Part shown: piece after piece, positions 1-17,968 of the stretch | How positions within the stretch are numbered: position 1 is the stretch's first letter | Layout of the letters: every line of letters begins with the position of its first letter | DNA from: a virus | Taxonomy: Duplodnaviria > Heunggongvirae > Uroviricota > Caudoviricetes | Virus record (IMG/VR): IMGVR_UViG_2872185964_000004 | Length of the DNA stretch: 17,968 nt | Strand: one strand, 5' to 3' | Notes under the pieces: generated by a model | What the model saw: only the letters and a program-made list of their open reading frames with translations | What the model was told of the DNA's origin: nothing | Database searches by the model: none | Made by a program: the position numbers and the translations under genes

Positions 1-1461
1 ATGAAAAAATTACTGCGTCTTTTTTTCCCGCTCTCGCTGCGGGTACGTTTTCTGTTGGCAACGGCTGCGGTAGTACTGGTGCTTTCGCTTGCCTACGGAA
101 TGGTCGCGCTGATCGGTTATAGCGTCAGTTTCGATAAAACTACGTTTCGGCTGTTACGTGGCGAGAGCAATCTGTTCTATACCCTTGCGAAGTGGGAAAA
201 CAATAAGTTGCATGTCGAGTTACCCGAAAATATCGACAAGCAAAGCCCCACCATGACGCTAATTTATGATGAGAACGGGCAGCTTTTATGGGCGCAACGT
301 GACGTGCCCTGGCTGATGAAGATGATCCAGCCTGACTGGCTGAAATCGAATGGTTTTCATGAAATTGAAGCGGATGTTAACGATACCAGCCTCTTGCTGA
401 GTGGAGATCATTCGATACAGCAACAGTTGCAGGAAGTGCGGGAAGATGATGACGACGCGGAGATGACCCACTCGGTGGCAGTAAACGTCTACCCGGCAAC
501 ATCGCGGATGCCAAAATTAACCATTGTGGTGGTGGATACCATTCCGGTGGAGCTAAAAAGTTCCTATATGGTCTGGAGCTGGTTTATCTATGTGCTCTCA
601 GCCAATCTGCTGTTAGTGATCCCGCTGCTGTGGGTCGCCGCCTGGTGGAGTTTACGCCCCATCGAAGCCCTGGCAAAAGAAGTCCGCGAACTGGAAGAAC
701 ATAACCGCGAATTGCTCAATCCAGCCACAACGCGAGAACTGACCAGTCTGGTACGAAACCTGAACCGATTGTTAAAAAGTGAACGCGAACGTTACGACAA
801 ATACCGTACGACGCTCACCGACCTGACCCATAGTCTGAAAACGCCACTGGCGGTGCTGCAAAGTACGCTGCGTTCTCTGCGTAGTGAAAAGATGAGCGTC
901 AGTGATGCTGAGCCGGTAATGCTGGAGCAAATCAGCCGCATTTCACAGCAAATTGGCTACTACCTGCATCGTGCCAGTATGCGCGGCGGGACATTGCTCA
1001 GCCGCGAGCTGCATCCGGTCGCCCCACTGCTGGACAATCTCACCTCAGCGCTGAACAAAGTGTATCAACGCAAAGGGGTCAATATCTCTCTCGATATTTC
1101 GCCAGAGATCAGCTTTGTCGGTGAGCAGAACGATTTTGTCGAGGTGATGGGCAACGTGCTGGATAATGCCTGTAAATATTGCCTCGAGTTTGTCGAAATT
1201 TCTGCAAGGCAAACCGACGAGCATCTCTATATTGTGGTCGAGGATGATGGCCCCGGTATTCCATTAAGCAAGCGAGAGGTCATTTTCGACCGTGGTCAAC
1301 GGGTTGATACTTTACGCCCTGGGCAAGGTGTAGGGCTGGCGGTAGCCCGCGAAATCACCGAGCAATATGAGGGTAAAATCGTCGCCGGAGAGAGCATGCT
1401 GGGCGGTGCGCGGATGGAGGTGATTTTTGGTCGCCAGCATTCTGCGCCGAAAGATGAATAA
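1..1461 (+). CDS. phoQ: Two-component sensor histidine kinase PhoQ
   Basis: 486-aa ORF with N-terminal TM segment, periplasmic acidic patch (EDDDDAEM), second TM, H-box ([10 protein letters not shown]) and HATPase motifs ([21 protein letters not shown]). Matches E. coli PhoQ as I recall it; ATG start at position 1. Confidence 0.97.
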
Positions 1462-1539
1462 ATATGTCCTTTTATCACCATATCAAGACAAACCATTGAT
1501 TTAATTAAATAATCTTCACTGCAAAAAGTGCCAAAAATC

Positions 1540-2035
1540 GCAAATTGACTACACCATTAACTACACCGTTCGGTGCACCGTATGAAACAACGTGGAACAA
1601 ATAGACACAAGAAATATACAGGCGGATCATCTTTCCAGGGGAAGCGCACCAATTCATGAGGGGCGTTAATGTCTATATGGGGATCCCCACCTACCGGAAT
1701 TTTTTTCCGGTTAAACGTTAATCAGGCTGGTGGGCTTTACCTGTTCGGTAGGTGTTATGATTATCGTAATACCTTTCCCCAATGGGGTAAAAGCATCAAC
1801 CGTAACGAAAGTCGTTATGGTTGCCACTGATACCCCAAATTTGGGTATCACGAGTAAGCCCCAAAATCTGGGTGTTACTCTTACTACCCAAACTACGGGT
1901 AGTTTCCGTAGTTTCATGGTCGAGTTGCAGATCTGCAACTCCCCCATTAACCACAGGCGAATTTCCGCCTTCGGTCATTCCTTAATCATCTGCGTAATCA
2001 TAATGATTATTCAGCAAGCGCAATTTTGCGCTTTG
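1540..2035. other. Palindrome-dense non-coding tract between phoQ and the packaging operon (candidate att/pac/ori or structured RNA region)
   Basis: Direct repeats ACTACACC (1548-1555, 1560-1567). Perfect or near-perfect dyads: CGGTGCACCG 1571-1580, TGGGGATCCCCA 1678-1689, CCGGAA-ttttt-TTCCGG 1694-1710, TAACGA-aag-TCGTTA 1803-1817, CCCAAATTTGGG 1834-1845, AAACTACGG-7nt-CCGTAGTTT 1890-1914, GAGTTGCAGATCTGCAACTC 1922-1941, AGGCG-6nt-CGCCT 1955-1970, TAATCAT-a-ATGATTA 1995-2009, AAGCGCAA-tt-TTGCGCTT 2016-2033. The ORFs in the track here overlap each other on both strands and look non-coding. Confidence 0.6.
1584..1613 (+). repeat. Three 10-bp-phased GAACAA-type repeats (site A); shares the 15-mer AACAACGTGGAACAA with site B
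   Basis: GAAACAAcgt / GGAACAAata / GACACAAgaa at an exact 10-bp period; 1586-1600 is identical to 9045-9059. Confidence 0.55.
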
Positions 2036-2195
2036 CTTAAAGTTCAGCGAGTTACCGCGCCGACTTCCTCAAATTGAGGTTTCCGAAAATATCAGCGGGT
2101 TAGCGATTAAGCTGACCATTAATTAAACTGCGAAAATGTCGTAGTTGTGAGGGGTGTAGCCAACCCATTTTTGGGCCGTCGGGAATATCAACCAG

Positions 2196-2477
2196 TTACC
2201 GCCGCAACCGCTCCGGCTTCTTCCAGTGGTACGTTATTTTCTCCTTCTCCCGATACATCTCCACGCGGCGACGGTAGGCCAGCAACTCAAGAACTCTGGT
2301 TCGTATGTTGCGCATATCCACGCCATTAAGTTCTATACCATCACGGCGCATCACCTCAGCAACAACACGCGCATAGTTTTCGGCTGTCACGCTGTCCGGC
2401 TGCGTGGCCTGTTCGTCAGCCTGCTGGCTGATTCCGGCAACGCGGCGGATTAATCCCGTTATTTCGGCTTCTGTCAT
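2196..2477 (-). CDS. Hypothetical protein (93 aa), last gene of the head/packaging operon
   Basis: ATG at 2477 preceded by TGAGGT Shine-Dalgarno; starts 11 nt after the TerL stop; no recognisable motifs. Confidence 0.5.
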   Translation of the reverse strand: MTEAEITGLIRRVAGISQQADEQATQPDSVTAENYARVVAEVMRRDGIELNGVDMRNIRTRVLELLAYRRRVEMYREKEKITYHWKKPERLRR

Positions 2478-2490
2478 GCTGCTGACCTCA

Positions 2491-4152
2491 TTACACCCCG
2501 CTAAATTCTTCCAGTTTCTGGCGGTGGCTGTCGCTTATATCAAAAGCAAAATCCTCATGCTCTGCCTGGAATGTACCAAACGCCATCAGCGCCGCCACGC
2601 TCGGGTCTATCTTGTTCGGTGATTTTTTCTTGTTCGGCTTGATATTGGCGTTCGCGTCACTCTGCATCACGACGTTACTCATCGACCAGGACAACACCGG
2701 ATCGCCACGATGCACAATCACCCTGCGGTTAACAAAAACTTCGAACGATTTCGCCGCCGGACTGAATCTGAGGTAGGTTTGCGGGAACGGCTCCACCTCA
2801 AAACCTGCCCCCTGTAATTGCGTTCTGAGATGCGTGGCGTTCCACGTATCAAAGCCCACCAGCCTGATATTAAATTTCTCCGCGTCCTGCATGATGTCAT
2901 CTCTGATCCGGTCGTAATCAATGCAGTCGCCAGGCGTTGTGCGTATCCAGCCTGCTTTAGCCCACTGACGATAGATGGCGCGGTTTTTATTGGCGGGGTT
3001 CTGTAGCTGGAACTCCGGCAGATAATGACGGGAAACCAGCATAATGGTTTTACCTACCGGAAAGGCATAGCACACGCTGGAAATATCGCTTGTGGATGAT
3101 AAATCCAGCCCCGCGTAACACTCCTGGCCGTGTAAATCTTCCTCCGTGAACGTTCCGGCACACTCAGCCCATGCGCCGTTACCCATCCACGGGGTAGTCC
3201 CCTGACACCAGATATTAAATCGCTTTGTCATCATCTCCACCCACTGCGACGGAATACCCCGCGCTTTCTGGATGGTTGAGGCCAGTTTTTCACGATCCAC
3301 GGAAACATCAATATTAGGGTTCGCTTTTATCCACATCGCCGGATCATCAACCTCGTTTTCGTCGTCCAGTTCGTAAATCAGTACAAAAATTGAATCGTTG
3401 ACCTCTTCGCCGTCCAGGATCTGGCAGCAATAATCATAGTGCTGCTTACAGGCTGAAACGACGTTACTGCCTGATGTGGTAATGGCAAATAACAGCCCTT
3501 CGGGACGTGCGCCCATCCCCAGCTCAAGCGCGGAATAAACGCCGTTATCGGGGTGTAGGTGGTATTCGTCCACGATGGAAAGGCTGGGGTTTGTTCCCTC
3601 GATGGTTGCCGCTTTTGCTGCCAGCGGCTTTAACAGGCTGTTGCTTTTCGGGTGTATCACCTTATGCGCCTGAATATTCACCCGCCTGCGTAACGGTCGG
3701 GATAAAAGGCACATCTGACGCGCATCATCAAAGACGATCCGCGCCTGGTCACGGCTCACCGCTGCGGTGTAAATATCCTGCTGACCGTTCTCCATAATCA
3801 GAAACCAGTTAGCCAGAATCGCGGCGGTCGTGGATTTCGCATTTTTGCGCGGCACTTCGATAAAGGCGCTCGTGTATTTGCGCCGTCCGGTGGCCTTAAC
3901 CTTAAAGCCGAGGATGCACGCAAAGGCGAACTGCTGCCACGGCTCCAGCTCAATGGGTCTGCCACGCATCGGTCCTTTTACGTGCGGGCACACCCTGGAA
4001 AAGGCAATAAACCGCTCCACAACCTCACGATCGAACGTGTAAAGGGGGCTTTTAAGATCCGAAAAGTACCGTTTAACGGCCTGTTTCAGCCGTTTACAGG
4101 CCGGAATTTTGCCCGTTTTTACGTCTTCTGCGTACTTATTCCAGGCGGTCAA
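2491..4152 (-). CDS. terL: Terminase large subunit (Terminase_1-type ATPase/nuclease)
   Basis: 553-aa ORF; Walker A-like VPRKNAKST; typical TerL length. Apparent TTG start at 4152 with AAGAGGA Shine-Dalgarno, overlapping the TerS 3' end by 17 nt. Confidence 0.9.
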   Translation of the reverse strand: MTAWNKYAEDVKTGKIPACKRLKQAVKRYFSDLKSPLYTFDREVVERFIAFSRVCPHVKGPMRGRPIELEPWQQFAFACILGFKVKATGRRKYTSAFIEVPRKNAKSTTAAILANWFLIMENGQQDIYTAAVSRDQARIVFDDARQMCLLSRPLRRRVNIQAHKVIHPKSNSLLKPLAAKAATIEGTNPSLSIVDEYHLHPDNGVYSALELGMGARPEGLLFAITTSGSNVVSACKQHYDYCCQILDGEEVNDSIFVLIYELDDENEVDDPAMWIKANPNIDVSVDREKLASTIQKARGIPSQWVEMMTKRFNIWCQGTTPWMGNGAWAECAGTFTEEDLHGQECYAGLDLSSTSDISSVCYAFPVGKTIMLVSRHYLPEFQLQNPANKNRAIYRQWAKAGWIRTTPGDCIDYDRIRDDIMQDAEKFNIRLVGFDTWNATHLRTQLQGAGFEVEPFPQTYLRFSPAAKSFEVFVNRRVIVHRGDPVLSWSMSNVVMQSDANANIKPNKKKSPNKIDPSVAALMAFGTFQAEHEDFAFDISDSHRQKLEEFSGV

Positions 4153-4492
4153 GCTCGTCCTCTTCTTCTGTTTCCGGTGGATTTTTACGGCGGCTTACCG
4201 GGTCAAAACCGAGCAAGGAGGCCATTTTTATCATCACTCTTTCAGCGTCGGATTTTGCGCTTAATGCGGGGTTTCTGCTCTCGCCGCCCTGACTGTTAAC
4301 AATGCTGAACCCGCGCGCCGCAAGGTCTGCGACGGCTTTGCGGTATATCGAGTAATTGACGCAATACAGTTCCAGATTGCTCCAGTCGGCGGGGGTCAGG
4401 TCTCCCCGTTCCGCAAGCTGCCGCGATTTTTCCCGCCACTGCTTCACGGCGATGTCATCCAGGTAGGCGGGGGCTTTCGGTGGTCTTGCCAT
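4136..4492 (-). CDS. terS: Terminase small subunit (P27-family-like)
   Basis: 118-aa ORF directly upstream of and overlapping terL; N-terminal basic region and acidic C-terminal tail (ETEEEDELDRLE) typical of small terminases; ATG at 4492. Confidence 0.78.
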   Translation of the reverse strand: MARPPKAPAYLDDIAVKQWREKSRQLAERGDLTPADWSNLELYCVNYSIYRKAVADLAARGFSIVNSQGGESRNPALSAKSDAERVMIKMASLLGFDPVSRRKNPPETEEEDELDRLE

Positions 4493-4613
4493 GCTTATTT
4501 TTCGTCAGATTATTTTTCAAAAAATTCCCGTGCATAAAAATTTGAGGAGGCGTTCGGTGCCCGGCGGGGTCGGGTTTGTCCTGAAAACGCCCCCACCCCG
4601 TCATACAGCCTCA

Positions 4614-4787
4614 TCAGCGATTGCGGAAACATTCCATAACCTCGCGGTCACGGTCGGTTAATCGCTTCGCTGTGATGCGTTCTGCGCGTCCTGACGCTTT
4701 ATCTTTATGCCCTGTTTCCTGTGTCTTCCATGCGTCACGCTGCCTTATAAGTCCACGGATAAGGCGGTTTTGTTCCCGCTCATTCAT
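4614..4787 (-). CDS. Putative small basic protein (57 aa) in the HNH-terS interval; uncertain
   Basis: ATG at 4787 overlaps the HNH stop by 4 nt (ATGAATGA). Product MNEREQNRLIRGLIRQRDAWKTQETGHKDKASGRAERITAKRLTDRDREVMECFRNR. The longer 134-aa ORF in the track overlaps HNH and is rejected. Confidence 0.25.
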   Translation of the reverse strand: MNEREQNRLIRGLIRQRDAWKTQETGHKDKASGRAERITAKRLTDRDREVMECFRNR

Positions 4788-5220
4788 CAGCGTCATACAT
4801 CCAGTTATTGCGGTTAGCGGCCCGTTCTTCCTCTTCACGAAATCCACCTGCGGCACGCTTGCTTTTTGTTGCCGGATCAAGCCACTTCGTTTTCTGGTTA
4901 TGACACGCCTGGCACAATGGCTGATGGTTCCATTCGGGCCAGAAGAGAACATCATCACCGCCATTAATCGGGATAATGTGATCCACCACCACGGCGGGCG
5001 TATATATCCCCTTCTCAAGGCATCGCACGCATAACGGGTTTTTACTCAGATACATGGCGCGGTATTTTTCCCACTGTCTGGAGTACCCACGCGCGCGGCG
5101 GTGTCCTCGTCTGGCATCCTCTGCACGCCATGCCGCCCGCCTGTGCTCCTCACACTTGCCGGACTTAACGCGCCTGTTACAGCCTGGTTCTGTACATCGT
5201 CTTAATGGTTGCCACGGCAT
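4780..5220 (-). CDS. HNH endonuclease (terminase-associated, HK97 gp74-like position)
   Basis: 146 aa; Cys-rich zinc-finger-like N-terminus (CTEPGCNRRVKSGKCEEH) and HNH core (VVDHIIPINGGDD...WNHQPLCQACHNQKT); sits directly upstream of terS as in cos-type HK97-like phages. Confidence 0.9.
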   Translation of the reverse strand: MPWQPLRRCTEPGCNRRVKSGKCEEHRRAAWRAEDARRGHRRARGYSRQWEKYRAMYLSKNPLCVRCLEKGIYTPAVVVDHIIPINGGDDVLFWPEWNHQPLCQACHNQKTKWLDPATKSKRAAGGFREEEERAANRNNWMYDADE

Positions 5221-5516
5221 CAGTACACCCCCACATCACGGTAAGCCGTCCAGAGCGCGCCAATCGTCATGGGTACGCGCGTTTTTGCGTTATCCACTAC
5301 CAGCTGGCGATTCTCGTACAGGTGAGCGATAAACATCATGCAGCCAATCTTTATGGCTGGCGTGAACTCCAGCCCGTCATCAAAGCGCCTGCCTATATGT
5401 ATCTGGCACGCCTCAAGCGATGCGGCAATGTATCCGCTGATTAACTGGTCTTCCTCGTCGCCATCGATGCGGCAATGGAGTTTCACTTCTTCCAGGGTGA
5501 TAAGTTCTTCTGTCAT
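5220..5516 (-). CDS. Head-tail connector / DNA-packaging protein (gp6-like, Phage_connect_1-type)
   Basis: 98 aa; N-terminal signature LITLEEVKLHCRIDGDEEDQLISGYIAAS typical of gp6-like connectors; its ATG overlaps the upstream stop (ATGA at 5513-5516). Confidence 0.72.
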   Translation of the reverse strand: MTEELITLEEVKLHCRIDGDEEDQLISGYIAASLEACQIHIGRRFDDGLEFTPAIKIGCMMFIAHLYENRQLVVDNAKTRVPMTIGALWTAYRDVGVY

Positions 5517-5851
5517 TTTTCCGCGCCCTCACGACAAAGAATTTCAAGGCGTGTCCTGGCGGCATCCGGCAGCGGTTGCCCGATGATATTCAGTACACGC
5601 CCCGCCAGCGGCCCCGTATTGACCTTTATCCGGCTGGTGGCGTTGATGTCCTTCCGGTACCGTATCCAGATCCTTACGGTACCAATCGCCAGCTCTGCAC
5701 CCGATGAAATGGCCTCCTTGCTGCTGATCATGTTCACGCTTGCCCAGAGTGTGTGACCGTCCTCCCACGTTTCGAGTATTTCGCCGGTTATATCCCTGGT
5801 CTGTTTCAGGGTCTGAATCGTTACCCTGTCACGCAGTCGCCCTATGTTCAT
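5513..5851 (-). CDS. Head-closure / head-tail adaptor protein
   Basis: 112 aa starting MNIGRLRDRVTIQ (head-closure family N-terminal signature); its ATG overlaps the portal stop (ATGA at 5848-5851). Confidence 0.72.
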   Translation of the reverse strand: MNIGRLRDRVTIQTLKQTRDITGEILETWEDGHTLWASVNMISSKEAISSGAELAIGTVRIWIRYRKDINATSRIKVNTGPLAGRVLNIIGQPLPDAARTRLEILCREGAEK

Positions 5852-7059
5852 TCCGGCTTTTCTCCCTCGCTGATTTTTACTTCCTGTTTCCATGCCTGGC
5901 TGAACTCATCACCACCATCACGCGGGGACAGCCCTTCACGTTCGCGGGCTTCGTTCGGGCACATAACGCCGGATTTGATGCCGCGTTCATAGGTGGCAAA
6001 GCGTTCGCCAGGTGTGGCCCGTAACAGGTCCGCGCTGTCAAACTCCACCTGATACCGGATACCAGGTACAGGTGAGGCCACCAGCAGGGCGTTTTTTATC
6101 TGCTGCTCAAAGTTCGCCAGCCACGGGCGCATCGTCATGGTGAGAAATGCGCGGCTTGCCTCGCTGAAATTGCTGTAGGTGCTGTTGCTGTATTCCTGCA
6201 GAAAAATCGGCGAGACGTTGAACATTCGGGCGATGTCTTCAATGGTGAAGCGACGGGAGGCCAGCCATTCAGCATCCTGATTACTCATGCCCAGCTGCTG
6301 ATAGCTCATACCCCCTTCAAGGATGGGCGTTTTTCCGGCGTTTCTGGCCCCTTTGTAGCGTTCCAGTGCGGCTAATGCCTGTTTGCCCTTCACGCCGTCC
6401 AGCCATTCGCCTGACGTGATAACCCCTGCCGCCATCATGCCATCACGCATCACGCTCGCGCCGTGGCGCTGTTGGGCCAGCCCAAGCCCCAGCGATTCTC
6501 GGCAGATGGTTACAGGTGAGCGCCCCATAAAACCGTCATCCGTGGAGTAACGAAGGTGGAGAACCTCCCACGGTAAATAGTTGCGGGTGTTTCCGGTGTA
6601 GGCGTCAGTGATGCAGTAGCGCCAGTTATGCTCACCTGTCTGCTCAACGTTCACCGACTGCGGCGGGTAAGGATGCAAAGCGACCGGAAAACCATCACGC
6701 CCCCACTGAATCACCGCATAAGCATTACCGTTTAACAGGCAGTGGCGGATCATCATTCGCTTAAACTGGTAGGGGGTTTGCCATGCGTTCGGGCGCTCGT
6801 TGAGGATGTGATCGACCGGATGAGAATCAAGCCACTCGCGGGCCTCCTTCCCCTTCTCATTGCGTACCAGGTACAGGTAACACGGCATGGTAGCCACCGC
6901 CTCAGAGATGACCGTCACGGCATTCATGACGGCGGGCAGTGATTCCGCTGTCCCCGATGATACGTACTCACCCGCCCCCGTGTTCGATGTGCCAGCCAGC
7001 GCCATAAACTCATCAAGCGTCATGCTGCGCTGCTCTTTTTTTCTTCTGAAAGGCCACAT
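5848..7059 (-). CDS. Portal protein (HK97-family)
   Basis: 403 aa, typical portal size and composition; ATG at 7059 lies 1 nt after the protease stop. Confidence 0.88.
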   Translation of the reverse strand: MWPFRRKKEQRSMTLDEFMALAGTSNTGAGEYVSSGTAESLPAVMNAVTVISEAVATMPCYLYLVRNEKGKEAREWLDSHPVDHILNERPNAWQTPYQFKRMMIRHCLLNGNAYAVIQWGRDGFPVALHPYPPQSVNVEQTGEHNWRYCITDAYTGNTRNYLPWEVLHLRYSTDDGFMGRSPVTICRESLGLGLAQQRHGASVMRDGMMAAGVITSGEWLDGVKGKQALAALERYKGARNAGKTPILEGGMSYQQLGMSNQDAEWLASRRFTIEDIARMFNVSPIFLQEYSNSTYSNFSEASRAFLTMTMRPWLANFEQQIKNALLVASPVPGIRYQVEFDSADLLRATPGERFATYERGIKSGVMCPNEAREREGLSPRDGGDEFSQAWKQEVKISEGEKPE

Positions 7060-7060
7060 A

Positions 7061-7519
7061 TCACACCCCCGCTAAATCCGCCCACCAGCGGCGATTATCC
7101 GCACGCGGCATTTTTTCGGGGTGCTGCTCATACAGGGAACGGCGGGCCAGCTCCACGTCGGAATCAGGGTAAGCCGGTACGGATGTAACGGTAATTTCGT
7201 ACAGTTCCGCCACCAGCACGGTGCGCACGCATGGATCTGTTGTGGTATCCCATACATCCTTACGGGAACGAAAGCCAAAGCTCATGCCGGATATATCACC
7301 TCGTTTAACCAGTTCGATAACGTCGCGCCCTGTACTGGTATCCGGTGGGGTCAGTTCAAAGCGTAACCCTGTTTCGTCCTCTTCCAGTTTCAGCGTGCCG
7401 GAACGGGTGCGCCCCAGTAACATGCTGTGGTCATGCTCATACAGGCCGCGAACGTCATTACCCGCCGCAAGCCATTCAGTAAACGCCCCCCGCTGGAATT
7501 TTTCGTAAAACTCACCCAT
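7061..7519 (-). CDS. Prohead protease (HK97 family, S78 peptidase); N-terminus apparently displaced into another frame
   Basis: 152-aa ORF with protease core motifs (GEFYEKFQRGAF, HDHSMLLGRT, GTLKLEEDETGL, SFGF). The expected N-terminus (MKSMEIRSSEITTSGAGTLTGYIVCWDKLSELL) is encoded in a different frame at 7520-7617. Confidence 0.85.
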   Translation of the reverse strand: MGEFYEKFQRGAFTEWLAAGNDVRGLYEHDHSMLLGRTRSGTLKLEEDETGLRFELTPPDTSTGRDVIELVKRGDISGMSFGFRSRKDVWDTTTDPCVRTVLVAELYEITVTSVPAYPDSDVELARRSLYEQHPEKMPRADNRRWWADLAGV

Positions 7520-7641
7520 AACAGTTCTGAAAGCTTATCCCAGCAAACAATGTAGCCCGTCAGCGTACCGGCTCCGCTGGTGGTGATTTCCGATGACCGG
7601 ATTTCCATACTCTTCATAATTTTTTCACCCATAAAACACTA

Positions 7642-7661
7642 AAGGGGCTTTTAAGCCCCTT
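7642..7661 (-). terminator. Stem-loop between the major capsid and protease genes (possible attenuator or mRNA stabiliser)
   Basis: On the minus strand: AAGGGGCTT-AA-AAGCCCCTT followed by TTTAGTGTTTTAT, in the 39-nt gap after the capsid stop. Confidence 0.35.
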
Positions 7662-7671
7662 CTGTATGCTG

Positions 7672-8829
7672 TTAATCGTCGTCCTGTGGCAGTTCCAGAA
7701 TCTTGATCGCGTTCGAATCCACCACGCCACCGCCTAAATATTTCTGCGCGAAAATTTTGATGAAGCCCGGCTCTGTGAGGTTGTCCGGTCTGGTGCGAAC
7801 ACCTGTTTCGTGATCAACAATGTAGTAACCGCGTTTGAAGTCACCCAGGGCAATAACGTTATCCGGCATAAACTCCAGATATTCGACCGGAAGGCCCAGC
7901 AACGTATCAGGATCACCCGCCTGTAAACGGTCACGCCAGATGTAATCACCGTTCGCGTTCTTCACCTTCTGGAGTTTTGCCGCCGTCGTGGAGTTAACCA
8001 CCCAGACCGCGTTTTTGCGGTATTTTTTACGTAATGCAAATTTCAGGTCGATCAGCGGGTCCGCAGATGTCCACGCCAGAGATTCGGAAGGTTTAATTAC
8101 CTGCAACGTACCAAAATCACGCTCTTTGTCGTTCTTCTCTGCACGGGGTACGGATAAAAAGCCTTTTGCTTTTTTGTCACCGTCGCCCACAACCAGATCG
8201 CTTTCTTCGGTTTCCGTGAAGGTGTCGCCAATCTCGCCCGTCAGCCATGAAAGGATGTCCACATCGGAAAAATCCACAATTTCCTGCGTGGTGCGCGGGT
8301 ACGCATAGACCGGATACAGCTTAATGCTCACCTCGTTAATCTGCGGGGTGCTGGTCTGTTCGCGTGCCTTACCCTCTTCACCGTGGTTAACGGTCGCACC
8401 GCCAGCGGAAACAAGCTGCTTAAACTCGTTGCTGCTGATTTTCTTCACGGTACAGATGCGGCGCATGGTGGATTCATCCGTCAGCATTCGCATGATTTCG
8501 GTGTTCAGTTCGGGGATAACGGTATAACCACCATCAGCGGGAACGCCTGTACTCAATGCGCGGGTTTCACCTGTCAGAATGTAGTGACGTAGTTCGGCGG
8601 GGTCAGTGGTCTGGCTGTTTTTGCCTGGTTTACTGCGCTCTTCGTCAGCAACGGCCTCAAGGCGGGAGATGTCTTTATCGAGTGATTCAGCTTTAGCGCG
8701 TAATTCGTCAAATTTTGCGCCCTCAGCATCGTTAAGGCTGCGGTTTTCTTTTTCCGCGTTCTCCAGCATGTCGCGCATCTGATTTTTAATGGCGGTTTTC
8801 TGCTGGCGTAATTCGATTATTCTCGGCAT
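7672..8829 (-). CDS. Major capsid protein (HK97 fold) with N-terminal coiled-coil delta/scaffold-like domain
   Basis: 385 aa from the ATG at 8829 (MPRIIELRQQKTAIKNQMRDM...); charged helical N-terminal ~100 aa followed by a capsid-like body; the track ORF begins 16 codons earlier at a non-ATG start. Confidence 0.88.
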   Translation of the reverse strand: MPRIIELRQQKTAIKNQMRDMLENAEKENRSLNDAEGAKFDELRAKAESLDKDISRLEAVADEERSKPGKNSQTTDPAELRHYILTGETRALSTGVPADGGYTVIPELNTEIMRMLTDESTMRRICTVKKISSNEFKQLVSAGGATVNHGEEGKAREQTSTPQINEVSIKLYPVYAYPRTTQEIVDFSDVDILSWLTGEIGDTFTETEESDLVVGDGDKKAKGFLSVPRAEKNDKERDFGTLQVIKPSESLAWTSADPLIDLKFALRKKYRKNAVWVVNSTTAAKLQKVKNANGDYIWRDRLQAGDPDTLLGLPVEYLEFMPDNVIALGDFKRGYYIVDHETGVRTRPDNLTEPGFIKIFAQKYLGGGVVDSNAIKILELPQDDD

Positions 8830-9040
8830 AAAAAAAGTCCTGAAGTTAAGTAAGGAACTCCAGGACGCGGCAAACACTCAACCGTTTTTCATAAGGAAAT
8901 CAGCAATCGCACCGATCGTTTTCCCGCCTGGTAATGAATATTGGCGAGCACATTAACAGGCGGGAAAGTGGCCCCAGCGTCCTGGCACCACGGGCGAGAA
9001 TAATCATGATTCAGTTCGGGTAAAATATGCCGATCCGGTC

Positions 9041-9070
9041 AGCGAACAACGTGGAACAACCACGAACAAA
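9041..9070 (+). repeat. Three 10-bp-phased GAACAA repeats (site B) in the promoter region of the head operon
   Basis: GAACAA at 9044-9049, 9054-9059 and 9064-9069; 15-mer AACAACGTGGAACAA at 9045-9059 is identical to site A; lies between the terminator and the capsid gene. Confidence 0.55.
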
Positions 9071-9086
9071 TAATTTACAAAACATG

Positions 9087-9109
9087 ACAAAAAGCCGGAT
9101 TGCTCCGGC
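9087..9109 (-). terminator. Rho-independent terminator closing the replication/early operon
   Basis: On the minus strand: GCCGGA-GCAA-TCCGGC (perfect 6-bp stem, GNRA-like loop) immediately followed by TTTTTGT. Confidence 0.65.
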
Positions 9110-9116
9110 TGTGTGA

Positions 9117-9389
9117 TTATCTGTCCTGGTAATTTCGCCATATTTCATCACCAGCACCATCCATACCCATTTCGGCATAAGTGCGATCGACCGCCTTTTT
9201 CAGGTCTCCGTAATTATCCGGCGGCTCCGGTGGCCTCTGTGCCTTCCTGGAACATTCCAGCCGTCGCATCGTGATGTGATGCCGTTCCTTGTCTGTCTCC
9301 ACCAGTTGCATGACTTCACCCCATCGCGCCGACGCTCTCCGGTAAAAGCCTTTCGCCTCCAGTTCTTCCGCTATGCGGTCATGTACCAT
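9117..9389 (-). CDS. Hypothetical small protein (90 aa), possible regulator
   Basis: ATG at 9389 with GAGGGG Shine-Dalgarno (the track ORF starts at an upstream GTG); charged helical protein. Confidence 0.5.
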   Translation of the reverse strand: MVHDRIAEELEAKGFYRRASARWGEVMQLVETDKERHHITMRRLECSRKAQRPPEPPDNYGDLKKAVDRTYAEMGMDGAGDEIWRNYQDR

Positions 9390-9401
9390 CGTCCCCACCC
9401 C

Positions 9402-9812
9402 TCAGAACGGAATATCATCACCGTAAGGGTCATCGCCTCCCGCTGGTGGCTGATTACCCTGTGTGCCTGTGGTCTTGCGTCGGCTCCCACCAGGACGTGC
9501 CGCACGGGCACTGATTACGCTGTCTGCAATAACCTGATAACCCTGCCGCGTTTCCCCGTTCTGTCCGGTCCACTGGCTGACCTGCATCGTGCCGGATACG
9601 CTGGCAACGTCGCCTTTTTGATGTTTAGCCAGGAAGTCGGCCTGCTTACCAAATGCGATGACCGATAGCCATAACGTCGCCTGTCCATCCTGTGCCTGGC
9701 TGCATGGCAGCGATACCGCCATACGCGCCAGCGTCATCGGTGTACCCTTGCTGGTCTGTTTTACCTGCGGGTCGTCCACCAGCCGCCCGTAAGCTGCAAT
9801 TTGTGCTGTCAT
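9402..9812 (-). CDS. ssb: Single-stranded DNA-binding protein
   Basis: 136 aa; OB-fold-like N-terminus, Gly/Pro/Gln-rich linker and the diagnostic acidic C-terminal tail ...DDPYGDDIPF; ATG at 9812 with GAGGTGG Shine-Dalgarno. Confidence 0.85.
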   Translation of the reverse strand: MTAQIAAYGRLVDDPQVKQTSKGTPMTLARMAVSLPCSQAQDGQATLWLSVIAFGKQADFLAKHQKGDVASVSGTMQVSQWTGQNGETRQGYQVIADSVISARAARPGGSRRKTTGTQGNQPPAGGDDPYGDDIPF

Positions 9813-9821
9813 ATTGCCACC

Positions 9822-10112
9822 TCAGTGAAGCGATCCGGCGTTGTTCTTTTTCATCTCTTCCATCATTTTTTCAGTGAGCATTACGCACTGAAAACCCATG
9901 TTTTTGATGTCTACGGGTTTCATGCCTTTGTCAGTGGATATCACAGGCAGAATATCCTGATACACATCGCGGTCAGGGTAACTAAGCACACAAAGCGCCC
10001 ATGATGCCACGGGTGAGGATCCTTCGTCTGTTTCAACCCACCAGCCTGGTGTAGCTGCGCTTATTTGCTGAATCGTGATCCGTCCGTTGTGCTTGTAAAG
10101 TTTTTTCACCAA
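9822..10112 (-). CDS. Hypothetical protein (~96 aa)
   Basis: ORF with a non-ATG (TTG/GTG) start near 10109-10112; no motifs recognised. A separate 31-codon ATG ORF overlaps the upstream stop in another frame. Confidence 0.4.
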   Translation of the reverse strand: MVKKLYKHNGRITIQQISAATPGWWVETDEGSSPVASWALCVLSYPDRDVYQDILPVISTDKGMKPVDIKNMGFQCVMLTEKMMEEMKKNNAGSLH

Positions 10113-10124
10113 ATTTTGGTTCGC

Positions 10125-10376
10125 TCATGATTCCAACTCTCCGGTTTTAACGTTGATTGTTGTTACCTGTTCCGCTTCGGCAATCTCCCGTTCTGTCAGC
10201 GTGGCAAAGTTTGCCGCCGCCGTGGTCATGAATGCGCTTATCAGGTCGGGATGTTCCTTCGCGTATCCTTCCCGCGTGTGGCGGTCTATCATTCTGATTG
10301 CCACCTTTAAGGTGTGCTCAGTCATGTCTAACGCTTTATATTTTGGCTCTGTTCTGTCTCTGCGTTTTTGGGTCAT
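10125..10376 (-). CDS. Hypothetical protein (83 aa)
   Basis: ATG at 10376 with GAGAGG Shine-Dalgarno; the track ORF begins upstream inside the iteron region. Confidence 0.45.
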   Translation of the reverse strand: MTQKRRDRTEPKYKALDMTEHTLKVAIRMIDRHTREGYAKEHPDLISAFMTTAAANFATLTEREIAEAEQVTTINVKTGELES

Positions 10377-10388
10377 TTCTCGCAACCT

Positions 10389-10576
10389 CTCACTTTTTCG
10401 CCTCACTTTTTCAAGCGTCTCACTTCGTCGCAGTTGGGATTTTCGGTTTTTCTATGTGTGTGTTTCATAAGTATTTTTTTACCCCTCACTTTTGAGGATG
10501 TATACAGGTCGAAAAGTGAGGGGAGCGGGCTAATTTTGGCCCTCTTTCTACCCCCTCGCTTTTGCTCCTCACTTTT
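10389..10576. repeat. Iteron cluster (CTCACTTTT) with an embedded 12-bp inverted repeat; putative replication origin
   Basis: CTCACTTTT or variants at 10389-10397, 10402-10410, 10419-10426, 10485-10493, 10555-10563, 10568-10576. Inverted pair CCCCTCACTTTT (10482-10493) / AAAAGTGAGGGG (10512-10523) with an 18-bp spacer. Sits immediately 3' of the RepA-like ATPase gene. Confidence 0.5.
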
Positions 10577-11558
10577 ATAGCGGCGCTACATCATCCCCAT
10601 CGATACGAATAACCCCATCTTTTTCCAGCTTGTACAGCCAGCGCCGGAAGTTTTTCATTTCATACCCCAGCTTTTTCATGTCATCACGTAACAGCTGGAT
10701 CGTGCACTTGTCGCCGTTCTGTGTGCGTGAACGGATGCACCCCCATAGCGCGGTATGGTTTTCCGTCTTGTTCCCTGCCTCCTCTATGCGCTCCAGTTCA
10801 ACAGGAGGGCGCGGATCATCCACCACCACCAGCGACGTGATTAATTCACCGTCAGCGTCGGTAAAAAGCTCCACCACGCGTAAGTCATATGCGGCTTCTT
10901 TGAGTTCCTCCGCGTCCTTCATTTTGGTGCATGAGATAACCAGCGCTTCGCTTCCTGCGTCCTCCCTGCGTATCCGGTATTCAGCATCCAGCGAAGCACG
11001 AAATGCACTGGAGCCGCGCGCGCCTTTCGTCTCATCCTTGCCGGAATGGTGAACCACCAGCACCGTGGCCCCTGTGCGTCGTTTCAGTTCGTCACAACCA
11101 CGGATAAACGCCCCCATATCACGGGAATCATTTTCATCATTCCCACCAAAGCAACGCGCCAGCGTATCCAGAATAATCATGCGTACAGGTTTACCCGTTT
11201 CCCGCTCCACCTGACGGGCAGCGATAACCATTTCATCAACATCAAGCGGGGCAGCCGGAAAGATGGGGCGGTTTACCAGATACAGATTTTTCACCTGCTC
11301 ATCGTGCACAACCTCCCAGGCTTTTACACGACGCGGAACACCTATACCGCCTTCACCAACCACATAGAGAACCGCACCATGTGCAACCCTGCGGCCTCCC
11401 CACTGGCGACCAGTGGCAACATGGCACGCCCACGATCCGGCAAGGAATGATTTATAGGACCCGCTAGCCCCGTATATGCTGCATAGCGATACCGCCGGAA
11501 TAATCCCCTTAACCACGTAATCCAGTTGCGTGTCGTATCCGGTAGATCCAACGCTCAT
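10575..11558 (-). CDS. AAA_25 / RepA-like RecA-fold ATPase (replication helicase-like protein)
   Basis: P-loop GASGSYKS, Walker B IILDTL, and the HHSGK...RGSSAF motif characteristic of RepA/DnaB-like ATPases. Start placed at ATG 11558, which overlaps the upstream stop (ATGA at 11555-11558); an in-frame ATG at 11660 is the alternative. Confidence 0.75.
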   Translation of the reverse strand: MSVGSTGYDTQLDYVVKGIIPAVSLCSIYGASGSYKSFLAGSWACHVATGRQWGGRRVAHGAVLYVVGEGGIGVPRRVKAWEVVHDEQVKNLYLVNRPIFPAAPLDVDEMVIAARQVERETGKPVRMIILDTLARCFGGNDENDSRDMGAFIRGCDELKRRTGATVLVVHHSGKDETKGARGSSAFRASLDAEYRIRREDAGSEALVISCTKMKDAEELKEAAYDLRVVELFTDADGELITSLVVVDDPRPPVELERIEEAGNKTENHTALWGCIRSRTQNGDKCTIQLLRDDMKKLGYEMKNFRRWLYKLEKDGVIRIDGDDVAPL

Positions 11559-11974
11559 CGGTAGCGTGGTTTTTCGCTGGTGGTTTTTTTCTTCCACCGG
11601 CTCTTTCCCGCGCACCCGTTCCAGGTATTCGCGCCAGTTCTCCCGCATATGGCTGTGCATCCCTTCGGGTAATAATTCGCATCAGTTACACCCGCCGCCG
11701 CCAGCTTGTGCGCAATGGCATTAATATTTGATGGCCTGATGTGGCCTGCCTTGTACAGCCGGACACAATAGCGCCCCTCGTCGATGATTCTCAGGTCTGC
11801 CAGTTCATCCAGTTGATCATCAGCCAGCACAACGGGAGGCACATTATCGCCAGCCAGTCGCCCGTCCTGTTCCTGCCACTGTTTCGCATGTGCCCAGGCA
11901 TCACTACCCGCAAAAATAATGACTTCGGTCATCTTGTCGTAAGGCTGTTTTTTTAAGTTCGGTGCGCTTTTCAT
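11555..11974 (-). CDS. Hypothetical protein (139 aa), co-translated with the ATPase
   Basis: ATG at 11974 overlapping the upstream stop (ATGA at 11971-11974); no confident motif. Confidence 0.5.
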   Translation of the reverse strand: MKSAPNLKKQPYDKMTEVIIFAGSDAWAHAKQWQEQDGRLAGDNVPPVVLADDQLDELADLRIIDEGRYCVRLYKAGHIRPSNINAIAHKLAAAGVTDANYYPKGCTAICGRTGANTWNGCAGKSRWKKKTTSEKPRYR

Positions 11975-12270
11975 TTCTTGCCCCTGAATCCGTTAATCAT
12001 GGTTTTCAGCTTCTGGATGTTTGCCCGTGCCCTGGCGTTGCTGGTGGGCACGTTATGCGGCGCGGTCTGTACCAGAGAAAAATCACGCCGGAACTGATAA
12101 ACAGACATCACGCAATCATATTCGTAACCTTCACGGCGGTAGGTTACACGCCGTTCTTCCACGCCCTTAATCATTACCGTGCCGCCGTACTGGTCGCGGT
12201 AAATATCACCGCGCGTAAATTTAGGGTGAGTGTTGCCACTGGCAGTTAAGCCAGAATATTTAAGTTTCAT
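11971..12270 (-). CDS. Hypothetical protein (99 aa)
   Basis: ATG at 12270 with GGAG upstream; basic protein. Confidence 0.5.
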   Translation of the reverse strand: MKLKYSGLTASGNTHPKFTRGDIYRDQYGGTVMIKGVEERRVTYRREGYEYDCVMSVYQFRRDFSLVQTAPHNVPTSNARARANIQKLKTMINGFRGKK

Positions 12271-12275
12271 TATTT

Positions 12276-12509
12276 TTATTCTCCGGTGTGCTGTTCTTTA
12301 TATCTGTCGTGCAATAGATCTATTTCTTGCAGTTCCATTATTACAGGCTCAAGAAGCGTTATTAATGCCGTGGCAATTCTTGATTTTTGTTCGTCGCGTT
12401 CATTGTCGCCAAGTGTTTCAAGCCATATGCGCAATATTTCCAGCATGTTTTCACTGTGAGAAAGTGCAAGAAATGCGCGGTCTATTGTTTCGTGGTAAAT
12501 ATCACGCAT
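12276..12509 (-). CDS. Hypothetical protein (77 aa), first gene of the replication operon
   Basis: ATG at 12509 with GAGGA Shine-Dalgarno; the IS1 composite is inserted 76 bp upstream of this start codon. Confidence 0.5.
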   Translation of the reverse strand: MRDIYHETIDRAFLALSHSENMLEILRIWLETLGDNERDEQKSRIATALITLLEPVIMELQEIDLLHDRYKEQHTGE

Positions 12510-12576
12510 GGCTTACATCCTCAGGAAATTTTCTTCTGTAACGCGCCTCTGCCACATATTCCGCATAATCGGCGGC

Positions 12577-12585
12577 GATATTCAG
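12577..12585. repeat. 9-bp target-site duplication GATATTCAG (left copy)
   Basis: Identical 9-mer directly abuts the outer IS1 ends at 12577-12585 and 14098-14106. Confidence 0.85.
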
Positions 12586-13329
12586 GGTGATGCTGCCAAC
12601 TTACTGATTTAGTGTATGATGGTGTTTTTGAGGTGCTCCAGTGGCTTCTGTTTCTATCAGCTGTCCCTCCTGTTCAGCTACTGACGGGGTGGTGCGTAAC
12701 GGCAAAAGCACTGCCGGACATCAGCGCTATCTCTGCTCTCACTGCCGTAAAACATGGCAACTGCAGTTCACTTACACCGCTTCTCAACCCGGTACGCACC
12801 AGAAAATTATTGATATGGCCATGAATGGCGTTGGATGCCGGGCAACTGCACGCATTATGGGCGTTAGCCTCAACACGATTTTACGTCACTTAAAAAACTC
12901 AGGCCGCAGTCGGTAACCTCGCGCATACAGCCGGGCAGTGACGTCATCGTCTGCGCGGAAATGGACGAACAGTGGGGATACGTCGGGGCTAAATCGCGCC
13001 AGCGCTGGCTGTTTTACGCGTATGACAGGCTCCGGAAGACGGTTGTTGCGCACGTATTCGGTGAACGCACTATGGCGACGCTGGGGCGTCTTATGAGCTT
13101 GCTGTCACCCTTTGACGTGGTGATATGGATGACGGATGGCTGGCCACTGTATGAATCCCGCCTGAAGGGAAAGCTGCACGTAATCAGCAAGCGATATACG
13201 CAGCGAATTGAGCGGCATAACCTGAATCTGAGGCAGCACCTGGCACGGCTGGGACGGAAGTCGCTGTCGTTCTCAAAATCGGTGGAGCTGCATGACAAAG
13301 TCATCGGGCATTATCTGAACATAAAACAC
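12586..13329 (+). mobile_element. IS1 copy 1 (744 bp, lacks the right terminal inverted repeat)
   Basis: Begins with the IS1 left inverted repeat GGTGATGCTGCCAACTTACTGAT; contains insA, the A6C frameshift motif (12892-12898) and the insB frame; ends at ...AACATAAAACAC and is directly abutted by copy 2. Confidence 0.93.
12641..12916 (+). CDS. insA: IS1 InsA (copy 1)
   Basis: 91-aa product [22 protein letters not shown]...[11 protein letters not shown] start. Confidence 0.93.
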
Positions 13330-13356
13330 GGTAATGCTGCCAACTTACTGATTTAG
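12868..13356 (+). CDS. insB: IS1 insB reading frame (copy 1), expressed as the InsAB' transposase by -1 frameshift
   Basis: insB frame with transposase motifs. An in-frame TAG at 12865-12867 lies upstream of the frameshift site, so the fusion is unaffected. The C-terminus is altered (...[12 protein letters not shown]) because the frame runs into copy 2. Confidence 0.8.
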
Positions 13357-13384
13357 TGTATGATGGTGATTTTAAGGTGCTTGC

Positions 13385-13660
13385 GTGGCTTCCATTTCCA
13401 TCAGATGTCCTTCCTGCTCCGCTACTGAAGGCGTGGTGCGTAACGGCAAAAGCACTGCCGGACATCAGCGCTATCTCTGCTCTCATTGCCGTAAAACATG
13501 GCAACTACAGTTCACTTACACCGCCTCTCAGCCCGGTACGCACCAGAAAATCATTGATATGGCCATGAATGGCGTCGGATGTCGCGCCAGTGCACGCATT
13601 ATGGGCGTTGGCCTCAACACGGTTTTACGTCACTTAAAAAACTCAGGCCGCAGTCGGTAA
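13385..13660 (+). CDS. insA: IS1 InsA (copy 2)
   Basis: 91-aa product [22 protein letters not shown]...; A6C frameshift motif at 13636-13642. Confidence 0.93.
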
Positions 13661-14082
13661 CCTCGCGCATACAACCGGGCAGTGATGTGATTGTCTGCGC
13701 TGAAATGGACGAACAGTGGGGCTACGTCGGTGCTAAATCACGTCAGCGCTGGCTGTTTTACGCGTATGACAGGATACGGAGGAGGGTTGTGGCGCACGTC
13801 TTCGGTGAACGCACTCTGGCCACACTGGAGCGTCTTCTGAGCCTGCTGTCGGCCTTTGAGGTCGTGGTATGGATGACGGATGGCTGGCCGCTGTATGAAT
13901 CACGCCTGAAGGGAAAGCTGCACGTTATCAGCAAGCGTTACACTCAGCGCATTGAGCGACATAATCTGAATCTGAGACAACATCTGGCAAGGCTGGGACG
14001 GAAGTCACTGTCGTTCTCAAAATCGGTGGAGCTGCATGACAAGGTCATCGGGCATTATCTGAACATAAAACACTATCAGTAA
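13579..14082 (+). CDS. insB: IS1 InsB (copy 2)
   Basis: 167-aa ORF ending ...HYLNIKHYQ, the canonical InsB C-terminus. Confidence 0.9.
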
Positions 14083-14097
14083 GTTGGAGTCATTACC

Positions 14098-14106
14098 GAT
14101 ATTCAG
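14098..14106. repeat. 9-bp target-site duplication GATATTCAG (right copy)
   Basis: Matches 12577-12585 exactly. Confidence 0.85.
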
Positions 14107-14247
14107 TACATCAAGCCCGTTGATTTATATTCTCTCGTGGAAAGTAAGAAAAAAGCCGCTCTAATAAGTTCTGGCATTGACGAAAGCGCACCAGCCGCAT
14201 CATCAGGAACGCCGGAAAATTCCTGTTTCAGGGAATTAAAACGATCA

Positions 14248-14613
14248 TCACGCATGTTTACCCCCCTGAATGACCTGATAACCGCAACTGGTCAGCAACT
14301 CGATAAATTCCGGCAGTGTGCCGAAACAGCAATCATCACGCAGCCGTTCGCAGGATACCTCGACGCCGTTTTCGTAGTGACTCACCATACATCCGGTAAA
14401 ATGCAGATCATCATCGTGATGGCTCGTTGACGGCTTAATCAGTCGCGCACGTTCCGCCAGTTCTAGCAATGCTTCAACGCTTCCGGCAATTGCACCATCC
14501 GGCAGGTGATAATTACGCACTATGCGCCCGTTCTCCACATTGACCAGCAACTGCCCGGTAAATTTCTCGTCAAACTGAATGCTGTTAAGGTCAGAAATTG
14601 ACAGGTTATGCAT
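14248..14613 (-). CDS. Hypothetical protein C (121 aa), third gene of a small three-gene operon
   Basis: ATG at 14613 with AGGAGG Shine-Dalgarno, 2 nt after the stop of gene B. Weak, unverified resemblance to CbeA/YfjZ-type antitoxins (LVNVENGRIVRNYHLPDGA; ...SCGYQV). Confidence 0.6.
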   Translation of the reverse strand: MHNLSISDLNSIQFDEKFTGQLLVNVENGRIVRNYHLPDGAIAGSVEALLELAERARLIKPSTSHHDDDLHFTGCMVSHYENGVEVSCERLRDDCCFGTLPEFIELLTSCGYQVIQGGKHA

Positions 14614-14830
14614 GGTGCACCTCCTGCACATCAGCCATGATAATTTTTCCGGCCTTATCCAGTGCCTGATCGGCTTTTAGCTGCACAAATGCTAAATAAT
14701 GGAAGATGCATTCTGATTCTCTGGCTGCGTGTTTATGCGCCCTGTCAGCAATAACAGAAATATCAATCAGCGCATGCATTAGCGTTATGATGGCTTCGGC
14801 GGCTGCGTCCGGACGGGTGTTATTGCACAT
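14606..14830 (-). CDS. Hypothetical protein B (74 aa)
   Basis: ATG at 14830 with AGGAGG Shine-Dalgarno; overlaps the gene A 3' end by 11 nt. Confidence 0.6.
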   Translation of the reverse strand: MCNNTRPDAAAEAIITLMHALIDISVIADRAHKHAARESECIFHYLAFVQLKADQALDKAGKIIMADVQEVHHA

Positions 14831-15026
14831 GGCACACCTCCTGACGAATACGGGCAGCGAATACCATCACGCAGCCAGCCGGGGATTGCTGGCGTGCTTC
14901 CTGTTCGCTGGTGGCCTCGATGGTAATCACGCGCGGTTGTGCCGTGCTCAGGGCGATAAAACGCCAGATGTATTTATTCAGGTCGTGCGAGTCCCGCCCT
15001 TGCGGGTGTGTGGTATGATTTCTCAT
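14820..15026 (-). CDS. Hypothetical protein A (68 aa), first gene of the leftward operon
   Basis: ATG at 15026 with GAGG Shine-Dalgarno. This is the only credible part of the 333-aa track ORF 14820-15821, whose remainder crosses the operator region and is antisense to the RHH gene. Confidence 0.55.
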   Translation of the reverse strand: MRNHTTHPQGRDSHDLNKYIWRFIALSTAQPRVITIEATSEQEARQQSPAGCVMVFAARIRQEVCHVQ

Positions 15027-15123
15027 AGCTGCCTCGATACTTTCGCTATCGTTGGTGGTTAGAAGCCCGGTTAGTGTTAGCGCACTGCCGGGTTTCGTCG
15101 TTTCTGCACCTTGCGCCAACAAG

Positions 15124-15175
15124 GTGTTGAACACCAATTTAAACCCAGGTGTTAAACACGTCAAGTGTTGAACAC
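15124..15175. promoter_or_regulatory. Three palindromic operator-like sites GTGTT(G/A)AACAC in a divergent promoter region
   Basis: GTGTTGAACAC 15124-15134, GTGTTAAACAC 15149-15159, GTGTTGAACAC 15165-15175. A candidate sigma70 promoter for the RHH gene (-35 TTGAAC 15168-15173, 17-bp spacer, -10 CATACT 15191-15196) overlaps the third site. Confidence 0.6.
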
Positions 15176-15225
15176 TTATTTTTTTTCCTGCATACTGCAT
15201 TTGTTTTTTATGAGGGGTACACCAC

Positions 15226-17968: not shown

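Follow-up and report, generated by a model that had tools for sequence, protein, structure and literature searches.

Introduction

In the RIB/RIP elements (BIME-1) of Escherichia coli, two REP palindromic units are joined by a linker that contains an IHF site. Such elements sit at 3' ends of transcription units, and hundreds are dispersed over the chromosome; PMC3333891 cites Boccard & Prentki 1993 for IHF sites between palindromic units in this position. IHF sites also recur in the attP arms of lambda, of the P4-family integrases and of PAI I-536, where the core is present at both junctions, both arms carry arm-type Int repeats and an IHF site lies between core and arm. In P4-like satellites, the region from the last late gene to attP/int in the circular form is the psu–int hotspot, which carries defence genes; its turnover by recombination is fast (PMC13586616, PMC9122126). 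A text search of the P4/P2 hotspot paper (PMC13586616, NAR 2026) returned no mention of palindromes, hairpins, terminators or inverted repeats. The published work that we located on PICIs, among them EcCICFT073, maps cos, ori and rpp, and the tract analysed here is not mentioned in it.

This tract lies in a 17,968-nucleotide stretch of E. coli DNA (the window) that comprises phoQ and, after it, a capsid-forming PICI (cf-PICI) inserted between phoQ and roxA; the empty attachment site is present in K-12. The island encodes int, alpA, a RepA-like helicase, HK97-type head genes, HNH, TerS and TerL. The tract (1470–2195) separates the att core from the last gene at the island end opposite int, directly 3' of the last gene of a ~15-kb leftward co-directional gene set. 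The tract is composite rather than a single element: an att arm (1470–~1760) is followed by a mosaic of palindromic modules (~1825–2195), of which RIB/BIME-1 is the closest known analogue.

Results

A palindrome-dense, non-coding tract

A sequence-only reading of the window had singled out some 500 bp as non-coding and unusually dense in palindromes, and both descriptions held. Eleven perfect inverted repeats (stem of at least 6, loop of at most 8) fall within 1540–2035, against a mean of 1.0 (sd 1.0, maximum 6) in 1000 dinucleotide-preserving shuffles; the remaining 496-nt segments of the window hold at most four perfect hairpins each, with a mean of 0.95. The folding stability of 1610–2195 far exceeds that of shuffles on both strands (z = -8.5 for the island-sense strand and z = -11.3 for the + strand). 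In the 99%-identical FORC_042 copy, the RefSeq annotation is empty from phoQ to a 93-aa ORF, none of the five ORFs overlapping the palindromes has a Pfam or PHROG match, and a tRNA/tmRNA scan found no such gene.

Other parts of that reading had to be revised. The gene bordering the tract had been taken for the last packaging gene; it is the 93-aa ORF (2196–2477, minus strand), with TerL just upstream of it. The dyads had been described as all different, and many in fact fall into repeat families, sharing a centre of the form CAA(W)(W)TTG or CCCAAA/TTTGGG. The two palindromes centred on Dam sites, GGATCC and AGATCT, are both present, but GATC is not enriched (3 in the 726-nt tract, with ~2 predicted from the 49 in the whole window), leaving a Dam-site role unsupported. 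We discarded an argument from loop size, by which complete palindromes would indicate DNA-level symmetry: loops of at most 2 occur in 8 of 13 tract hairpins and also in 14 of 33 background hairpins. A single hairpin resembles the type I-E CRISPR repeat of E. coli, Fur and ArgR boxes, and integron R''/R' boxes; on inspection by eye, we set these likenesses aside as chance. The mosaic build from repeat families and the oriented IHF consensus tied to palindromes, described below, were absent from the earlier reading.

The left part of the tract is an att arm

The features of the left part are as follows, with the strand given where one applies.
1460–1469: att core AAATATGTCC at the left junction, overlapping the end of phoQ
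1489–1501, minus strand: IHF consensus AATCAATGGTTTG, with the core on one side and the arm-type sites on the other
1548–1568, plus strand: tandem Int arm-type repeat ACTACACC-ATTA-ACTACACCG, the full 21-mer being ACTACACCATTAACTACACCG
1583–1600, plus strand: repeats TGAAACAA and TGGAACAA, the "GAACAA site A" of the sequence-only reading
1678–1689: palindrome TGGGGATCCCCA, conserved at the level of sequence
1693–1711: inverted repeat ACCGGAA-T5-TTCCGGT with an A/T tract in its middle; its hairpin form is not preserved
1726–1733, plus strand: Chi octamer GCTGGTGG, within a conserved block

The 10-mer core is repeated at the right junction of the FORC_042 island (L001 32784–32793) and is single in the empty K-12 site, AAATATGCCC. 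An identical copy of the 21-mer adjoins the start of int at the other island end (L001 32639–32659); GAACAA-type repeats recur at the right end (L001 32684–32701) and downstream of int (window 16650–16715). A consensus IHF site keeps a constant position 66 nt past the arm repeats in related islands, and the Chi octamer has a matching relative position in most tract variants. The segment from ~1460 to 1760 is thus the att arm of a tyrosine-recombinase element, in which, as in other such elements, Int would bridge arm and core while IHF would bend the intervening DNA. The proposal of an attP arm, made earlier for the tract as a whole, stands for its left ~140–300 nt, where the core, the arm repeats that recur beside int and the IHF consensus are found; the GAACAA site was correctly placed in the tract and is part of this arm.

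The likeness to attP arms covers ~1460–1760 only, whereas the array beyond it lies 350–730 bp from the core and is optional within an att type. Only 1440–1825 tracks the phoQ/roxA att type. The modules past 1825 are common to islands at other att sites and variable in number, and no co-variation of the whole tract with the integrase was found.

Two palindromic features of the arm behave differently in homologues. TGGGGATCCCCA is identical in 33 of 39 homologues, all 6 variants being altered on one side only and uncompensated, and PICIs at four att sites have extended forms that reach 26 bp; the GGGGATCCCC palindrome is a sequence-conserved component of the att arm. The inverted repeat around the A/T tract is perfect in only 14 of the 39 homologues compared, and the others carry one-sided mismatches with 0 compensated. 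Conservation of the GGGGATCCCC palindrome with one-sided variants is what a protein site would be expected to show, and many palindromes of the tract are symmetric through the centre, as they might be if the tract were an array of operators, each palindrome bound by a different dimeric regulator of the host, a helper phage or the island. The arms of the T1 and T2 units described below change on both sides with pairing kept, unlike the half-sites of a fixed protein, and the modules are optional; we regard an operator array as highly improbable.

The right part is a mosaic of exchangeable modules

Beyond the conserved block of the arm, the tract and its neighbouring gene are built as follows.
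1772–1794 and 1797–1823: two imperfect hairpins, at the inner border of module A, which is specific to the att type
1825–1946: module B, with four hairpins (1828–1850; 1855–1881; 1883–1914, with two alternative pairings; 1922–1941)
1953–1979: hairpin ACAGGCGAATTTCCGCCT..., in relatives a perfect 9–12 bp palindrome (GGCGGAATTCCGCC in L004; GAGGGCGGA/TCCGCCCTC in L090)
1973–2012, minus strand: T2 unit, comprising CTGAAT, palindrome TAATCATAATGATTA (1995–2009), CGCAGA, a second copy of the right arm, and AAGG
2010–2058, minus strand: T1 unit c, with a degenerate IHF-like leader (2043–2055, one mismatch) and a palindrome at 2016–2033 (extended 2012–2036)
2055–2105, minus strand: T1 unit b, with IHF consensus TATCAGCGGGTTA (2090–2102, read on the plus strand) and palindrome CCTCAAATTGAGG (2067–2079)
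2126–2146: spacer-module hairpin AACTGCGAAAATGTCGTAGTT, a perfect palindrome ACTACGAAATTTTCGTAGT in L032
2150–2198, minus strand: T1 unit a, with IHF consensus TATCAACCAGTTA (2186–2198, read on the plus strand) and a hairpin at 2161–2180
2196–2477, minus strand: 93-aa ORF, phrog_1561, function unassigned, which together with the tract makes up an exchangeable end module

Block borders are sharp at 1825, 1946, ~2050, 2103 and 2150, and block order differs among 55 related loci. Module A ends sharply at the first of these borders, and changes in its edge hairpins among homologues are mostly one-sided. PICIs with other att sites (L004, near tRNA-Ile/mug; L005, at clpS; L073) carry module B as a 123-nt block of 88–95% identity; its hairpins are kept across 11 distinct variants, with a compensatory change in only 2 of 34 pairs. 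The T2 arms covary (AATCAT/ATGATT, GGTCAT/ATGACC, GGTGAT/ATCACC), the third segment likewise, and the palindrome of T1 unit c shows a compensated change from G-C to T-A in one orthologue. In T1 unit a, the TTA of the consensus complements the 93-aa ORF's stop codon. Of 75 distinct tracts, 39 have their first IHF consensus overlapping the last gene's stop codon. EcCICFT073 and its relatives have such a tract at the same island position; EcCICFT073 retains 1462–1740 at 90% identity, the 93-aa ORF and T1 units, and differs in lacking module B and in its types of T1.

The 93-aa protein itself matches no Pfam or NCBIfam family, its predicted structure (three helices, pLDDT 60) is uninformative, and a search of genome contigs with it found a single locus, in Shigella. 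Across four att sites, the tract sits consistently at the island end opposite int even where the 93-aa ORF is not the last gene, and in L089 a relative only 45% identical to the 93-aa protein is followed by the same gene-end architecture. Among relatives in which TerL is 96–99% identical, the 93-aa ORF falls to 89% and the tract ranges over 75–98%. For the closest relatives, the tract (98%) diverges about as much as TerL third codon positions (97%), a level that does not point to purifying selection.

Modules were found in 1099–1383 of 5426 E. coli genomes, at about 1–7 places per genome and ~1,700–1,900 places in total, and all places inspected are PICI ends; a blastn search of a phage collection gave no match to the tract. 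The number of units varies from 0 to 7 among islands of one att type, and some tract variants carry GTGAC iterons and a canonical terminator in place of units, so the array is dispensable for the basic life cycle. The P4 psu–int hotspot is topologically equivalent, but there defence genes are carried, and the tract region of PICIs is almost always non-coding.

The modules are also common to E. coli PICIs with three packaging routes: Rpp/lambda-cos, TerS-only and own-capsid. This sharing counts against a packaging site (cos or pac), which, along with a second replication origin, had been among the roles first suggested and which the nearby terminase genes and the density of repeats might favour. 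With up to 2 mismatches allowed, the lambda-type cosN GGGCGGCGACCT is matched once in the window, in phoQ, and nowhere in the island, and the two functional cos sites of EcCICFT073 are elsewhere (L002 14901 and 15640). By analogy with HK97-type phages, the cos of a cf-PICI would presumably lie between HNH and TerS (4493–4779). For an origin, the range of 0–7 units within one island type is unfavourable, and we consider either role most improbable, the least credible of the assignments weighed here.

T1 units pair an oriented IHF consensus with a covarying palindrome

A T1 unit consists of an oriented IHF consensus, WATCARNNNNTTR, and a palindrome with covarying arms. WATCARNNNNTTR occurs at 2090–2102 and 2186–2198, each time with palindromes on both sides. 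The window as a whole contains 9 matches to the consensus, where 1.1±1.1 would be expected; none of 200 shuffles had as many. Three of the nine fall in the ends of two IS1 copies; IS1 ends, which Gamas and co-workers are said to have established experimentally as IHF sites in 1987, thereby provide an internal positive control. In the 52 kb made up by 75 distinct tracts, 136 matches to the consensus have one orientation and 2 the opposite one (~1.6 expected per strand), a ratio that overstates the number of independent events because copies are related by descent. Among 37 distinct T1 units, the leaders vary at the N, W and R positions of the consensus and are invariant or nearly so at the specified positions, 10 of the 37 being one position off. 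By consensus match, we infer that the T1 leaders are candidate IHF-binding sites.

Site and palindrome keep a fixed spacing. A perfect stem of at least 5 lies within 40 nt of the site in 73% of 70 distinct units versus 18% of shuffles, and the palindrome centre is 28–29 nt from the IHF site in 45 of 51 units; the left arms are of 24 different kinds. In a MAFFT alignment that was not fitted to structure, the 6-bp helix of T1 is 85.9% paired. Over both T1 helices (9 pairs), 47 cells are changed on two sides versus 17.8±3.0 after shuffling (0 of 500 shuffles reach 47), and the covariation score is 0.386 versus at most 0.10 in slid registers. Palindrome changes among close orthologues are mostly one-sided. 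Covariation, proposed earlier as a check on the tract, is thus strong for T1 arms among paralogous units, and weak in orthologues and in the hairpins of module B. For compensatory changes in T1, DNA palindromes would yield an equal signal to RNA helices.

These properties define the relation to RIB/BIME-1. Like those elements, the array is extragenic and 3' of an operon, has a consensus IHF site with palindromes on both sides, and is a mosaic of few motif types with strain-variable unit number and covarying arms. Unlike the dispersed chromosomal elements, it occupies a few places, at PICI ends only; its units are tandem and in one orientation rather than in REP/iREP pairs; and its IHF sites are predicted from the consensus. 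Against the E. coli REP consensus sequences (GTAG/CTAC tag), the tract gave nothing full-length at up to 15 substitutions, and blastn-short aligned just 7 nt.

RNA-level, mobile-element and debris readings of the array

The tract may instead act at the RNA level, either as the late operon's own structured 3' UTR or as an independent RNA with several hairpins. Its stem-loops would then stop 3'-to-5' exonucleases, cause RNA polymerase to pause or terminate, or recruit an RNA chaperone, and the leader's likeness to an IHF site would be incidental. The position immediately 3' of the ~15-kb gene set, the very stable predicted folds, the covariation of the T1 hairpin and the agreement of unit orientation with operon orientation in all units are in keeping with such a role, as is the stabilisation of upstream mRNA by REP hairpins (PMC3333891). 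Tandem descent alone, however, predicts a shared orientation, and predicted folding is slightly more favourable for the + strand than for the sense strand. Rfam gave no match at the gathering score and noise only at E ≤ 10; no U tract follows any hairpin, and no promoter-like site rises above chance. A search of 1400–2600 for intrinsic terminators returned one terminator-like site, within the end of the 93-aa ORF, where shuffles expect 1.5. G·U and A·C mismatches number 8 versus 10 in the T1 helices and 10 versus 7 in all hairpins; with no such asymmetry, strand or RNA origin is not assignable. We therefore lean against the multi-hairpin RNA put forward by the sequence-only reading, and rate an RNA-level element overall as rather improbable.

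The sharp-bordered modules, in varied contexts and orders, could also be small mobile palindromic elements (REP/RAYT-like, IS200/IS605-derived, MITE or attC-like) inserted repeatedly at the island end, and a hairpin with a conserved flank recalls the substrates of HUH enzymes or integron integrases. The single orientation (136 versus 2), the restriction to PICI ends at few places per genome and the absence from the phage collection argue otherwise, as do the lack of similarity to the REP consensus and the island's lack of a transposase, IS1 excepted, or an integron integrase. The palindromes, moreover, differ from unit to unit, which a sequence-specific enzyme would not tolerate. Repeated insertion of this kind is accordingly very unlikely.

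A third reading assigns the array no function. Repeated illegitimate or homologous exchange at the island end would leave copies of "gene end plus downstream hairpin" as debris, and intrastrand template switching (quasipalindrome correction), not selection, would keep or perfect the palindromes. The unit junction GGCGCGGTAAC-TNGYTGAT does reproduce the final codons and the stop codon of the 93-aa ORF, and the highly variable unit number, near-neutral divergence, pairing without strand asymmetry and deletion variants such as L072 all fit this account. Four observations speak against it: i) the information in the leader coincides exactly with the specified positions of the IHF consensus, ii) the spacing of site and palindrome is fixed, iii) non-homologous replacement segments are palindromic again, and iv) the architecture is kept beside a 45%-identical ORF. 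We judge mere debris to be unlikely.

Discussion

The reading that we prefer, at about even confidence, is that the array is an IHF-organised boundary and a recombination-prone end module beside the att arm. The segment ~1825–2195 is a PICI-specific, BIME/RIB-like palindromic mosaic just past the 3' end of a single long leftward operon, in which successive T1 units set each putative IHF site between two palindromes. Each T1 leader, if occupied by IHF, would bend the DNA, and the palindromes may fold into hairpins, either on the transcript or in DNA under negative supercoiling. Bends and hairpins together could then act as a boundary element at the place where the late operon, once induced, runs towards phoPQ. 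The conserved leaders of ~20 nt, for their part, may serve as homology patches for swapping the end module of 93-aa ORF and tract between PICIs, which would produce the mosaic. The comparisons establish the anatomy of the tract, its family structure, orientation, covariation and distribution; IHF binding, boundary function and a recombination role are predictions for the array.

In a stronger form, which we advance only tentatively and think less probable, the units would be the E. coli satellites' own functional family of IHF-site/palindrome cassettes at the end opposite int: an IHF-dependent architectural and insulating element whose homology patches also let satellites with different packaging strategies exchange end modules.

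PICIs, capsid-forming ones included, are intensively studied, and the several hundred non-coding bases between the last gene and att are undescribed in the papers that we located. The tract is a marker for satellite ends and a low-copy model for the long-debated function of elements of the RIB/BIME type, and the hypothesis on its role is concrete and cheap to test. If the array proves to be debris, an eye-catching sequence feature will still have been explained as ordinary. If the cassette family is real, it would be the first BIME/RIB-like repeat family bound to a class of mobile element rather than to the chromosome, and a tractable system for the role of IHF–palindrome mosaics.

Genomic context of the tract

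The window opens with phoQ, and everything to its right belongs to one mobile element with every gene on the minus strand:

1-1461, plus strand: phoQ
2196-2477, minus strand: 93-aa ORF (phrog_1561), last gene of the island
2491-4152, minus strand: TerL
4136-4492, minus strand: TerS, P27-family
4780-5220, minus strand: HNH
between HNH and the helicase, SSB and PerC group, minus strand: HK97-type capsid, protease, portal and head-completion genes
next in order after alpA from the right end, minus strand: RepA-type helicase, SSB and PerC
16191-16379, minus strand: alpA
16739-17968, minus strand: int, right end of the element

Alqurainy et al. (bioRxiv 10.1101/2022.09.08.507074) described capsid-forming PICIs with this gene set. 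In E. coli FORC_042, phoQ and roxA flank a 99%-identical island; the site is empty in K-12 and holds the classical PICI EcCICFT073 in CFT073. The tract accordingly falls in the 735-nt non-coding stretch from the left junction to the last gene.

The 93-aa ORF is common to classical and capsid-forming PICIs, has no Pfam or NCBIfam match and forms a very narrow family (36 representatives at 50% clustering); AlphaFold models the protein poorly, as three helices at pLDDT 60, and an IHF consensus takes in the stop codon of the ORF. Two tandem IS1-family copies, 91% identical to each other over 300 nt and one apparently shortened, interrupt the island at 12586-14098 (inverted repeats at 12586-12608, 13329-13352 and 14075-14098; InsA-like ORFs at 12641-12916 and 13385-13660; InsB-like ORFs at 12961-13356 and 13579-14082). 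The FORC_042 island, 99% identical otherwise, has neither copy.

Palindrome density

The sequence-only reading had described 1540-2035 as palindrome-dense and explained by no ORF, and both points were borne out. The region holds 11 perfect inverted repeats (stem at least 6, loop at most 8) versus 1.0±1.0 in 1000 dinucleotide shuffles (maximum 6), all other 496-nt windows of the sequence hold at most 4 each, and the ORFs over the palindromes match no Pfam or PHROG family. Both tract strands fold far more stably than shuffles (z = -8.5 and -11.3). The GATC-centred palindromes GGATCC and AGATCT are both present, but GATC is not enriched.

The left part is an att arm

The attP-arm role proposed earlier applies to the left part of the tract, but not to the right part, which is a repeat mosaic. 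The left part is an att arm, and an ordinary one:

1460-1469: att core 10-mer AAATATGTCC, recurring at the right junction (32784-32793 in the FORC_042 locus)
1489-1501, minus strand: perfect IHF consensus, between core and arm repeats
1548-1568: tandem repeat ACTACACCATTAACTACACCG, a second copy of which adjoins the int start codon at the opposite end
1583-1600: TGAAACAA/TGGAACAA repeats, also beside the int start codon at the opposite end
1726-1733, plus strand: Chi octamer within a conserved block, kept in most tract variants

The empty site reads AAATATGCCC. In related islands the IHF consensus lies at a constant 66 nt from the arm repeats; 1462-1740 is shared with EcCICFT073 at 90% identity, and the block 1440-1825 tracks the phoQ/roxA att type. 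A (G/A)AACAA repeat run (GTGAAACAACGAGACACAACGACGAACAACAAGGAACAAAATGGAACAA, 16650-16715, minus strand), between int and alpA just downstream of int, carries the same motif as both att arms and may serve Int or AlpA as a binding array. In one related locus, L072, the whole att arm is deleted and the tract is joined directly to the phoQ end at a TTTCGG microhomology; that copy is therefore probably immobile.

Palindromes in this block vary as protein sites or chance features would, and not as hairpins. TGGGGATCCCCA (1678-1689) keeps its sequence, with 6/6 variants altered on one side only, and most homologues carry an imperfect ACCGGAA-T5-TTCCGGT (1693-1711), with one-sided mismatches and none compensated. 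A GGGGATCCCC-centred palindrome of up to 26 bp (CCCGATATGGGGATCCCCATATCGGG) occurs in PICIs at four att sites, at differing tract positions (window 1678-1689; 4600-5140 in L087, 4380-5250 in L088, and L089); its conserved sequence and one-sided variants make a protein-binding site probable. The island part (1726-17084) carries 17 Chi octamers in ~16.5 kb, 7 GCTGGTGG on the plus strand and 10 on the minus, and phoQ carries zero. This density is several-fold over the E. coli chromosomal average of about one per 4.5 kb, and may protect linear injected satellite DNA from RecBCD.

An oriented IHF consensus leads the T1 unit

The commonest module of the tract, T1, reads TAAC-NNN-Y-TGAT-W-TT-YYCG on the island-sense strand, followed by a hairpin. 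The reverse complement of this leader, WATCARNNNNTTR, is the IHF consensus binding site, reportedly defined by Craig and Nash in 1984 and in later compilations. Perfect matches number 9 in the window versus 1.1±1.1 expected, a count reached in 0/200 shuffles. Two of the nine lie in T1 units (2090-2102 and 2186-2198), one in the att arm (1489-1501) and three in the ends of the tandem IS1 copies; the last serve as an internal control, since IS1 ends are said to have been established experimentally as IHF sites by Gamas and colleagues in 1987.

Across 75 distinct tracts (52 kb), 136 matches point one way and 2 the other, where ~1.6 are expected per strand. Among 37 distinct T1 units, the leader varies where the consensus has N, W or R, and changes rarely or never at the specified positions; 10 of these units depart from the consensus at one base. 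In 39 of the 75 tracts the first IHF site and the last gene's stop codon overlap. The last codons of the 93-aa ORF recur in the inter-unit junction GGCGCGGTAAC, and a 45%-identical relative of this ORF has the consensus over its stop codon, then a hairpin and a GGGATCCCC-type palindrome. IHF binding itself is predicted from these sequence patterns.

Pairing and covariation

A perfect stem of at least 5 follows the T1 site within 40 nt in 73% of 70 distinct units versus 18% of shuffles, and the palindrome centre lies 28-29 nt from the site start in 45/51 units. The left arms come in 24 different sequences. Aligned by plain MAFFT, 37 distinct units show the six-pair T1 helix 85.9% paired, with 4 pairs altered on both sides. 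Double changes over the nine pairs of both T1 helices fill 47 cells versus 17.8±3.0 when shuffled (0/500 reach 47), and the covariation score is 0.386 versus at most 0.10 with slid partner columns. The arms of the T2 family (window 1973-2012) also covary (AATCAT/ATGATT, GGTCAT/ATGACC, GGTGAT/ATCACC), as does its third segment.

The covariation check suggested by the sequence-only reading gave a divided answer: T1 and T2 arms covary, but module B (the block at ~1825-1946), whose hairpins are kept in 11 variants, shows compensation in only 2/34 pairs, and palindrome changes among close orthologues are mostly one-sided. One main rival takes the tract as non-functional recombination debris, palindromic through template switching. 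The other takes it as a purely RNA-level 3'-UTR element; however, Rfam gave zero family matches for the tract, its hairpins all lack a U tail, promoter-like sites are no more frequent than chance predicts, and mismatches of the G·U kind show no strand bias (8 on the island-sense versus 10 on the opposite strand in T1 helices; 10 versus 7 in all hairpins). Covariation without G·U strand bias indicates a pairing constraint that is real in T1 and T2 yet strand-symmetric, and that DNA palindromes or either-strand hairpins explain no worse than a dedicated RNA would; the tract may nonetheless serve in a 3' UTR.

A mosaic of exchangeable modules

We compared 55 related loci, comprising IMG/VR contigs found via the 93-aa protein and E. 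coli genomes. Tract blocks with sharp borders (1825, 1946, ~2050, 2103 and 2150) are missing, kept, duplicated or rearranged by island, and where one segment gives way to unrelated sequence the substitute is palindromic too. Block 1825-1946 has 88-95% identical copies in PICIs at other att sites, near tRNA-Ile/mug and near clpS; a yejO-adjacent island with a capsid gene, not the 93-aa ORF, as its last gene has another block. Among capsid-forming PICIs, TerL is near-constant (96-99% identity) and the 93-aa ORF (down to 89%) and tract (75-98%) are more divergent; ORF and tract thus make up an exchangeable end module. At 1-7 places per genome the tract sequences are low-copy; 1099-1383 of 5426 complete E. 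coli genomes carry them, and the phage collection yielded no match. Downstream of the 93-aa ORF, four loci (L034, L042, L066 and L088) lack T1 units and carry four GTGAC iterons at 10-11 bp spacing, then a canonical terminator (GACGTGGCCAACGTC + T6).

Several known roles were considered and rejected. A packaging role, raised earlier as pac, is not supported: no lambda-type cos lies in the island part of the window, and the modules serve Rpp/lambda-cos, TerS-only and own-capsid islands, which excludes a role tied to one packaging system. EcCICFT073 has two functional cos sites (PMC6092414, PMC6739421), which lie outside its tract; its cosN sequences are in opposite orientations (14901-14912, plus, and 15640-15651, minus, in its locus), one ~90 nt upstream of a 144-aa gene, probably rppA, and the other between that gene and the 93-aa ORF. 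The suggested second origin fell away, as did an essential recombination component: islands sharing one att type carry 0-7 units, and some variants have iterons and a terminator instead. T1 units are dispensable. The tract shows no similarity to the REP consensus, and its single orientation and its position at a PICI end in all places inspected exclude a dispersed mobile element.

A model for the satellite end

Taken together, the tract is best explained as a composite of an att arm and a PICI-specific RIB/BIME-1-like mosaic. In RIBs, as described by Boccard & Prentki (1993, as cited in PMC3333891), palindromic units flank an IHF site and the element sits at a transcription unit's 3' end. The tract likewise interleaves predicted IHF consensus sites with palindromes, but its palindromes lack REP similarity. 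What the sequences establish is the tract's anatomy, distribution, orientation and covariation, and from this arrangement a function can be proposed: the oriented leaders would be occupied by IHF, and the interleaved palindromes would form hairpins, in transcripts or supercoiled DNA, setting a boundary at the convergence of the induced late operon on phoPQ; the conserved leaders may also provide homology for swapping end modules. The PICI literature we searched does not describe an IHF-palindrome repeat family at satellite ends.

Follow-up and report, generated by a model that had tools for sequence, protein, structure and literature searches.

We consider it very likely that the genes at positions 8829 to 2196 (minus strand) of the window, the 17,968-nucleotide stretch of DNA analysed here, form the head-assembly and packaging module of a capsid-forming phage-inducible chromosomal island (cf-PICI), one of EcCIEDL933 type that has inserted between the phoQ and roxA genes, that their order was inherited, and that this copy is probably defective. 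The capsid-first, terminase-last order is a published hallmark of the cf-PICI family and is already known, not new. The cf-PICI papers give exactly this organisation for the proteobacterial type: capsid, protease, portal and head connectors, then hnh, terS and terL. A preliminary description had presented the order as non-canonical; it is real and no artefact, but it is not an unexplained oddity either, since it is the published cf-PICI organisation. The gene order itself is of little import, being the signature of a well-studied satellite family. The practical value lies in correct annotation of the element as a cf-PICI and not as a rearranged or mis-assembled prophage.

Gene content of the packaging block

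Every gene of the block lies on the minus strand, and Pfam and PHROGs matches support the identities first proposed for the genes from capsid through TerL. That first gene list overlooked a 60-aa ORF after the HNH gene and a frameshift in the protease. The features, from capsid to the last small gene, are:

8829 to 7672, minus strand: major capsid protein, 385 aa, HK97 fold (PF05065, E 1e-61)
7641 to 7662, minus strand: terminator-like hairpin directly after the capsid stop, with a 9-bp GC-rich stem, a 4-nt loop and a T-rich tail
7632 to 7061, minus strand: HK97-family prohead protease, frameshifted (PF04586, matched only from profile position 30)
7059 to 5848, minus strand: portal (PF04860, E 9e-91; phrog_12)
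5851 to 5513, minus strand: head closure protein Hc1 (gp7-like), 112 aa, with its ATG at 5851 (PF05521, phrog_25)
5516 to 5220, minus strand: head-tail adaptor Ad1 (gp6-like; PF05135, phrog_40)
5220 to 4780, minus strand: HNH endonuclease (PF01844; phrog_144, E 9e-45)
4796 to 4614, minus strand: orf60, the 60-aa ORF, overlapping the HNH stop by 17 nt (phrog_3173, E 7.5e-37)
4613 to 4493, minus strand: intergenic region, probable cos, with the G-rich conserved motif GACGGGGTGGGGGCGTTTTCAGGAC at 4602-4578
4492 to 4136, minus strand: TerS, 118 aa, P27 family (PF05119, E 4e-24; phrog_83)
4152 to 2491, minus strand: TerL, 553 aa, TTG start (PF03354 and PF20441; phrog_9, E 2e-179)
2477 to 2196, minus strand: orf93, a conserved small gene of 93 aa 3' of terL (phrog_1561, E 3e-56)

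Both small ORFs recur in relatives: orf60 is annotated there, with 40-45% identity in Klebsiella-type and Erwinia elements, and orf93 is labelled hypothetical. HNH proteins are packaging cofactors of HNH-dependent cos terminases.

The overlaps quoted in the preliminary description can all be read from the sequence, as can the post-capsid hairpin. They comprise ATGA at 5851-5848 (portal/Hc1) and 5516-5513 (Hc1/Ad1), TGATG at 5222-5218 (Ad1/HNH), and a 17-nt terS/terL overlap at 4152-4136; the portal gene follows the protease gene after 1 nt. A simple scan predicted no sigma-70-like promoter on the coding strand inside the block, which fits one transcription unit, and we infer that the block is a single operon. 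The tight spacing and lack of a predicted internal promoter thus favour the one-operon claim, but the coupling between genes is interrupted by a 39-nt gap after the capsid gene, which contains the hairpin, and by a second gap of 121 nt between orf60 and terS.

This second gap most likely holds cos, as inferred from a packaged relative. The linear 16.5-kb record of vB_KppS-Ant (LR881103.1) starts 22 nt before terS and ends in the motif ...GGGGTGGGGGAGGTTTTCAGGAC after the small ORF downstream of HNH, so that its termini fall between the small ORF and terS. Because these termini leave ~75 nt of the window spacer unmatched, cos is placed only to the spacer and not to the base.

Membership in the cf-PICI family

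Membership was judged by the SatelliteFinder cfPICI model together with the criteria of 10.1101/2025.02.11.637232. The model has 11 core components in a very conserved organisation and finds the family in 13% of Enterobacteriaceae genomes. All 11 are present in the window element by Pfam and PHROGs (integrase, the regulator AlpA, primase/replicase, capsid, prohead protease, portal, head-tail adaptor, head-tail connector, HNH, TerS and TerL), with protease and repA frameshifted, and the block has the proteobacterial cf-PICI organisation. Tail and lysis families gave no match in the island ORFs scanned individually against Pfam and PHROGs, which covered all but the few small ones at 14600-15700, nor in the Pfam list precomputed for the source contig. 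The replication backbone includes a RepA-type AAA_25 helicase, SSB and PerC. The remaining landmarks of the island are:

1548 to 1568, strand not assigned: 21-bp att repeat (ACTACACCATTAACTACACCG) at the island boundary on the phoQ side
16191 to 16379: AlpA (PF05930)
16739 to 17968: integrase, part of the satellite backbone

The att 21-mer also stands at both ends of the 15.4-kb island of O157:H7 F6321 (locus L002, 3548 and 18902). In the window the integrase extends to the very end, and the int-side att repeat lies just beyond it. Measured from the att repeat, the element spans ~16.5 kb, including ~1.5 kb of IS1, and lies within the att-bounded range of ~10-18 kb expected for the family. A complete HK97-like temperate siphophage was considered and rejected, as the head genes stand in another order and the ORFs scanned gave no tail or lysis match.

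The capsid protein matches PDB 9gyi ("Major head protein") at ~99% identity over 385 aa. We take that entry to be the EcCIEDL933 capsid on the strength of sequence identity and details that match the cf-PICI paper: it was deposited with four chains, in agreement with the four-subunit T=4 asymmetric unit that the paper reports for EcCIEDL933. By what the cf-PICI papers report for the family, the module would give the satellite a small T=4 capsid of its own, with the HK97 fold. The prohead would be built from capsid, protease and portal, Hc1 and Ad1 would make up the neck to which a tail taken from a helper phage is attached, and HNH, TerS and TerL would cut and package satellite DNA at the satellite's own cos.

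State of this copy

The window copy appears to be a decaying cf-PICI within the 4.7-Mb IS1-bearing genome CP026872.1, and is probably defective. Alignment with the O157:H7 F6321 locus reveals that the protease gene has lost 1 nt from a G run near 7519-7522; in relatives the intact gene measures 573 nt. What remains is a 152-aa ORF from an internal ATG, and this exact product is on record in only 2 contigs. The repA gene is also frameshifted and two tandem IS1 copies lie at 12586-14098, so the block may not express or assemble anything.

The same lesions, together with head genes that all belong to HK97-type families, could point to an HK97-like prophage in decay, stripped of its tail and lysis modules, that was never a satellite. 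We regard this as very improbable. This 15.4-kb architecture, which lacks a tail but has int, alpA and replication genes of PICI type, recurs undamaged at several att sites in hundreds of genomes, and the packaged form of a relative measures 16.5 kb. No true phage in the collection searched exceeds ~37% capsid identity, and above this level only other small elements of cf-PICI type are found. Furthermore, the prototype EcCIEDL933 is by experiment a helper-dependent satellite.

Conservation of the gene order

The capsid-first block is contiguous and in the same order in 404 complete E. coli genomes, and it aligns to many independent complete genomes as one colinear piece at 98.7%. Elements from eight genera have an identical order, which is common to Shigella, Citrobacter, Erwinia, Gilliamella, Rosenbergiella, Klebsiella-type and Pasteurella elements, and without exception the loci of IMG/VR relatives (80/80) repeat it. 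The order is invariant although the capsids of these relatives are only 59-75% identical. Agreement on this scale, across E. coli genomes, genera and IMG/VR loci, is far more than chance or faulty assembly could produce. An assembly error or a local inversion in the window genome, for which no support was found, is refuted by these surveys and has a negligible probability: the window is 100% identical to CP026872.1, the colinear alignments come from independent genomes, and all genes lie on one strand, which an inversion would not produce.

HK97-like phages differ in order, as the preliminary description had held, and the synteny comparison with cf-PICI relatives bears out the permutation. In the HK97 record the order is terS-terL-portal-protease-MCP-Ad1-Hc1 and HNH lies at the right end; Yersinia phage YeP1 and the distant phage-related loci L012, L013, L015 and L017 are likewise canonical. 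The terminase genes do come last on the integrated map, but this is partly an effect of the map, because the HNH-(cos)-terS-terL junction is the normal one of HNH-dependent cos phages. Only the head genes are truly reordered (capsid-protease-portal versus portal-protease-capsid, and Hc1-Ad1 versus Ad1-Hc1), and they are separated from terL by att/int and the replication module. Read from cos, the element would run terS-terL-orf93-att/int-alpA-replication-perC-leader-capsid-protease-portal-Hc1-Ad1-HNH-orf60, and the head genes would occupy the promoter-proximal position of lambdoid late genes with their relative order reversed. In our reading, the proteobacterial cf-PICI lineage has inherited capsid-protease-portal-Hc1-Ad1-HNH-(orf60)-cos-terS-terL-orf93 as a fixed trait.

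How this trait became fixed may be read in more than one way. The reason for the reversed head-gene order and the mode of block transcription are not addressed in the literature searched. There is a little under an even chance that the order is a frozen accident of the way in which the proteobacterial cf-PICI ancestor was assembled from phage modules, with no selective meaning, and that tight translational coupling has since made rearrangement costly. Its invariance at 59-75% capsid identity is consistent with this, as are the different orders of the independently arisen cf-PICIs of Firmicutes. The best phage matches also differ between the capsid (Pseudomonas VW-6S, YeP1, ST64B) and TerL (Brucella BiPBO1, phi105), which is compatible with a mosaic origin. 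However, strict conservation is equally expected under selection, and reversing two sub-blocks without inverting genes takes several events, which makes pure chance less probable.

Transcription of the block and the structured leader

Upstream of the capsid gene, a cross-genus alignment, a consensus fold and covariation define a conserved leader, described here with its neighbouring hairpin:

9093 to 9110, minus strand: intrinsic-terminator-like hairpin that ends the upstream rep-ssb-perC unit (z = -4.4)
8830 to 9092, minus strand: conserved structured leader of the capsid gene
9082-9066, minus strand: leader box TTTTGTAAATTATTTGT
9043-9029, minus strand: weak hairpin and T run
8991-8968, minus strand: stem-loop SL1
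8967-8920, minus strand: stem-loop SL2
8866-8830, minus strand: SL3 and T7, abutting the capsid ATG

SL1 and SL2 covary in the consensus fold across relatives, and in every case the SL1 motif precedes a cf-PICI capsid start by 96-122 nt. The structure is absent from Rfam and from the cf-PICI papers searched, and a simple scan of the coding strand predicted no sigma-70-type promoter upstream of the capsid gene. Transcription would begin in this leader, traverse the whole block and pass across cos. At the conserved post-capsid hairpin it would be attenuated, yielding more message for the capsid than for the low-copy and catalytic proteins.

The capsid-first order could be an adaptation that, with the post-capsid hairpin, sets a transcriptional gradient matching the stoichiometry of the particle; we hold this possible but doubtful. 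Such a reading would explain why the order exists and does not compete with the identity of the element as a cf-PICI. In HK97-like heads the copy number per particle is highest for the capsid and falls through the protease, portal and neck proteins to the packaging enzymes. The gene order tracks this ranking for a T=4 particle, which makes the stoichiometry argument of the preliminary description reasonable and the proposed effect of capsid-first placement plus hairpin plausible. An equivalent GC hairpin and T run is found in 48/52 distinct capsid-protease spacers of relatives with differing stem sequences, indicating that the hairpin is kept while its sequence varies, and the TTG start of TerL and its overlap with terS point the same way. 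Against this, the HK97 record carries an annotated putative terminator directly after gp5 (capsid) and yet has the canonical order. The hairpin is not specific to capsid-first elements; it is older than the reordering and can do without it. It is missing from four relatives, and the Firmicutes cf-PICIs use other orders and are still cf-PICIs.

A more elaborate proposal, which we consider unlikely, is that the conserved box, the terminator-like hairpin after it, the three-stem leader and the post-capsid hairpin form an undescribed, cf-PICI-specific cis-acting RNA cascade of attenuation and antitermination. Activated by a factor of the satellite or the helper, it would govern the packaging block, and the capsid-first order would then be required for function, to balance capsid against portal and terminase, with SL3 abutting or sequestering the capsid start. 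The structure has covariation support; the regulatory role and the link to gene order are guesswork. The structured leader and the post-capsid hairpin are concrete handles on the transcription of the block and the reversed order of its head genes.

Comparison with known systems

The closest known system is EcCIEDL933, the prototype cf-PICI of E. coli O157:H7 EDL933, with a published size of 15.4 kb. The window element occupies the same phoQ-roxA site as the 15.4-kb island of O157:H7 strains. Gene content and order are the same, as is the int, alpA, repA, ssb and perC backbone, and the packaging block of O157:H7 F6321 is 97.9% identical in DNA to that of the window. AlpA-based helper-phage-dependent induction, small T=4 capsids and transfer with hijacked tails have all been shown experimentally for EcCIEDL933. 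The window copy differs in its protease and repA frameshifts, its two IS1 copies, a replication region only ~93% identical and a different segment at 1741-2193, and it is probably a non-functional variant of this type.

Other proteobacterial cf-PICIs (the Klebsiella-type vB_KppS-Ant/KpCIDSM30104-like elements, Pasteurella Pmp7/Pmp8, and those of Citrobacter, Erwinia and Gilliamella) share the identical order of eight packaging genes, the post-capsid hairpin and the structured capsid leader. They differ in capsid sequence (59-75% identity), integrases and replication genes, divergent Hc1 and Ad1, and other accessory genes after terL. According to the cf-PICI paper, Firmicutes cf-PICIs have the same gene content and satellite lifestyle, but they begin with either portal-protease-capsid or hnh-terS-terL, and a separate origin from phages is assumed for them.

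HK97-like cos phages with HNH-dependent terminases use the same families for TerS (P27), TerL, portal, S78 protease, capsid, the gp6-like and gp7-like proteins and HNH. They share the HNH-cos-terS-terL junction, which spans their genome ends, and the terminator-like hairpin directly after the capsid gene. Unlike the window, HK97 has portal-protease-capsid-Ad1-Hc1 directly after terL, then tail genes, and lysis genes before HNH; in the window the head genes have another order, stand apart from terL and precede HNH, without tail or lysis genes. Finally, the classical Gram-negative PICIs (EcCICFT073, EcCIED1a) have no more than one or two genes for redirecting packaging and rely on the capsids of the helper, without portal, neck proteins or TerL. 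Their int, alpA and rep modules are either identical to those of cf-PICIs or shared with them, and the two kinds have some att sites in common.

The packaging genes and their junctions

The minus strand carries every long ORF from 2196 to 8877, and the genes of the packaging block, with the family matches that identify them, are as follows.

Genes of the packaging block, in order of transcription
8829-7672, minus strand: major capsid protein (PF05065, E 1e-61)
7632-7061, minus strand: HK97-family prohead protease (PF04586)
7059-5848, minus strand: portal (PF04860, E 9e-91)
5851-5513, minus strand: head closure protein Hc1 (PF05521, phrog_25)
5516-5220, minus strand: head-tail adaptor Ad1 (PF05135, phrog_40)
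5220-4780, minus strand: HNH endonuclease (Pfam and PHROGs)
4796-4614, minus strand: orf60, conserved, 60 aa, overlapping the HNH stop (phrog_3173)
4492-4136, minus strand: TerS, P27 family (Pfam and PHROGs)
4152-2491, minus strand: TerL, both domains, TTG start (phrog_9, E 2e-179)
2477-2196, minus strand: orf93, conserved small gene of 93 aa after terL (phrog_1561)

Misidentification of the capsid and portal genes is ruled out by strong Pfam and PHROG matches and by a PDB match: the capsid protein differs at about 5 of 385 residues from 9gyi, which was deposited with four chains. The next-closest solved capsid structures are those of the Rhodobacter capsulatus gene transfer agent (6tb9 and 6tba, E ~4e-47), not HK97. 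The gene list of the preliminary description is correct in its identities, although it missed orf60 and a frameshift in the protease gene. The "9-gene packaging module" to which a 2025 paper on capsid-forming PICIs (cf-PICIs; 10.1101/2025.02.11.637232) refers probably has orf60 or orf93 as its ninth gene.

All of the junctions described earlier are present, namely ATGA at 5851-5848 and 5516-5513, TGATG at 5222-5218, and a 17-nt overlap of terS and terL; a single nucleotide separates the protease and portal genes. Read from these junctions, the genes from portal to HNH are translationally coupled, and terS and terL likewise, while a 121-nt non-coding gap lies between orf60 and terS.

Conservation of the gene order

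In complete E. coli genomes, the 6.7-kb block aligns as a single colinear segment with identity up to 98.7%; it is covered to at least 80% in 404 of these genomes, with partial matches in 1,450 of 5,426. A scan of one genome per species identified close relatives in Shigella flexneri, Rosenbergiella, Citrobacter, Erwinia and Gilliamella, and vB_KppS-Ant (16.5 kb) and Pasteurella Pmp8 (15.3 kb), from the phage collection, are elements of the same kind. All of them share the order capsid-protease-portal-Hc1-Ad1-HNH-TerS-TerL. Among 80 IMG/VR loci with capsid identities of 64-99%, the full order occurs in 51, and in 18 more tblastn missed one or both neck proteins because of their divergence. For the other 11 only the start of the order is visible, most plausibly due to contig ends, and a differing order was seen in none of the 80.

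The preliminary description held that this order departs from that of HK97-like phages, and the synteny comparison bears this out. In the HK97 record, terS and terL are followed by portal, protease, major capsid protein, a putative terminator, Ad1, Hc1 and the tail genes, and an HNH gene lies about 320 nt from its right end. Loci whose capsid identity does not exceed 35% (Yersinia phage YeP1, three Bacillota MAGs and Rhodovulum) likewise have the canonical TerL-portal-(protease)-capsid-Ad1-Hc1. Based on this survey of E. coli, other genera, IMG/VR and phages, the contrast with phages is genuine, and mis-assembly or inversion is ruled out, since colinearity holds across hundreds of genomes and all genes lie on one strand.

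A third arrangement occurs in two uncultured Bartonella MAGs (30% capsid identity), where portal-capsid-HNH is followed about 2 kb downstream by terS-terL. This may represent an intermediate or an independent small element.

A capsid-forming PICI

The block belongs to a cf-PICI. EcCIEDL933, the type element of the founding paper, is 15.4 kb long in strain EDL933; it shares int, alpA and rep with classical PICIs and adds capsid, protease and portal genes, head-tail connectors, HNH, TerS and TerL, without tail genes. Proteobacterial cf-PICIs have the head genes as capsid-protease-portal-head connectors, then hnh-terS-terL, and Firmicutes cf-PICIs have two other gene orders (10.1101/2022.09.08.507074). 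The proteobacterial order served as a search criterion in the 2025 paper (10.1101/2025.02.11.637232). The SatelliteFinder cfPICI model comprises 11 core components and forbids tails and holins; by this model, 13% of Enterobacteriaceae genomes carry cfPICIs (PMC10085698). The window shows every feature of gene content and order by which the founding paper, the 2025 paper and SatelliteFinder define these elements. Because its order matches the published organization, the capsid-first arrangement is already known. EcCIEDL933 has a four-subunit T=4 asymmetric unit (10.1101/2025.02.11.637232), which fits the four chains of 9gyi, near-identical to the window capsid.

Landmarks outside the block
1-1461: phoQ, at the window start
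1548-1568: 21-bp repeat, the same that brackets the 15.4-kb phoQ-roxA island of E. coli O157:H7
16191-16379: AlpA (PF05930)
16739-17968: tyrosine integrase

In the direction of transcription, the capsid gene is preceded by the integrase, AlpA, small ORFs, DUF4222, a RepA-type AAA_25 helicase, SSB and a PerC-family regulator. No tail or lysis family matches were found among the scanned ORFs of the window. Between the att repeat and orf93, the stretch 1741-2193 has no aligning counterpart in the O157:H7 island, which occupies the same site, and aligns at 98.6% with an island in tqsA of E. coli strain 8479; it contains no annotated gene and no Rfam match.

CP026872.1 (GCA_002950295.1, a 4.71-Mb chromosome) contains the window at 100% identity. 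The closest match among species representatives, in Shigella flexneri at 96-97% identity, is not the same element. Compared with the intact 573-nt protease gene of relatives, this copy lacks one nucleotide within a G run near 7519-7522, and what is left is a 152-aa ORF that begins at an internal ATG; in a large collection, this exact product occurs in only two contigs, the source genome CP026872.1 and one SRA assembly. The repA gene (10575-11974, minus strand) is split by a 1-nt deletion near 11669 into ORFs of 139 and 361 aa, as opposed to a 465-aa protein in O157:H7, and relative to the island of O157:H7 F6321 it also has a 3-nt insertion. In the early region, two tandem IS1 copies (~12586-14098; 744 nt apart, 91% identical to each other) replace about 60 nt of the O157:H7 island. 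The copy looks like a lineage-specific decaying element, and homopolymer sequencing error may lie behind the protease and repA frameshifts.

A structured leader upstream of the capsid gene

The region of about 290 nt between perC and the capsid ATG (8830-9092, minus strand) is conserved across genera and contains the following elements.

Elements of the capsid leader
9082-9066, minus strand: box TTTTGTAAATTATTTGT, conserved across genera
9043-9029, minus strand: hairpin and T run about 30 nt after the box, weak in the window and strong in Klebsiella-type elements
8991-8968, minus strand: stem-loop SL1, compensatory changes across genera
8967-8920, minus strand: stem-loop SL2, compensatory changes across genera
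8866-8837, minus strand: stem-loop SL3, followed by T7 and the ATG (to 8830)

Across 17 diverse sequences, 96% of cells in the stem-loops pair, compared with only 37-47% in slid controls. Both sides change at 10 of 26 pairs, and the observed level of covariation was reached by none of 500 shuffles. SL3 is swapped for unrelated hairpins in other lineages, some of which pair with the start codon itself. In every one of the 110 IMG/VR loci whose sequence reaches far enough, the exact Klebsiella-type SL1 motif lies 96-122 nt upstream of the start of a cf-PICI capsid gene.

Comparison of the leader with lambdoid late-promoter regions (blastn, 50,697 phage records) gave only chance-level matches of 21-28 nt. 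An Rfam search of the whole window at gathering thresholds returned nothing, and a permissive search with the leaders of the window and LR881103.1, a packaged Klebsiella-type relative, returned only far-below-threshold matches that rest on the terminator hairpin. The cf-PICI literature searched makes no mention of promoters, terminators, antitermination or a structured leader. The leader may serve as a late-promoter leader, in antitermination or in translational control. PerC as an activator acting on the conserved box is a weakened proposal, as the Klebsiella-type element keeps box and leader with no perC-like ORF in its 600-nt spacer. The leader, with its possible link to dosing of the block, is the sole element here with some potential.

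The putative cos site and the reading of the map

LR881103.1, titled 'Escherichia phage vB_KppS-Ant', is a linear record of a packaged cf-PICI from induced particles. It starts 22 nt before terS and ends just past the small ORF after HNH, its right end coinciding with the G-rich motif GACGGGGTGGGGGCGTTTTCAGGAC, which the window and the Klebsiella-type element have in common (4602-4578, minus strand, in the window) and Pasteurella Pmp8 partly keeps. About 75 nt of the window spacer has no counterpart at the LR881103.1 junction, and cos can be placed to the spacer only. Judged from these sequences, cos most likely lies within 4493-4613, with the motif region 4578-4602 as a candidate for cleavage. 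Counted from this putative site, the element would most likely read terS-terL-orf93-att/int-alpA-replication-perC-leader-capsid-protease-portal-Hc1-Ad1-HNH-orf60.

Two relatives differ near these positions. Shigella flexneri SFBU1023 (CP182556.1) lacks about 90 nt opposite window 4473-4562, a loss that takes in the start codon of terS together with part of the putative cos spacer; the same satellite seems to have decayed independently in Shigella. In LR881103.1, a 765-aa gene directly after terL (2036-4333), annotated in the record as a tail length tape measure protein, stands where orf93 alone is present in the window.

The HNH/cos/terS-terL junction of HK97 exactly matches that of the window. 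In comparison with HK97, the head genes are detached from terL and placed upstream of HNH, and portal-protease-capsid and Ad1-Hc1 are each in reversed relative order with no gene inverted. The head genes are therefore truly reordered, as first described, but the terminase junction is canonical, the integrated map having been set against the HK97 virion map. Reversal of two sub-blocks without gene inversion rules out a single inversion or circular permutation, and points to several rearrangements or modular assembly.

Transcription and the meaning of the order

A strong terminator-like hairpin at 9110-9093 closes the upstream perC unit, and a promoter scan predicted no sigma-70-type promoter on the coding strand of the block and the capsid upstream region. 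One late transcript could start in the leader and run across cos to terL and orf93. The post-capsid hairpin reported previously is present just 3' of the capsid stop (7662-7641; 9 bp, GC-rich, with a T-rich tail), and a terminator-like hairpin is kept there in 48 of 52 distinct spacers of relatives, with differing stem sequences. Through partial termination or 3' stabilization, it would yield more capsid message than message for everything downstream.

Although the capsid-first observation is confirmed, its interpretation is only partly supported. Selection of the order for an expression gradient would agree with the stoichiometric role originally proposed, as copy number per particle falls along the order, yet we regard it as unlikely. 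That the order is a frozen historical arrangement is a serious possibility, if short of probable, and the two are not mutually exclusive. HK97 weighs against the gradient: it has a putative terminator at the same post-capsid place and nevertheless retains the canonical order, so the hairpin predates the reordering and does not account for it.

Follow-up and report, generated by a model that had tools for sequence, protein, structure and literature searches.

The prohead protease gene of a phage satellite in the Shigella chromosome CP026872.1 is divided between two reading frames, and comparison with sequences of the same lineage indicates that this frameshift is very probably an artifact of the CP026872.1 assembly. 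One G of a run of four (G4) would have been under-called in the consensus of that record, and the true gene in this Shigella dysenteriae lineage would be an ordinary, intact HK97-family prohead serine protease of 190 amino acids (aa). The same under-calling would have given rise to nine other G/C-run deletions in ~24.6 kb and would have falsely split the genes for RepA and for a 439-aa protein.

The DNA analyzed here, a stretch of 17,968 nucleotides (nt) referred to as the window, matches CP026872.1 (GCA_002950295.1), a Shigella chromosome of 4.71 Mb, with 100% identity along 17,519 nt. GCA_002950295.1 appears among Shigella genomes in PMC12679885, where it is given without species or platform, and NCBI names the proteins of this island allele Shigella dysenteriae. 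Coordinates of the features discussed are collected in Table 1.

Two-frame layout of the protease locus

On the minus strand, the protease N terminus and the catalytic body occupy separate frames, with the body in the -1 frame. This split, which an earlier note on the same DNA had described, is real in the sequence and not a chance pattern of open reading frames (ORFs), as borne out by the ORFs at 7632..7390 and 7519..7061. The N-terminal ORF reads MKSMEIRSSEITTSGAGTLTGYIVCWDKLSELLW and then runs through unrelated sequence until a stop at 7390; the intact homologues inspected have a single 190-aa ORF reading ...SELLWGEFYEKF.... The gene measures 572 nt in the window versus the 573 nt (190 aa) of intact copies, and the alignment to intact homologues for which the earlier note had asked located the indel in the G4 run, where a 1-nt deletion leaves TATGGGTGAG in the window versus TATGGGGTGAG (or TATGGGGGGAG) in relatives. 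Because one G is missing from this run, the body falls in the -1 frame. A single-nucleotide indel at the join had thus been anticipated correctly, but it had been placed at 7519-7525, and the run at 7515-7517 lies a few bases off, on the other side of the ATG. That ATG, at 7519, is present only because of the deletion, as intact copies read TTA TGG GGT there.

The 80-aa ORF alone has no Pfam match, and the 152-aa ORF alone matches Peptidase_S78 at profile positions 30-160 (144 bits, E 8e-42). The joined, repaired protein covers positions 2-159 of the 165 in the profile, with a score of 168 bits (cut-off, 21) and an E value of 2e-49, in agreement with the earlier view that the two pieces read together as one continuous HK97-family protease. 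HK97 gp4 is the prototype of this family (PF04586), and the match, which extends almost end to end along the profile, is the full-length one that marks a member of the HK97-family prohead proteases; in RefSeq the homologues go by the name "HK97 family phage prohead protease." Motifs that contain His and Ser, YEHDH and GMSFGF, can be seen in the protease sequence and have a putative catalytic role. A PDB sequence search with the repaired protease returned no relatives.

The protease also carries a substitution, R30C (CGC to TGC at codon 30; window 7543-7545, minus strand), in the conserved N-terminal strand. R30C is private to the S. dysenteriae lineage (proteins P0002 and P0003) and was used as a lineage marker; none of the three E. 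coli copies aligned across this codon has it.

Table 1. Coordinates of the protease locus, neighboring genes and single-base deletions in the window
Feature	Coordinates	Strand	Remarks
Prohead serine protease gene (HK97 family, Pfam S78) of the satellite	7061..7632	-	Appears as two ORFs
N-terminal ORF	7632..7390	-	80 aa, starts MGEKIMKSMEIRSSEITTSGAGTLTGYIVCWDKLSELLWVSFTKNSS; ATG 7632 (MGEKIM...), second Met 7617
Catalytic-body ORF	7519..7061	-	152 aa, starts MGEFYEKFQRGAF
Lesion	7515..7517	-	G3 run (CCC on + strand); G4 (or G6) in relatives
Major capsid protein (HK97 fold family, PF05065), predicted protease substrate	7672..8829	-	385 aa as called; intact
Portal protein (PF04860)	5848..7059	-	403 aa, or 391 aa from second Met; intact; directly downstream of protease
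RepA-family helicase	10575..11974	-	Split into 139 + 327/361 aa; G4 to G3 at ~11666-11669; 466 aa in same-lineage contigs
439-aa island gene	14820..16138	-	Split into 143 + 333 aa; C4 to C3 at ~15744 (converted from L025 position 12225)
Two abutting IS1 copies	12586..14097	+	12586-13329 without right end; 13330-14097 full, 768 nt
Noncoding deletion, G5 to G4	1637..1641		One of seven deletions besides those in protease, RepA and 439-aa gene
Further private G/C-run deletions	~1780, 4594, 10523, 10555, 14119, 16499		Relative to same-lineage contigs

The protease within a phage satellite

Judged by its genes, the element is a capsid-forming PICI-type (cf-PICI) phage satellite located between roxA and phoQ. 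Along the minus strand the order is integrase, AlpA-type regulator, small genes, DUF4222 protein, RepA-family helicase, SSB and PerC, then capsid, protease, portal, head-closure protein, connector, HNH, TerS and TerL, and no tail or lysis genes were found in the gene content of the ~15-kb element between roxA and phoQ. The protease adjoins the capsid gene upstream and the portal gene downstream on the same strand, as in a head module of the HK97 type. Across this module (5848-8877, minus strand) the order capsid, protease, portal was kept in all relatives inspected; it differs from that of phage HK97 itself, in which the genes run portal, protease, capsid.

The island resembles cf-PICIs such as EcCIEDL933 in having an integrase, a replication module with a RepA helicase or primase, and an HK97-type packaging operon of its own, but no tail genes. 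Unlike EcCIEDL933, it contains two IS1 copies, and its 101-aa gene is split. The cf-PICI packaging operon derives from HK97-like phages, and EcCIEDL933 is induced by a helper phage, has a capsid protein that is matured by proteolysis, and forms small capsids that lack tails and acquire those of the helper (10.1101/2025.02.11.637232). T=4 capsids, induction and helper dependence are traits of cf-PICIs, to which the Shigella island is likened by gene content. By homology with HK97 gp4, and in line with the cf-PICI literature, the protease would co-assemble into the satellite procapsid and trim the major capsid protein at maturation.

The two IS1 copies, which are ~91% identical to each other, lie within the stretch of small genes, upstream of the genes for the DUF4222 protein and RepA. 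Contigs assembled from short reads of sister strains come to a stop at both IS1 edges, which makes an insertion at this site look real. A T6 run at ~10101-10106 (9822-10127 region, minus strand) is T5 in most relatives, and the +1 breaks up a conserved hypothetical gene of 101 aa into pieces of 31 and 62 aa; since the same split is called in the same-lineage contig L024 (ERR5984614), the T-run +1 appears to be a genuine lineage mutation.

Homologues in complete E. coli genomes

A 701-nt query across the protease gene matched 361 complete E. coli genomes. Of the 40 matches listed, nearly all spanned 702 nt and every one was annotated "HK97 family phage prohead protease," and every annotated protease copy inspected was 573 nt long and encoded 190 aa. 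With 161 nt around the lesion as the query, none of the 349 matching complete E. coli genomes reached 99% identity, and the deletion was absent from complete E. coli genomes, with all 60 matches listed spanning 162 nt versus the 161 nt of the query. Copies of the island with ~96% identity were present in many O157:H7 genomes.

FORC_042, the closest complete genome, was 98.98% identical over 12.6 kb and differed from the window by nine single-base indels. Eight of the nine were deletions in the window; seven of these eight shortened a homopolymer run, and one split RepA. When seven complete E. coli relatives were taken for comparison, 6 single-base deletions and 17 SNPs proved private to the window, while the same seven relatives together had, by our own tally, ~4-5 such indels and ~400 private SNPs. 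This contrast was suggestive but confounded by the choice of relatives, and it was superseded by the same-lineage comparison. An exact look-up of the window's capsid protein for close relatives returned 523 index blocks, and ten of the ten places shown had a 190-aa protease; it was uninformative because the protein is too widespread.

Ten bases missing relative to same-lineage contigs

The protease was rebuilt with the G restored and R30C retained, RepA was rebuilt likewise, and both were submitted to an exact protein look-up. The repaired protease was found exactly (P0002; EFZ8624908.1 and HBP9463259.1, "Shigella dysenteriae"), with four contigs listed and five read: L023 (GCA_014039615.1, 24 kb), L024 (Logan, ERR5984614) and three similar places. 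The repaired RepA was also found exactly (P0016), its matches including EFZ8624902.1, of the same annotation series as EFZ8624908.1. Both L023 and L024 encode the 190-aa protease and the 466-aa RepA, and an intact protease with the private R30C is present in three or more independent data sets of this lineage. A pseudogene inherited within the lineage is contradicted by the S. dysenteriae contigs (GCA_014039615.1, ERR5984614 and others), in which the run is GGGG and the product has 190 aa. Outside CP026872.1, no assembly was found to contain the frameshift products of this allele (the truncated RepA fragment and the window's 152-aa allele).

Window positions 1-12581 align to L023 with no substitutions and seven single-base gaps (~1641, 1780, 4594, 7517, 10523, 10555 and 11669), at each of which the window has lost a G or C from a G/C run of 4-6. 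L024 sides with L023 at all five of the gap sites that it covers, and has one SNP. On the integrase side, past the IS1 pair, a 9,044-nt comparison with L029, a contig from the same assembly as L023, revealed three G/C-run deletions in CP026872.1 (~16499, 15744 and 14119 in window coordinates) and one substitution; L031 (ERR5750970), which covers one of these deletion sites and the substitution, sides with L029 at both. The total relative to these same-lineage contigs, which derive from short reads, is ten G/C-run deletions, one substitution and no insertions in the ~24.6 kb compared, a comparison of assemblies with an assembly, in which the comparison assemblies may be sister isolates and not the same culture. 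The core flanks (potA, pepT, roxA, phoQ, phoP, purB and hflD; ~9.6 kb) are identical between CP026872.1 and the sister contigs.

The sole substitution falls at window position 16260, in the AlpA-type gene (minus strand), with T in the window versus C in L029 and L031. It was read by hand as Ala40Val in a 62-aa AlpA-family regulator, and the annotation of CP026872.1 lacks an AlpA gene.

In E. coli mutation accumulation, substitutions exceed small indels several times over, mismatch-repair mutants included, and the errors that typically persist in a long-read-only consensus are one-directional homopolymer deletions. Ten one-way G/C-run deletions versus one substitution point to the signature of assembly error and not to a mutation spectrum. 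The likeness to homopolymer under-calling in long-read-only assemblies includes the loss, in all ten cases, of one base from a G/C run of 4-6, the near absence of substitutions, and genes that would have been falsely split. Sequencing error was among the options that the earlier note had offered for the split, and it is now the favored one, as the additional G is present in independent assemblies of this island allele, an outcome that the note had named as a refutation.

Placement of the deletions and a second lesion in the same tract

The placement of the deletions does not fit this pattern. Unlike the prediction of an under-calling model, the deletions in CP026872.1 avoid long coding runs: among G/C runs of at least 5, 6 of 9 noncoding runs were deleted versus none of 17 coding ones (Fisher ~4e-4, hand calculation), and among G/C runs of 4, deletions affected 4 of 75 coding runs and none of 23 noncoding ones. 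Blind errors should not respect coding status, and this bias is left unexplained. Selection cannot account for it, because the branch has about one substitution; it could stem from GC-rich hairpins within terminators between genes, or from curation of only part of the assembly. All ten deletions lie in the island (10 of 93 runs versus 0 of 31 in the ~9.6 kb of core flanks), a difference that is not significant (p = 0.065). The idea that the island is a multi-copy repeat that escaped short-read polishing was rejected, as the island of a sister strain assembles from short reads into one 24-kb contig, and the nonsignificant contrast between island and core weakens it as well.

A lesion of the same protease tract was also observed in a Logan contig from SRR24962225 (L006), which carries a different allele, 99.6% identical to FORC_042-type islands and 98.3% identical to the window. 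This contig has a -1 of its own (CTATGGGGGAG) at L006 540-546, readable either as G6 to G5 or as the loss of a T after G4, and it is the only other contig to encode the exact 152-aa product. It also has a -2 in an A7 run at L006 ~1016-1021, at the 5' end of the portal gene. The SRR24962225 lesion may reflect a second error-prone data set or a real slippage hotspot. Since a second, unrelated contig is also short one base there, the tract could be a genuine slippage hotspot. We consider it very unlikely, however, that the G tract at the boundary of codons 38-39 serves as a hotspot that switches capsid maturation, and hence satellite transfer, off and on; were this true, natural "off" variants would be represented twice, by the isolate behind CP026872.1 and by the SRR24962225 sample.

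Alternative explanations

If an old culture-collection Shigella isolate had lost one G by replication slippage, the split gene would be a genuine, strain-specific pseudogene; the protease would then be inactive or present only as fragments, and the satellite would be unable to mature its capsids. Shigella genomes are known for gene decay, and the island itself has real damage common to sister strains, namely the IS1 pair and the T-run +1 that splits the 101-aa gene. The independent hit to the same tract in SRR24962225 would also suit a pseudogene, as would the sparing of long coding runs, which selection rather than blind error predicts. Yet ten one-way G/C-run deletions alongside one substitution in ~24.6 kb correspond to no known mutation spectrum, and the branch is too short for selection to have given the coding bias, least of all in dispensable satellite genes. 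With the intact gene and R30C in the independent same-lineage data sets, and the frameshift products of this allele confined to one assembly, a genuine pseudogene is quite improbable. The earlier suggestion of a mutated protease that affects capsid maturation is accordingly unsupported, the independent assemblies of the same allele being intact.

A functional protease lacking its N terminus could be made as a 152-aa form from ATG 7519, with the catalytic His and Ser regions kept; this ORF has an ATG start, covers S78 positions 30-160 and is called by gene callers. Its start codon, however, was created by the deletion, the 15 nt upstream of 7519 (...tcagaactgtt ATG) contain no Shine-Dalgarno-like purine run, and the N-terminal 38 residues (profile positions 2-29) are present in every intact homologue inspected. 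No homologue inspected starts at the position equivalent to 7519, so that the naturally truncated form proposed earlier gains no support, and we judge a functional protein of this kind extremely improbable. Programmed -1 ribosomal frameshifting could join the two frames, and the body does lie in the -1 frame, but the junction CUG UUA UGG GUG (U UAU GGG U) lacks a heptamer of the form X XXY YYZ. The two-frame layout occurs in none of the 12 intact homologues inspected and in no same-lineage contig, and is not conserved. Because the slippery heptamer is lacking and the gene is single-frame in every intact homologue inspected, programmed frameshifting, which the earlier note had rightly thought unlikely, is excluded as barely conceivable.

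Implications for the satellite and its host record

An under-called G in the assembly remains the preferred explanation of the split protease, and it calls for caution: from this record, the satellite's protease, RepA helicase and 439-aa gene would be wrongly scored as pseudogenes. Pseudogene counts for CP026872.1 are likely inflated by under-calls in G/C runs. What is known of prohead proteases and of cf-PICIs is unchanged by this result. In the island as corrected, the head and packaging module is predicted to be intact in this S. dysenteriae lineage, and the satellite may form capsids.

Follow-up and report, generated by a model that had tools for sequence, protein, structure and literature searches.

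Excisionases that double as transcription factors on phased direct repeats are well known from P2, 186 and P4. P2 Cox occupies direct-repeat arrays with a spacing of one helical turn, at promoters as well as at att, and activates the satellite promoter P4 PLL, while P4 Vis is reported to regulate the late promoters PLL and Psid, the second of which drives the capsid-size operon. Phage 186 Apl is likewise a small protein that acts on one-turn direct repeats at att and at promoters, and direct repeats one helical turn apart are the form taken by recombination directionality factor sites (PMC7498355). Apl and Cox each couple excision to a transcriptional switch, and both mainly repress early or lysogenic promoters, binding over or between them. 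Vis is an AlpA homologue with a role in excision, to which the AlpA variants of PICIs are just remotely related (PMC6092414). The late promoters of P4 depend chiefly on Ogr/Delta, and P4 has no capsid gene of its own.

The winged helices TorI (KplE1/HK620), lambda Xis, RdfS and BldC also oligomerise on direct repeats. TorI occupies five cooperative attL sites beside the IntS sites (PMC3509656), and RdfS oligomerises on DNA and regulates transcription as well (PMC11963761). These proteins have been characterised mainly at att, with no described array before a structural-gene operon. A different protein named AlpA, from Pseudomonas aeruginosa, is a Q-like antiterminator that acts at a promoter with an intrinsic terminator downstream (PMC9371919, PMC7969949). 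It recognises a single site, GGGACG, between -35 and -10, contacting DNA at residues 128-142, while a segment at its N terminus makes a ring within the RNA exit channel (PMC9371919).

Capsid-forming PICIs (cf-PICIs) are widespread as satellites; they produce capsids of their own and take just the tails of phages. Their capsids reportedly form even when no helper is present (10.1101/2025.02.11.637232), and PICI induction is described as helper-dependent (PMC6092414). In the literature examined, we found no description of how the packaging operon of a cf-PICI is switched on.

A Phased Repeat Array Upstream of the Capsid Gene

The stretch of DNA analyzed here (the window, 17,968 nucleotides) is a cf-PICI with phoQ as its insertion site. 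It carries int, alpA, repA, SSB and perC together with an HK97-type packaging module, whose operon runs capsid, protease, portal, head completion, connector, HNH, TerS and TerL. The minus strand is the coding strand of the capsid, perC and alpA region.

1460-1469, plus strand: AAATATGTCC, which overlaps the stop codon of phoQ and is probably the att identity block (compare family D13)
7672-8829, minus strand: major capsid gene (ATG 8829-8827), heading the packaging operon
9044-9069, minus strand: three exact copies of TTGTTC with a period of 10 bp, proposed to be AlpA boxes
9070-9080, minus strand: TTGTAAATTAT, the region's most conserved block across diverged cf-PICI lineages
9117-9398, minus strand: perC-family gene (PF06069, E = 3e-43), the final gene ahead of the terminator
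16191-16379, minus strand: alpA, encoding a 62-aa excisionase-type winged-helix protein, the proposed array binder

On the plus strand the units read GAACAA, at 9044-9049, 9054-9059 and 9064-9069. The first-pass annotation had recorded three such repeats with an exact period of 10 bp, some 215-240 bp ahead of the capsid start codon, and a 15-mer of the array that recurs at the left end; all of this was confirmed, with the capsid ATG at 8829 and exact copies of the 15-mer, AACAACGTGGAACAA, at 9045-9059 and 1586-1600. A degenerate unit, TTGTAA (9080-9075), had been overlooked. It is conserved as part of TTGTAAATTAT and lies 11 bp ahead of unit 1, such that the array comprises three exact units plus TTGTAA, that is, at least three direct repeats one helical turn apart.

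By our own estimate, a single 15-mer shared within 18 kb is not very improbable by chance. The array pattern is improbable by chance, i.e., non-random, with an exact hexamer recurring at +10 and +20 found at 3 positions in the window versus 0 in 300 dinucleotide shuffles, and the 15-mer with up to three mismatches found at 9 sites versus 0.66 expected, a count reached in 0 of 200 shuffles. A scan of viral contigs for TTGTTC-N4-TTGTTC-N4-TTGTTC returned more than 120 stretches, among which PICI contexts alone are informative; the bare pattern is not diagnostic, because many matches are unrelated phage or giant-virus repeats. Inspection of TTGTAAATTAT and its flanks by eye gave no match to IHF or P2 Ogr/Delta-type sites.

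The position of the capsid-upstream array is conserved across cf-PICI lineages. Close relatives yielded 28 distinct upstream sequences, and in every one of them, as in an O157:H7 cf-PICI and in FORC_042, the distance between array and capsid ATG is fixed. The array is kept despite an Int of 42-48% identity, an AlpA of 46-52% identity and a DUF927 replicase, and in the islands that combine diverged Int and AlpA with DUF927 the sequences of terminator and leader differ. Classical PICIs with the same AlpA (CFT073, O157) have no array before the morphogenesis operon.

This conservation bears on whether the repeats are replication iterons, forming a second cis replication region like P4 crr. P4 iterons, TGTTCACC, have the TGTTC core in common with the array, the repeats are phased, direct and beside an AT-rich stretch near SSB and replication genes, and one island (L086) has TGTTCACC iterons immediately upstream of the block. 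We consider this reading extremely improbable, since the same array accompanies four replicases (RepA/AAA_25, the CFT073-type primase, a 48% identical primase and DUF927), and distinct iterons that are candidates for the ori follow the replicase genes on their downstream side: GGTAGA in CFT073, TCTACC in L065 and TGTTCACC in L086. The rep-ori region of EcCICFT073 is a functional replicon (PMC6092414). The array does not track replicase type, and a replication-origin or crr identity was rejected.

A Terminator, a Putative Weak Promoter and a Structured Leader

Further elements surround the array between perC and the capsid start codon, with the leader made up of three hairpins.

9093-9110, minus strand: intrinsic terminator stem-loop AGCCGGA-GCAA-TCCGGCT after perC, T-tract 9092-9078
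9019-9025, minus strand: putative weak -35, either TTTACC (9024-9019, 16-nt spacer) or TTTTAC (9025-9020, 17-nt spacer)
8997-9002, minus strand: putative -10, TATTCT, 5 nt ahead of the conserved 5' hairpin
8968-8991, minus strand: leader hairpin 1, with a GACG loop, located at the 5' end predicted for the mRNA
8920-8967, minus strand: leader hairpin 2, a long stem
8830-8866, minus strand: leader hairpin 3 (11 bp) followed by U7, ending at the capsid ATG (8829-8827)

The hairpin and T-tract previously described as closing the replication/SSB operon are present, with the location corrected to 9110-9093 on the minus strand, after perC. A 7-bp stem with five G-C pairs and a GCAA loop is followed by TTTTTGT, as in an intrinsic terminator, and the fold energy is -16.2 kcal/mol (z = -4.8 versus shuffles). 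The element begins 7 nt past the perC stop (9117), and the operon that it ends is therefore ...repA-SSB-perC. Its position is kept in relatives while its sequence is not: two islands (L003 and L004) have unrelated hairpins with T7 in the same place, and O157 islands have two copies, one on each side of an inserted gene. These observations support insulation of the region from upstream transcription.

Downstream of the array, positional homology points to a weak sigma-70 promoter, TTTACC-16-TATTCT. A sigma-70 scan of 8600-9500 called no promoter, because this site matches 8/12 and falls under the threshold; the scan tool did call the homologous site of L003, TTTACA-16-TATGTT. The spacing of -35, -10 and the start of hairpin 1 is identical in the lineages compared. 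With the transcription start predicted at about 8990, the exact units would lie at about -79/-74, -69/-64 and -59/-54, and with TTGTAA included the array would span about -54 to -90. The first-pass annotation had proposed an activator-dependent late promoter here; the terminator and the conserved position of a weak promoter downstream of the repeats agree with this, while dependence on an activator is the part that we infer.

The structured leader had escaped the first reading. The segment CCAGGACGC of hairpin 1 is complementary to GCGTCCTGG, which makes up most of the 5' arm of hairpin 3. The structure of hairpin 2 is kept while its stem sequence differs in almost all lineages, giving strong covariation. 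Hairpin 3 is terminator-like and holds the AGGA Shine-Dalgarno sequence within its 3' arm, and so placed over the capsid ribosome-binding site may form a second layer of control. Scanning the entire window against Rfam with gathering thresholds returned no matches, and the leader thus does not correspond to a described RNA family.

Control could in principle reside in the leader entirely, with no dedicated binder for the repeats, which would be a relic or spacer next to a constitutive or weak promoter; hairpin 3 would then terminate transcription or hide the ribosome-binding site unless pairing with hairpin 1, or a factor, opens it. The conserved leader architecture, the covariation of hairpin 2 and the complementarity between hairpin 1 and the 5' arm of hairpin 3 are as expected of such a mechanism, and the units nearest the promoter in the L049/L086 lineage have become degenerate, with a terminator hairpin overlapping them. 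Against a relic, however, three exact units at exact spacing are kept in lineages with replaced flanks, and the same type of array is repeated at three other functional sites of the island. Control by the leader and control by an activator can also coexist, and we regard a binder-free array as improbable.

The Motif Recurs in the att Arms and Upstream of alpA

Two of the other sites fall within the window, and close relatives have a fourth array in the other att arm, beyond the window.

1548-1567, plus strand: doubled 11-bp motif ACTACACCATTAACTACACC, 17 nt away from the left array and proposed to hold arm-type sites of the integrase
1585-1610, plus strand: left att-arm array AAACAA-cgtg-GAACAA-atag-ACACAA, which includes the shared 15-mer
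16658-16713, plus strand: six TTGTTC-like units at a 10-bp period, between int and alpA

The left-end copy of the 15-mer is an att-arm (excision complex) site beside the doubled motif, not a promoter. The other arm has the same layout of array and doubled motif in FORC_042 and CFT073. The gap between array and doubled motif is 17 nt in three of the arms examined and 7 nt in a variant arm, a difference of one helical turn. The array motif thereby adjoins candidate arm-type sites of the integrase, and the two kinds of element behave differently across islands: the doubled motif is different in every integrase type examined (five Int types, five motifs), whereas the array motif is constant. Between L004 and L086, for instance, AlpA is 98% identical and Int 59% identical, and the doubled motifs differ. 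In a study that left its binder open between Int and AlpA, the doubled motif amounts to four half-sites, a separate one for each subunit of an Int tetramer (PMC10111431).

The N-terminal domain of Int had been named as a possible binder of the repeats, in which case they would be arm-type sites and the capsid-upstream copy a secondary Int site. Int does have an Arm-DNA-bind_3 domain, and two of the arrays lie within att arms. We think this very unlikely because it is the doubled 11-bp motif, with its one half-site per tetramer subunit, that tracks integrase type. The array motif stays unchanged across the five Int types and also occurs outside the att arms, the capsid-upstream array lying 7.5 kb and the alpA-upstream array 1.3 kb from the nearest island end. 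Arrays upstream of alpA likewise persist with integrases 27-98% identical to reference integrases.

The six-unit array upstream of alpA was also missed in the first reading. It lies 280-335 bp before the alpA ATG, in an orientation inverted relative to alpA, and is about 200 bp or more from the sole sigma-70-like sites found by scan. Its motif and period are kept in a relative with flanks of just 78% identity, while the spacers have changed; L053/L177-type islands have just a degenerate version of it. The int-alpA region of the window is near-identical to that of EcCICFT073, where AlpA is an activator of its own promoter and expression from Pint is unchanged by AlpA (PMC6092414). The Pint result counts against AlpA as the binder, as the array is present upstream of int. 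In other species, where 54 AlpA loci were compared, arrays of phased TGTTC/GTTCA occur at 0.31/kb in the interval -600 to -50 of alpA versus 0.025/kb outside it, an enrichment that holds over the same 27-98% range of integrase identity, with a clear array at just 9 of the 54 loci, several of them near-identical to one another.

AlpA as the Candidate Binder

The island encodes a small winged-helix protein of its own, AlpA, which matches PF05930 (E = 3e-18). Its structural model (pLDDT 88.5) has the GIsul2 excisionase as best match (TM 0.79-0.85) and also matches RdfS, TorI, BldC and MerR-type wings; a literature search on PDB entry 8C3T returned nothing relevant. AlpA had already been suggested as a candidate activator, and with an excisionase-type fold and the motif present upstream of alpA and in the att arms it is the best candidate binder. 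Mutation of alpA abolishes induction and transfer of EcCIEDL933 (10.1101/2022.09.08.507074). A published alpA-overexpression strain cannot serve as helper-free evidence, because it also contains a helper prophage.

Among the known systems, the arrangement proposed for AlpA resembles that of Apl and Cox in that one protein would couple excision to a transcriptional switch. Unlike the sites of Apl and Cox, the capsid-upstream array sits upstream of -35, where activators sit, and before a capsid/packaging operon, and the sequence family of AlpA is different. Vis, like AlpA here, is an AlpA-family protein of a phage satellite; the island differs from P4 in having its own capsid gene and in P4's chief reliance on Ogr/Delta. 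The likeness to TorI, Xis, RdfS and BldC is one of proteins and fold class, and in these systems the array before structural genes has no counterpart. With P. aeruginosa AlpA the window protein shares its name and helix-turn-helix DNA binding, and the capsid leader also has a terminator-like hairpin. The window AlpA, however, is at 62 aa essentially a DNA-binding fold alone, with multiple sites upstream of -35. Antitermination of the P. aeruginosa AlpA/Q type was rejected on this protein architecture, a winged helix only (compare PMC9371919).

Several observations given above weigh against AlpA boxes: the sub-threshold promoter score in the window, the missing array before the morphogenesis operon of classical PICIs, the degenerate alpA-upstream array of L053/L177-type islands, the inverted orientation of that array in the window and its distance from sigma-70-like sites, and the small share of AlpA loci with a clear array. 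A comparison of AlpA types also leaves room for another binder. TTGTTC capsid-promoter arrays accompany three AlpA types that are 46-59% identical. Upstream of L4-type alpA genes the arrays read TGTTCAT, and upstream of window-type genes they read TTGTTC(C/G), with the TGTTC core common to both; a strict covariation of AlpA type and motif was expected and not found, the covariation being weak. A motif this constant fits either a conserved TGTTC specificity of AlpA or a binder other than AlpA. OmpR/PhoB-family regulators bind direct repeats phased at 10-11 bp, such as the TorR tor box CTGTTCATAT and the TGTTA repeats of ArcA. A host response regulator of this family, or a late factor of the helper phage, could be what turns on the capsid promoter: the constant core is what one would expect of a host factor common to the islands, Klebsiella-type alpA-upstream units (cTGTTCATca) appear close to the tor box, and helper-dependent induction of PICIs (PMC6092414) would suit a helper factor. 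We consider such a binder unlikely. The att-arm arrays are phased with sites that vary by integrase type, which is the standard place of an element-encoded directionality factor, and the arrays are enriched beside alpA genes in many genera. The helper-phage factor raised previously is less likely as an obligatory activator, given the reported helper-independent formation of cf-PICI capsids (10.1101/2025.02.11.637232).

Two other island genes were considered. PerC was rejected as array binder, since L003 and L004 lack it, many islands have an extra small gene separating perC from the array, and the array is unchanged. A gene of 82 aa that often lies just upstream is absent from the window and was for this reason rejected as an essential activator.

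On balance we lean toward the array being a set of AlpA boxes that make an insulated late promoter dependent on AlpA. AlpA monomers would line up head-to-tail along TTGTAA and the three TTGTTC units, with a single monomer at each helical turn. The terminator at 9110-9093 would halt transcription from the alpA-rep-SSB-perC operon, so that, in this proposal, the capsid and packaging genes are made only from the array promoter, which would fire only after AlpA has accumulated. The array at 16658-16713 would serve autoactivation of AlpA, and those in both att arms would serve excision, with the same AlpA and the same motif. Were AlpA to act at all arrays, one small protein would couple induction, excision and capsid production.

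If this is correct, TGTTC every helical turn would be the first candidate recognition motif for a PICI AlpA, and the regulon would map to four sites: the two att arms, the promoter region of alpA and the promoter of the capsid gene. It would also explain the exchange of capsid modules among islands with different integrases and replicases, and set the array apart from the doubled att-arm motif discussed in PMC10111431. The regulatory design is a familiar one; its mapping in this island is new and would extend the existing picture without overturning it.

A broader and more doubtful possibility, which we put forward tentatively, is that the terminator, TTGTAAATTAT, the phased TGTTC boxes, the weak promoter and the three-hairpin leader constitute a portable AlpA-responsive late cassette that moves with the HK97-type capsid module. 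Such a cassette would work in any PICI backbone because AlpAs of 46-59% identity would share a specificity for TGTTC. At the RNA level the leader would provide a second checkpoint, of a kind not described so far, in which hairpin 1 can compete with a hairpin that ends transcription or covers the ribosome-binding site. Excision, amplification of AlpA itself and capsid production would then all be controlled by a single 62-aa protein.

Island architecture

The coding strand of the window is the minus strand, and its gene order is that of a capsid-forming phage-inducible chromosomal island (PICI; cf-PICI when capsid-forming), as in 10.1101/2022.09.08.507074:

17968-16739, minus: P4-type integrase gene (int), first from the right end
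16379-16191, minus: alpA, after int
following alpA, minus: Bro-N-like gene, then a 333-aa ORF
12585-14098, plus: two tandem IS1 copies after the 333-aa ORF, the first without a right inverted repeat
after the IS1 copies, minus: DUF4222 gene, then RepA/AAA_25 helicase gene
9812-9402, minus: SSB gene
9398-9117, minus: PerC-family gene (perC, E = 3e-43), the final gene ahead of the terminator
9110-9093, minus: terminator stem-loop AGCCGGA-GCAA-TCCGGCT, 7 nt past the perC stop
directly after the stem-loop, minus: TTTTTGTCATGTT
9080-9070, minus: TTGTAAATTAT, between TTTTTGTCATGTT and the array
9069-9044, minus: TTGTTCgtggTTGTTCcacgTTGTTC, the three-unit array
8829-2491, minus: HK97-type module (capsid, protease, portal, head completion, connector, HNH, TerS, TerL)
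1-1461: phoQ, flanking the left end of the island

The insertion site is phoQ/roxA, also used by the classical PICI EcCICFT073, with which the island shares its left end and int-alpA region. A probable att identity block, AAATATGTCC (window 1460-1469; 27446-27469 in the compared contig L006), overlaps the phoQ stop codon, and integration would therefore restore the phoQ 3' end. In E. coli FORC_042, the closest complete relative, the copy of the queried 621-bp region (8800-9420) is 99.8% identical and the island has no IS1 elements. The IS1 pair splits the early operon, separating the alpA-proximal genes from the replication genes, and is probably polar on expression of the latter in this island copy. 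An effect on the LEE virulence island is reported for some PerC homologues of PICIs (PMC11773190, PMC6092414).

A terminator and phased array precede the capsid operon

The first-pass annotation described a strong terminator followed by phased GAACAA repeats (TTGTTC on the minus strand), and read the region as an activator-dependent late promoter. The stem-loop is a good intrinsic terminator (-16.2 kcal/mol, z -4.8), the three units are exact with a period of exactly 10 bp, and the 15-mer AACAACGTGGAACAA is found exactly at 9045-9059 and 1586-1600. Relaxed matches to this 15-mer number 9 in the window against 0.66 expected, and an exact hexamer repeated at +10 and +20 occurs at three positions in the window and in none of 300 shuffles. 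Given the exact units and spacing, the excess of matches and the shuffle result, the observation stands, and the terminator and repeats are real and functional-looking.

Lineages were aligned from a TTGTAA anchor, and three landmarks hold their spacing while the intervening sequence varies. The first is a hexamer resembling a -35 element: TTTACC for the window, TTTACA for the E. coli cf-PICI L003 and TTTTCT for L049 and L086 of the Klebsiella-type lineage. It is followed after 16 nt by a -10-like hexamer (TATTCT, TATGTT, TATCTT), and 5 nt further on a conserved hairpin begins. The promoter scan calls the L003 site TTTACA-16-TATGTT; the window site scores 8/12, under the scan threshold, which is consistent with a weak, activator-dependent promoter. 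With a predicted start near 8990, the units would fall at -59/-54, -69/-64 and -79/-74, and TTGTAA at -90/-85, positions of a kind that activators occupy and repressors usually do not. The Klebsiella-type lineage (L048, L049, L054, L086, L090) has degenerate promoter-proximal units (TTGTAyTCAT, GTTTACyCAT), with the terminator hairpin placed between units and -10.

A helper-phage factor is a less likely sole activator, since tail-less capsids are reported to form in cf-PICIs when no helper is present (10.1101/2025.02.11.637232). In that study the strain overexpressing alpA still carries a helper prophage and is therefore not decisive on this question.

The array is conserved with the capsid module

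By comparison of upstream sequences, the array belongs to the capsid module. Among IMG/VR contigs with a capsid more than 95% identical, the units lie ~223-248 bp before the capsid ATG in all 28 distinct upstream sequences, and the region upstream of the terminator is variable. Two E. coli cf-PICIs, L003 (inside a prophage terL gene) and L004 (between gcd and hpt), carry the block TTTTGTAAATTATTTGTTCGTGGTTGTTCCAGGTTGTTC. Their integrases are 42-48% and their AlpA-like proteins 46-52% identical; they have a DUF927 replicase and no PerC, and neither the terminator hairpin nor the leader resembles the window's in sequence. CFT073 and O157 FRIK2069, classical PICIs with window-type int and alpA, lack such an array before the morphogenesis operon.

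The O157:H7 cf-PICI L239 retains the array behind an inserted small gene. In the stretch 560-960 of L239 this 74-aa gene lies between perC and the array, flanked by two near-identical AGCCGGAG(A/C)AATCCGGCT terminators, and looks like a cassette inserted via terminator duplication. The same slot holds weakly related small genes in many cf-PICIs (~43-48% identical to an 82-aa protein of L003) and none in the window. Recurrent TTGTTCC arrays also occur in other contexts in unrelated viral contigs (L120, L122, L124, L128 and many others), for example TCTCGAAATCTAG-TTGTTCCCG-TTGTTCCCAG-TTGTTCCGAG-TTGTTCC followed by an inverted copy; the TCTCGAAATCTAG-type contigs gave zero matches to the island query proteins.

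Two other roles for the array were rejected. One was binding by PerC, since islands without PerC still keep the array; PerC appears dispensable for array conservation. The other was origin iterons: the array is unchanged whichever of four replicase types is present, and downstream of the replicase genes there are other candidate iterons, namely GGTAGA or TCTACC (CFT073, L065) and P4-type TGTTCACC (L086). In L086 a TGTTCACC/GGTGAACA repeat cluster (10040-10300) lies between the primase gene and the capsid promoter; it has the P4 type I iteron sequence and is therefore probably the origin of replication. The host of L086, K. pneumoniae ATCC 13883, is apparently the strain whose island is named KpCIDSM30104 in 10.1101/2025.02.11.637232. 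The EcCICFT073 rep-ori region has been shown to be a functional replicon (PMC6092414).

A larger array lies upstream of alpA

The first-pass annotation overlooked the window's largest array of this motif:

16658-16713, plus: six TTGTTC-like units at a 10-bp period, inverted relative to alpA (TTGTTC cat tTTGTTC ctt gTTGTTC gtc gTTGTGT ctc gTTGTTT cac gTTGTCC)

It starts 26 nt past the int stop, 280-335 bp upstream of the alpA ATG and at least ~200 bp from the sigma-70-like sites called by the scan. The array is conserved in CFT073, an O157 PICI and Shigella; an O157 relative with only 78% identity in the int-alpA region retains the units and has altered spacers. The int-alpA region of the window is near-identical to that of EcCICFT073, whose AlpA switches on the promoter of its own gene and leaves Pint unaltered (PMC6092414).

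Across 54 AlpA loci, with each species represented by one genome, the density of phased TGTTC/GTTCA arrays is 0.31 per kb at -600 to -50 of alpA versus 0.025 per kb elsewhere, and the arrays accompany integrases 27-98% identical to reference integrases. A clear array was missing in 45 of the 54 loci, and several of the nine positive loci are near-identical, leaving fewer independent observations. Klebsiella, Enterobacter and related islands carry more long 10-bp arrays upstream of alpA (L086 5472-5544; L089 ~5550-5660), with other motifs: CATTCAACAG x4-6, ACGACACGTA x4, CACGTCACCT x5 and CACGTCATTG x6.

AlpA as the candidate binder

AlpA matches Pfam Phage_AlpA, and its nearest solved sequence relative is 8c3t. 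A single-sequence AlphaFold model (pLDDT 88.5) has a helix-turn-helix, a beta wing and a helix; its best structural match is the excisionase of the GIsul2 transposon (TM 0.79-0.85, rmsd 1.3 Å), ahead of MerR-type wings, RdfS excisionase, TorI and BldC. Regulators of the excisionase type recognise direct repeats spaced by one helical turn (PMC7498355), TorI has five cooperative sites in attL (PMC3509656), and RdfS oligomerises on DNA and is a transcription regulator as well (PMC11963761). The geometry of the array is thus as expected for AlpA's class. The 62-aa protein comprises a DNA-binding fold only, and antitermination of the Pseudomonas AlpA type was rejected; that protein contacts DNA through residues 128-142, rings the RNA exit channel with its N-terminal segment and uses a single GGGACG site between -35 and -10 (PMC9371919).

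TTGTTC arrays at capsid promoters accompany three AlpA groups: the window type, a type 57-59% identical to it (L053, L177, L204, L206), and the L3/L4 types (L003, L004, L137). AlpA type and motif show no strict covariation. Window-type units read TTGTTC(C/G) and L4-type units TGTTCAT. The recognition helix is partly conserved, as sRsxR(Y/W)xxE, and a shared TGTTC core is the simplest reconciliation of diverged AlpA types with one motif. A host factor binding the arrays in place of AlpA would give the same picture. Further points against AlpA are the scarcity of clear arrays among the 54 AlpA loci, the inverted orientation of the alpA-upstream array and its distance from sigma-70-like sites, and the unaltered Pint in EcCICFT073. 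We nevertheless judge the repeats most likely to be an AlpA operator array that would make the insulated capsid-operon promoter AlpA-dependent; our confidence is only a little better than even, because covariation is weak and binding and transcription are predicted. The same motif would serve AlpA at alpA and in both att arms, copies that fit two published AlpA-family roles, autoactivation and excision. P2 Cox, 186 Apl and P4 Vis work in the way proposed here for AlpA; the element and the sequence family are new.

Arrays and doubled motifs in the att arms

CFT073 and FORC_042 carry the same module in both att arms: ACTACACCATTAACTACACC, 17 nt, and three (G/A)AACAA-like units. The left end of the window is one such arm, and the second lies just past its right edge:

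1548-1567: doubled 11-bp motif ACTACACCATTAACTACACC (also 16640-16663 in L238 and 27305-27327 in L006)
1585-1610: array

In variant islands the doubled motif is separated by 7 nt from three perfect TTGTTC units, and a third island type has TTGTTT, TTGTTC, TTGTTC, 17 nt and a different doubled motif, TGTGTGGTCAGTTGTGTGGTCAG. The 7-nt and 17-nt spacings preserve helical phase. The doubled motif differs in each integrase type examined:

Doubled motifs by integrase type
window-type integrase: ACTACACC...
L177: TGTGTGGTCAG...
L003 and L050: TGTGTATTGC...
L004: GTATATCACT...
L086: CTGTATAAACA...

L004 and L086 have AlpA proteins 98% identical, integrases 59% identical and different doubled motifs. 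The doubled motif was noted earlier, its binder left open between Int arm domains and AlpA, whose relatives act as recombination directionality factors (PMC10111431). Its variation with integrase assigns it to Int, probably as arm-type sites, and leaves the phased TGTTC arrays for another protein.

A structured capsid leader RNA

Downstream of the predicted start (window 8991-8827, minus strand), seven lineages fold into the same three-part leader:

8968-8991, minus: hairpin 1, 5'-terminal, with a GACG loop
8920-8967, minus: hairpin 2, long, directly after hairpin 1
8830-8866, minus: hairpin 3, immediately ahead of the start codon

Almost every lineage has its own sequence in the basal stem of hairpin 2 (UUUCCCGCCUG/CAGGCGGGAAA, GCCGCCUGAC/GUCGGGCGGC, UGUCCACCCGG/CCGGGUGGACA, GGCCGUCAG/CUGACGGCC and others), with strong covariation over the seven. 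The leader has no Rfam match. Window-type hairpin 3 is terminator-like, an 11-bp stem and then U7, with an AGGA Shine-Dalgarno in its 3' arm. Hairpin 1 contains CCAGGACGC, the complement of GCGUCCUGG, which makes up most of hairpin 3's 5' arm. The leader could therefore serve as an RNA switch and give a second layer of control over capsid expression, at the RNA level. In L053 this alternative pairing of hairpins 1 and 3 is the one adopted by the minimum-energy fold.

Follow-up and report, generated by a model that had tools for sequence, protein, structure and literature searches.

A probable RepA-dependent replication origin in a capsid-forming PICI satellite of Escherichia coli, with iterons whose core base covaries with a winged-helix residue of RepA

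A repeat cluster of about 190 nt (10388-10576) is very probably the RepA-dependent replication origin of a cf-PICI satellite. It lies in the window, by which we mean the whole 17,968-nt stretch of DNA that was analysed, directly beside the gene for RepA. The original prediction had proposed an origin made of iterons beside the gene for its initiator, and four independent lines of evidence now speak for it: a layout shared with relatives, covariation between the repeats and RepA, the equivalent slot in the island EcCICFT073, and a circular record of a related element. The comparison of relatives further indicated that one residue of the RepA winged helix, Asn337 in this element, tracks one base of the repeat core.

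Results

The island and its genes

By its gene content, which matches that of capsid-forming PICI (cf-PICI) satellites, the window is such a satellite, integrated in the E. coli chromosome between phoQ and roxA and of the kind whose prototype is EcCIEDL933 (bioRxiv 10.1101/2022.09.08.507074). The window begins in phoQ, and the subsequent genes are all on the minus strand. In addition to those listed in Table 1, they include HNH, head-tail connector (adaptor), portal, protease and PerC genes and two small genes, and, beyond the RepA gene toward the integrase, DUF4222 and several small genes. The island content also includes an Icd-like gene, and tail genes are absent. An island in E. coli FORC_042, located between phoQ and roxA, is 99% identical, has the same annotation, and is likewise without tail or lysis genes; that annotation contains the genes by which PICIs are recognised (integrase, rep and an alpA-type regulator), with a small HTH regulator as the putative alpA-type gene. 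In RepA-type and P4-alpha-type PICIs alike, the origin slot is bounded downstream by the 83-aa gene that lies next to the cluster here. These islands are common: among 5,426 complete E. coli genomes, 1,487 match the 2-kb region around the cluster.

Table 1. Coordinates of genes and repeat features in the 17,968-nt window
Feature	Position	Strand	Remarks
TerL	2491-4152	-	
terS	4136-4492	-	
Major capsid	7672-8877	-	
SSB	9402-9812	-	3' of 83-aa gene
83-aa conserved gene, phrog_1231	10125-10376	-	directly downstream of the putative origin
Iteron 7	10388-10397	-	AAAAGTGAGa; likely Shine-Dalgarno of next gene in its purine run
Iteron 6	10401-10410	-	AAAAGTGAGG
Iteron 5	10418-10427	-	cGAAGTGAGa, degenerate
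AT-rich stretch	10430-10483	.	65-80% A+T in 20-nt windows; candidate DNA-unwinding region
Iteron 4	10484-10493	-	AAAAGTGAGG; right arm of inverted pair
Inverted-pair spacer	10494-10511	.	palindrome GTATAC at 10500-10505; counterpart of the TATA(T/C)A centre of relatives
Iteron 3	10512-10521	+	inverted; left arm of pair on gene strand
Iteron 2	10554-10563	-	AAAAGcGAGG, degenerate
Iteron 1	10567-10576	-	AAAAGTGAGG; overlaps 2 bases of RepA stop
RepA winged-helix coding region	10578-10793	-	residues ~290-361 of the 361-aa ORF
RepA C-terminal 361-aa ORF	10575-11660	-	AAA_25 RecA-fold ATPase and predicted C-terminal winged helix
RepA N-terminal 139-aa fragment	11555-11974	-	out of frame past 1-nt deletion
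Tyrosine integrase	16739-17968	-	

Several other features of the island were noted. The interval between RepA and the integrase (11975-16738) is about 2 kb longer than its FORC_042 counterpart and is probably accessory cargo; it includes a 333-aa ORF (14820-15821) without a Pfam match. Just past the integrase stop (16640-16712) are six RACAAC/GAACAA units in 10-bp phase, with weaker ACACAA repeats at about 16420-16455; upstream of the capsid operon (9040-9070), three GAACAA-type copies point the other way. The GAACAA arrays, which the original prediction had named as the rival location for an origin, look like phased sites bound by a regulator, perhaps of the AlpA type, or by the arm domain of the integrase.

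A cluster of seven iterons beside the RepA gene

The cluster fills the gap between the RepA gene and the next gene, ending at the ribosome binding site and ATG (10376) of the latter. Its unit, read on the gene (minus) strand, is AAAAGTGAGG, about 10 nt long. The exact 9-mer CTCACTTTT starts at 10389, 10402, 10485 and 10568 on the plus strand and at 10512 on the minus strand; these five copies compare with an expected 0.14 in 200 dinucleotide-preserving shuffles, in none of which (0/200) were five or more seen. All of the exact copies fall within 188 nt and none is found elsewhere in the window, and degenerate copies at 10419 (CTCACTTcg) and 10555 (CTCgCTTTT) complete the set. The AAGTGAG heptamer is similarly confined, with 6/6 occurrences in the 17,968-nt window inside 10389-10574, and a second cluster is therefore absent from the window. 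The starts of iterons 1 and 4 are 83 nt apart, as are those of iterons 4 and 6.

The features on which the original prediction had been built were recovered in this analysis. It had counted at least six direct repeats, and we found seven AAAAGTGAGG-type copies in 10388-10576, six in one orientation and one inverted. The predicted 12-bp inverted pair with its 18-bp spacer is present, with arms at 10482-10493 and 10512-10523 that are 12/12 complementary and 18 nt apart; as DNA, this pair has a hairpin energy of -11.5 kcal/mol (z = -5.0). The overlap of an iteron with the ATPase stop codon was confirmed as two bases shared between 10567-10576 and the TAA at 10577-10575, and the placement of the cluster just 3' of an AAA_25 ATPase gene agrees with the match of the ORF to Pfam AAA_25 (E = 1.6e-43).

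Scans of 10370-10590 detected neither a DnaA box (allowing up to 2 mismatches) nor an IHF consensus, and a sigma-70 promoter scan of 10000-11000 detected no promoter-like site. Iteron 7 (GTGAGAGG) also makes up the likely, purine-rich Shine-Dalgarno region of the next gene, 11 nt from its ATG, and in relatives too the outermost iterons double as gene signals, for example in L086 (...GGTGAGGAATGACC). Between iteron 2 and the inverted pair is a small GGGC-N8-GCCC hairpin (10527-10542), a weak plus-strand match and the only one in the terminator scan. Other small inverted repeats often occupy the equivalent place in relatives, such as GGATA...TATCC in Pectobacterium loci.

RepA is a helicase-type protein with a predicted winged helix

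Sequence and fold comparisons place RepA among helicases. The only solved structure matched by sequence was RSF1010 RepA (1g8y, E = 0.005), and fold matches included RadA, Rad51 and a DnaB-type replicative helicase (PDB 2vye). Matches among PHROGs were to primase-helicases, and the N-terminal 130 aa of intact RepA matched a primase PHROG. Relatives of RepA in Xenorhabdus carry Toprim_3; in E. coli alleles the N-terminus is a primase-related remnant only.

RepA residues 290-361 form a winged helix in the AF2 model, and N337 is the N-cap residue of its helix 3. In this region pLDDT was 73-92, and the model has helices at H300-314, H321-330 and H338-347 and a hairpin at 351-360; residues 338-347 are the recognition helix, and the Asn337 codon is at 10650-10652. 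The model was confident only for this segment and for parts of the ATPase. When the C-terminal model was searched in isolation, the best, though weak, fold matches included MarR, SelB, IdeR, IclR and the MCM4 WH. With the full 361-aa model as query, only RecA-fold cores were matched, the ATPase part being dominant and of low confidence (pLDDT 58).

In this copy of the island RepA is interrupted. Pairwise alignment with the intact 466-aa allele of FORC_042 (WP_104951208) indicated that one C has been lost from a CCCC run near 11669 (gene position 305). A single NCBI genome contig carries the exact 139-aa product, and the 90% cluster of that product, with 5 members, covers about 20 contigs in all; the frameshift therefore reads as a rare allele or a homopolymer sequencing error. 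The putative origin is intact in this copy and the initiator probably defective unless RepA is supplied in trans, so that the island would probably depend on RepA from elsewhere or be unable to replicate.

The layout is conserved among divergent RepA loci

The cluster was compared with 80 RepA loci from Enterobacterales species genomes, to which E. coli, Salmonella and metagenome alleles and one Klebsiella record were added. About 60 of some 88 RepA relatives across the Enterobacterales have the same layout directly 3' of the RepA stop, and the RepA proteins of these layout-sharing relatives are only 50-70% identical. In nearly all loci the repeats begin at or beside the RepA stop codon, and the common order is two to three direct repeats, the inverted pair, an AT-rich stretch, and then two to four direct repeats. 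Within 342 nt that span the stop and the sequence beyond it, the class-specific pentamer of each locus occurs at 18.2/kb, compared to 1.15/kb in the rest of the loci, a 16-fold difference.

With iteron positions counted from the right arm of the inverted pair (= 0), geometry was almost constant across 62 loci. The left direct iterons of relatives are at about -95/-84, -72 and -62 (-83 and -70 in this window), the inverted arm is at -29 (-31 in the E. coli/Salmonella group and in this window), and the right direct iterons are at +60/66, +82/87 and +98/105 (+66, +83 and +96 in this window). Measured from core to core, the inverted pair has a spacer of 24 nt in 52 loci; in the E. coli/Salmonella group the distance is 26 nt, and the centre of the spacer is TATA(T/C)A-like in every case.

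Clusters in a few relatives (L085, L089, L079 and L070) are truncated, hybrid or unrecognisable. In L085, which has a His-type RepA, 2274-2500 holds the left GTGGGG set only, followed by unrelated DNA and GTGAGG-type remnants. In L089, which is Asn-type, 2313-2720 holds mostly GTGAG iterons along with two to three GTGGGG copies, one of them an arm of the inverted pair. To judge by their repeats, the L085 and L089 clusters are hybrid or decaying origins. A tandem arrangement was seen in L003 (Xenorhabdus beddingii, 3584-4020), where an Asn-type RepA is followed by a complete GTGAGG module and then by an orphan GTGGGG module, at whose start a piece of the 3' end of a repA gene survives (AATGAGGATTAA). 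The L003 locus itself encodes no RepA of the His or Lys type. Its second module may derive from the origin of a different satellite and may serve in trans.

A related element from Klebsiella pneumoniae, pKp_Goe_795-4 (CP018459.1; L092), is available as a circular record of 16,971 nt. It encodes capsid, adaptor, TerS/TerL, integrase and a Ser-type RepA, which is followed by GTGCGGC iterons in the same layout, and no recognisable replication gene besides RepA was found in it. The element is a cf-PICI-like satellite, probably in its excised, episomal form. It was deposited as a circular non-mobilizable plasmid, and one of its genes, 3.4 kb long, has the annotation tail tape measure.

One residue of RepA tracks one base of the repeat core

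The repeats share the core GTG-N-GG, in which N varies between loci and can be A, G or C. We aligned the C-terminal 120 aa of RepA and calculated the mutual information of each column with iteron class. The top column was 114, which corresponds to Asn337, the residue just before F-x-R-W-L. Loci with Asn at this position have A as the core base (26 loci, consensus aaaaaGTGAGGA), those with His or Lys have G (12 loci, consensus aaaGTGGGgA, and 31 loci, consensus AaGTGGGGGA, respectively), and those with Ser have C (7 loci, consensus tAaGTGCGGCA). The pairing holds in 76 of 77 classifiable loci, the one weak exception being L079, which lacks a recognisable origin. The Klebsiella circular element is an additional Ser/GTGCGGC case.

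Predictions for seven alleles, written down before their DNA was looked up, were right by majority base in 7/7, counting among them the truncated or hybrid cluster of L085 and the mixed cluster of L089 (six A to two or three G). The association recurs across the phylogeny, with at least 10 changes of residue class on a helicase-core tree from which the winged helix was left out, and at least 8 on a winged-helix tree in which the focal residue was masked. Pairs of opposite class can have winged helices that are up to 93% identical, as in L086 (Asn, GTGAGG x9) versus L088 (His, GTGGGG x12). Because the winged helix and the iterons adjoin on the DNA, some of the independent switches may be block transfers of the linked module, not separate co-mutations; the residue-base pairing is maintained whether by block transfer or by co-mutation.

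Because the core base tracks the recognition-helix residue, covariation marks the repeats as the cognate DNA sites of the adjacent RepA, and within them it matches Asn337 to base 4 of the GTG-A-GG core. Pairing of Asn with adenine, and of Lys or His with guanine, follows the usual hydrogen-bonding preferences of these residues. The observed pairings fit those preferences, and we infer a direct contact between N337 and the base. Covariation of this kind establishes cognate binding, not initiation.

Discussion

Support for an origin, and other readings of the repeats

The site has the organisation of a PICI origin. Such origins, according to Fillol-Salom et al. 2018 (PMC6092414), lie 3' of rep and are defined by two iteron sets flanking an AT-rich region. 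Here the site is immediately 3' of the initiator gene, iteron 1 overlapping the RepA stop, and the AT-rich stretch (10430-10483) has iterons to both sides, at 10554-10576 and 10484-10521 toward RepA and at 10388-10427 toward the next gene. The covariation indicates in addition that the iterons are cognate to the adjacent Rep, and in both cases the island supplies its own initiator, a Rep of the helicase type. For EcCICFT073, which has a different rep allele, that paper describes a pri-rep-ori fragment that drives replication experimentally, and a rep-ori fragment that keeps a temperature-sensitive plasmid only when rep and ori are both intact (PMC6092414).

The repeats could instead serve as a RepA operator only, for autoregulation or for control of the 83-aa gene, SSB and PerC, in which case the origin would be elsewhere or replication would be driven by the helper phage. 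We regard this as improbable. The position of the outer repeats is suggestive of it, as the last overlaps a Shine-Dalgarno 11 nt from an ATG and the first overlaps the RepA stop, and the covariation shows binding rather than initiation. However, an operator needs neither two iteron sets, nor a fixed inverted pair round a TATA core, nor an AT-rich block, and it is an origin-like geometry that has been conserved over 50% protein divergence. The region 10000-11000 also offers no promoter-like site, other iteron clusters are absent from the window, and the equivalent slot of EcCICFT073 is required for replication of the cloned fragment (PMC6092414). A regulatory side-effect may exist alongside origin function.

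Two further readings concern parts of the cluster or a different process, and both are less probable still. In one, the inverted repeat would act as a transcription terminator, or as an RNA hairpin, ahead of the downstream operon and the other repeats would be incidental; we consider this very unlikely. Read-through RNA would indeed fold a 12-bp hairpin, and the enclosing 86-nt segment has a folding energy of -25.8 kcal/mol (z = -4.3), but UAAAAAAAU rather than a U-tract comes after the hairpin on the gene strand, and the inverted pair was not called by the terminator scan. Its arms, moreover, copy a unit that recurs five more times, and in relatives the arm sequence varies with the RepA residue, which RNA structure alone would not require. 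The pair folds well as RNA or DNA but, lacking a U-tract, was rejected as a terminator. The other reading takes the cluster for a packaging signal (cos or pac) of the island's own TerS/TerL/HNH machinery. The terminase that cf-PICIs encode does package the DNA of its own island specifically (bioRxiv 10.1101/2022.09.08.507074), and a private packaging site must therefore be located somewhere in the island. That it should be this cluster is scarcely credible, since the repeats track the RepA residue and not the terminase, the rep-plus-iteron cassette is swapped for a P4-alpha-type cassette in PICIs that have no packaging genes, and terS is about 6 kb away.

Comparison with known replicons

The closest comparison is with PICIs that share the backbone of this island, in which DUF4222, rep, ori, the 83-aa gene, SSB and PerC follow one another as they do in the EcCICFT073 type. 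An EcCICFT073-type island of E. coli ABU 83972 (L091) differs in having as its rep a 604-aa 'DNA primase family' protein with GGTGAACAG iterons, whereas the element described here has a 466-aa AAA_25 RepA with a predicted winged helix, GTGAGG iterons, and an inverted pair at fixed spacing round a TATA core. In L091, GGTGAACAG / CTGTTCACC repeats in both orientations lie between rep and the 83-aa gene (4190-4520). We take the GGTGAACAG repeats to be close to the P4 type I iteron. Because the same backbone slot holds a different rep together with different iterons, the two are exchanged as one cassette at a fixed position between PICI lineages, and it is this position that the present cluster takes up.

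P4 alpha combines, in one polypeptide, a helicase and a C-terminal winged-helix domain that binds the origin, where it recognises repeats of 8-10 nt. This element resembles P4 and its ori/crr in that a helicase with a C-terminal winged helix would read short repeats present in both orientations. The P4 alpha helicase belongs to the D5/SF3 type, and P4 also requires crr, a second cis site at a distance of several kb. In this element, unlike in P4, the helicase has an AAA_25 RecA fold and not an SF3 domain with primase, and the window has one cluster and no second, distant iteron site. PMC6092414 likewise draws the comparison with P4.

Iteron plasmids such as pPS10, RK2, R6K and F also place initiator sites beside an AT-rich element and the initiator gene, and in them initiator-iteron specificity likewise defines compatibility. 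Plasmids of the Rep_3 type have iterons of 17-22 bp and a WH1-WH2 Rep that recruits host DnaB through DnaA boxes. In contrast, the units described here are about 10 nt, the initiator is itself an AAA_25 helicase, and a DnaA box was not found in 10370-10590, and on these three grounds a Rep_3-type origin was ruled out. RSF1010 (IncQ) RepA belongs to the same Pfam family, AAA_25. The iterons of RSF1010 are bound by a separate protein, RepC, whereas the helicase of this element is modelled with a winged-helix DNA-binding domain of its own. Replication origins of SaPIs have reportedly been treated by Ubeda et al. in 2007.

A possible course of initiation

If the cluster is the origin, initiation might, by analogy, proceed as follows. 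After induction and excision, the winged helices of RepA would bind the flanking direct iterons and the head-to-head pair, and the pair would place two RepA assemblies facing each other over the GTATAC/TATA spacer. The DNA would open at the spacer and the adjacent AT-rich stretch, and RepA would load itself, encircling the strands, as the replicative helicase. The island's own SSB, encoded two genes downstream, would coat the single strands, and primase activity would come from the N-terminal domain in Toprim-bearing relatives, or from the host. Because the outer iterons overlap the RepA stop and the ribosome binding site of the next gene, operon transcription would run through the origin. Occupancy by RepA may damp the downstream genes, and a coupling of replication to operon expression is speculative.

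Significance

PICI-type origins are a known kind, and specialists would expect one at this position. The new content is the fixed geometry of the inverted pair, the three iteron classes, and the correspondence of one residue to one base. None of these three (the specificity code, the iteron classes or the inverted-pair geometry) was found in the searchable literature, a statement that excepts the figures of the 2018 paper, and a literature search with the iteron strings returned nothing relevant. In the supplements of PMC6092414 the EDL933 island is listed, without iteron sequences, and the founding paper on cf-PICIs (bioRxiv 10.1101/2022.09.08.507074) maps no origin.

A broader proposal, to which we give slightly less than even weight, is that a single N-cap residue of RepA (Asn, His/Lys or Ser) sets a single core base (GTG-A/G/C-GG), and that many switches between these states have produced orthogonal replicon classes whose satellites can coexist in one cell. 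If there is such a code, the winged helix of this element would prefer AAAAGTGAGG over AAAAGTGGGG and AAGTGCGGC, and the substitutions N337H/K/S would shift the preference from A to G or C. Hybrid and tandem origins like those of L003, L085 and L089 would then let the RepA of another satellite replicate an island in trans.

The analysis places the probable origin of satellites that are widespread in E. coli and the Enterobacterales, and the repeat layout provides a reliable marker for annotating the replication module of these islands. N337 and base 4 of GTGAGG together offer a concrete, testable determinant of specificity between initiator and origin, which could explain the compatibility of co-resident satellites and could serve to build orthogonal small replicons.

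Follow-up and report, generated by a model that had tools for sequence, protein, structure and literature searches.

A 1,512-bp compound IS1 transposon without cargo, very likely moved as one unit from the corA-rarD locus into a capsid-forming phage satellite

The window analyzed here (the whole 17,968-bp stretch of DNA, which lies at ~0.96 Mb of CP026872.1) contains a 1,512-bp block of two fused IS1 copies, which is very likely a cargo-less compound IS1 transposon that moved as a whole from the corA-rarD locus into a phage satellite island. In the model that we favor, the left half would be an IS1 deprived of its right end by an iso-IS1 that became joined to it at position 744, and the right half would be that same iso-IS1, so that the only inverted pair usable for the entire block would be formed by its outer ends, IRL of copy 1 and IRR of copy 2. 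An IS1 transposase, presumably supplied by copy 2 or by other genomic IS1 copies, would have synapsed these two ends. The block would then have been copied from the older corA-rarD locus (a direction that we infer from the comparison of the two loci) into the island with a 9-bp duplication, landing in the antisense orientation inside a 77-aa ORF in the middle of an early operon driven by alpA.

Structure of the IS1 block

As the initial annotation had proposed, two head-to-tail IS1 copies are directly abutted, and both direct reading and alignment confirmed the coordinates of this arrangement, a truncated IS1 joined to a complete iso-IS1 (Table 1). The final bases of copy 1 (...AACATAAAACAC) correspond to IS1 position 744; the last 24 bp of IS1 and hence the IRR are missing, which makes this copy a truncated, non-autonomous IS1. 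Over its entire length (744/744) it matches the first 744 bp of a complete IS1 located elsewhere in CP026872.1, a genome in which a solo IS1 is surrounded by an 8-bp target-site duplication. Copy 2, also described as complete in the initial annotation, has the size expected for the IS1 family (768 bp) and both terminal repeats. At the internal junction, base 13329 is followed directly by 13330 (...ATAAAACAC joined to GGTAATGC...). A gap-free alignment of the two copies revealed 68 differences in 744 positions (90.9% identity, or 9.1% divergence), in good agreement with the earlier estimate of about 10% and with the argument drawn from it that the pair is not a recent in-situ duplication. A single 9-bp duplication encloses the whole 1,512-bp unit, as had been claimed; the respective 9-mer (GATATTCAG) occurs three times within the window versus 0.09 occurrences expected by chance.

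Table 1. Coordinates of the IS1 block, the interrupted ORF and selected island features within the window
Feature	Position	Strand	Remark
Target-site duplication, left copy, 9 bp (GATATTCAG)	12577-12585	.	present singly in IS-free relatives
Target-site duplication, right copy, 9 bp (GATATTCAG)	14098-14106	.	
Copy 1, IS1 positions 1-744, Shigella-type IS1	12586-13329	+	744 bp
Copy 1 IRL1	12586-12608	+	
Copy 1 insA	12641-12916	+	
Copy 1 A6C slip site	12892-12898	+	
Copy 1 stop of the InsAB' frame	13354-13356	+	inside copy 2
Copy 1 read-through InsB protein	12961-13356		131 aa
Copy 2, complete iso-IS1	13330-14097	+	768 bp
Copy 2 IRL2	13330-13352	+	
Copy 2 insA	13385-13660	+	
Copy 2 A6C site	13636-13642	+	
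Copy 2 insB	13579-14082	+	
Copy 2 IRR2	14075-14097	+	
Interrupted 77-aa ORF, 5' part (MRDDRFNSLKQEF...)	14107-14255	-	codons 1 to ~51
Interrupted 77-aa ORF, 3' part (...NIAADYAEYVAEARYRRKFPEDVSHA, stop)	12502-12585	-	
phoQ	1-1461		left end of window
Integrase	16739-17968	-	
alpA	16191-16379	-	upstream of insert in operon
Promoter-like site upstream of alpA operon	16446-16419		
Icd-like ORF	14820-15026	-	upstream of insert in operon
74-aa ORF	14606-14830	-	upstream of insert in operon
121-aa ORF	14248-14613	-	upstream of insert in operon
77-aa ORF (distinct from the interrupted one)	12276-12509	-	downstream of insert in operon
DUF4222 gene	11971-12270	-	downstream of insert in operon
RepA-family helicase gene	10575-11974	-	downstream of insert; split by 1-nt C-run deletion at 11670

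The 91-aa InsA, the slip site (TTAAAAAAC) and an open InsAB' frame are kept by both copies alike. The InsAB' product has the canonical length of 232 aa in copy 2 and 238 aa in copy 1, where the sequence following NIKH reads GNAANLLI instead of the terminal YQ, the new C-terminus being encoded in IRL2; this bears out the earlier observation that the last two InsB codons of copy 1 are replaced by read-through into copy 2. Both InsAB' products contain the Zn-ribbon, HTH and DDE_Tnp_IS1 domains (Pfam PF03811, PF12759 and PF03400; E-values from 1e-19 to 1e-77). The 68 nucleotide differences between the two copies translate into just 15 amino acid differences, suggesting that each half derives from a lineage in which function was maintained by selection.

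Insertion site

When position 12585 is joined to 14107, the island aligns without a break with the IS-free islands of E. coli FORC_042 (96.5%) and Ecol_316 (93%), and the target CTGAATATC is single-copy and uninterrupted in six relatives. This comparison with IS-free homologues, which the initial annotation had suggested as a check, confirmed the empty site. In the IS-free relatives the target falls within a conserved 77-aa ORF (MRDDRF...GLDVLNIAADYAEYVAEARYRRKFPEDVSHA) that overlaps both the preceding and the following gene (ATGCGTGA overlap): its start overlaps the stop of the preceding 121-aa gene and its stop shares bases with the ATG (12509) of the gene that follows, forming one continuous operon from alpA to rep. 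The distances initially given for the insert are correct, with the ATG at 12509 lying 76 bp away and the stop at 14248 lying 150 bp away, but the placement of the insert in an intergenic region between two operons is not, as the block splits the 77-aa ORF. The apparent 150-bp gap is due to a GGGG run near 14117-14119 with one G missing, which creates a false stop at 14103-14105 (a TGA inside the right duplication) and thus truncates the ORF at this duplication. The missing G is probably an assembly error, like three others nearby (see below). Overall, the alignments classify the IS1 block as an intragenic insertion in the middle of a tightly overlapping operon.

The host island

Based on its gene content, the host element located between phoQ and roxA can be assigned to capsid-forming PICIs (cf-PICIs) of the EcCIEDL933 type; the genes were called from Pfam and tblastn matches and from the RefSeq annotation of close relatives. 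The order of genes starting from phoQ is TerL, TerS, HNH, connectors, portal, prohead protease, major capsid protein, PerC, SSB, small ORFs, RepA-family helicase, DUF4222, 77-aa ORF, IS1 block, small ORFs, Icd-like ORF, alpA and integrase, with roxA/pepT beyond. The island thus carries int, alpA and rep along with the capsid, protease, portal, connector, HNH, TerS and TerL genes and has no tail genes, which is the gene content of a cf-PICI. The island genes all lie on the minus strand and those of IS1 on the plus strand, the block being antisense to the interrupted ORF.

The same gene set and order is known for the EcCIEDL933-type cf-PICIs, in which alpA is required for induction and transfer (bioRxiv 10.1101/2022.09.08.507074). 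The order shared within this family (int, alpA, small ORFs, DUF4222, rep, ssb, perC, capsid ... terS, terL) is found here as well. Unlike its relatives, the island in the window has an IS1 block in the early operon, and its rep is of the RepA/AAA_25 helicase type, whereas many members of the family have a D5 primase type. A region of ~1 kb between phoQ and terL (1462-2490) contains only short ORFs without Pfam matches. Another region, between alpA and the Icd-like ORF (15000-16140), shows alignment gaps relative to the closest E. coli islands; a 143-aa ORF within it (15707-16138), which matches Bro-N weakly and has no counterpart in any other assembly, may represent a frameshift fragment or a variable accessory region.

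Predicted effect on the island

Strong polarity in either orientation is a classical property of IS1 insertions. Within the block, promoter-like sites were detected only at the PIRL of the two copies (12593-12620 and 13337-13364), both of which point inward, and no consensus match was found for an outward hybrid promoter at IRL1 directed toward the downstream island genes. AlpA-dependent transcription initiated at the promoter-like site upstream of the alpA operon would be expected to stop in the block. It is plausible, by analogy with other IS1 insertions, that the DUF4222-repA-ssb-perC genes, and possibly the capsid and packaging genes, are left unexpressed through polarity. The earlier suggestion of a crippled island whose replication genes are cut off from their promoter is likewise plausible on these grounds; internal promoters downstream of the insert, e.g. 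near perC, are possible.

Other copies of the unit and movement of the whole block

A protein look-up identified the exact 131-aa read-through InsB protein in seven contigs: the source of the window, five contigs with the unit at corA-rarD and one representing a third locus (L011). One of the corA-rarD contigs (L008) is a second copy from CP026872.1 itself, at ~2.88 Mb between corA and rarD. The corA-rarD unit is identical to the island unit (1512/1512) in four assemblies, including CP026872.1, and matches it at 1511/1512 positions in the fifth. The identity of the two units extends to both extremes (GGTG... on the left; CAGTAA, ...CAGTAAGTTGGAGTCATTACC on the right). The corA-rarD unit (contigs L005-L008 and L010, positions 9594-11137) lacks a target duplication, and its IRR2 marks the point at which rarD is truncated. 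This copy is common to strains with differing neighboring IS content, while the island copy is confined to one assembly and four short-read contigs. The lack of a duplication and the presence across strains point to corA-rarD as the older copy and, judging from these sequences, the likely donor of the island copy.

Whole-block transposition through IRL1 and IRR2 predicts the combination seen here: an identical second copy, a clean duplication of 9 bp and an empty site that could be verified in relatives. The comparisons thus lend good support to the movement of the double IS1 as one unit, and the composite insertion via the outer ends that was originally proposed fits both the empty site in the relatives and the 100% identical second copy. 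The island remains the one secondary insertion with a duplication that was found. Searches with the junction of copies 1 and 2 returned no single-piece match in 5,426 complete E. coli genomes, PLSDB plasmids, GTDB representatives and JGI metagenomes, suggesting that the unit is rare and has not spread. Apparent junction matches with "80% coverage" were discarded, as they turned out to be complete IS1 pairs with 6-8-bp spacers.

Gene conversion (or a double crossover), by which a single IS1 resident in the island would have been replaced by the tandem from the corA site, could account for the identity of the two units, as IS copies within one genome do exchange sequence. The unit at L011, in which copy 1 is IS1A-like (nine substitutions) and copy 2 is nearly unchanged (three differences), may reflect such a conversion. 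At the island, this route would need a crossover within the last few bases or one free of mosaicism in sequences that are 91% identical, and we consider it improbable. Somewhat less probable still is an assembly in situ, in which IS1 inserted first (with the 9-bp duplication), the iso-IS1 then entered 24 bp inside its right end, and slippage finally collapsed the tandem 32-bp IRR repeat created in this way, so that the block never moved as a whole. The intermediate needed for this scenario does exist at L011, as IS1(1-744), copy 2 and TAAAACAC with a 24-bp IRR remnant. On the other hand, the same two IS1 variants with a base-exact junction would have to arise independently at the island when a 1512/1512-identical unit is already present at corA-rarD of the same genome, and none of the related islands examined has a lone IS1 at this position. 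An assembly artefact, in which two separate IS1 copies were collapsed or mis-joined (the initial annotation had named such an error as a possible refutation), is the least credible of all, despite several 1-nt homopolymer errors in the assembly of the window, given that no sequence at the junction could cause a mis-join, that the unit at corA-rarD is found in other independent assemblies and that a short-read contig has IRL1 at the identical position of the island.

Assembly quality

This short-read (Logan) contig (L014, from SRR7501311) can be aligned with the window along 3,337 bp, and not a single substitution separates the two. Its first 27 bp belong to IRL1 and are followed by CTGAATATC..., an independent confirmation of the left junction. 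The only differences between the two are three 1-nt homopolymer deletions present in the window only, at 11670, 10556 and 10524. The first of them splits the 466-aa RepA helicase, which is intact in L014, into 139 and 327 aa. The absence of substitutions combined with three indels relative to an Illumina-based contig suggests that these are probably long-read assembly errors rather than marks of pseudogenes. Compared to relatives, the prohead protease gene of the window is frameshifted at ~7486-7516 by a 1-nt deletion in a C or G run, probably an error of the same kind. The island is probably less decayed than it appears, and it is possible that nothing but the IS1 block has really damaged it. 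More generally, homopolymer errors in long-read assemblies are a hazard in that they make an intragenic insertion look intergenic and an island look more decayed. The junction of IRR2 with the island and the internal junction at the island come from one long-read assembly with visible homopolymer errors; a search of short reads for the IRR2/island junction via the island proteins returned only the PacBio-series assembly or unrelated islands.

Origin of the fused junction

The sequences flanking the unit at the two other loci suggest how the fusion may have formed. Immediately to the left of IRL1, the corA site carries IS1 positions 737-768 as their reverse complement, i.e. the severed 32-bp end in inverted orientation. 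A sequence composed of this reverse complement, IS1 positions 1-744 and copy 2, built from a neighboring complete IS1, matched the observed 1,544 bp exactly. As a result, the 8-bp TAAAACAC (positions 737-744) is present twice at this site in inverted orientation, a signature of intramolecular transposition giving rise to an inversion. An attack of the two left ends of an inverted IS1/iso-IS1 pair on positions 737-744 of a resident IS1 would produce exactly this arrangement. At the third locus (L011; GCA_045574765.1, 9629-11168), the same junction and copy 2 are followed by TAAAACAC and the 24-bp IRR remnant in direct orientation, a structure that reads as an ordinary nested insertion with an 8-bp duplication. 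At the frameshift motif, both copies at L011 have A5 in place of A6; if real, this change would join insA to insB in frame, but it may be a sequencing error.

Overall, a transposition into IS1 positions 737-744 is the probable origin of the junction. An IS1-mediated adjacent deletion by copy 2 was rejected, since both other loci still contain the severed 32-bp end, with an 8-bp overlap. The remnant junctions (IRR2-TAAAACAC-IRR1 and the inverted remnant joined to IRL) were found in none of the GTDB representative genomes or metagenomes. A broader hypothesis, that the inner boundary of the IS1 right end (737-744) is a preferred self-target and that hits there found a larger, mobile lineage of fused double IS1 elements, appears rather doubtful. 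If true, it would mean that self-targeting hits include intramolecular attacks by the two left ends of an inverted IS1 pair, that the inverted 8-bp repeat at corA and the direct 8-bp repeat at L011 are two outcomes of such self-targeting, and that the fused lineage carries two repressor genes and a C-terminally altered transposase.

Comparison with known elements

The head-to-tail arrangement of copies is shared with (IS)2 dimers. In these dimers and in IS circle junctions (IS21, IS30, IS911 and IS1 circles), an abutted IRR-spacer-IRL forms a reactive site. An (IS)2 dimer with a reactive IRR-IRL junction could be ruled out for the block described here, as IRR1 is missing from its internal junction.

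Pairs of complete IS1 with 6-8-bp spacers are common in E. coli. For example, a pair of complete head-to-tail copies is located near fecI in E. coli DP051 (contig L001, 1502-3045) with an 8-bp spacer, which is the target duplication of the second IS1 copy, and another one in lacY of E. coli AF14 (contig L002, 1501-3042) with a 6-bp spacer. As in the block, a GGTAATG-type and a GGTGATG-type IS1 are arranged head-to-tail, in these pairs with the GGTAATG-type copy first. In contrast to these pairs, in which both copies are complete, the incoming copy lies here 24 bp inside the resident one, to which it is fused, and IRR1 is severed. Pairs of this kind make it evident that a resident IS1 is frequently hit by another one right at its end. 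Tandem, dimeric or nested IS1 units of the kind described here were not found in the searchable literature, the older papers on iso-IS1 of Shigella dysenteriae being outside this scope. The block is an ordinary consequence of IS1 biology and not a new kind of element, and the current understanding of IS1 and PICIs is unchanged. It provides a natural example of a truncated IS regaining mobility with the end of its neighbor, and it illustrates how IS expansion in Shigella-type genomes would disable resident phage satellites.

The organization of IS1 and the precedent of a compound transposon made of it, Tn9, are described in PMC12428005. In common with Tn9-type elements, the block has two direct IS1 copies, the outermost IRL and IRR as the ends used, and one 9-bp duplication around the whole, the movement by outer ends being accompanied by an empty site in the relatives. 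Compared to them, it has no passenger DNA, its two IS1 copies are only 91% identical, and copy 1 lacks the inner right end, which leaves the left copy, unlike that of a Tn9-type element, unable to move alone.

What the first reader, a model, noticed from the sequence alone, without database searches (positions are those of the whole stretch)
14248..15026. Tightly coupled three-gene small-protein operon of unknown function (candidate accessory or conflict module)
Genes A, B and C (68, 74 and 121 aa) each have a strong Shine-Dalgarno and overlapping or adjacent stop/start codons, and are transcribed from the operator region toward the replication module. None carries a motif I can assign with confidence. 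C has a weak resemblance to CbeA/YfjZ-type antitoxins common in P4/CP4-type islands, but no toxin partner follows. Satellites often carry anti-phage or anti-helper cargo at such positions.
Basis: inference. Interest (0 to 1): 0.5.

Follow-up and report, generated by a model that had tools for sequence, protein, structure and literature searches.

The report
Leader genes of satellite replication operon
The three small genes are real, but they are the first genes of the long replication operon of a decayed phage satellite (a capsid-forming PICI) in E. coli: the first gene is a known Icd-like protein, the other two are swappable cassettes of unknown function, and an unannotated SymR-like antisense RNA probably gates the operon.

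Summary
Three minus-strand ORFs (A 15026-14820, B 14830-14606, C 14613-14248) have Shine-Dalgarno sequences and overlaps of 11 and 8 nt. They are not a self-contained module. They head a longer coupled operon, A-B-C-D-E-DUF4222-RepA-SSB-PerC, of a capsid-forming PICI lying between phoQ and int. In this window the operon is broken by a tandem IS1 insertion and two frameshifts.

A is a clear Icd-like protein (NCBIfam NF033153, 69.8 bits), present in 1403 of 5426 complete E. coli genomes. B (phrog_5146) and C (a tandem Rem-like beta-beta-alpha repeat) are narrow, enterobacterial, under purifying selection, and of unknown function. They belong to a small set of cassettes that are shuffled between Icd-like and DUF4222/Rep, with at least 30 architectures in 95 loci. 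The suggested CbeA/YfjZ resemblance is not supported, and there is no match to any defence-system model.

One result is new. Opposite the Icd-like leader and ribosome-binding site lies a conserved, unannotated antisense RNA of about 80 nt (15027-15106, + strand). It shows strong covariation, 37 G·U against 0 A·C pairs, a conserved extended -10, a hypervariable terminator hairpin, and a sub-threshold, reciprocal resemblance to SymR.

The most likely mechanism is an antisense-gated, translationally coupled early operon. The function of B and C remains inferred.

The parts
15136..15164 (-). Sigma-70-like promoter of the early operon (-35 TTGACG at 15164-15159, -10 TAAATT at 15141-15136)
   Evidence: Consensus scan, 9 of 12 matches, the only hit in 14800-15450. 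Its function is inferred.
15124..15175 (.). Three perfect palindromic operators GTGTTNAACAC (15124-34, 15149-59, 15165-75) bracketing the -35 and -10 elements and the transcription start
   Evidence: 3 matches against 0.01 expected by chance. The operator sequence changes from island to island. The binding protein is inferred to be the divergent YlcI/YnfO-family gene or AlpA.
15226..15423 (+). Divergently transcribed YlcI/YnfO-family small protein, a candidate operator-binding regulator
   Evidence: NCBIfam NF041551, 2.9e-16. It is conserved next to Icd-like in relatives. The regulatory role is inferred.
15027..15128 (-). 5' leader of the operon mRNA (about 100 nt), which carries the target hairpins and the SD of gene A
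   Evidence: Sequence. The leader is conserved, with compensatory changes, across genera.
15011..15019 (+). Extended -10 element (TGgTATGAT) for the antisense RNA, lying inside codons 3-6 of gene A
   Evidence: TGnTAT(G/A/T)(A/C)T is retained in 87 of 87 close loci. Amino-acid-changing substitutions keep or improve the -10 element (TATAAT, TATTAT).
15027..15106 (+). Predicted cis-antisense sRNA of about 80 nt (SymR-like). It has a 5' hairpin complementary to the SD region of A, a conserved single-stranded linker UUGGUGGUUAGA, and a hypervariable GC-rich terminator hairpin followed by a U-rich tail
   Evidence: On 28 sequences, 96% of cells are paired and 12 of 16 pairs change on both sides, a result no shuffle reached (0 of 500). 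There are 37 G·U and 0 A·C pairs on this strand. MFE is -34.1 kcal/mol, z -4.44. The Rfam symR hit scores 29.8 bits, below the gathering score of 61. The covariance model R1 scores 96.8 bits here and finds K-12 symR in register. Transcription has not been shown.
14820..15026 (-). Gene A: Icd-like protein, 68 aa
   Evidence: NF033153, 1.5e-19. phrog_6196, 9e-46. PGAP annotates the same 68-aa product, WP_001403026.1. dN/dS 0.29.
14606..14830 (-). Gene B: 74-aa small protein (cassette family f2 / phrog_5146), function unknown
   Evidence: phrog_5146, 1.1e-45. 182 relatives, all E. coli 'hypothetical protein'. dN/dS 0.34. Present in 58 of 95 related loci.
14248..14613 (-). Gene C: 121-aa protein made of two Rem-like beta-beta-alpha units (cassette family f9), function unknown
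   Evidence: phrog_340, 1.7e-28. Family alignments A1 and A3. The AF2 model shows two beta-beta-alpha repeats at pLDDT 63.8. hhalign to K-12 Rem gives probability 74.8%. dN/dS 0.16.
14103..14255 (-). Gene D, 5' part (cassette f5): inactivated by a 1-nt deletion and cut by IS1
   Evidence: phrog_24341, 1.4e-24. Aligned to the intact 77-aa orthologue in L004.
12586..14097 (.). Two tandem IS1 copies inserted in D, with a 9-bp target duplication CTGAATATC (14098-14106 and 12577-12585)
   Evidence: Repeats and IS1 terminal inverted repeats. InsA/InsB ORFs. Junction sequence.
12502..12585 (-). Gene D, 3' part; its stop overlaps the ATG of E
12276..12509 (-). Gene E (cassette f3), 77 aa, unknown function
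   Evidence: ORF. Same gene as in L001 and L004.
11971..12270 (-). DUF4222 protein, always found immediately upstream of the replication protein
   Evidence: PF13973, 6.6e-24. Present in 73 of 95 loci as f1.
10575..11974 (-). RepA-family helicase gene, frameshifted by a 1-nt deletion near 11669 and therefore a pseudogene here
   Evidence: AAA_25, 1.6e-43. Aligned to the intact 466-aa orthologue.

Best explanation
Genes A, B and C are the promoter-proximal genes of the early (replication) operon of a capsid-forming phage-inducible chromosomal island integrated between phoQ and roxA. The operon runs from an operator-covered promoter, through a leader of about 100 nt, into a chain of small ORFs with overlapping stop and start codons. 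In order these are Icd-like A, B, C, D and E, then DUF4222, and the chain ends in the RepA helicase, SSB and PerC.

A belongs to the Icd family. The phage P1 prototype of that family blocks host cell division. B and C are two members of a small pool of interchangeable small-protein cassettes that satellites shuffle at this position.

I propose that expression of the whole chain is gated at the ribosome-binding site of A. The gate is a constitutively made, SymR-like cis-antisense RNA of about 80 nt, whose 5' end is complementary to the SD region. When transcription of the operon is induced by the helper phage or AlpA, the mRNA outruns the antisense RNA and A is translated. Translation then passes down the chain through the overlapping stop/start junctions to the replication proteins.

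Shown here: the ORFs, their junctions, their family memberships, the synteny, the cassette variability, purifying selection, and the covariation, strand bias and promoter conservation of the RNA. Inferred: that the antisense RNA is made and represses, that the junctions couple translation, that A inhibits division, and what B and C do. My best guess for B and C is early host- or helper-directed accessory proteins.

In this particular window the operon is broken downstream of C, so A-C may still be expressed while the replication function is lost.
For: Island context: int, AlpA, a Bro-N-like ORF, YlcI/YnfO, DUF4222, RepA, SSB, PerC, HK97 capsid, protease, portal, connector, HNH, TerS and TerL, flanked by phoQ. 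Intact relatives sit at the same phoQ/roxA site.

Operon continuity: relatives carry A-B-C-D-E-DUF4222-primase or RepA, with junctions of -11, -8, -8, -8, +5 and -4.

A: NF033153 at 69.8 bits. A is present in 1403 of 5426 genomes, against 511 for B and 347 for C.

Cassette shuffling: at least 30 architectures in 95 loci, built from f2 (B), f9 (C), f6, f5, f3, f8 and f11. A 240-aa fusion protein of the form Rem unit, B-like segment, Rem unit lies upstream of DUF4222 and a primase in another element.

Purifying selection: dN/dS 0.16-0.34.

Antisense RNA: covariation gave 96% of cells paired, 12 of 16 pairs changed on both sides, a result no shuffle reached (0 of 500). There are 37 G·U and 0 A·C pairs on the antisense strand. 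Folding z-score is -4.44. The extended -10 is conserved in 87 of 87 loci even where the amino acid changes. A U-rich tail follows the hairpin only on the antisense strand. One copy lies next to every Icd-like start, in 93 loci. The resemblance to SymR is reciprocal.

Against: There are no expression data, so the antisense RNA, its promoter and its repressing effect are all predictions. The simple terminator scan did not call its 3' hairpin, because the U tract is interrupted. The Rfam symR score is well below the gathering threshold (29.8 and 36.7 against 61).

No function can be assigned to B or C. There is no Pfam, NCBIfam or PADLOC hit, no PDB sequence hit, and no structural neighbour. The structural searches used only a moderate model (pLDDT 63.8).

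The Icd-like function rests on the family name and one preprint. Division inhibition by this protein is untested. Many related islands lack B and C altogether (18 loci have only f8), so neither is essential for the operon logic.
Confidence: 0.6

Rival explanations
1. B and C, with or without A, form an accessory conflict module, anti-phage, anti-helper or counter-defence, that merely rides in the early operon.
For: B and C are present in only a fraction of islands that share a near-identical A. The cassettes are shuffled, deleted and duplicated in frame. The families are tiny and restricted to enterobacteria (33 representatives among 1.84 billion). A related Icd-like/primase locus behaves as an abortive-infection-like system.
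Against: No PADLOC model matches any of A-E. The genes sit inside a core operon, translationally chained to the replication proteins, rather than in a terminal cargo position. In the preprint the likely effector was the Icd-like protein, and all six linked genes were needed for the phenotype. There is no direct phenotype for B or C.
Confidence: 0.25
2. B and C are replication-accessory or timing proteins of the satellite, for example partners of DUF4222/Rep or of the origin. An alternative version is that their main role is to be translated, so that ribosomes carry translation and anti-polarity from the gated A start to the Rep genes.
For: They always lie between Icd-like and DUF4222-Rep, with overlapping junctions. 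In-frame deletions and duplications are tolerated as long as the frame and junctions persist. The C-termini of A, B and C are dictated by the SD and ATG of the next gene.
Against: The cassette content does not track the Rep type. The same f2/f9/f5/f3 sets occur with P4-type primase, RepA helicase and a third primase type. dN/dS of 0.16-0.34 indicates selection on the protein sequences themselves. Many islands do without them.
Confidence: 0.12
3. C is a CbeA/YfjZ-type antitoxin of a degenerate type IV toxin-antitoxin pair.
Against: No hit to CbeA_antitoxin or any other Pfam family for C or 20 relatives at E<=1. No CbtA-like toxin follows, since the next gene is cassette D (phrog_24341). C is a Rem-like tandem repeat.
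Confidence: 0.02

Closest known systems
Gram-negative PICIs and capsid-forming PICIs (prototype EcCIEDL933; bioRxiv 10.1101/2022.09.08.507074)
   Same: The layout is int, alpA, a replication module and an HK97-type capsid, protease, portal, connector, HNH, TerS and TerL module, with no tail or lysis genes. The size is about 15 kb. Icd-like and YlcI/YnfO are listed as accessory genes of enterobacterial cf-PICIs (PMC13612085).
   Different: This copy is decayed: tandem IS1 in gene D, and frameshifts in D and in RepA. The literature I read does not describe the small ORFs between Icd-like and the Rep gene, or any RNA at the Icd-like leader.
Phage P1 immI operon (c4 RNA - icd - ant). From established knowledge: Citron & Schuster 1990; Riedel et al. 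1993
   Same: An Icd-family ORF is the first cistron. Its translation is controlled by a small RNA acting at its ribosome-binding site. Downstream genes depend on it through translational coupling.
   Different: P1 C4 is cut from the same (sense) transcript and acts in trans. Here the structured RNA is on the opposite strand (37 G·U against 0 A·C), and no Rfam C4 hit appears even at E<=10. The downstream genes are small cassettes plus replication genes, not an antirepressor.
SymE/SymR type I toxin-antitoxin-like pair of E. coli K-12 (PMC1891008; Rfam RF01809)
   Same: A cis-antisense RNA of about 77-80 nt whose 5' end is complementary to the SD or start codon of the target. The architecture is the same: a long 5' hairpin, a linker (UUGUGAUUAG against UUGGUGGUUAG), and a 3' hairpin with a GUGUU..GCAC loop. 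The model hits are reciprocal and in register.
   Different: The target ORF is Icd-like, not the AbrB-fold SymE. Scores are far below the Rfam gathering score. The 3' hairpin is hypervariable between islands. The RNA gates a whole operon rather than a single gene.
Antisense control of leader-peptide-coupled rep genes in plasmids (R1 CopA/CopT-tap-repA; IncB/IncI-alpha RNAI-repY-repZ). From established knowledge
   Same: The logic is the same. An antisense RNA blocks translation of a short leading ORF, and replication-protein synthesis depends on that ORF through coupling. Variable loops give specificity between co-resident replicons.
   Different: There is no sequence relationship. Here there are up to six intervening coupled ORFs, and the first one is itself a putative effector.
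ECOR61 prophage-encoded Icd-like/primase locus (bioRxiv 10.1101/2023.04.06.535777)
   Same: An Icd-like gene followed by linked small genes and a DNA primase. It causes growth arrest when triggered by a phage accessory gene.
   Different: That Icd-like protein has a long N-terminal extension, as in locus L005 here. I could not compare the sequences directly, so identity of the small genes with B and C is unknown.
Rem protein of the Qin cryptic prophage (E. coli K-12 b1561; Pfam PF27490 'Rem')
   Same: The ~40-residue beta-beta-alpha unit of C aligns to Rem (hhalign probability 74.8%, E 2.6e-5). PF27490 is recorded on C orthologues at 79-85% identity.
   Different: C carries two such units in tandem and sits in a satellite early operon. 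Rem itself has no known function, so the relationship says nothing about what C does.

Membership tests
Icd-like protein (NCBIfam NF033153 phage_ICD_like) | HMM score above the curated cutoff | tested here: met
   A scores 69.8 bits against a cutoff of 25, E 1.5e-19, covering profile positions 1-48 of 48.
Icd-like protein (NCBIfam NF033153 phage_ICD_like) | Inhibits host cell division when expressed | not testable with these tools
   Only the family name and a preprint on a related locus.
CbeA/YfjZ antitoxin (type IV TA) | Match to the CbeA_antitoxin family profile | tested here: not met
   No Pfam hit for C at E<=0.1, nor for 21 family members at E<=1.
CbeA/YfjZ antitoxin (type IV TA) | Adjacent CbtA-type toxin gene | tested here: not met
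   The neighbours are B (phrog_5146) and D (phrog_24341). Neither has a Pfam toxin hit.
C4 antisense RNA / P4 CI RNA | Match to the Rfam C4 model in the leader upstream of icd | tested here: not met
   No C4 hit at the gathering threshold or at E<=10, in the window or in L009.
C4 antisense RNA / P4 CI RNA | Structured RNA encoded on the same strand as icd and processed from the operon transcript | tested here: not met
   The wobble-pair asymmetry of 37 G·U to 0 A·C places the structured RNA on the opposite strand.
SymR (Rfam RF01809) | Score at or above the gathering threshold (61 bits) | tested here: not met
   29.8 bits in the window and 36.7 bits in L009. The reverse test with my model on K-12 symR gives 17.7 bits, E 1.7e-5 over 801 nt, in register.
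SymR (Rfam RF01809) | Cis-antisense to the SD or start codon of the regulated ORF, with its own promoter inside the 5' coding region | tested here: met
   The position of the hit is 15027-15099, abutting the ATG at 15026. The extended -10 at 15011-15019 is conserved in 87 of 87 loci. Transcription itself has not been shown.
SymR (Rfam RF01809) | The target is SymE (AbrB/MazE-fold toxin) | tested here: not met
   The target is an Icd-like protein.
Capsid-forming PICI | int + alpA + replication module + own capsid, portal, protease, connector and terminase genes, without tail or lysis genes, in about 15 kb | tested here: met
   The island spans roughly 1500-17968, between phoQ and int.
Capsid-forming PICI | Induced and mobilised by a helper phage through AlpA | not testable with these tools
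   This copy is probably defective, given the IS1 insertion in D and the RepA frameshift.
Rem family (Pfam PF27490) | Match to the family profile | tested here: inconclusive
   The model is absent from the local Pfam copy. Precomputed hits exist on the orthologues P0022 and P0024, and a faint one on P0207. hhalign of the C family against K-12 Rem gives probability 74.8%.
Known anti-phage defence systems (PADLOC-DB 2.0) | Any component model matched | tested here: not met
   No hit for A, B, C, D, E, DUF4222, YlcI/YnfO or the Bro-N-like ORF at E<=0.01.

The most novel reading that the evidence does not exclude
The Icd-like gene and its opposite-strand RNA form a previously undescribed SymR-like type I toxin-antitoxin-style gate. 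This gate heads the replication operon of a large share of enterobacterial PICI and P4-type satellites. Its hypervariable terminator hairpin (23 variants among 87 loci whose Icd proteins are at least 92% identical) acts as a specificity determinant, letting several satellites in one cell (up to 6 copies per E. coli genome) be gated independently, much as plasmid incompatibility RNAs do. The shuffled cassettes behind it, including B and C, are a fast-evolving toolkit directed at the host or the helper.
Probability: 0.4. Interest if true: 0.65.

Novelty: new variant of a known kind. Interest (0 to 1): 0.45.

Why it matters
Icd-like genes head the early operon of satellites found in about a quarter of complete E. 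coli genomes, yet the control of that operon in Gram-negative PICIs is described only at the level of AlpA. A conserved antisense RNA at the Icd-like ribosome-binding site would add a post-transcriptional gate. It could explain how a potentially toxic first gene is kept silent. It would also link SymR/SymE to satellite leaders in evolutionary terms, and it offers a reason why the leader hairpin diversifies. The cassette array between Icd-like and Rep is a compact, well-delimited place to look for new small effectors. One related locus already gives an abortive-infection-like phenotype. For annotation, the practical message is that these 'hypothetical proteins' are parts of one coupled operon, not a stand-alone module.

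Tried and rejected
(1) CbeA/YfjZ antitoxin reading of C: no profile support.

(2) B and C as paralogues, suggested because both hit phrog_2512: direct BLASTP found no similarity. phrog_2512 reflects fusion proteins such as the 154-aa B-D fusion in L002.

(3) PDB sequence searches for A, B and C: nothing meaningful. C's weak hits were to designed armadillo repeats at E>=0.007 over 23 residues.

(5) Exhaustive profile search for C: only 33 representatives, with no annotated distant relative.

(6) Rfam: no family reached the gathering score in the window. There was no C4/CI or IsrK hit. The int-alpA RNA motif was found in four related loci but not in this window.

(7) tblastn of A against 50,697 phage records: one hit only, an induced 16.5-kb element. 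A is therefore a satellite or island gene rather than a gene of bona fide phages, and P4 itself did not match.

(8) Literature searches for an antisense RNA opposite Icd-like genes, or for a division inhibitor in PICIs: nothing found.

(9) The simple terminator scan did not call the 3' hairpin of the antisense RNA. I still read it as terminator-like because a U-rich tail follows the hairpin in every variant, and only on that strand.
Full report
WHAT IS THERE. The window is an E. coli-type chromosomal island. phoQ lies at the left end (1-1461, + strand). Everything else of the island is on the minus strand.

From left to right on the map the island carries TerL (2491-4152), TerS, HNH, head-tail connector, head completion protein, portal (5848-7059), prohead protease and HK97-type capsid (7672-8877). 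Next come PerC (9117-9398), SSB (9402-9812), a RepA-type AAA_25 helicase (10575-11974), DUF4222 (11971-12270), a run of small ORFs, the region of the finding, a divergent YlcI/YnfO-family gene (15226-15423, + strand), a Bro-N-like ORF, AlpA (16191-16379) and a tyrosine integrase (16739-17968).

This is the gene set of a capsid-forming PICI (cf-PICI) as described for EcCIEDL933 (bioRxiv 10.1101/2022.09.08.507074). Intact relatives occupy the same phoQ/roxA site in complete E. coli genomes.

THE OBSERVATION. Each is preceded by GAGG or AGGAGG. The A/B junction overlaps by 11 nt and the B/C junction by 8 nt.

A fourth ORF, D, starts at 14255 with the same ATGCGTGA overlap, so the chain continues beyond C. 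In intact relatives it reads A-B-C-D(73-77 aa)-E(77 aa)-DUF4222-(P4-type primase or RepA helicase)-hypothetical-SSB. The finding is therefore the head of an operon of at least 7 genes, not a three-gene operon.

In this window D carries a 1-nt deletion. It is also split by two tandem IS1 copies (12586-14097) with a 9-bp target duplication. RepA has a 1-nt deletion near 11669. The element is decaying, but A, B and C are intact.

WHAT THE PROTEINS ARE. A is a clear Icd-like protein: NCBIfam NF033153, 69.8 bits against a cutoff of 25. PGAP gives it that name in the relatives.

B matches only phrog_5146 (unknown function). It has 182 relatives, all E. coli 'hypothetical protein'. The alignment indicates a two-helix protein, and some relatives carry in-frame internal duplications.

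C matches phrog_340. Its family is very small: an exhaustive profile search of 1.84 billion representatives found 33 proteins at E<=1e-3.

Alignments show that C is a tandem duplication of a unit of about 45 residues, roughly FTGxhhVxVxNGxV..LPD..S..hhELAxRAGYxV. Many relatives carry in-frame deletions between the two units or have only one unit. AlphaFold2 with the more diverse alignment predicts two beta-hairpin-plus-helix repeats (pLDDT 63.8).

The unit aligns to Rem of the Qin prophage (hhalign probability 74.8%, E 2.6e-5). The new Pfam family PF27490 'Rem' is recorded on C orthologues. Rem has no known function, so this relationship does not tell us what C does.

No Pfam, NCBIfam, PADLOC, PDB-sequence or fold-search result assigns a function to B or C. 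The CbeA/YfjZ idea fails the profile test.

All three frames are under purifying selection, with pooled pairwise dN/dS of 0.29, 0.34 and 0.16.

HOW VARIABLE THE LOCUS IS. By megablast, A is present in 1403 of 5426 complete E. coli genomes, at up to 6 copies. This allele of B is in 511 genomes and C in 347.

I collected 10 loci from other Enterobacterales and 80 IMG/VR loci whose Icd-like protein is 92-100% identical to A. I then walked the coupled ORFs downstream of Icd-like in all 95 loci.

Between Icd-like and the constant DUF4222-Rep pair lies a combinatorial array. It is drawn from a few cassette families: f2 (B), f9 (C), f6 (a one-unit version of C), f5 (D), f3 (E), f8 and f11. There are at least 30 architectures. 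Eighteen loci have only f8. Cassette content does not follow the type of Rep protein.

Junctions are always of the overlapping type. As a consequence the C-termini of A, B and C (QEVxHx, QGGKHA) are simply the next gene's SD plus ATG read in another frame. Likewise, the N-termini MRD... and MHN... contain the previous gene's stop codon.

A 240-aa protein from another element fuses a Rem unit, a B-like segment and a second Rem unit, and it sits directly upstream of DUF4222 and a primase. This hints that B and C act together.

THE REGULATORY REGION AND AN UNANNOTATED RNA. The operon promoter (TTGACG-17-TAAATT, 15164-15136, minus strand) is wrapped in three perfect GTGTTNAACAC palindromes, where 0.01 are expected by chance. 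In other genera the palindrome sequence changes. This fits a cognate repressor such as the divergent YlcI/YnfO-family protein, but that assignment is an inference.

The leader upstream of A is conserved across genera, with obvious compensatory changes. The only Rfam similarity is a sub-threshold hit to SymR, and it lies on the strand opposite to A. It scores 29.8 bits at 15027-15099 (+ strand) in the window, and 36.7 bits in an Enterobacter locus.

I aligned 28 distinct versions in that orientation. For a 5' hairpin plus a 3' hairpin, 96% of cells are paired. Twelve of 16 pairs show changes on both sides, no shuffle of 500 reached the observed values, and slid controls collapse to 33-50% paired.

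All 37 non-Watson-Crick pairs that are still standard pairs are G·U on the antisense strand. None is A·C, which is what a G·U pair on the mRNA strand would look like here. Selection is therefore acting on an RNA transcribed antisense to the Icd-like leader.

Several other features agree. The 80-nt RNA folds at -34.1 kcal/mol, z = -4.44. A U-rich tail follows the GC-rich hairpin only in this orientation. An extended -10 element (TGgTATGAT, 15011-19) sits 7-8 nt upstream of the predicted start, inside codons 3-6 of A. It is kept in 87 of 87 close loci, and the substitutions that change His4 to Tyr or Asn turn it into TATAAT or TATTAT.

A covariance model built from the alignment finds one copy next to every Icd-like start. 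With filters off, it also finds the annotated K-12 symR, in register and on the right strand (17.7 bits).

The 3' hairpin is hypervariable. There are 23 versions with 55% mean identity among 87 loci, while the 5' 40 nt are 91% identical.

No C4/CI-type RNA, the sense-strand regulator of P1 icd and P4, was detected.

MECHANISM PROPOSED. The early operon is controlled at two levels. Transcription is controlled at the operator-covered promoter. Translation is controlled at the SD of A by a SymR-like cis-antisense RNA. Translation that starts at A is then passed along the overlapping junctions to the replication proteins.

This is the same logic as P1 c4-icd-ant and as the antisense-RNA/leader-peptide/rep circuits of R1 and IncB plasmids. 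Those comparisons rest on established knowledge and were not tested here.

By family, A is a host cell-division inhibitor. A preprint reports that a prophage-encoded six-gene Icd-like/primase locus of ECOR61 arrests growth when a phage accessory gene is expressed, with the Icd-like protein as the likely effector.

B and C are best described as selected but dispensable cassettes of unknown activity. I rank the possibilities for them as follows: early accessory proteins directed at the host or helper, then a defence or counter-defence role, then a replication-accessory role.

VERDICT. As three 'hypothetical' genes the finding is ordinary: it is the annotated, widespread head of a PICI replication operon. 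The surroundings, however, yield two points that I could not find described. One is a covarying SymR-like antisense RNA opposite the Icd-like ribosome-binding site. The other is a combinatorial small-ORF cassette array. Both are computational inferences that can be tested directly.

Noticed in passing
window 12586-14097 and 14098-14106 / 12577-12585: Two IS1 copies in direct tandem are inserted in gene D, with a 9-bp target-site duplication CTGAATATC. The left copy appears shortened where it meets the right one.
   Followed up: partly
window ~11669 and ~14117: Single-base deletions frameshift the RepA helicase gene and gene D, relative to intact orthologues. The satellite in this window is probably unable to replicate.
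   Followed up: yes
window 14820-15821 (-): The frame of gene A stays open for 333 codons upstream, through the promoter and the YlcI/YnfO gene. This is why PGAP sometimes annotates a 135-aa 'Icd-like' protein (L001, L002). The 68-aa start with its SD is the plausible one.
   Followed up: partly
L005 3758-4224; L042 2676-2753 and 3421-3503: Some relatives carry a duplicated leader and Icd-like head. [quoted passage not shown] L042 has two copies of the antisense-RNA element and two YlcI/YnfO-like genes in tandem.
   Followed up: partly
L005 1117-1185, L006 618-686, L013 803-868, L014 1264-1329: The Rfam int-alpA RNA motif (RF02996) is present upstream in four related loci. It was not detected in this window.
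   Followed up: no
window 15707-16138 (-): A 143-aa ORF between AlpA and the operator region has a weak Bro-N / antirepressor-like match (Pfam E 0.009; PHROG Ant families E 1e-5). It may be part of the induction circuit.
   Followed up: no
window 15737-15767 and 15854-15892 (+): Two GC-rich hairpins followed by U runs lie downstream of the YlcI/YnfO gene. They were picked up only as weak chance-level Rfam hits (isrD, sau-6072). They look like intrinsic terminators for + strand transcription.
   Followed up: no
K-12 locus L095 5836-5912 (symR) compared with window 15027-15106: The symE leader/SymR and the Icd-like leader/antisense RNA share the linker and loop motifs (UUGUGAUUAG..GUGUUGGCGCAC against UUGGUGGUUAG..GUGUUAGCGCAC), although the downstream ORFs are unrelated. 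This suggests a portable antisense-controlled leader.
   Followed up: partly
L001, L002, L004 compared with the window, left halves: Near-identical early modules (A-B-C-D-E-DUF4222-Rep) are joined to different packaging modules. The relatives have capsid, decoration protein and TerS only, whereas the window has a full HK97 capsid, portal, protease and TerL set. The satellites are modular mosaics.
   Followed up: no
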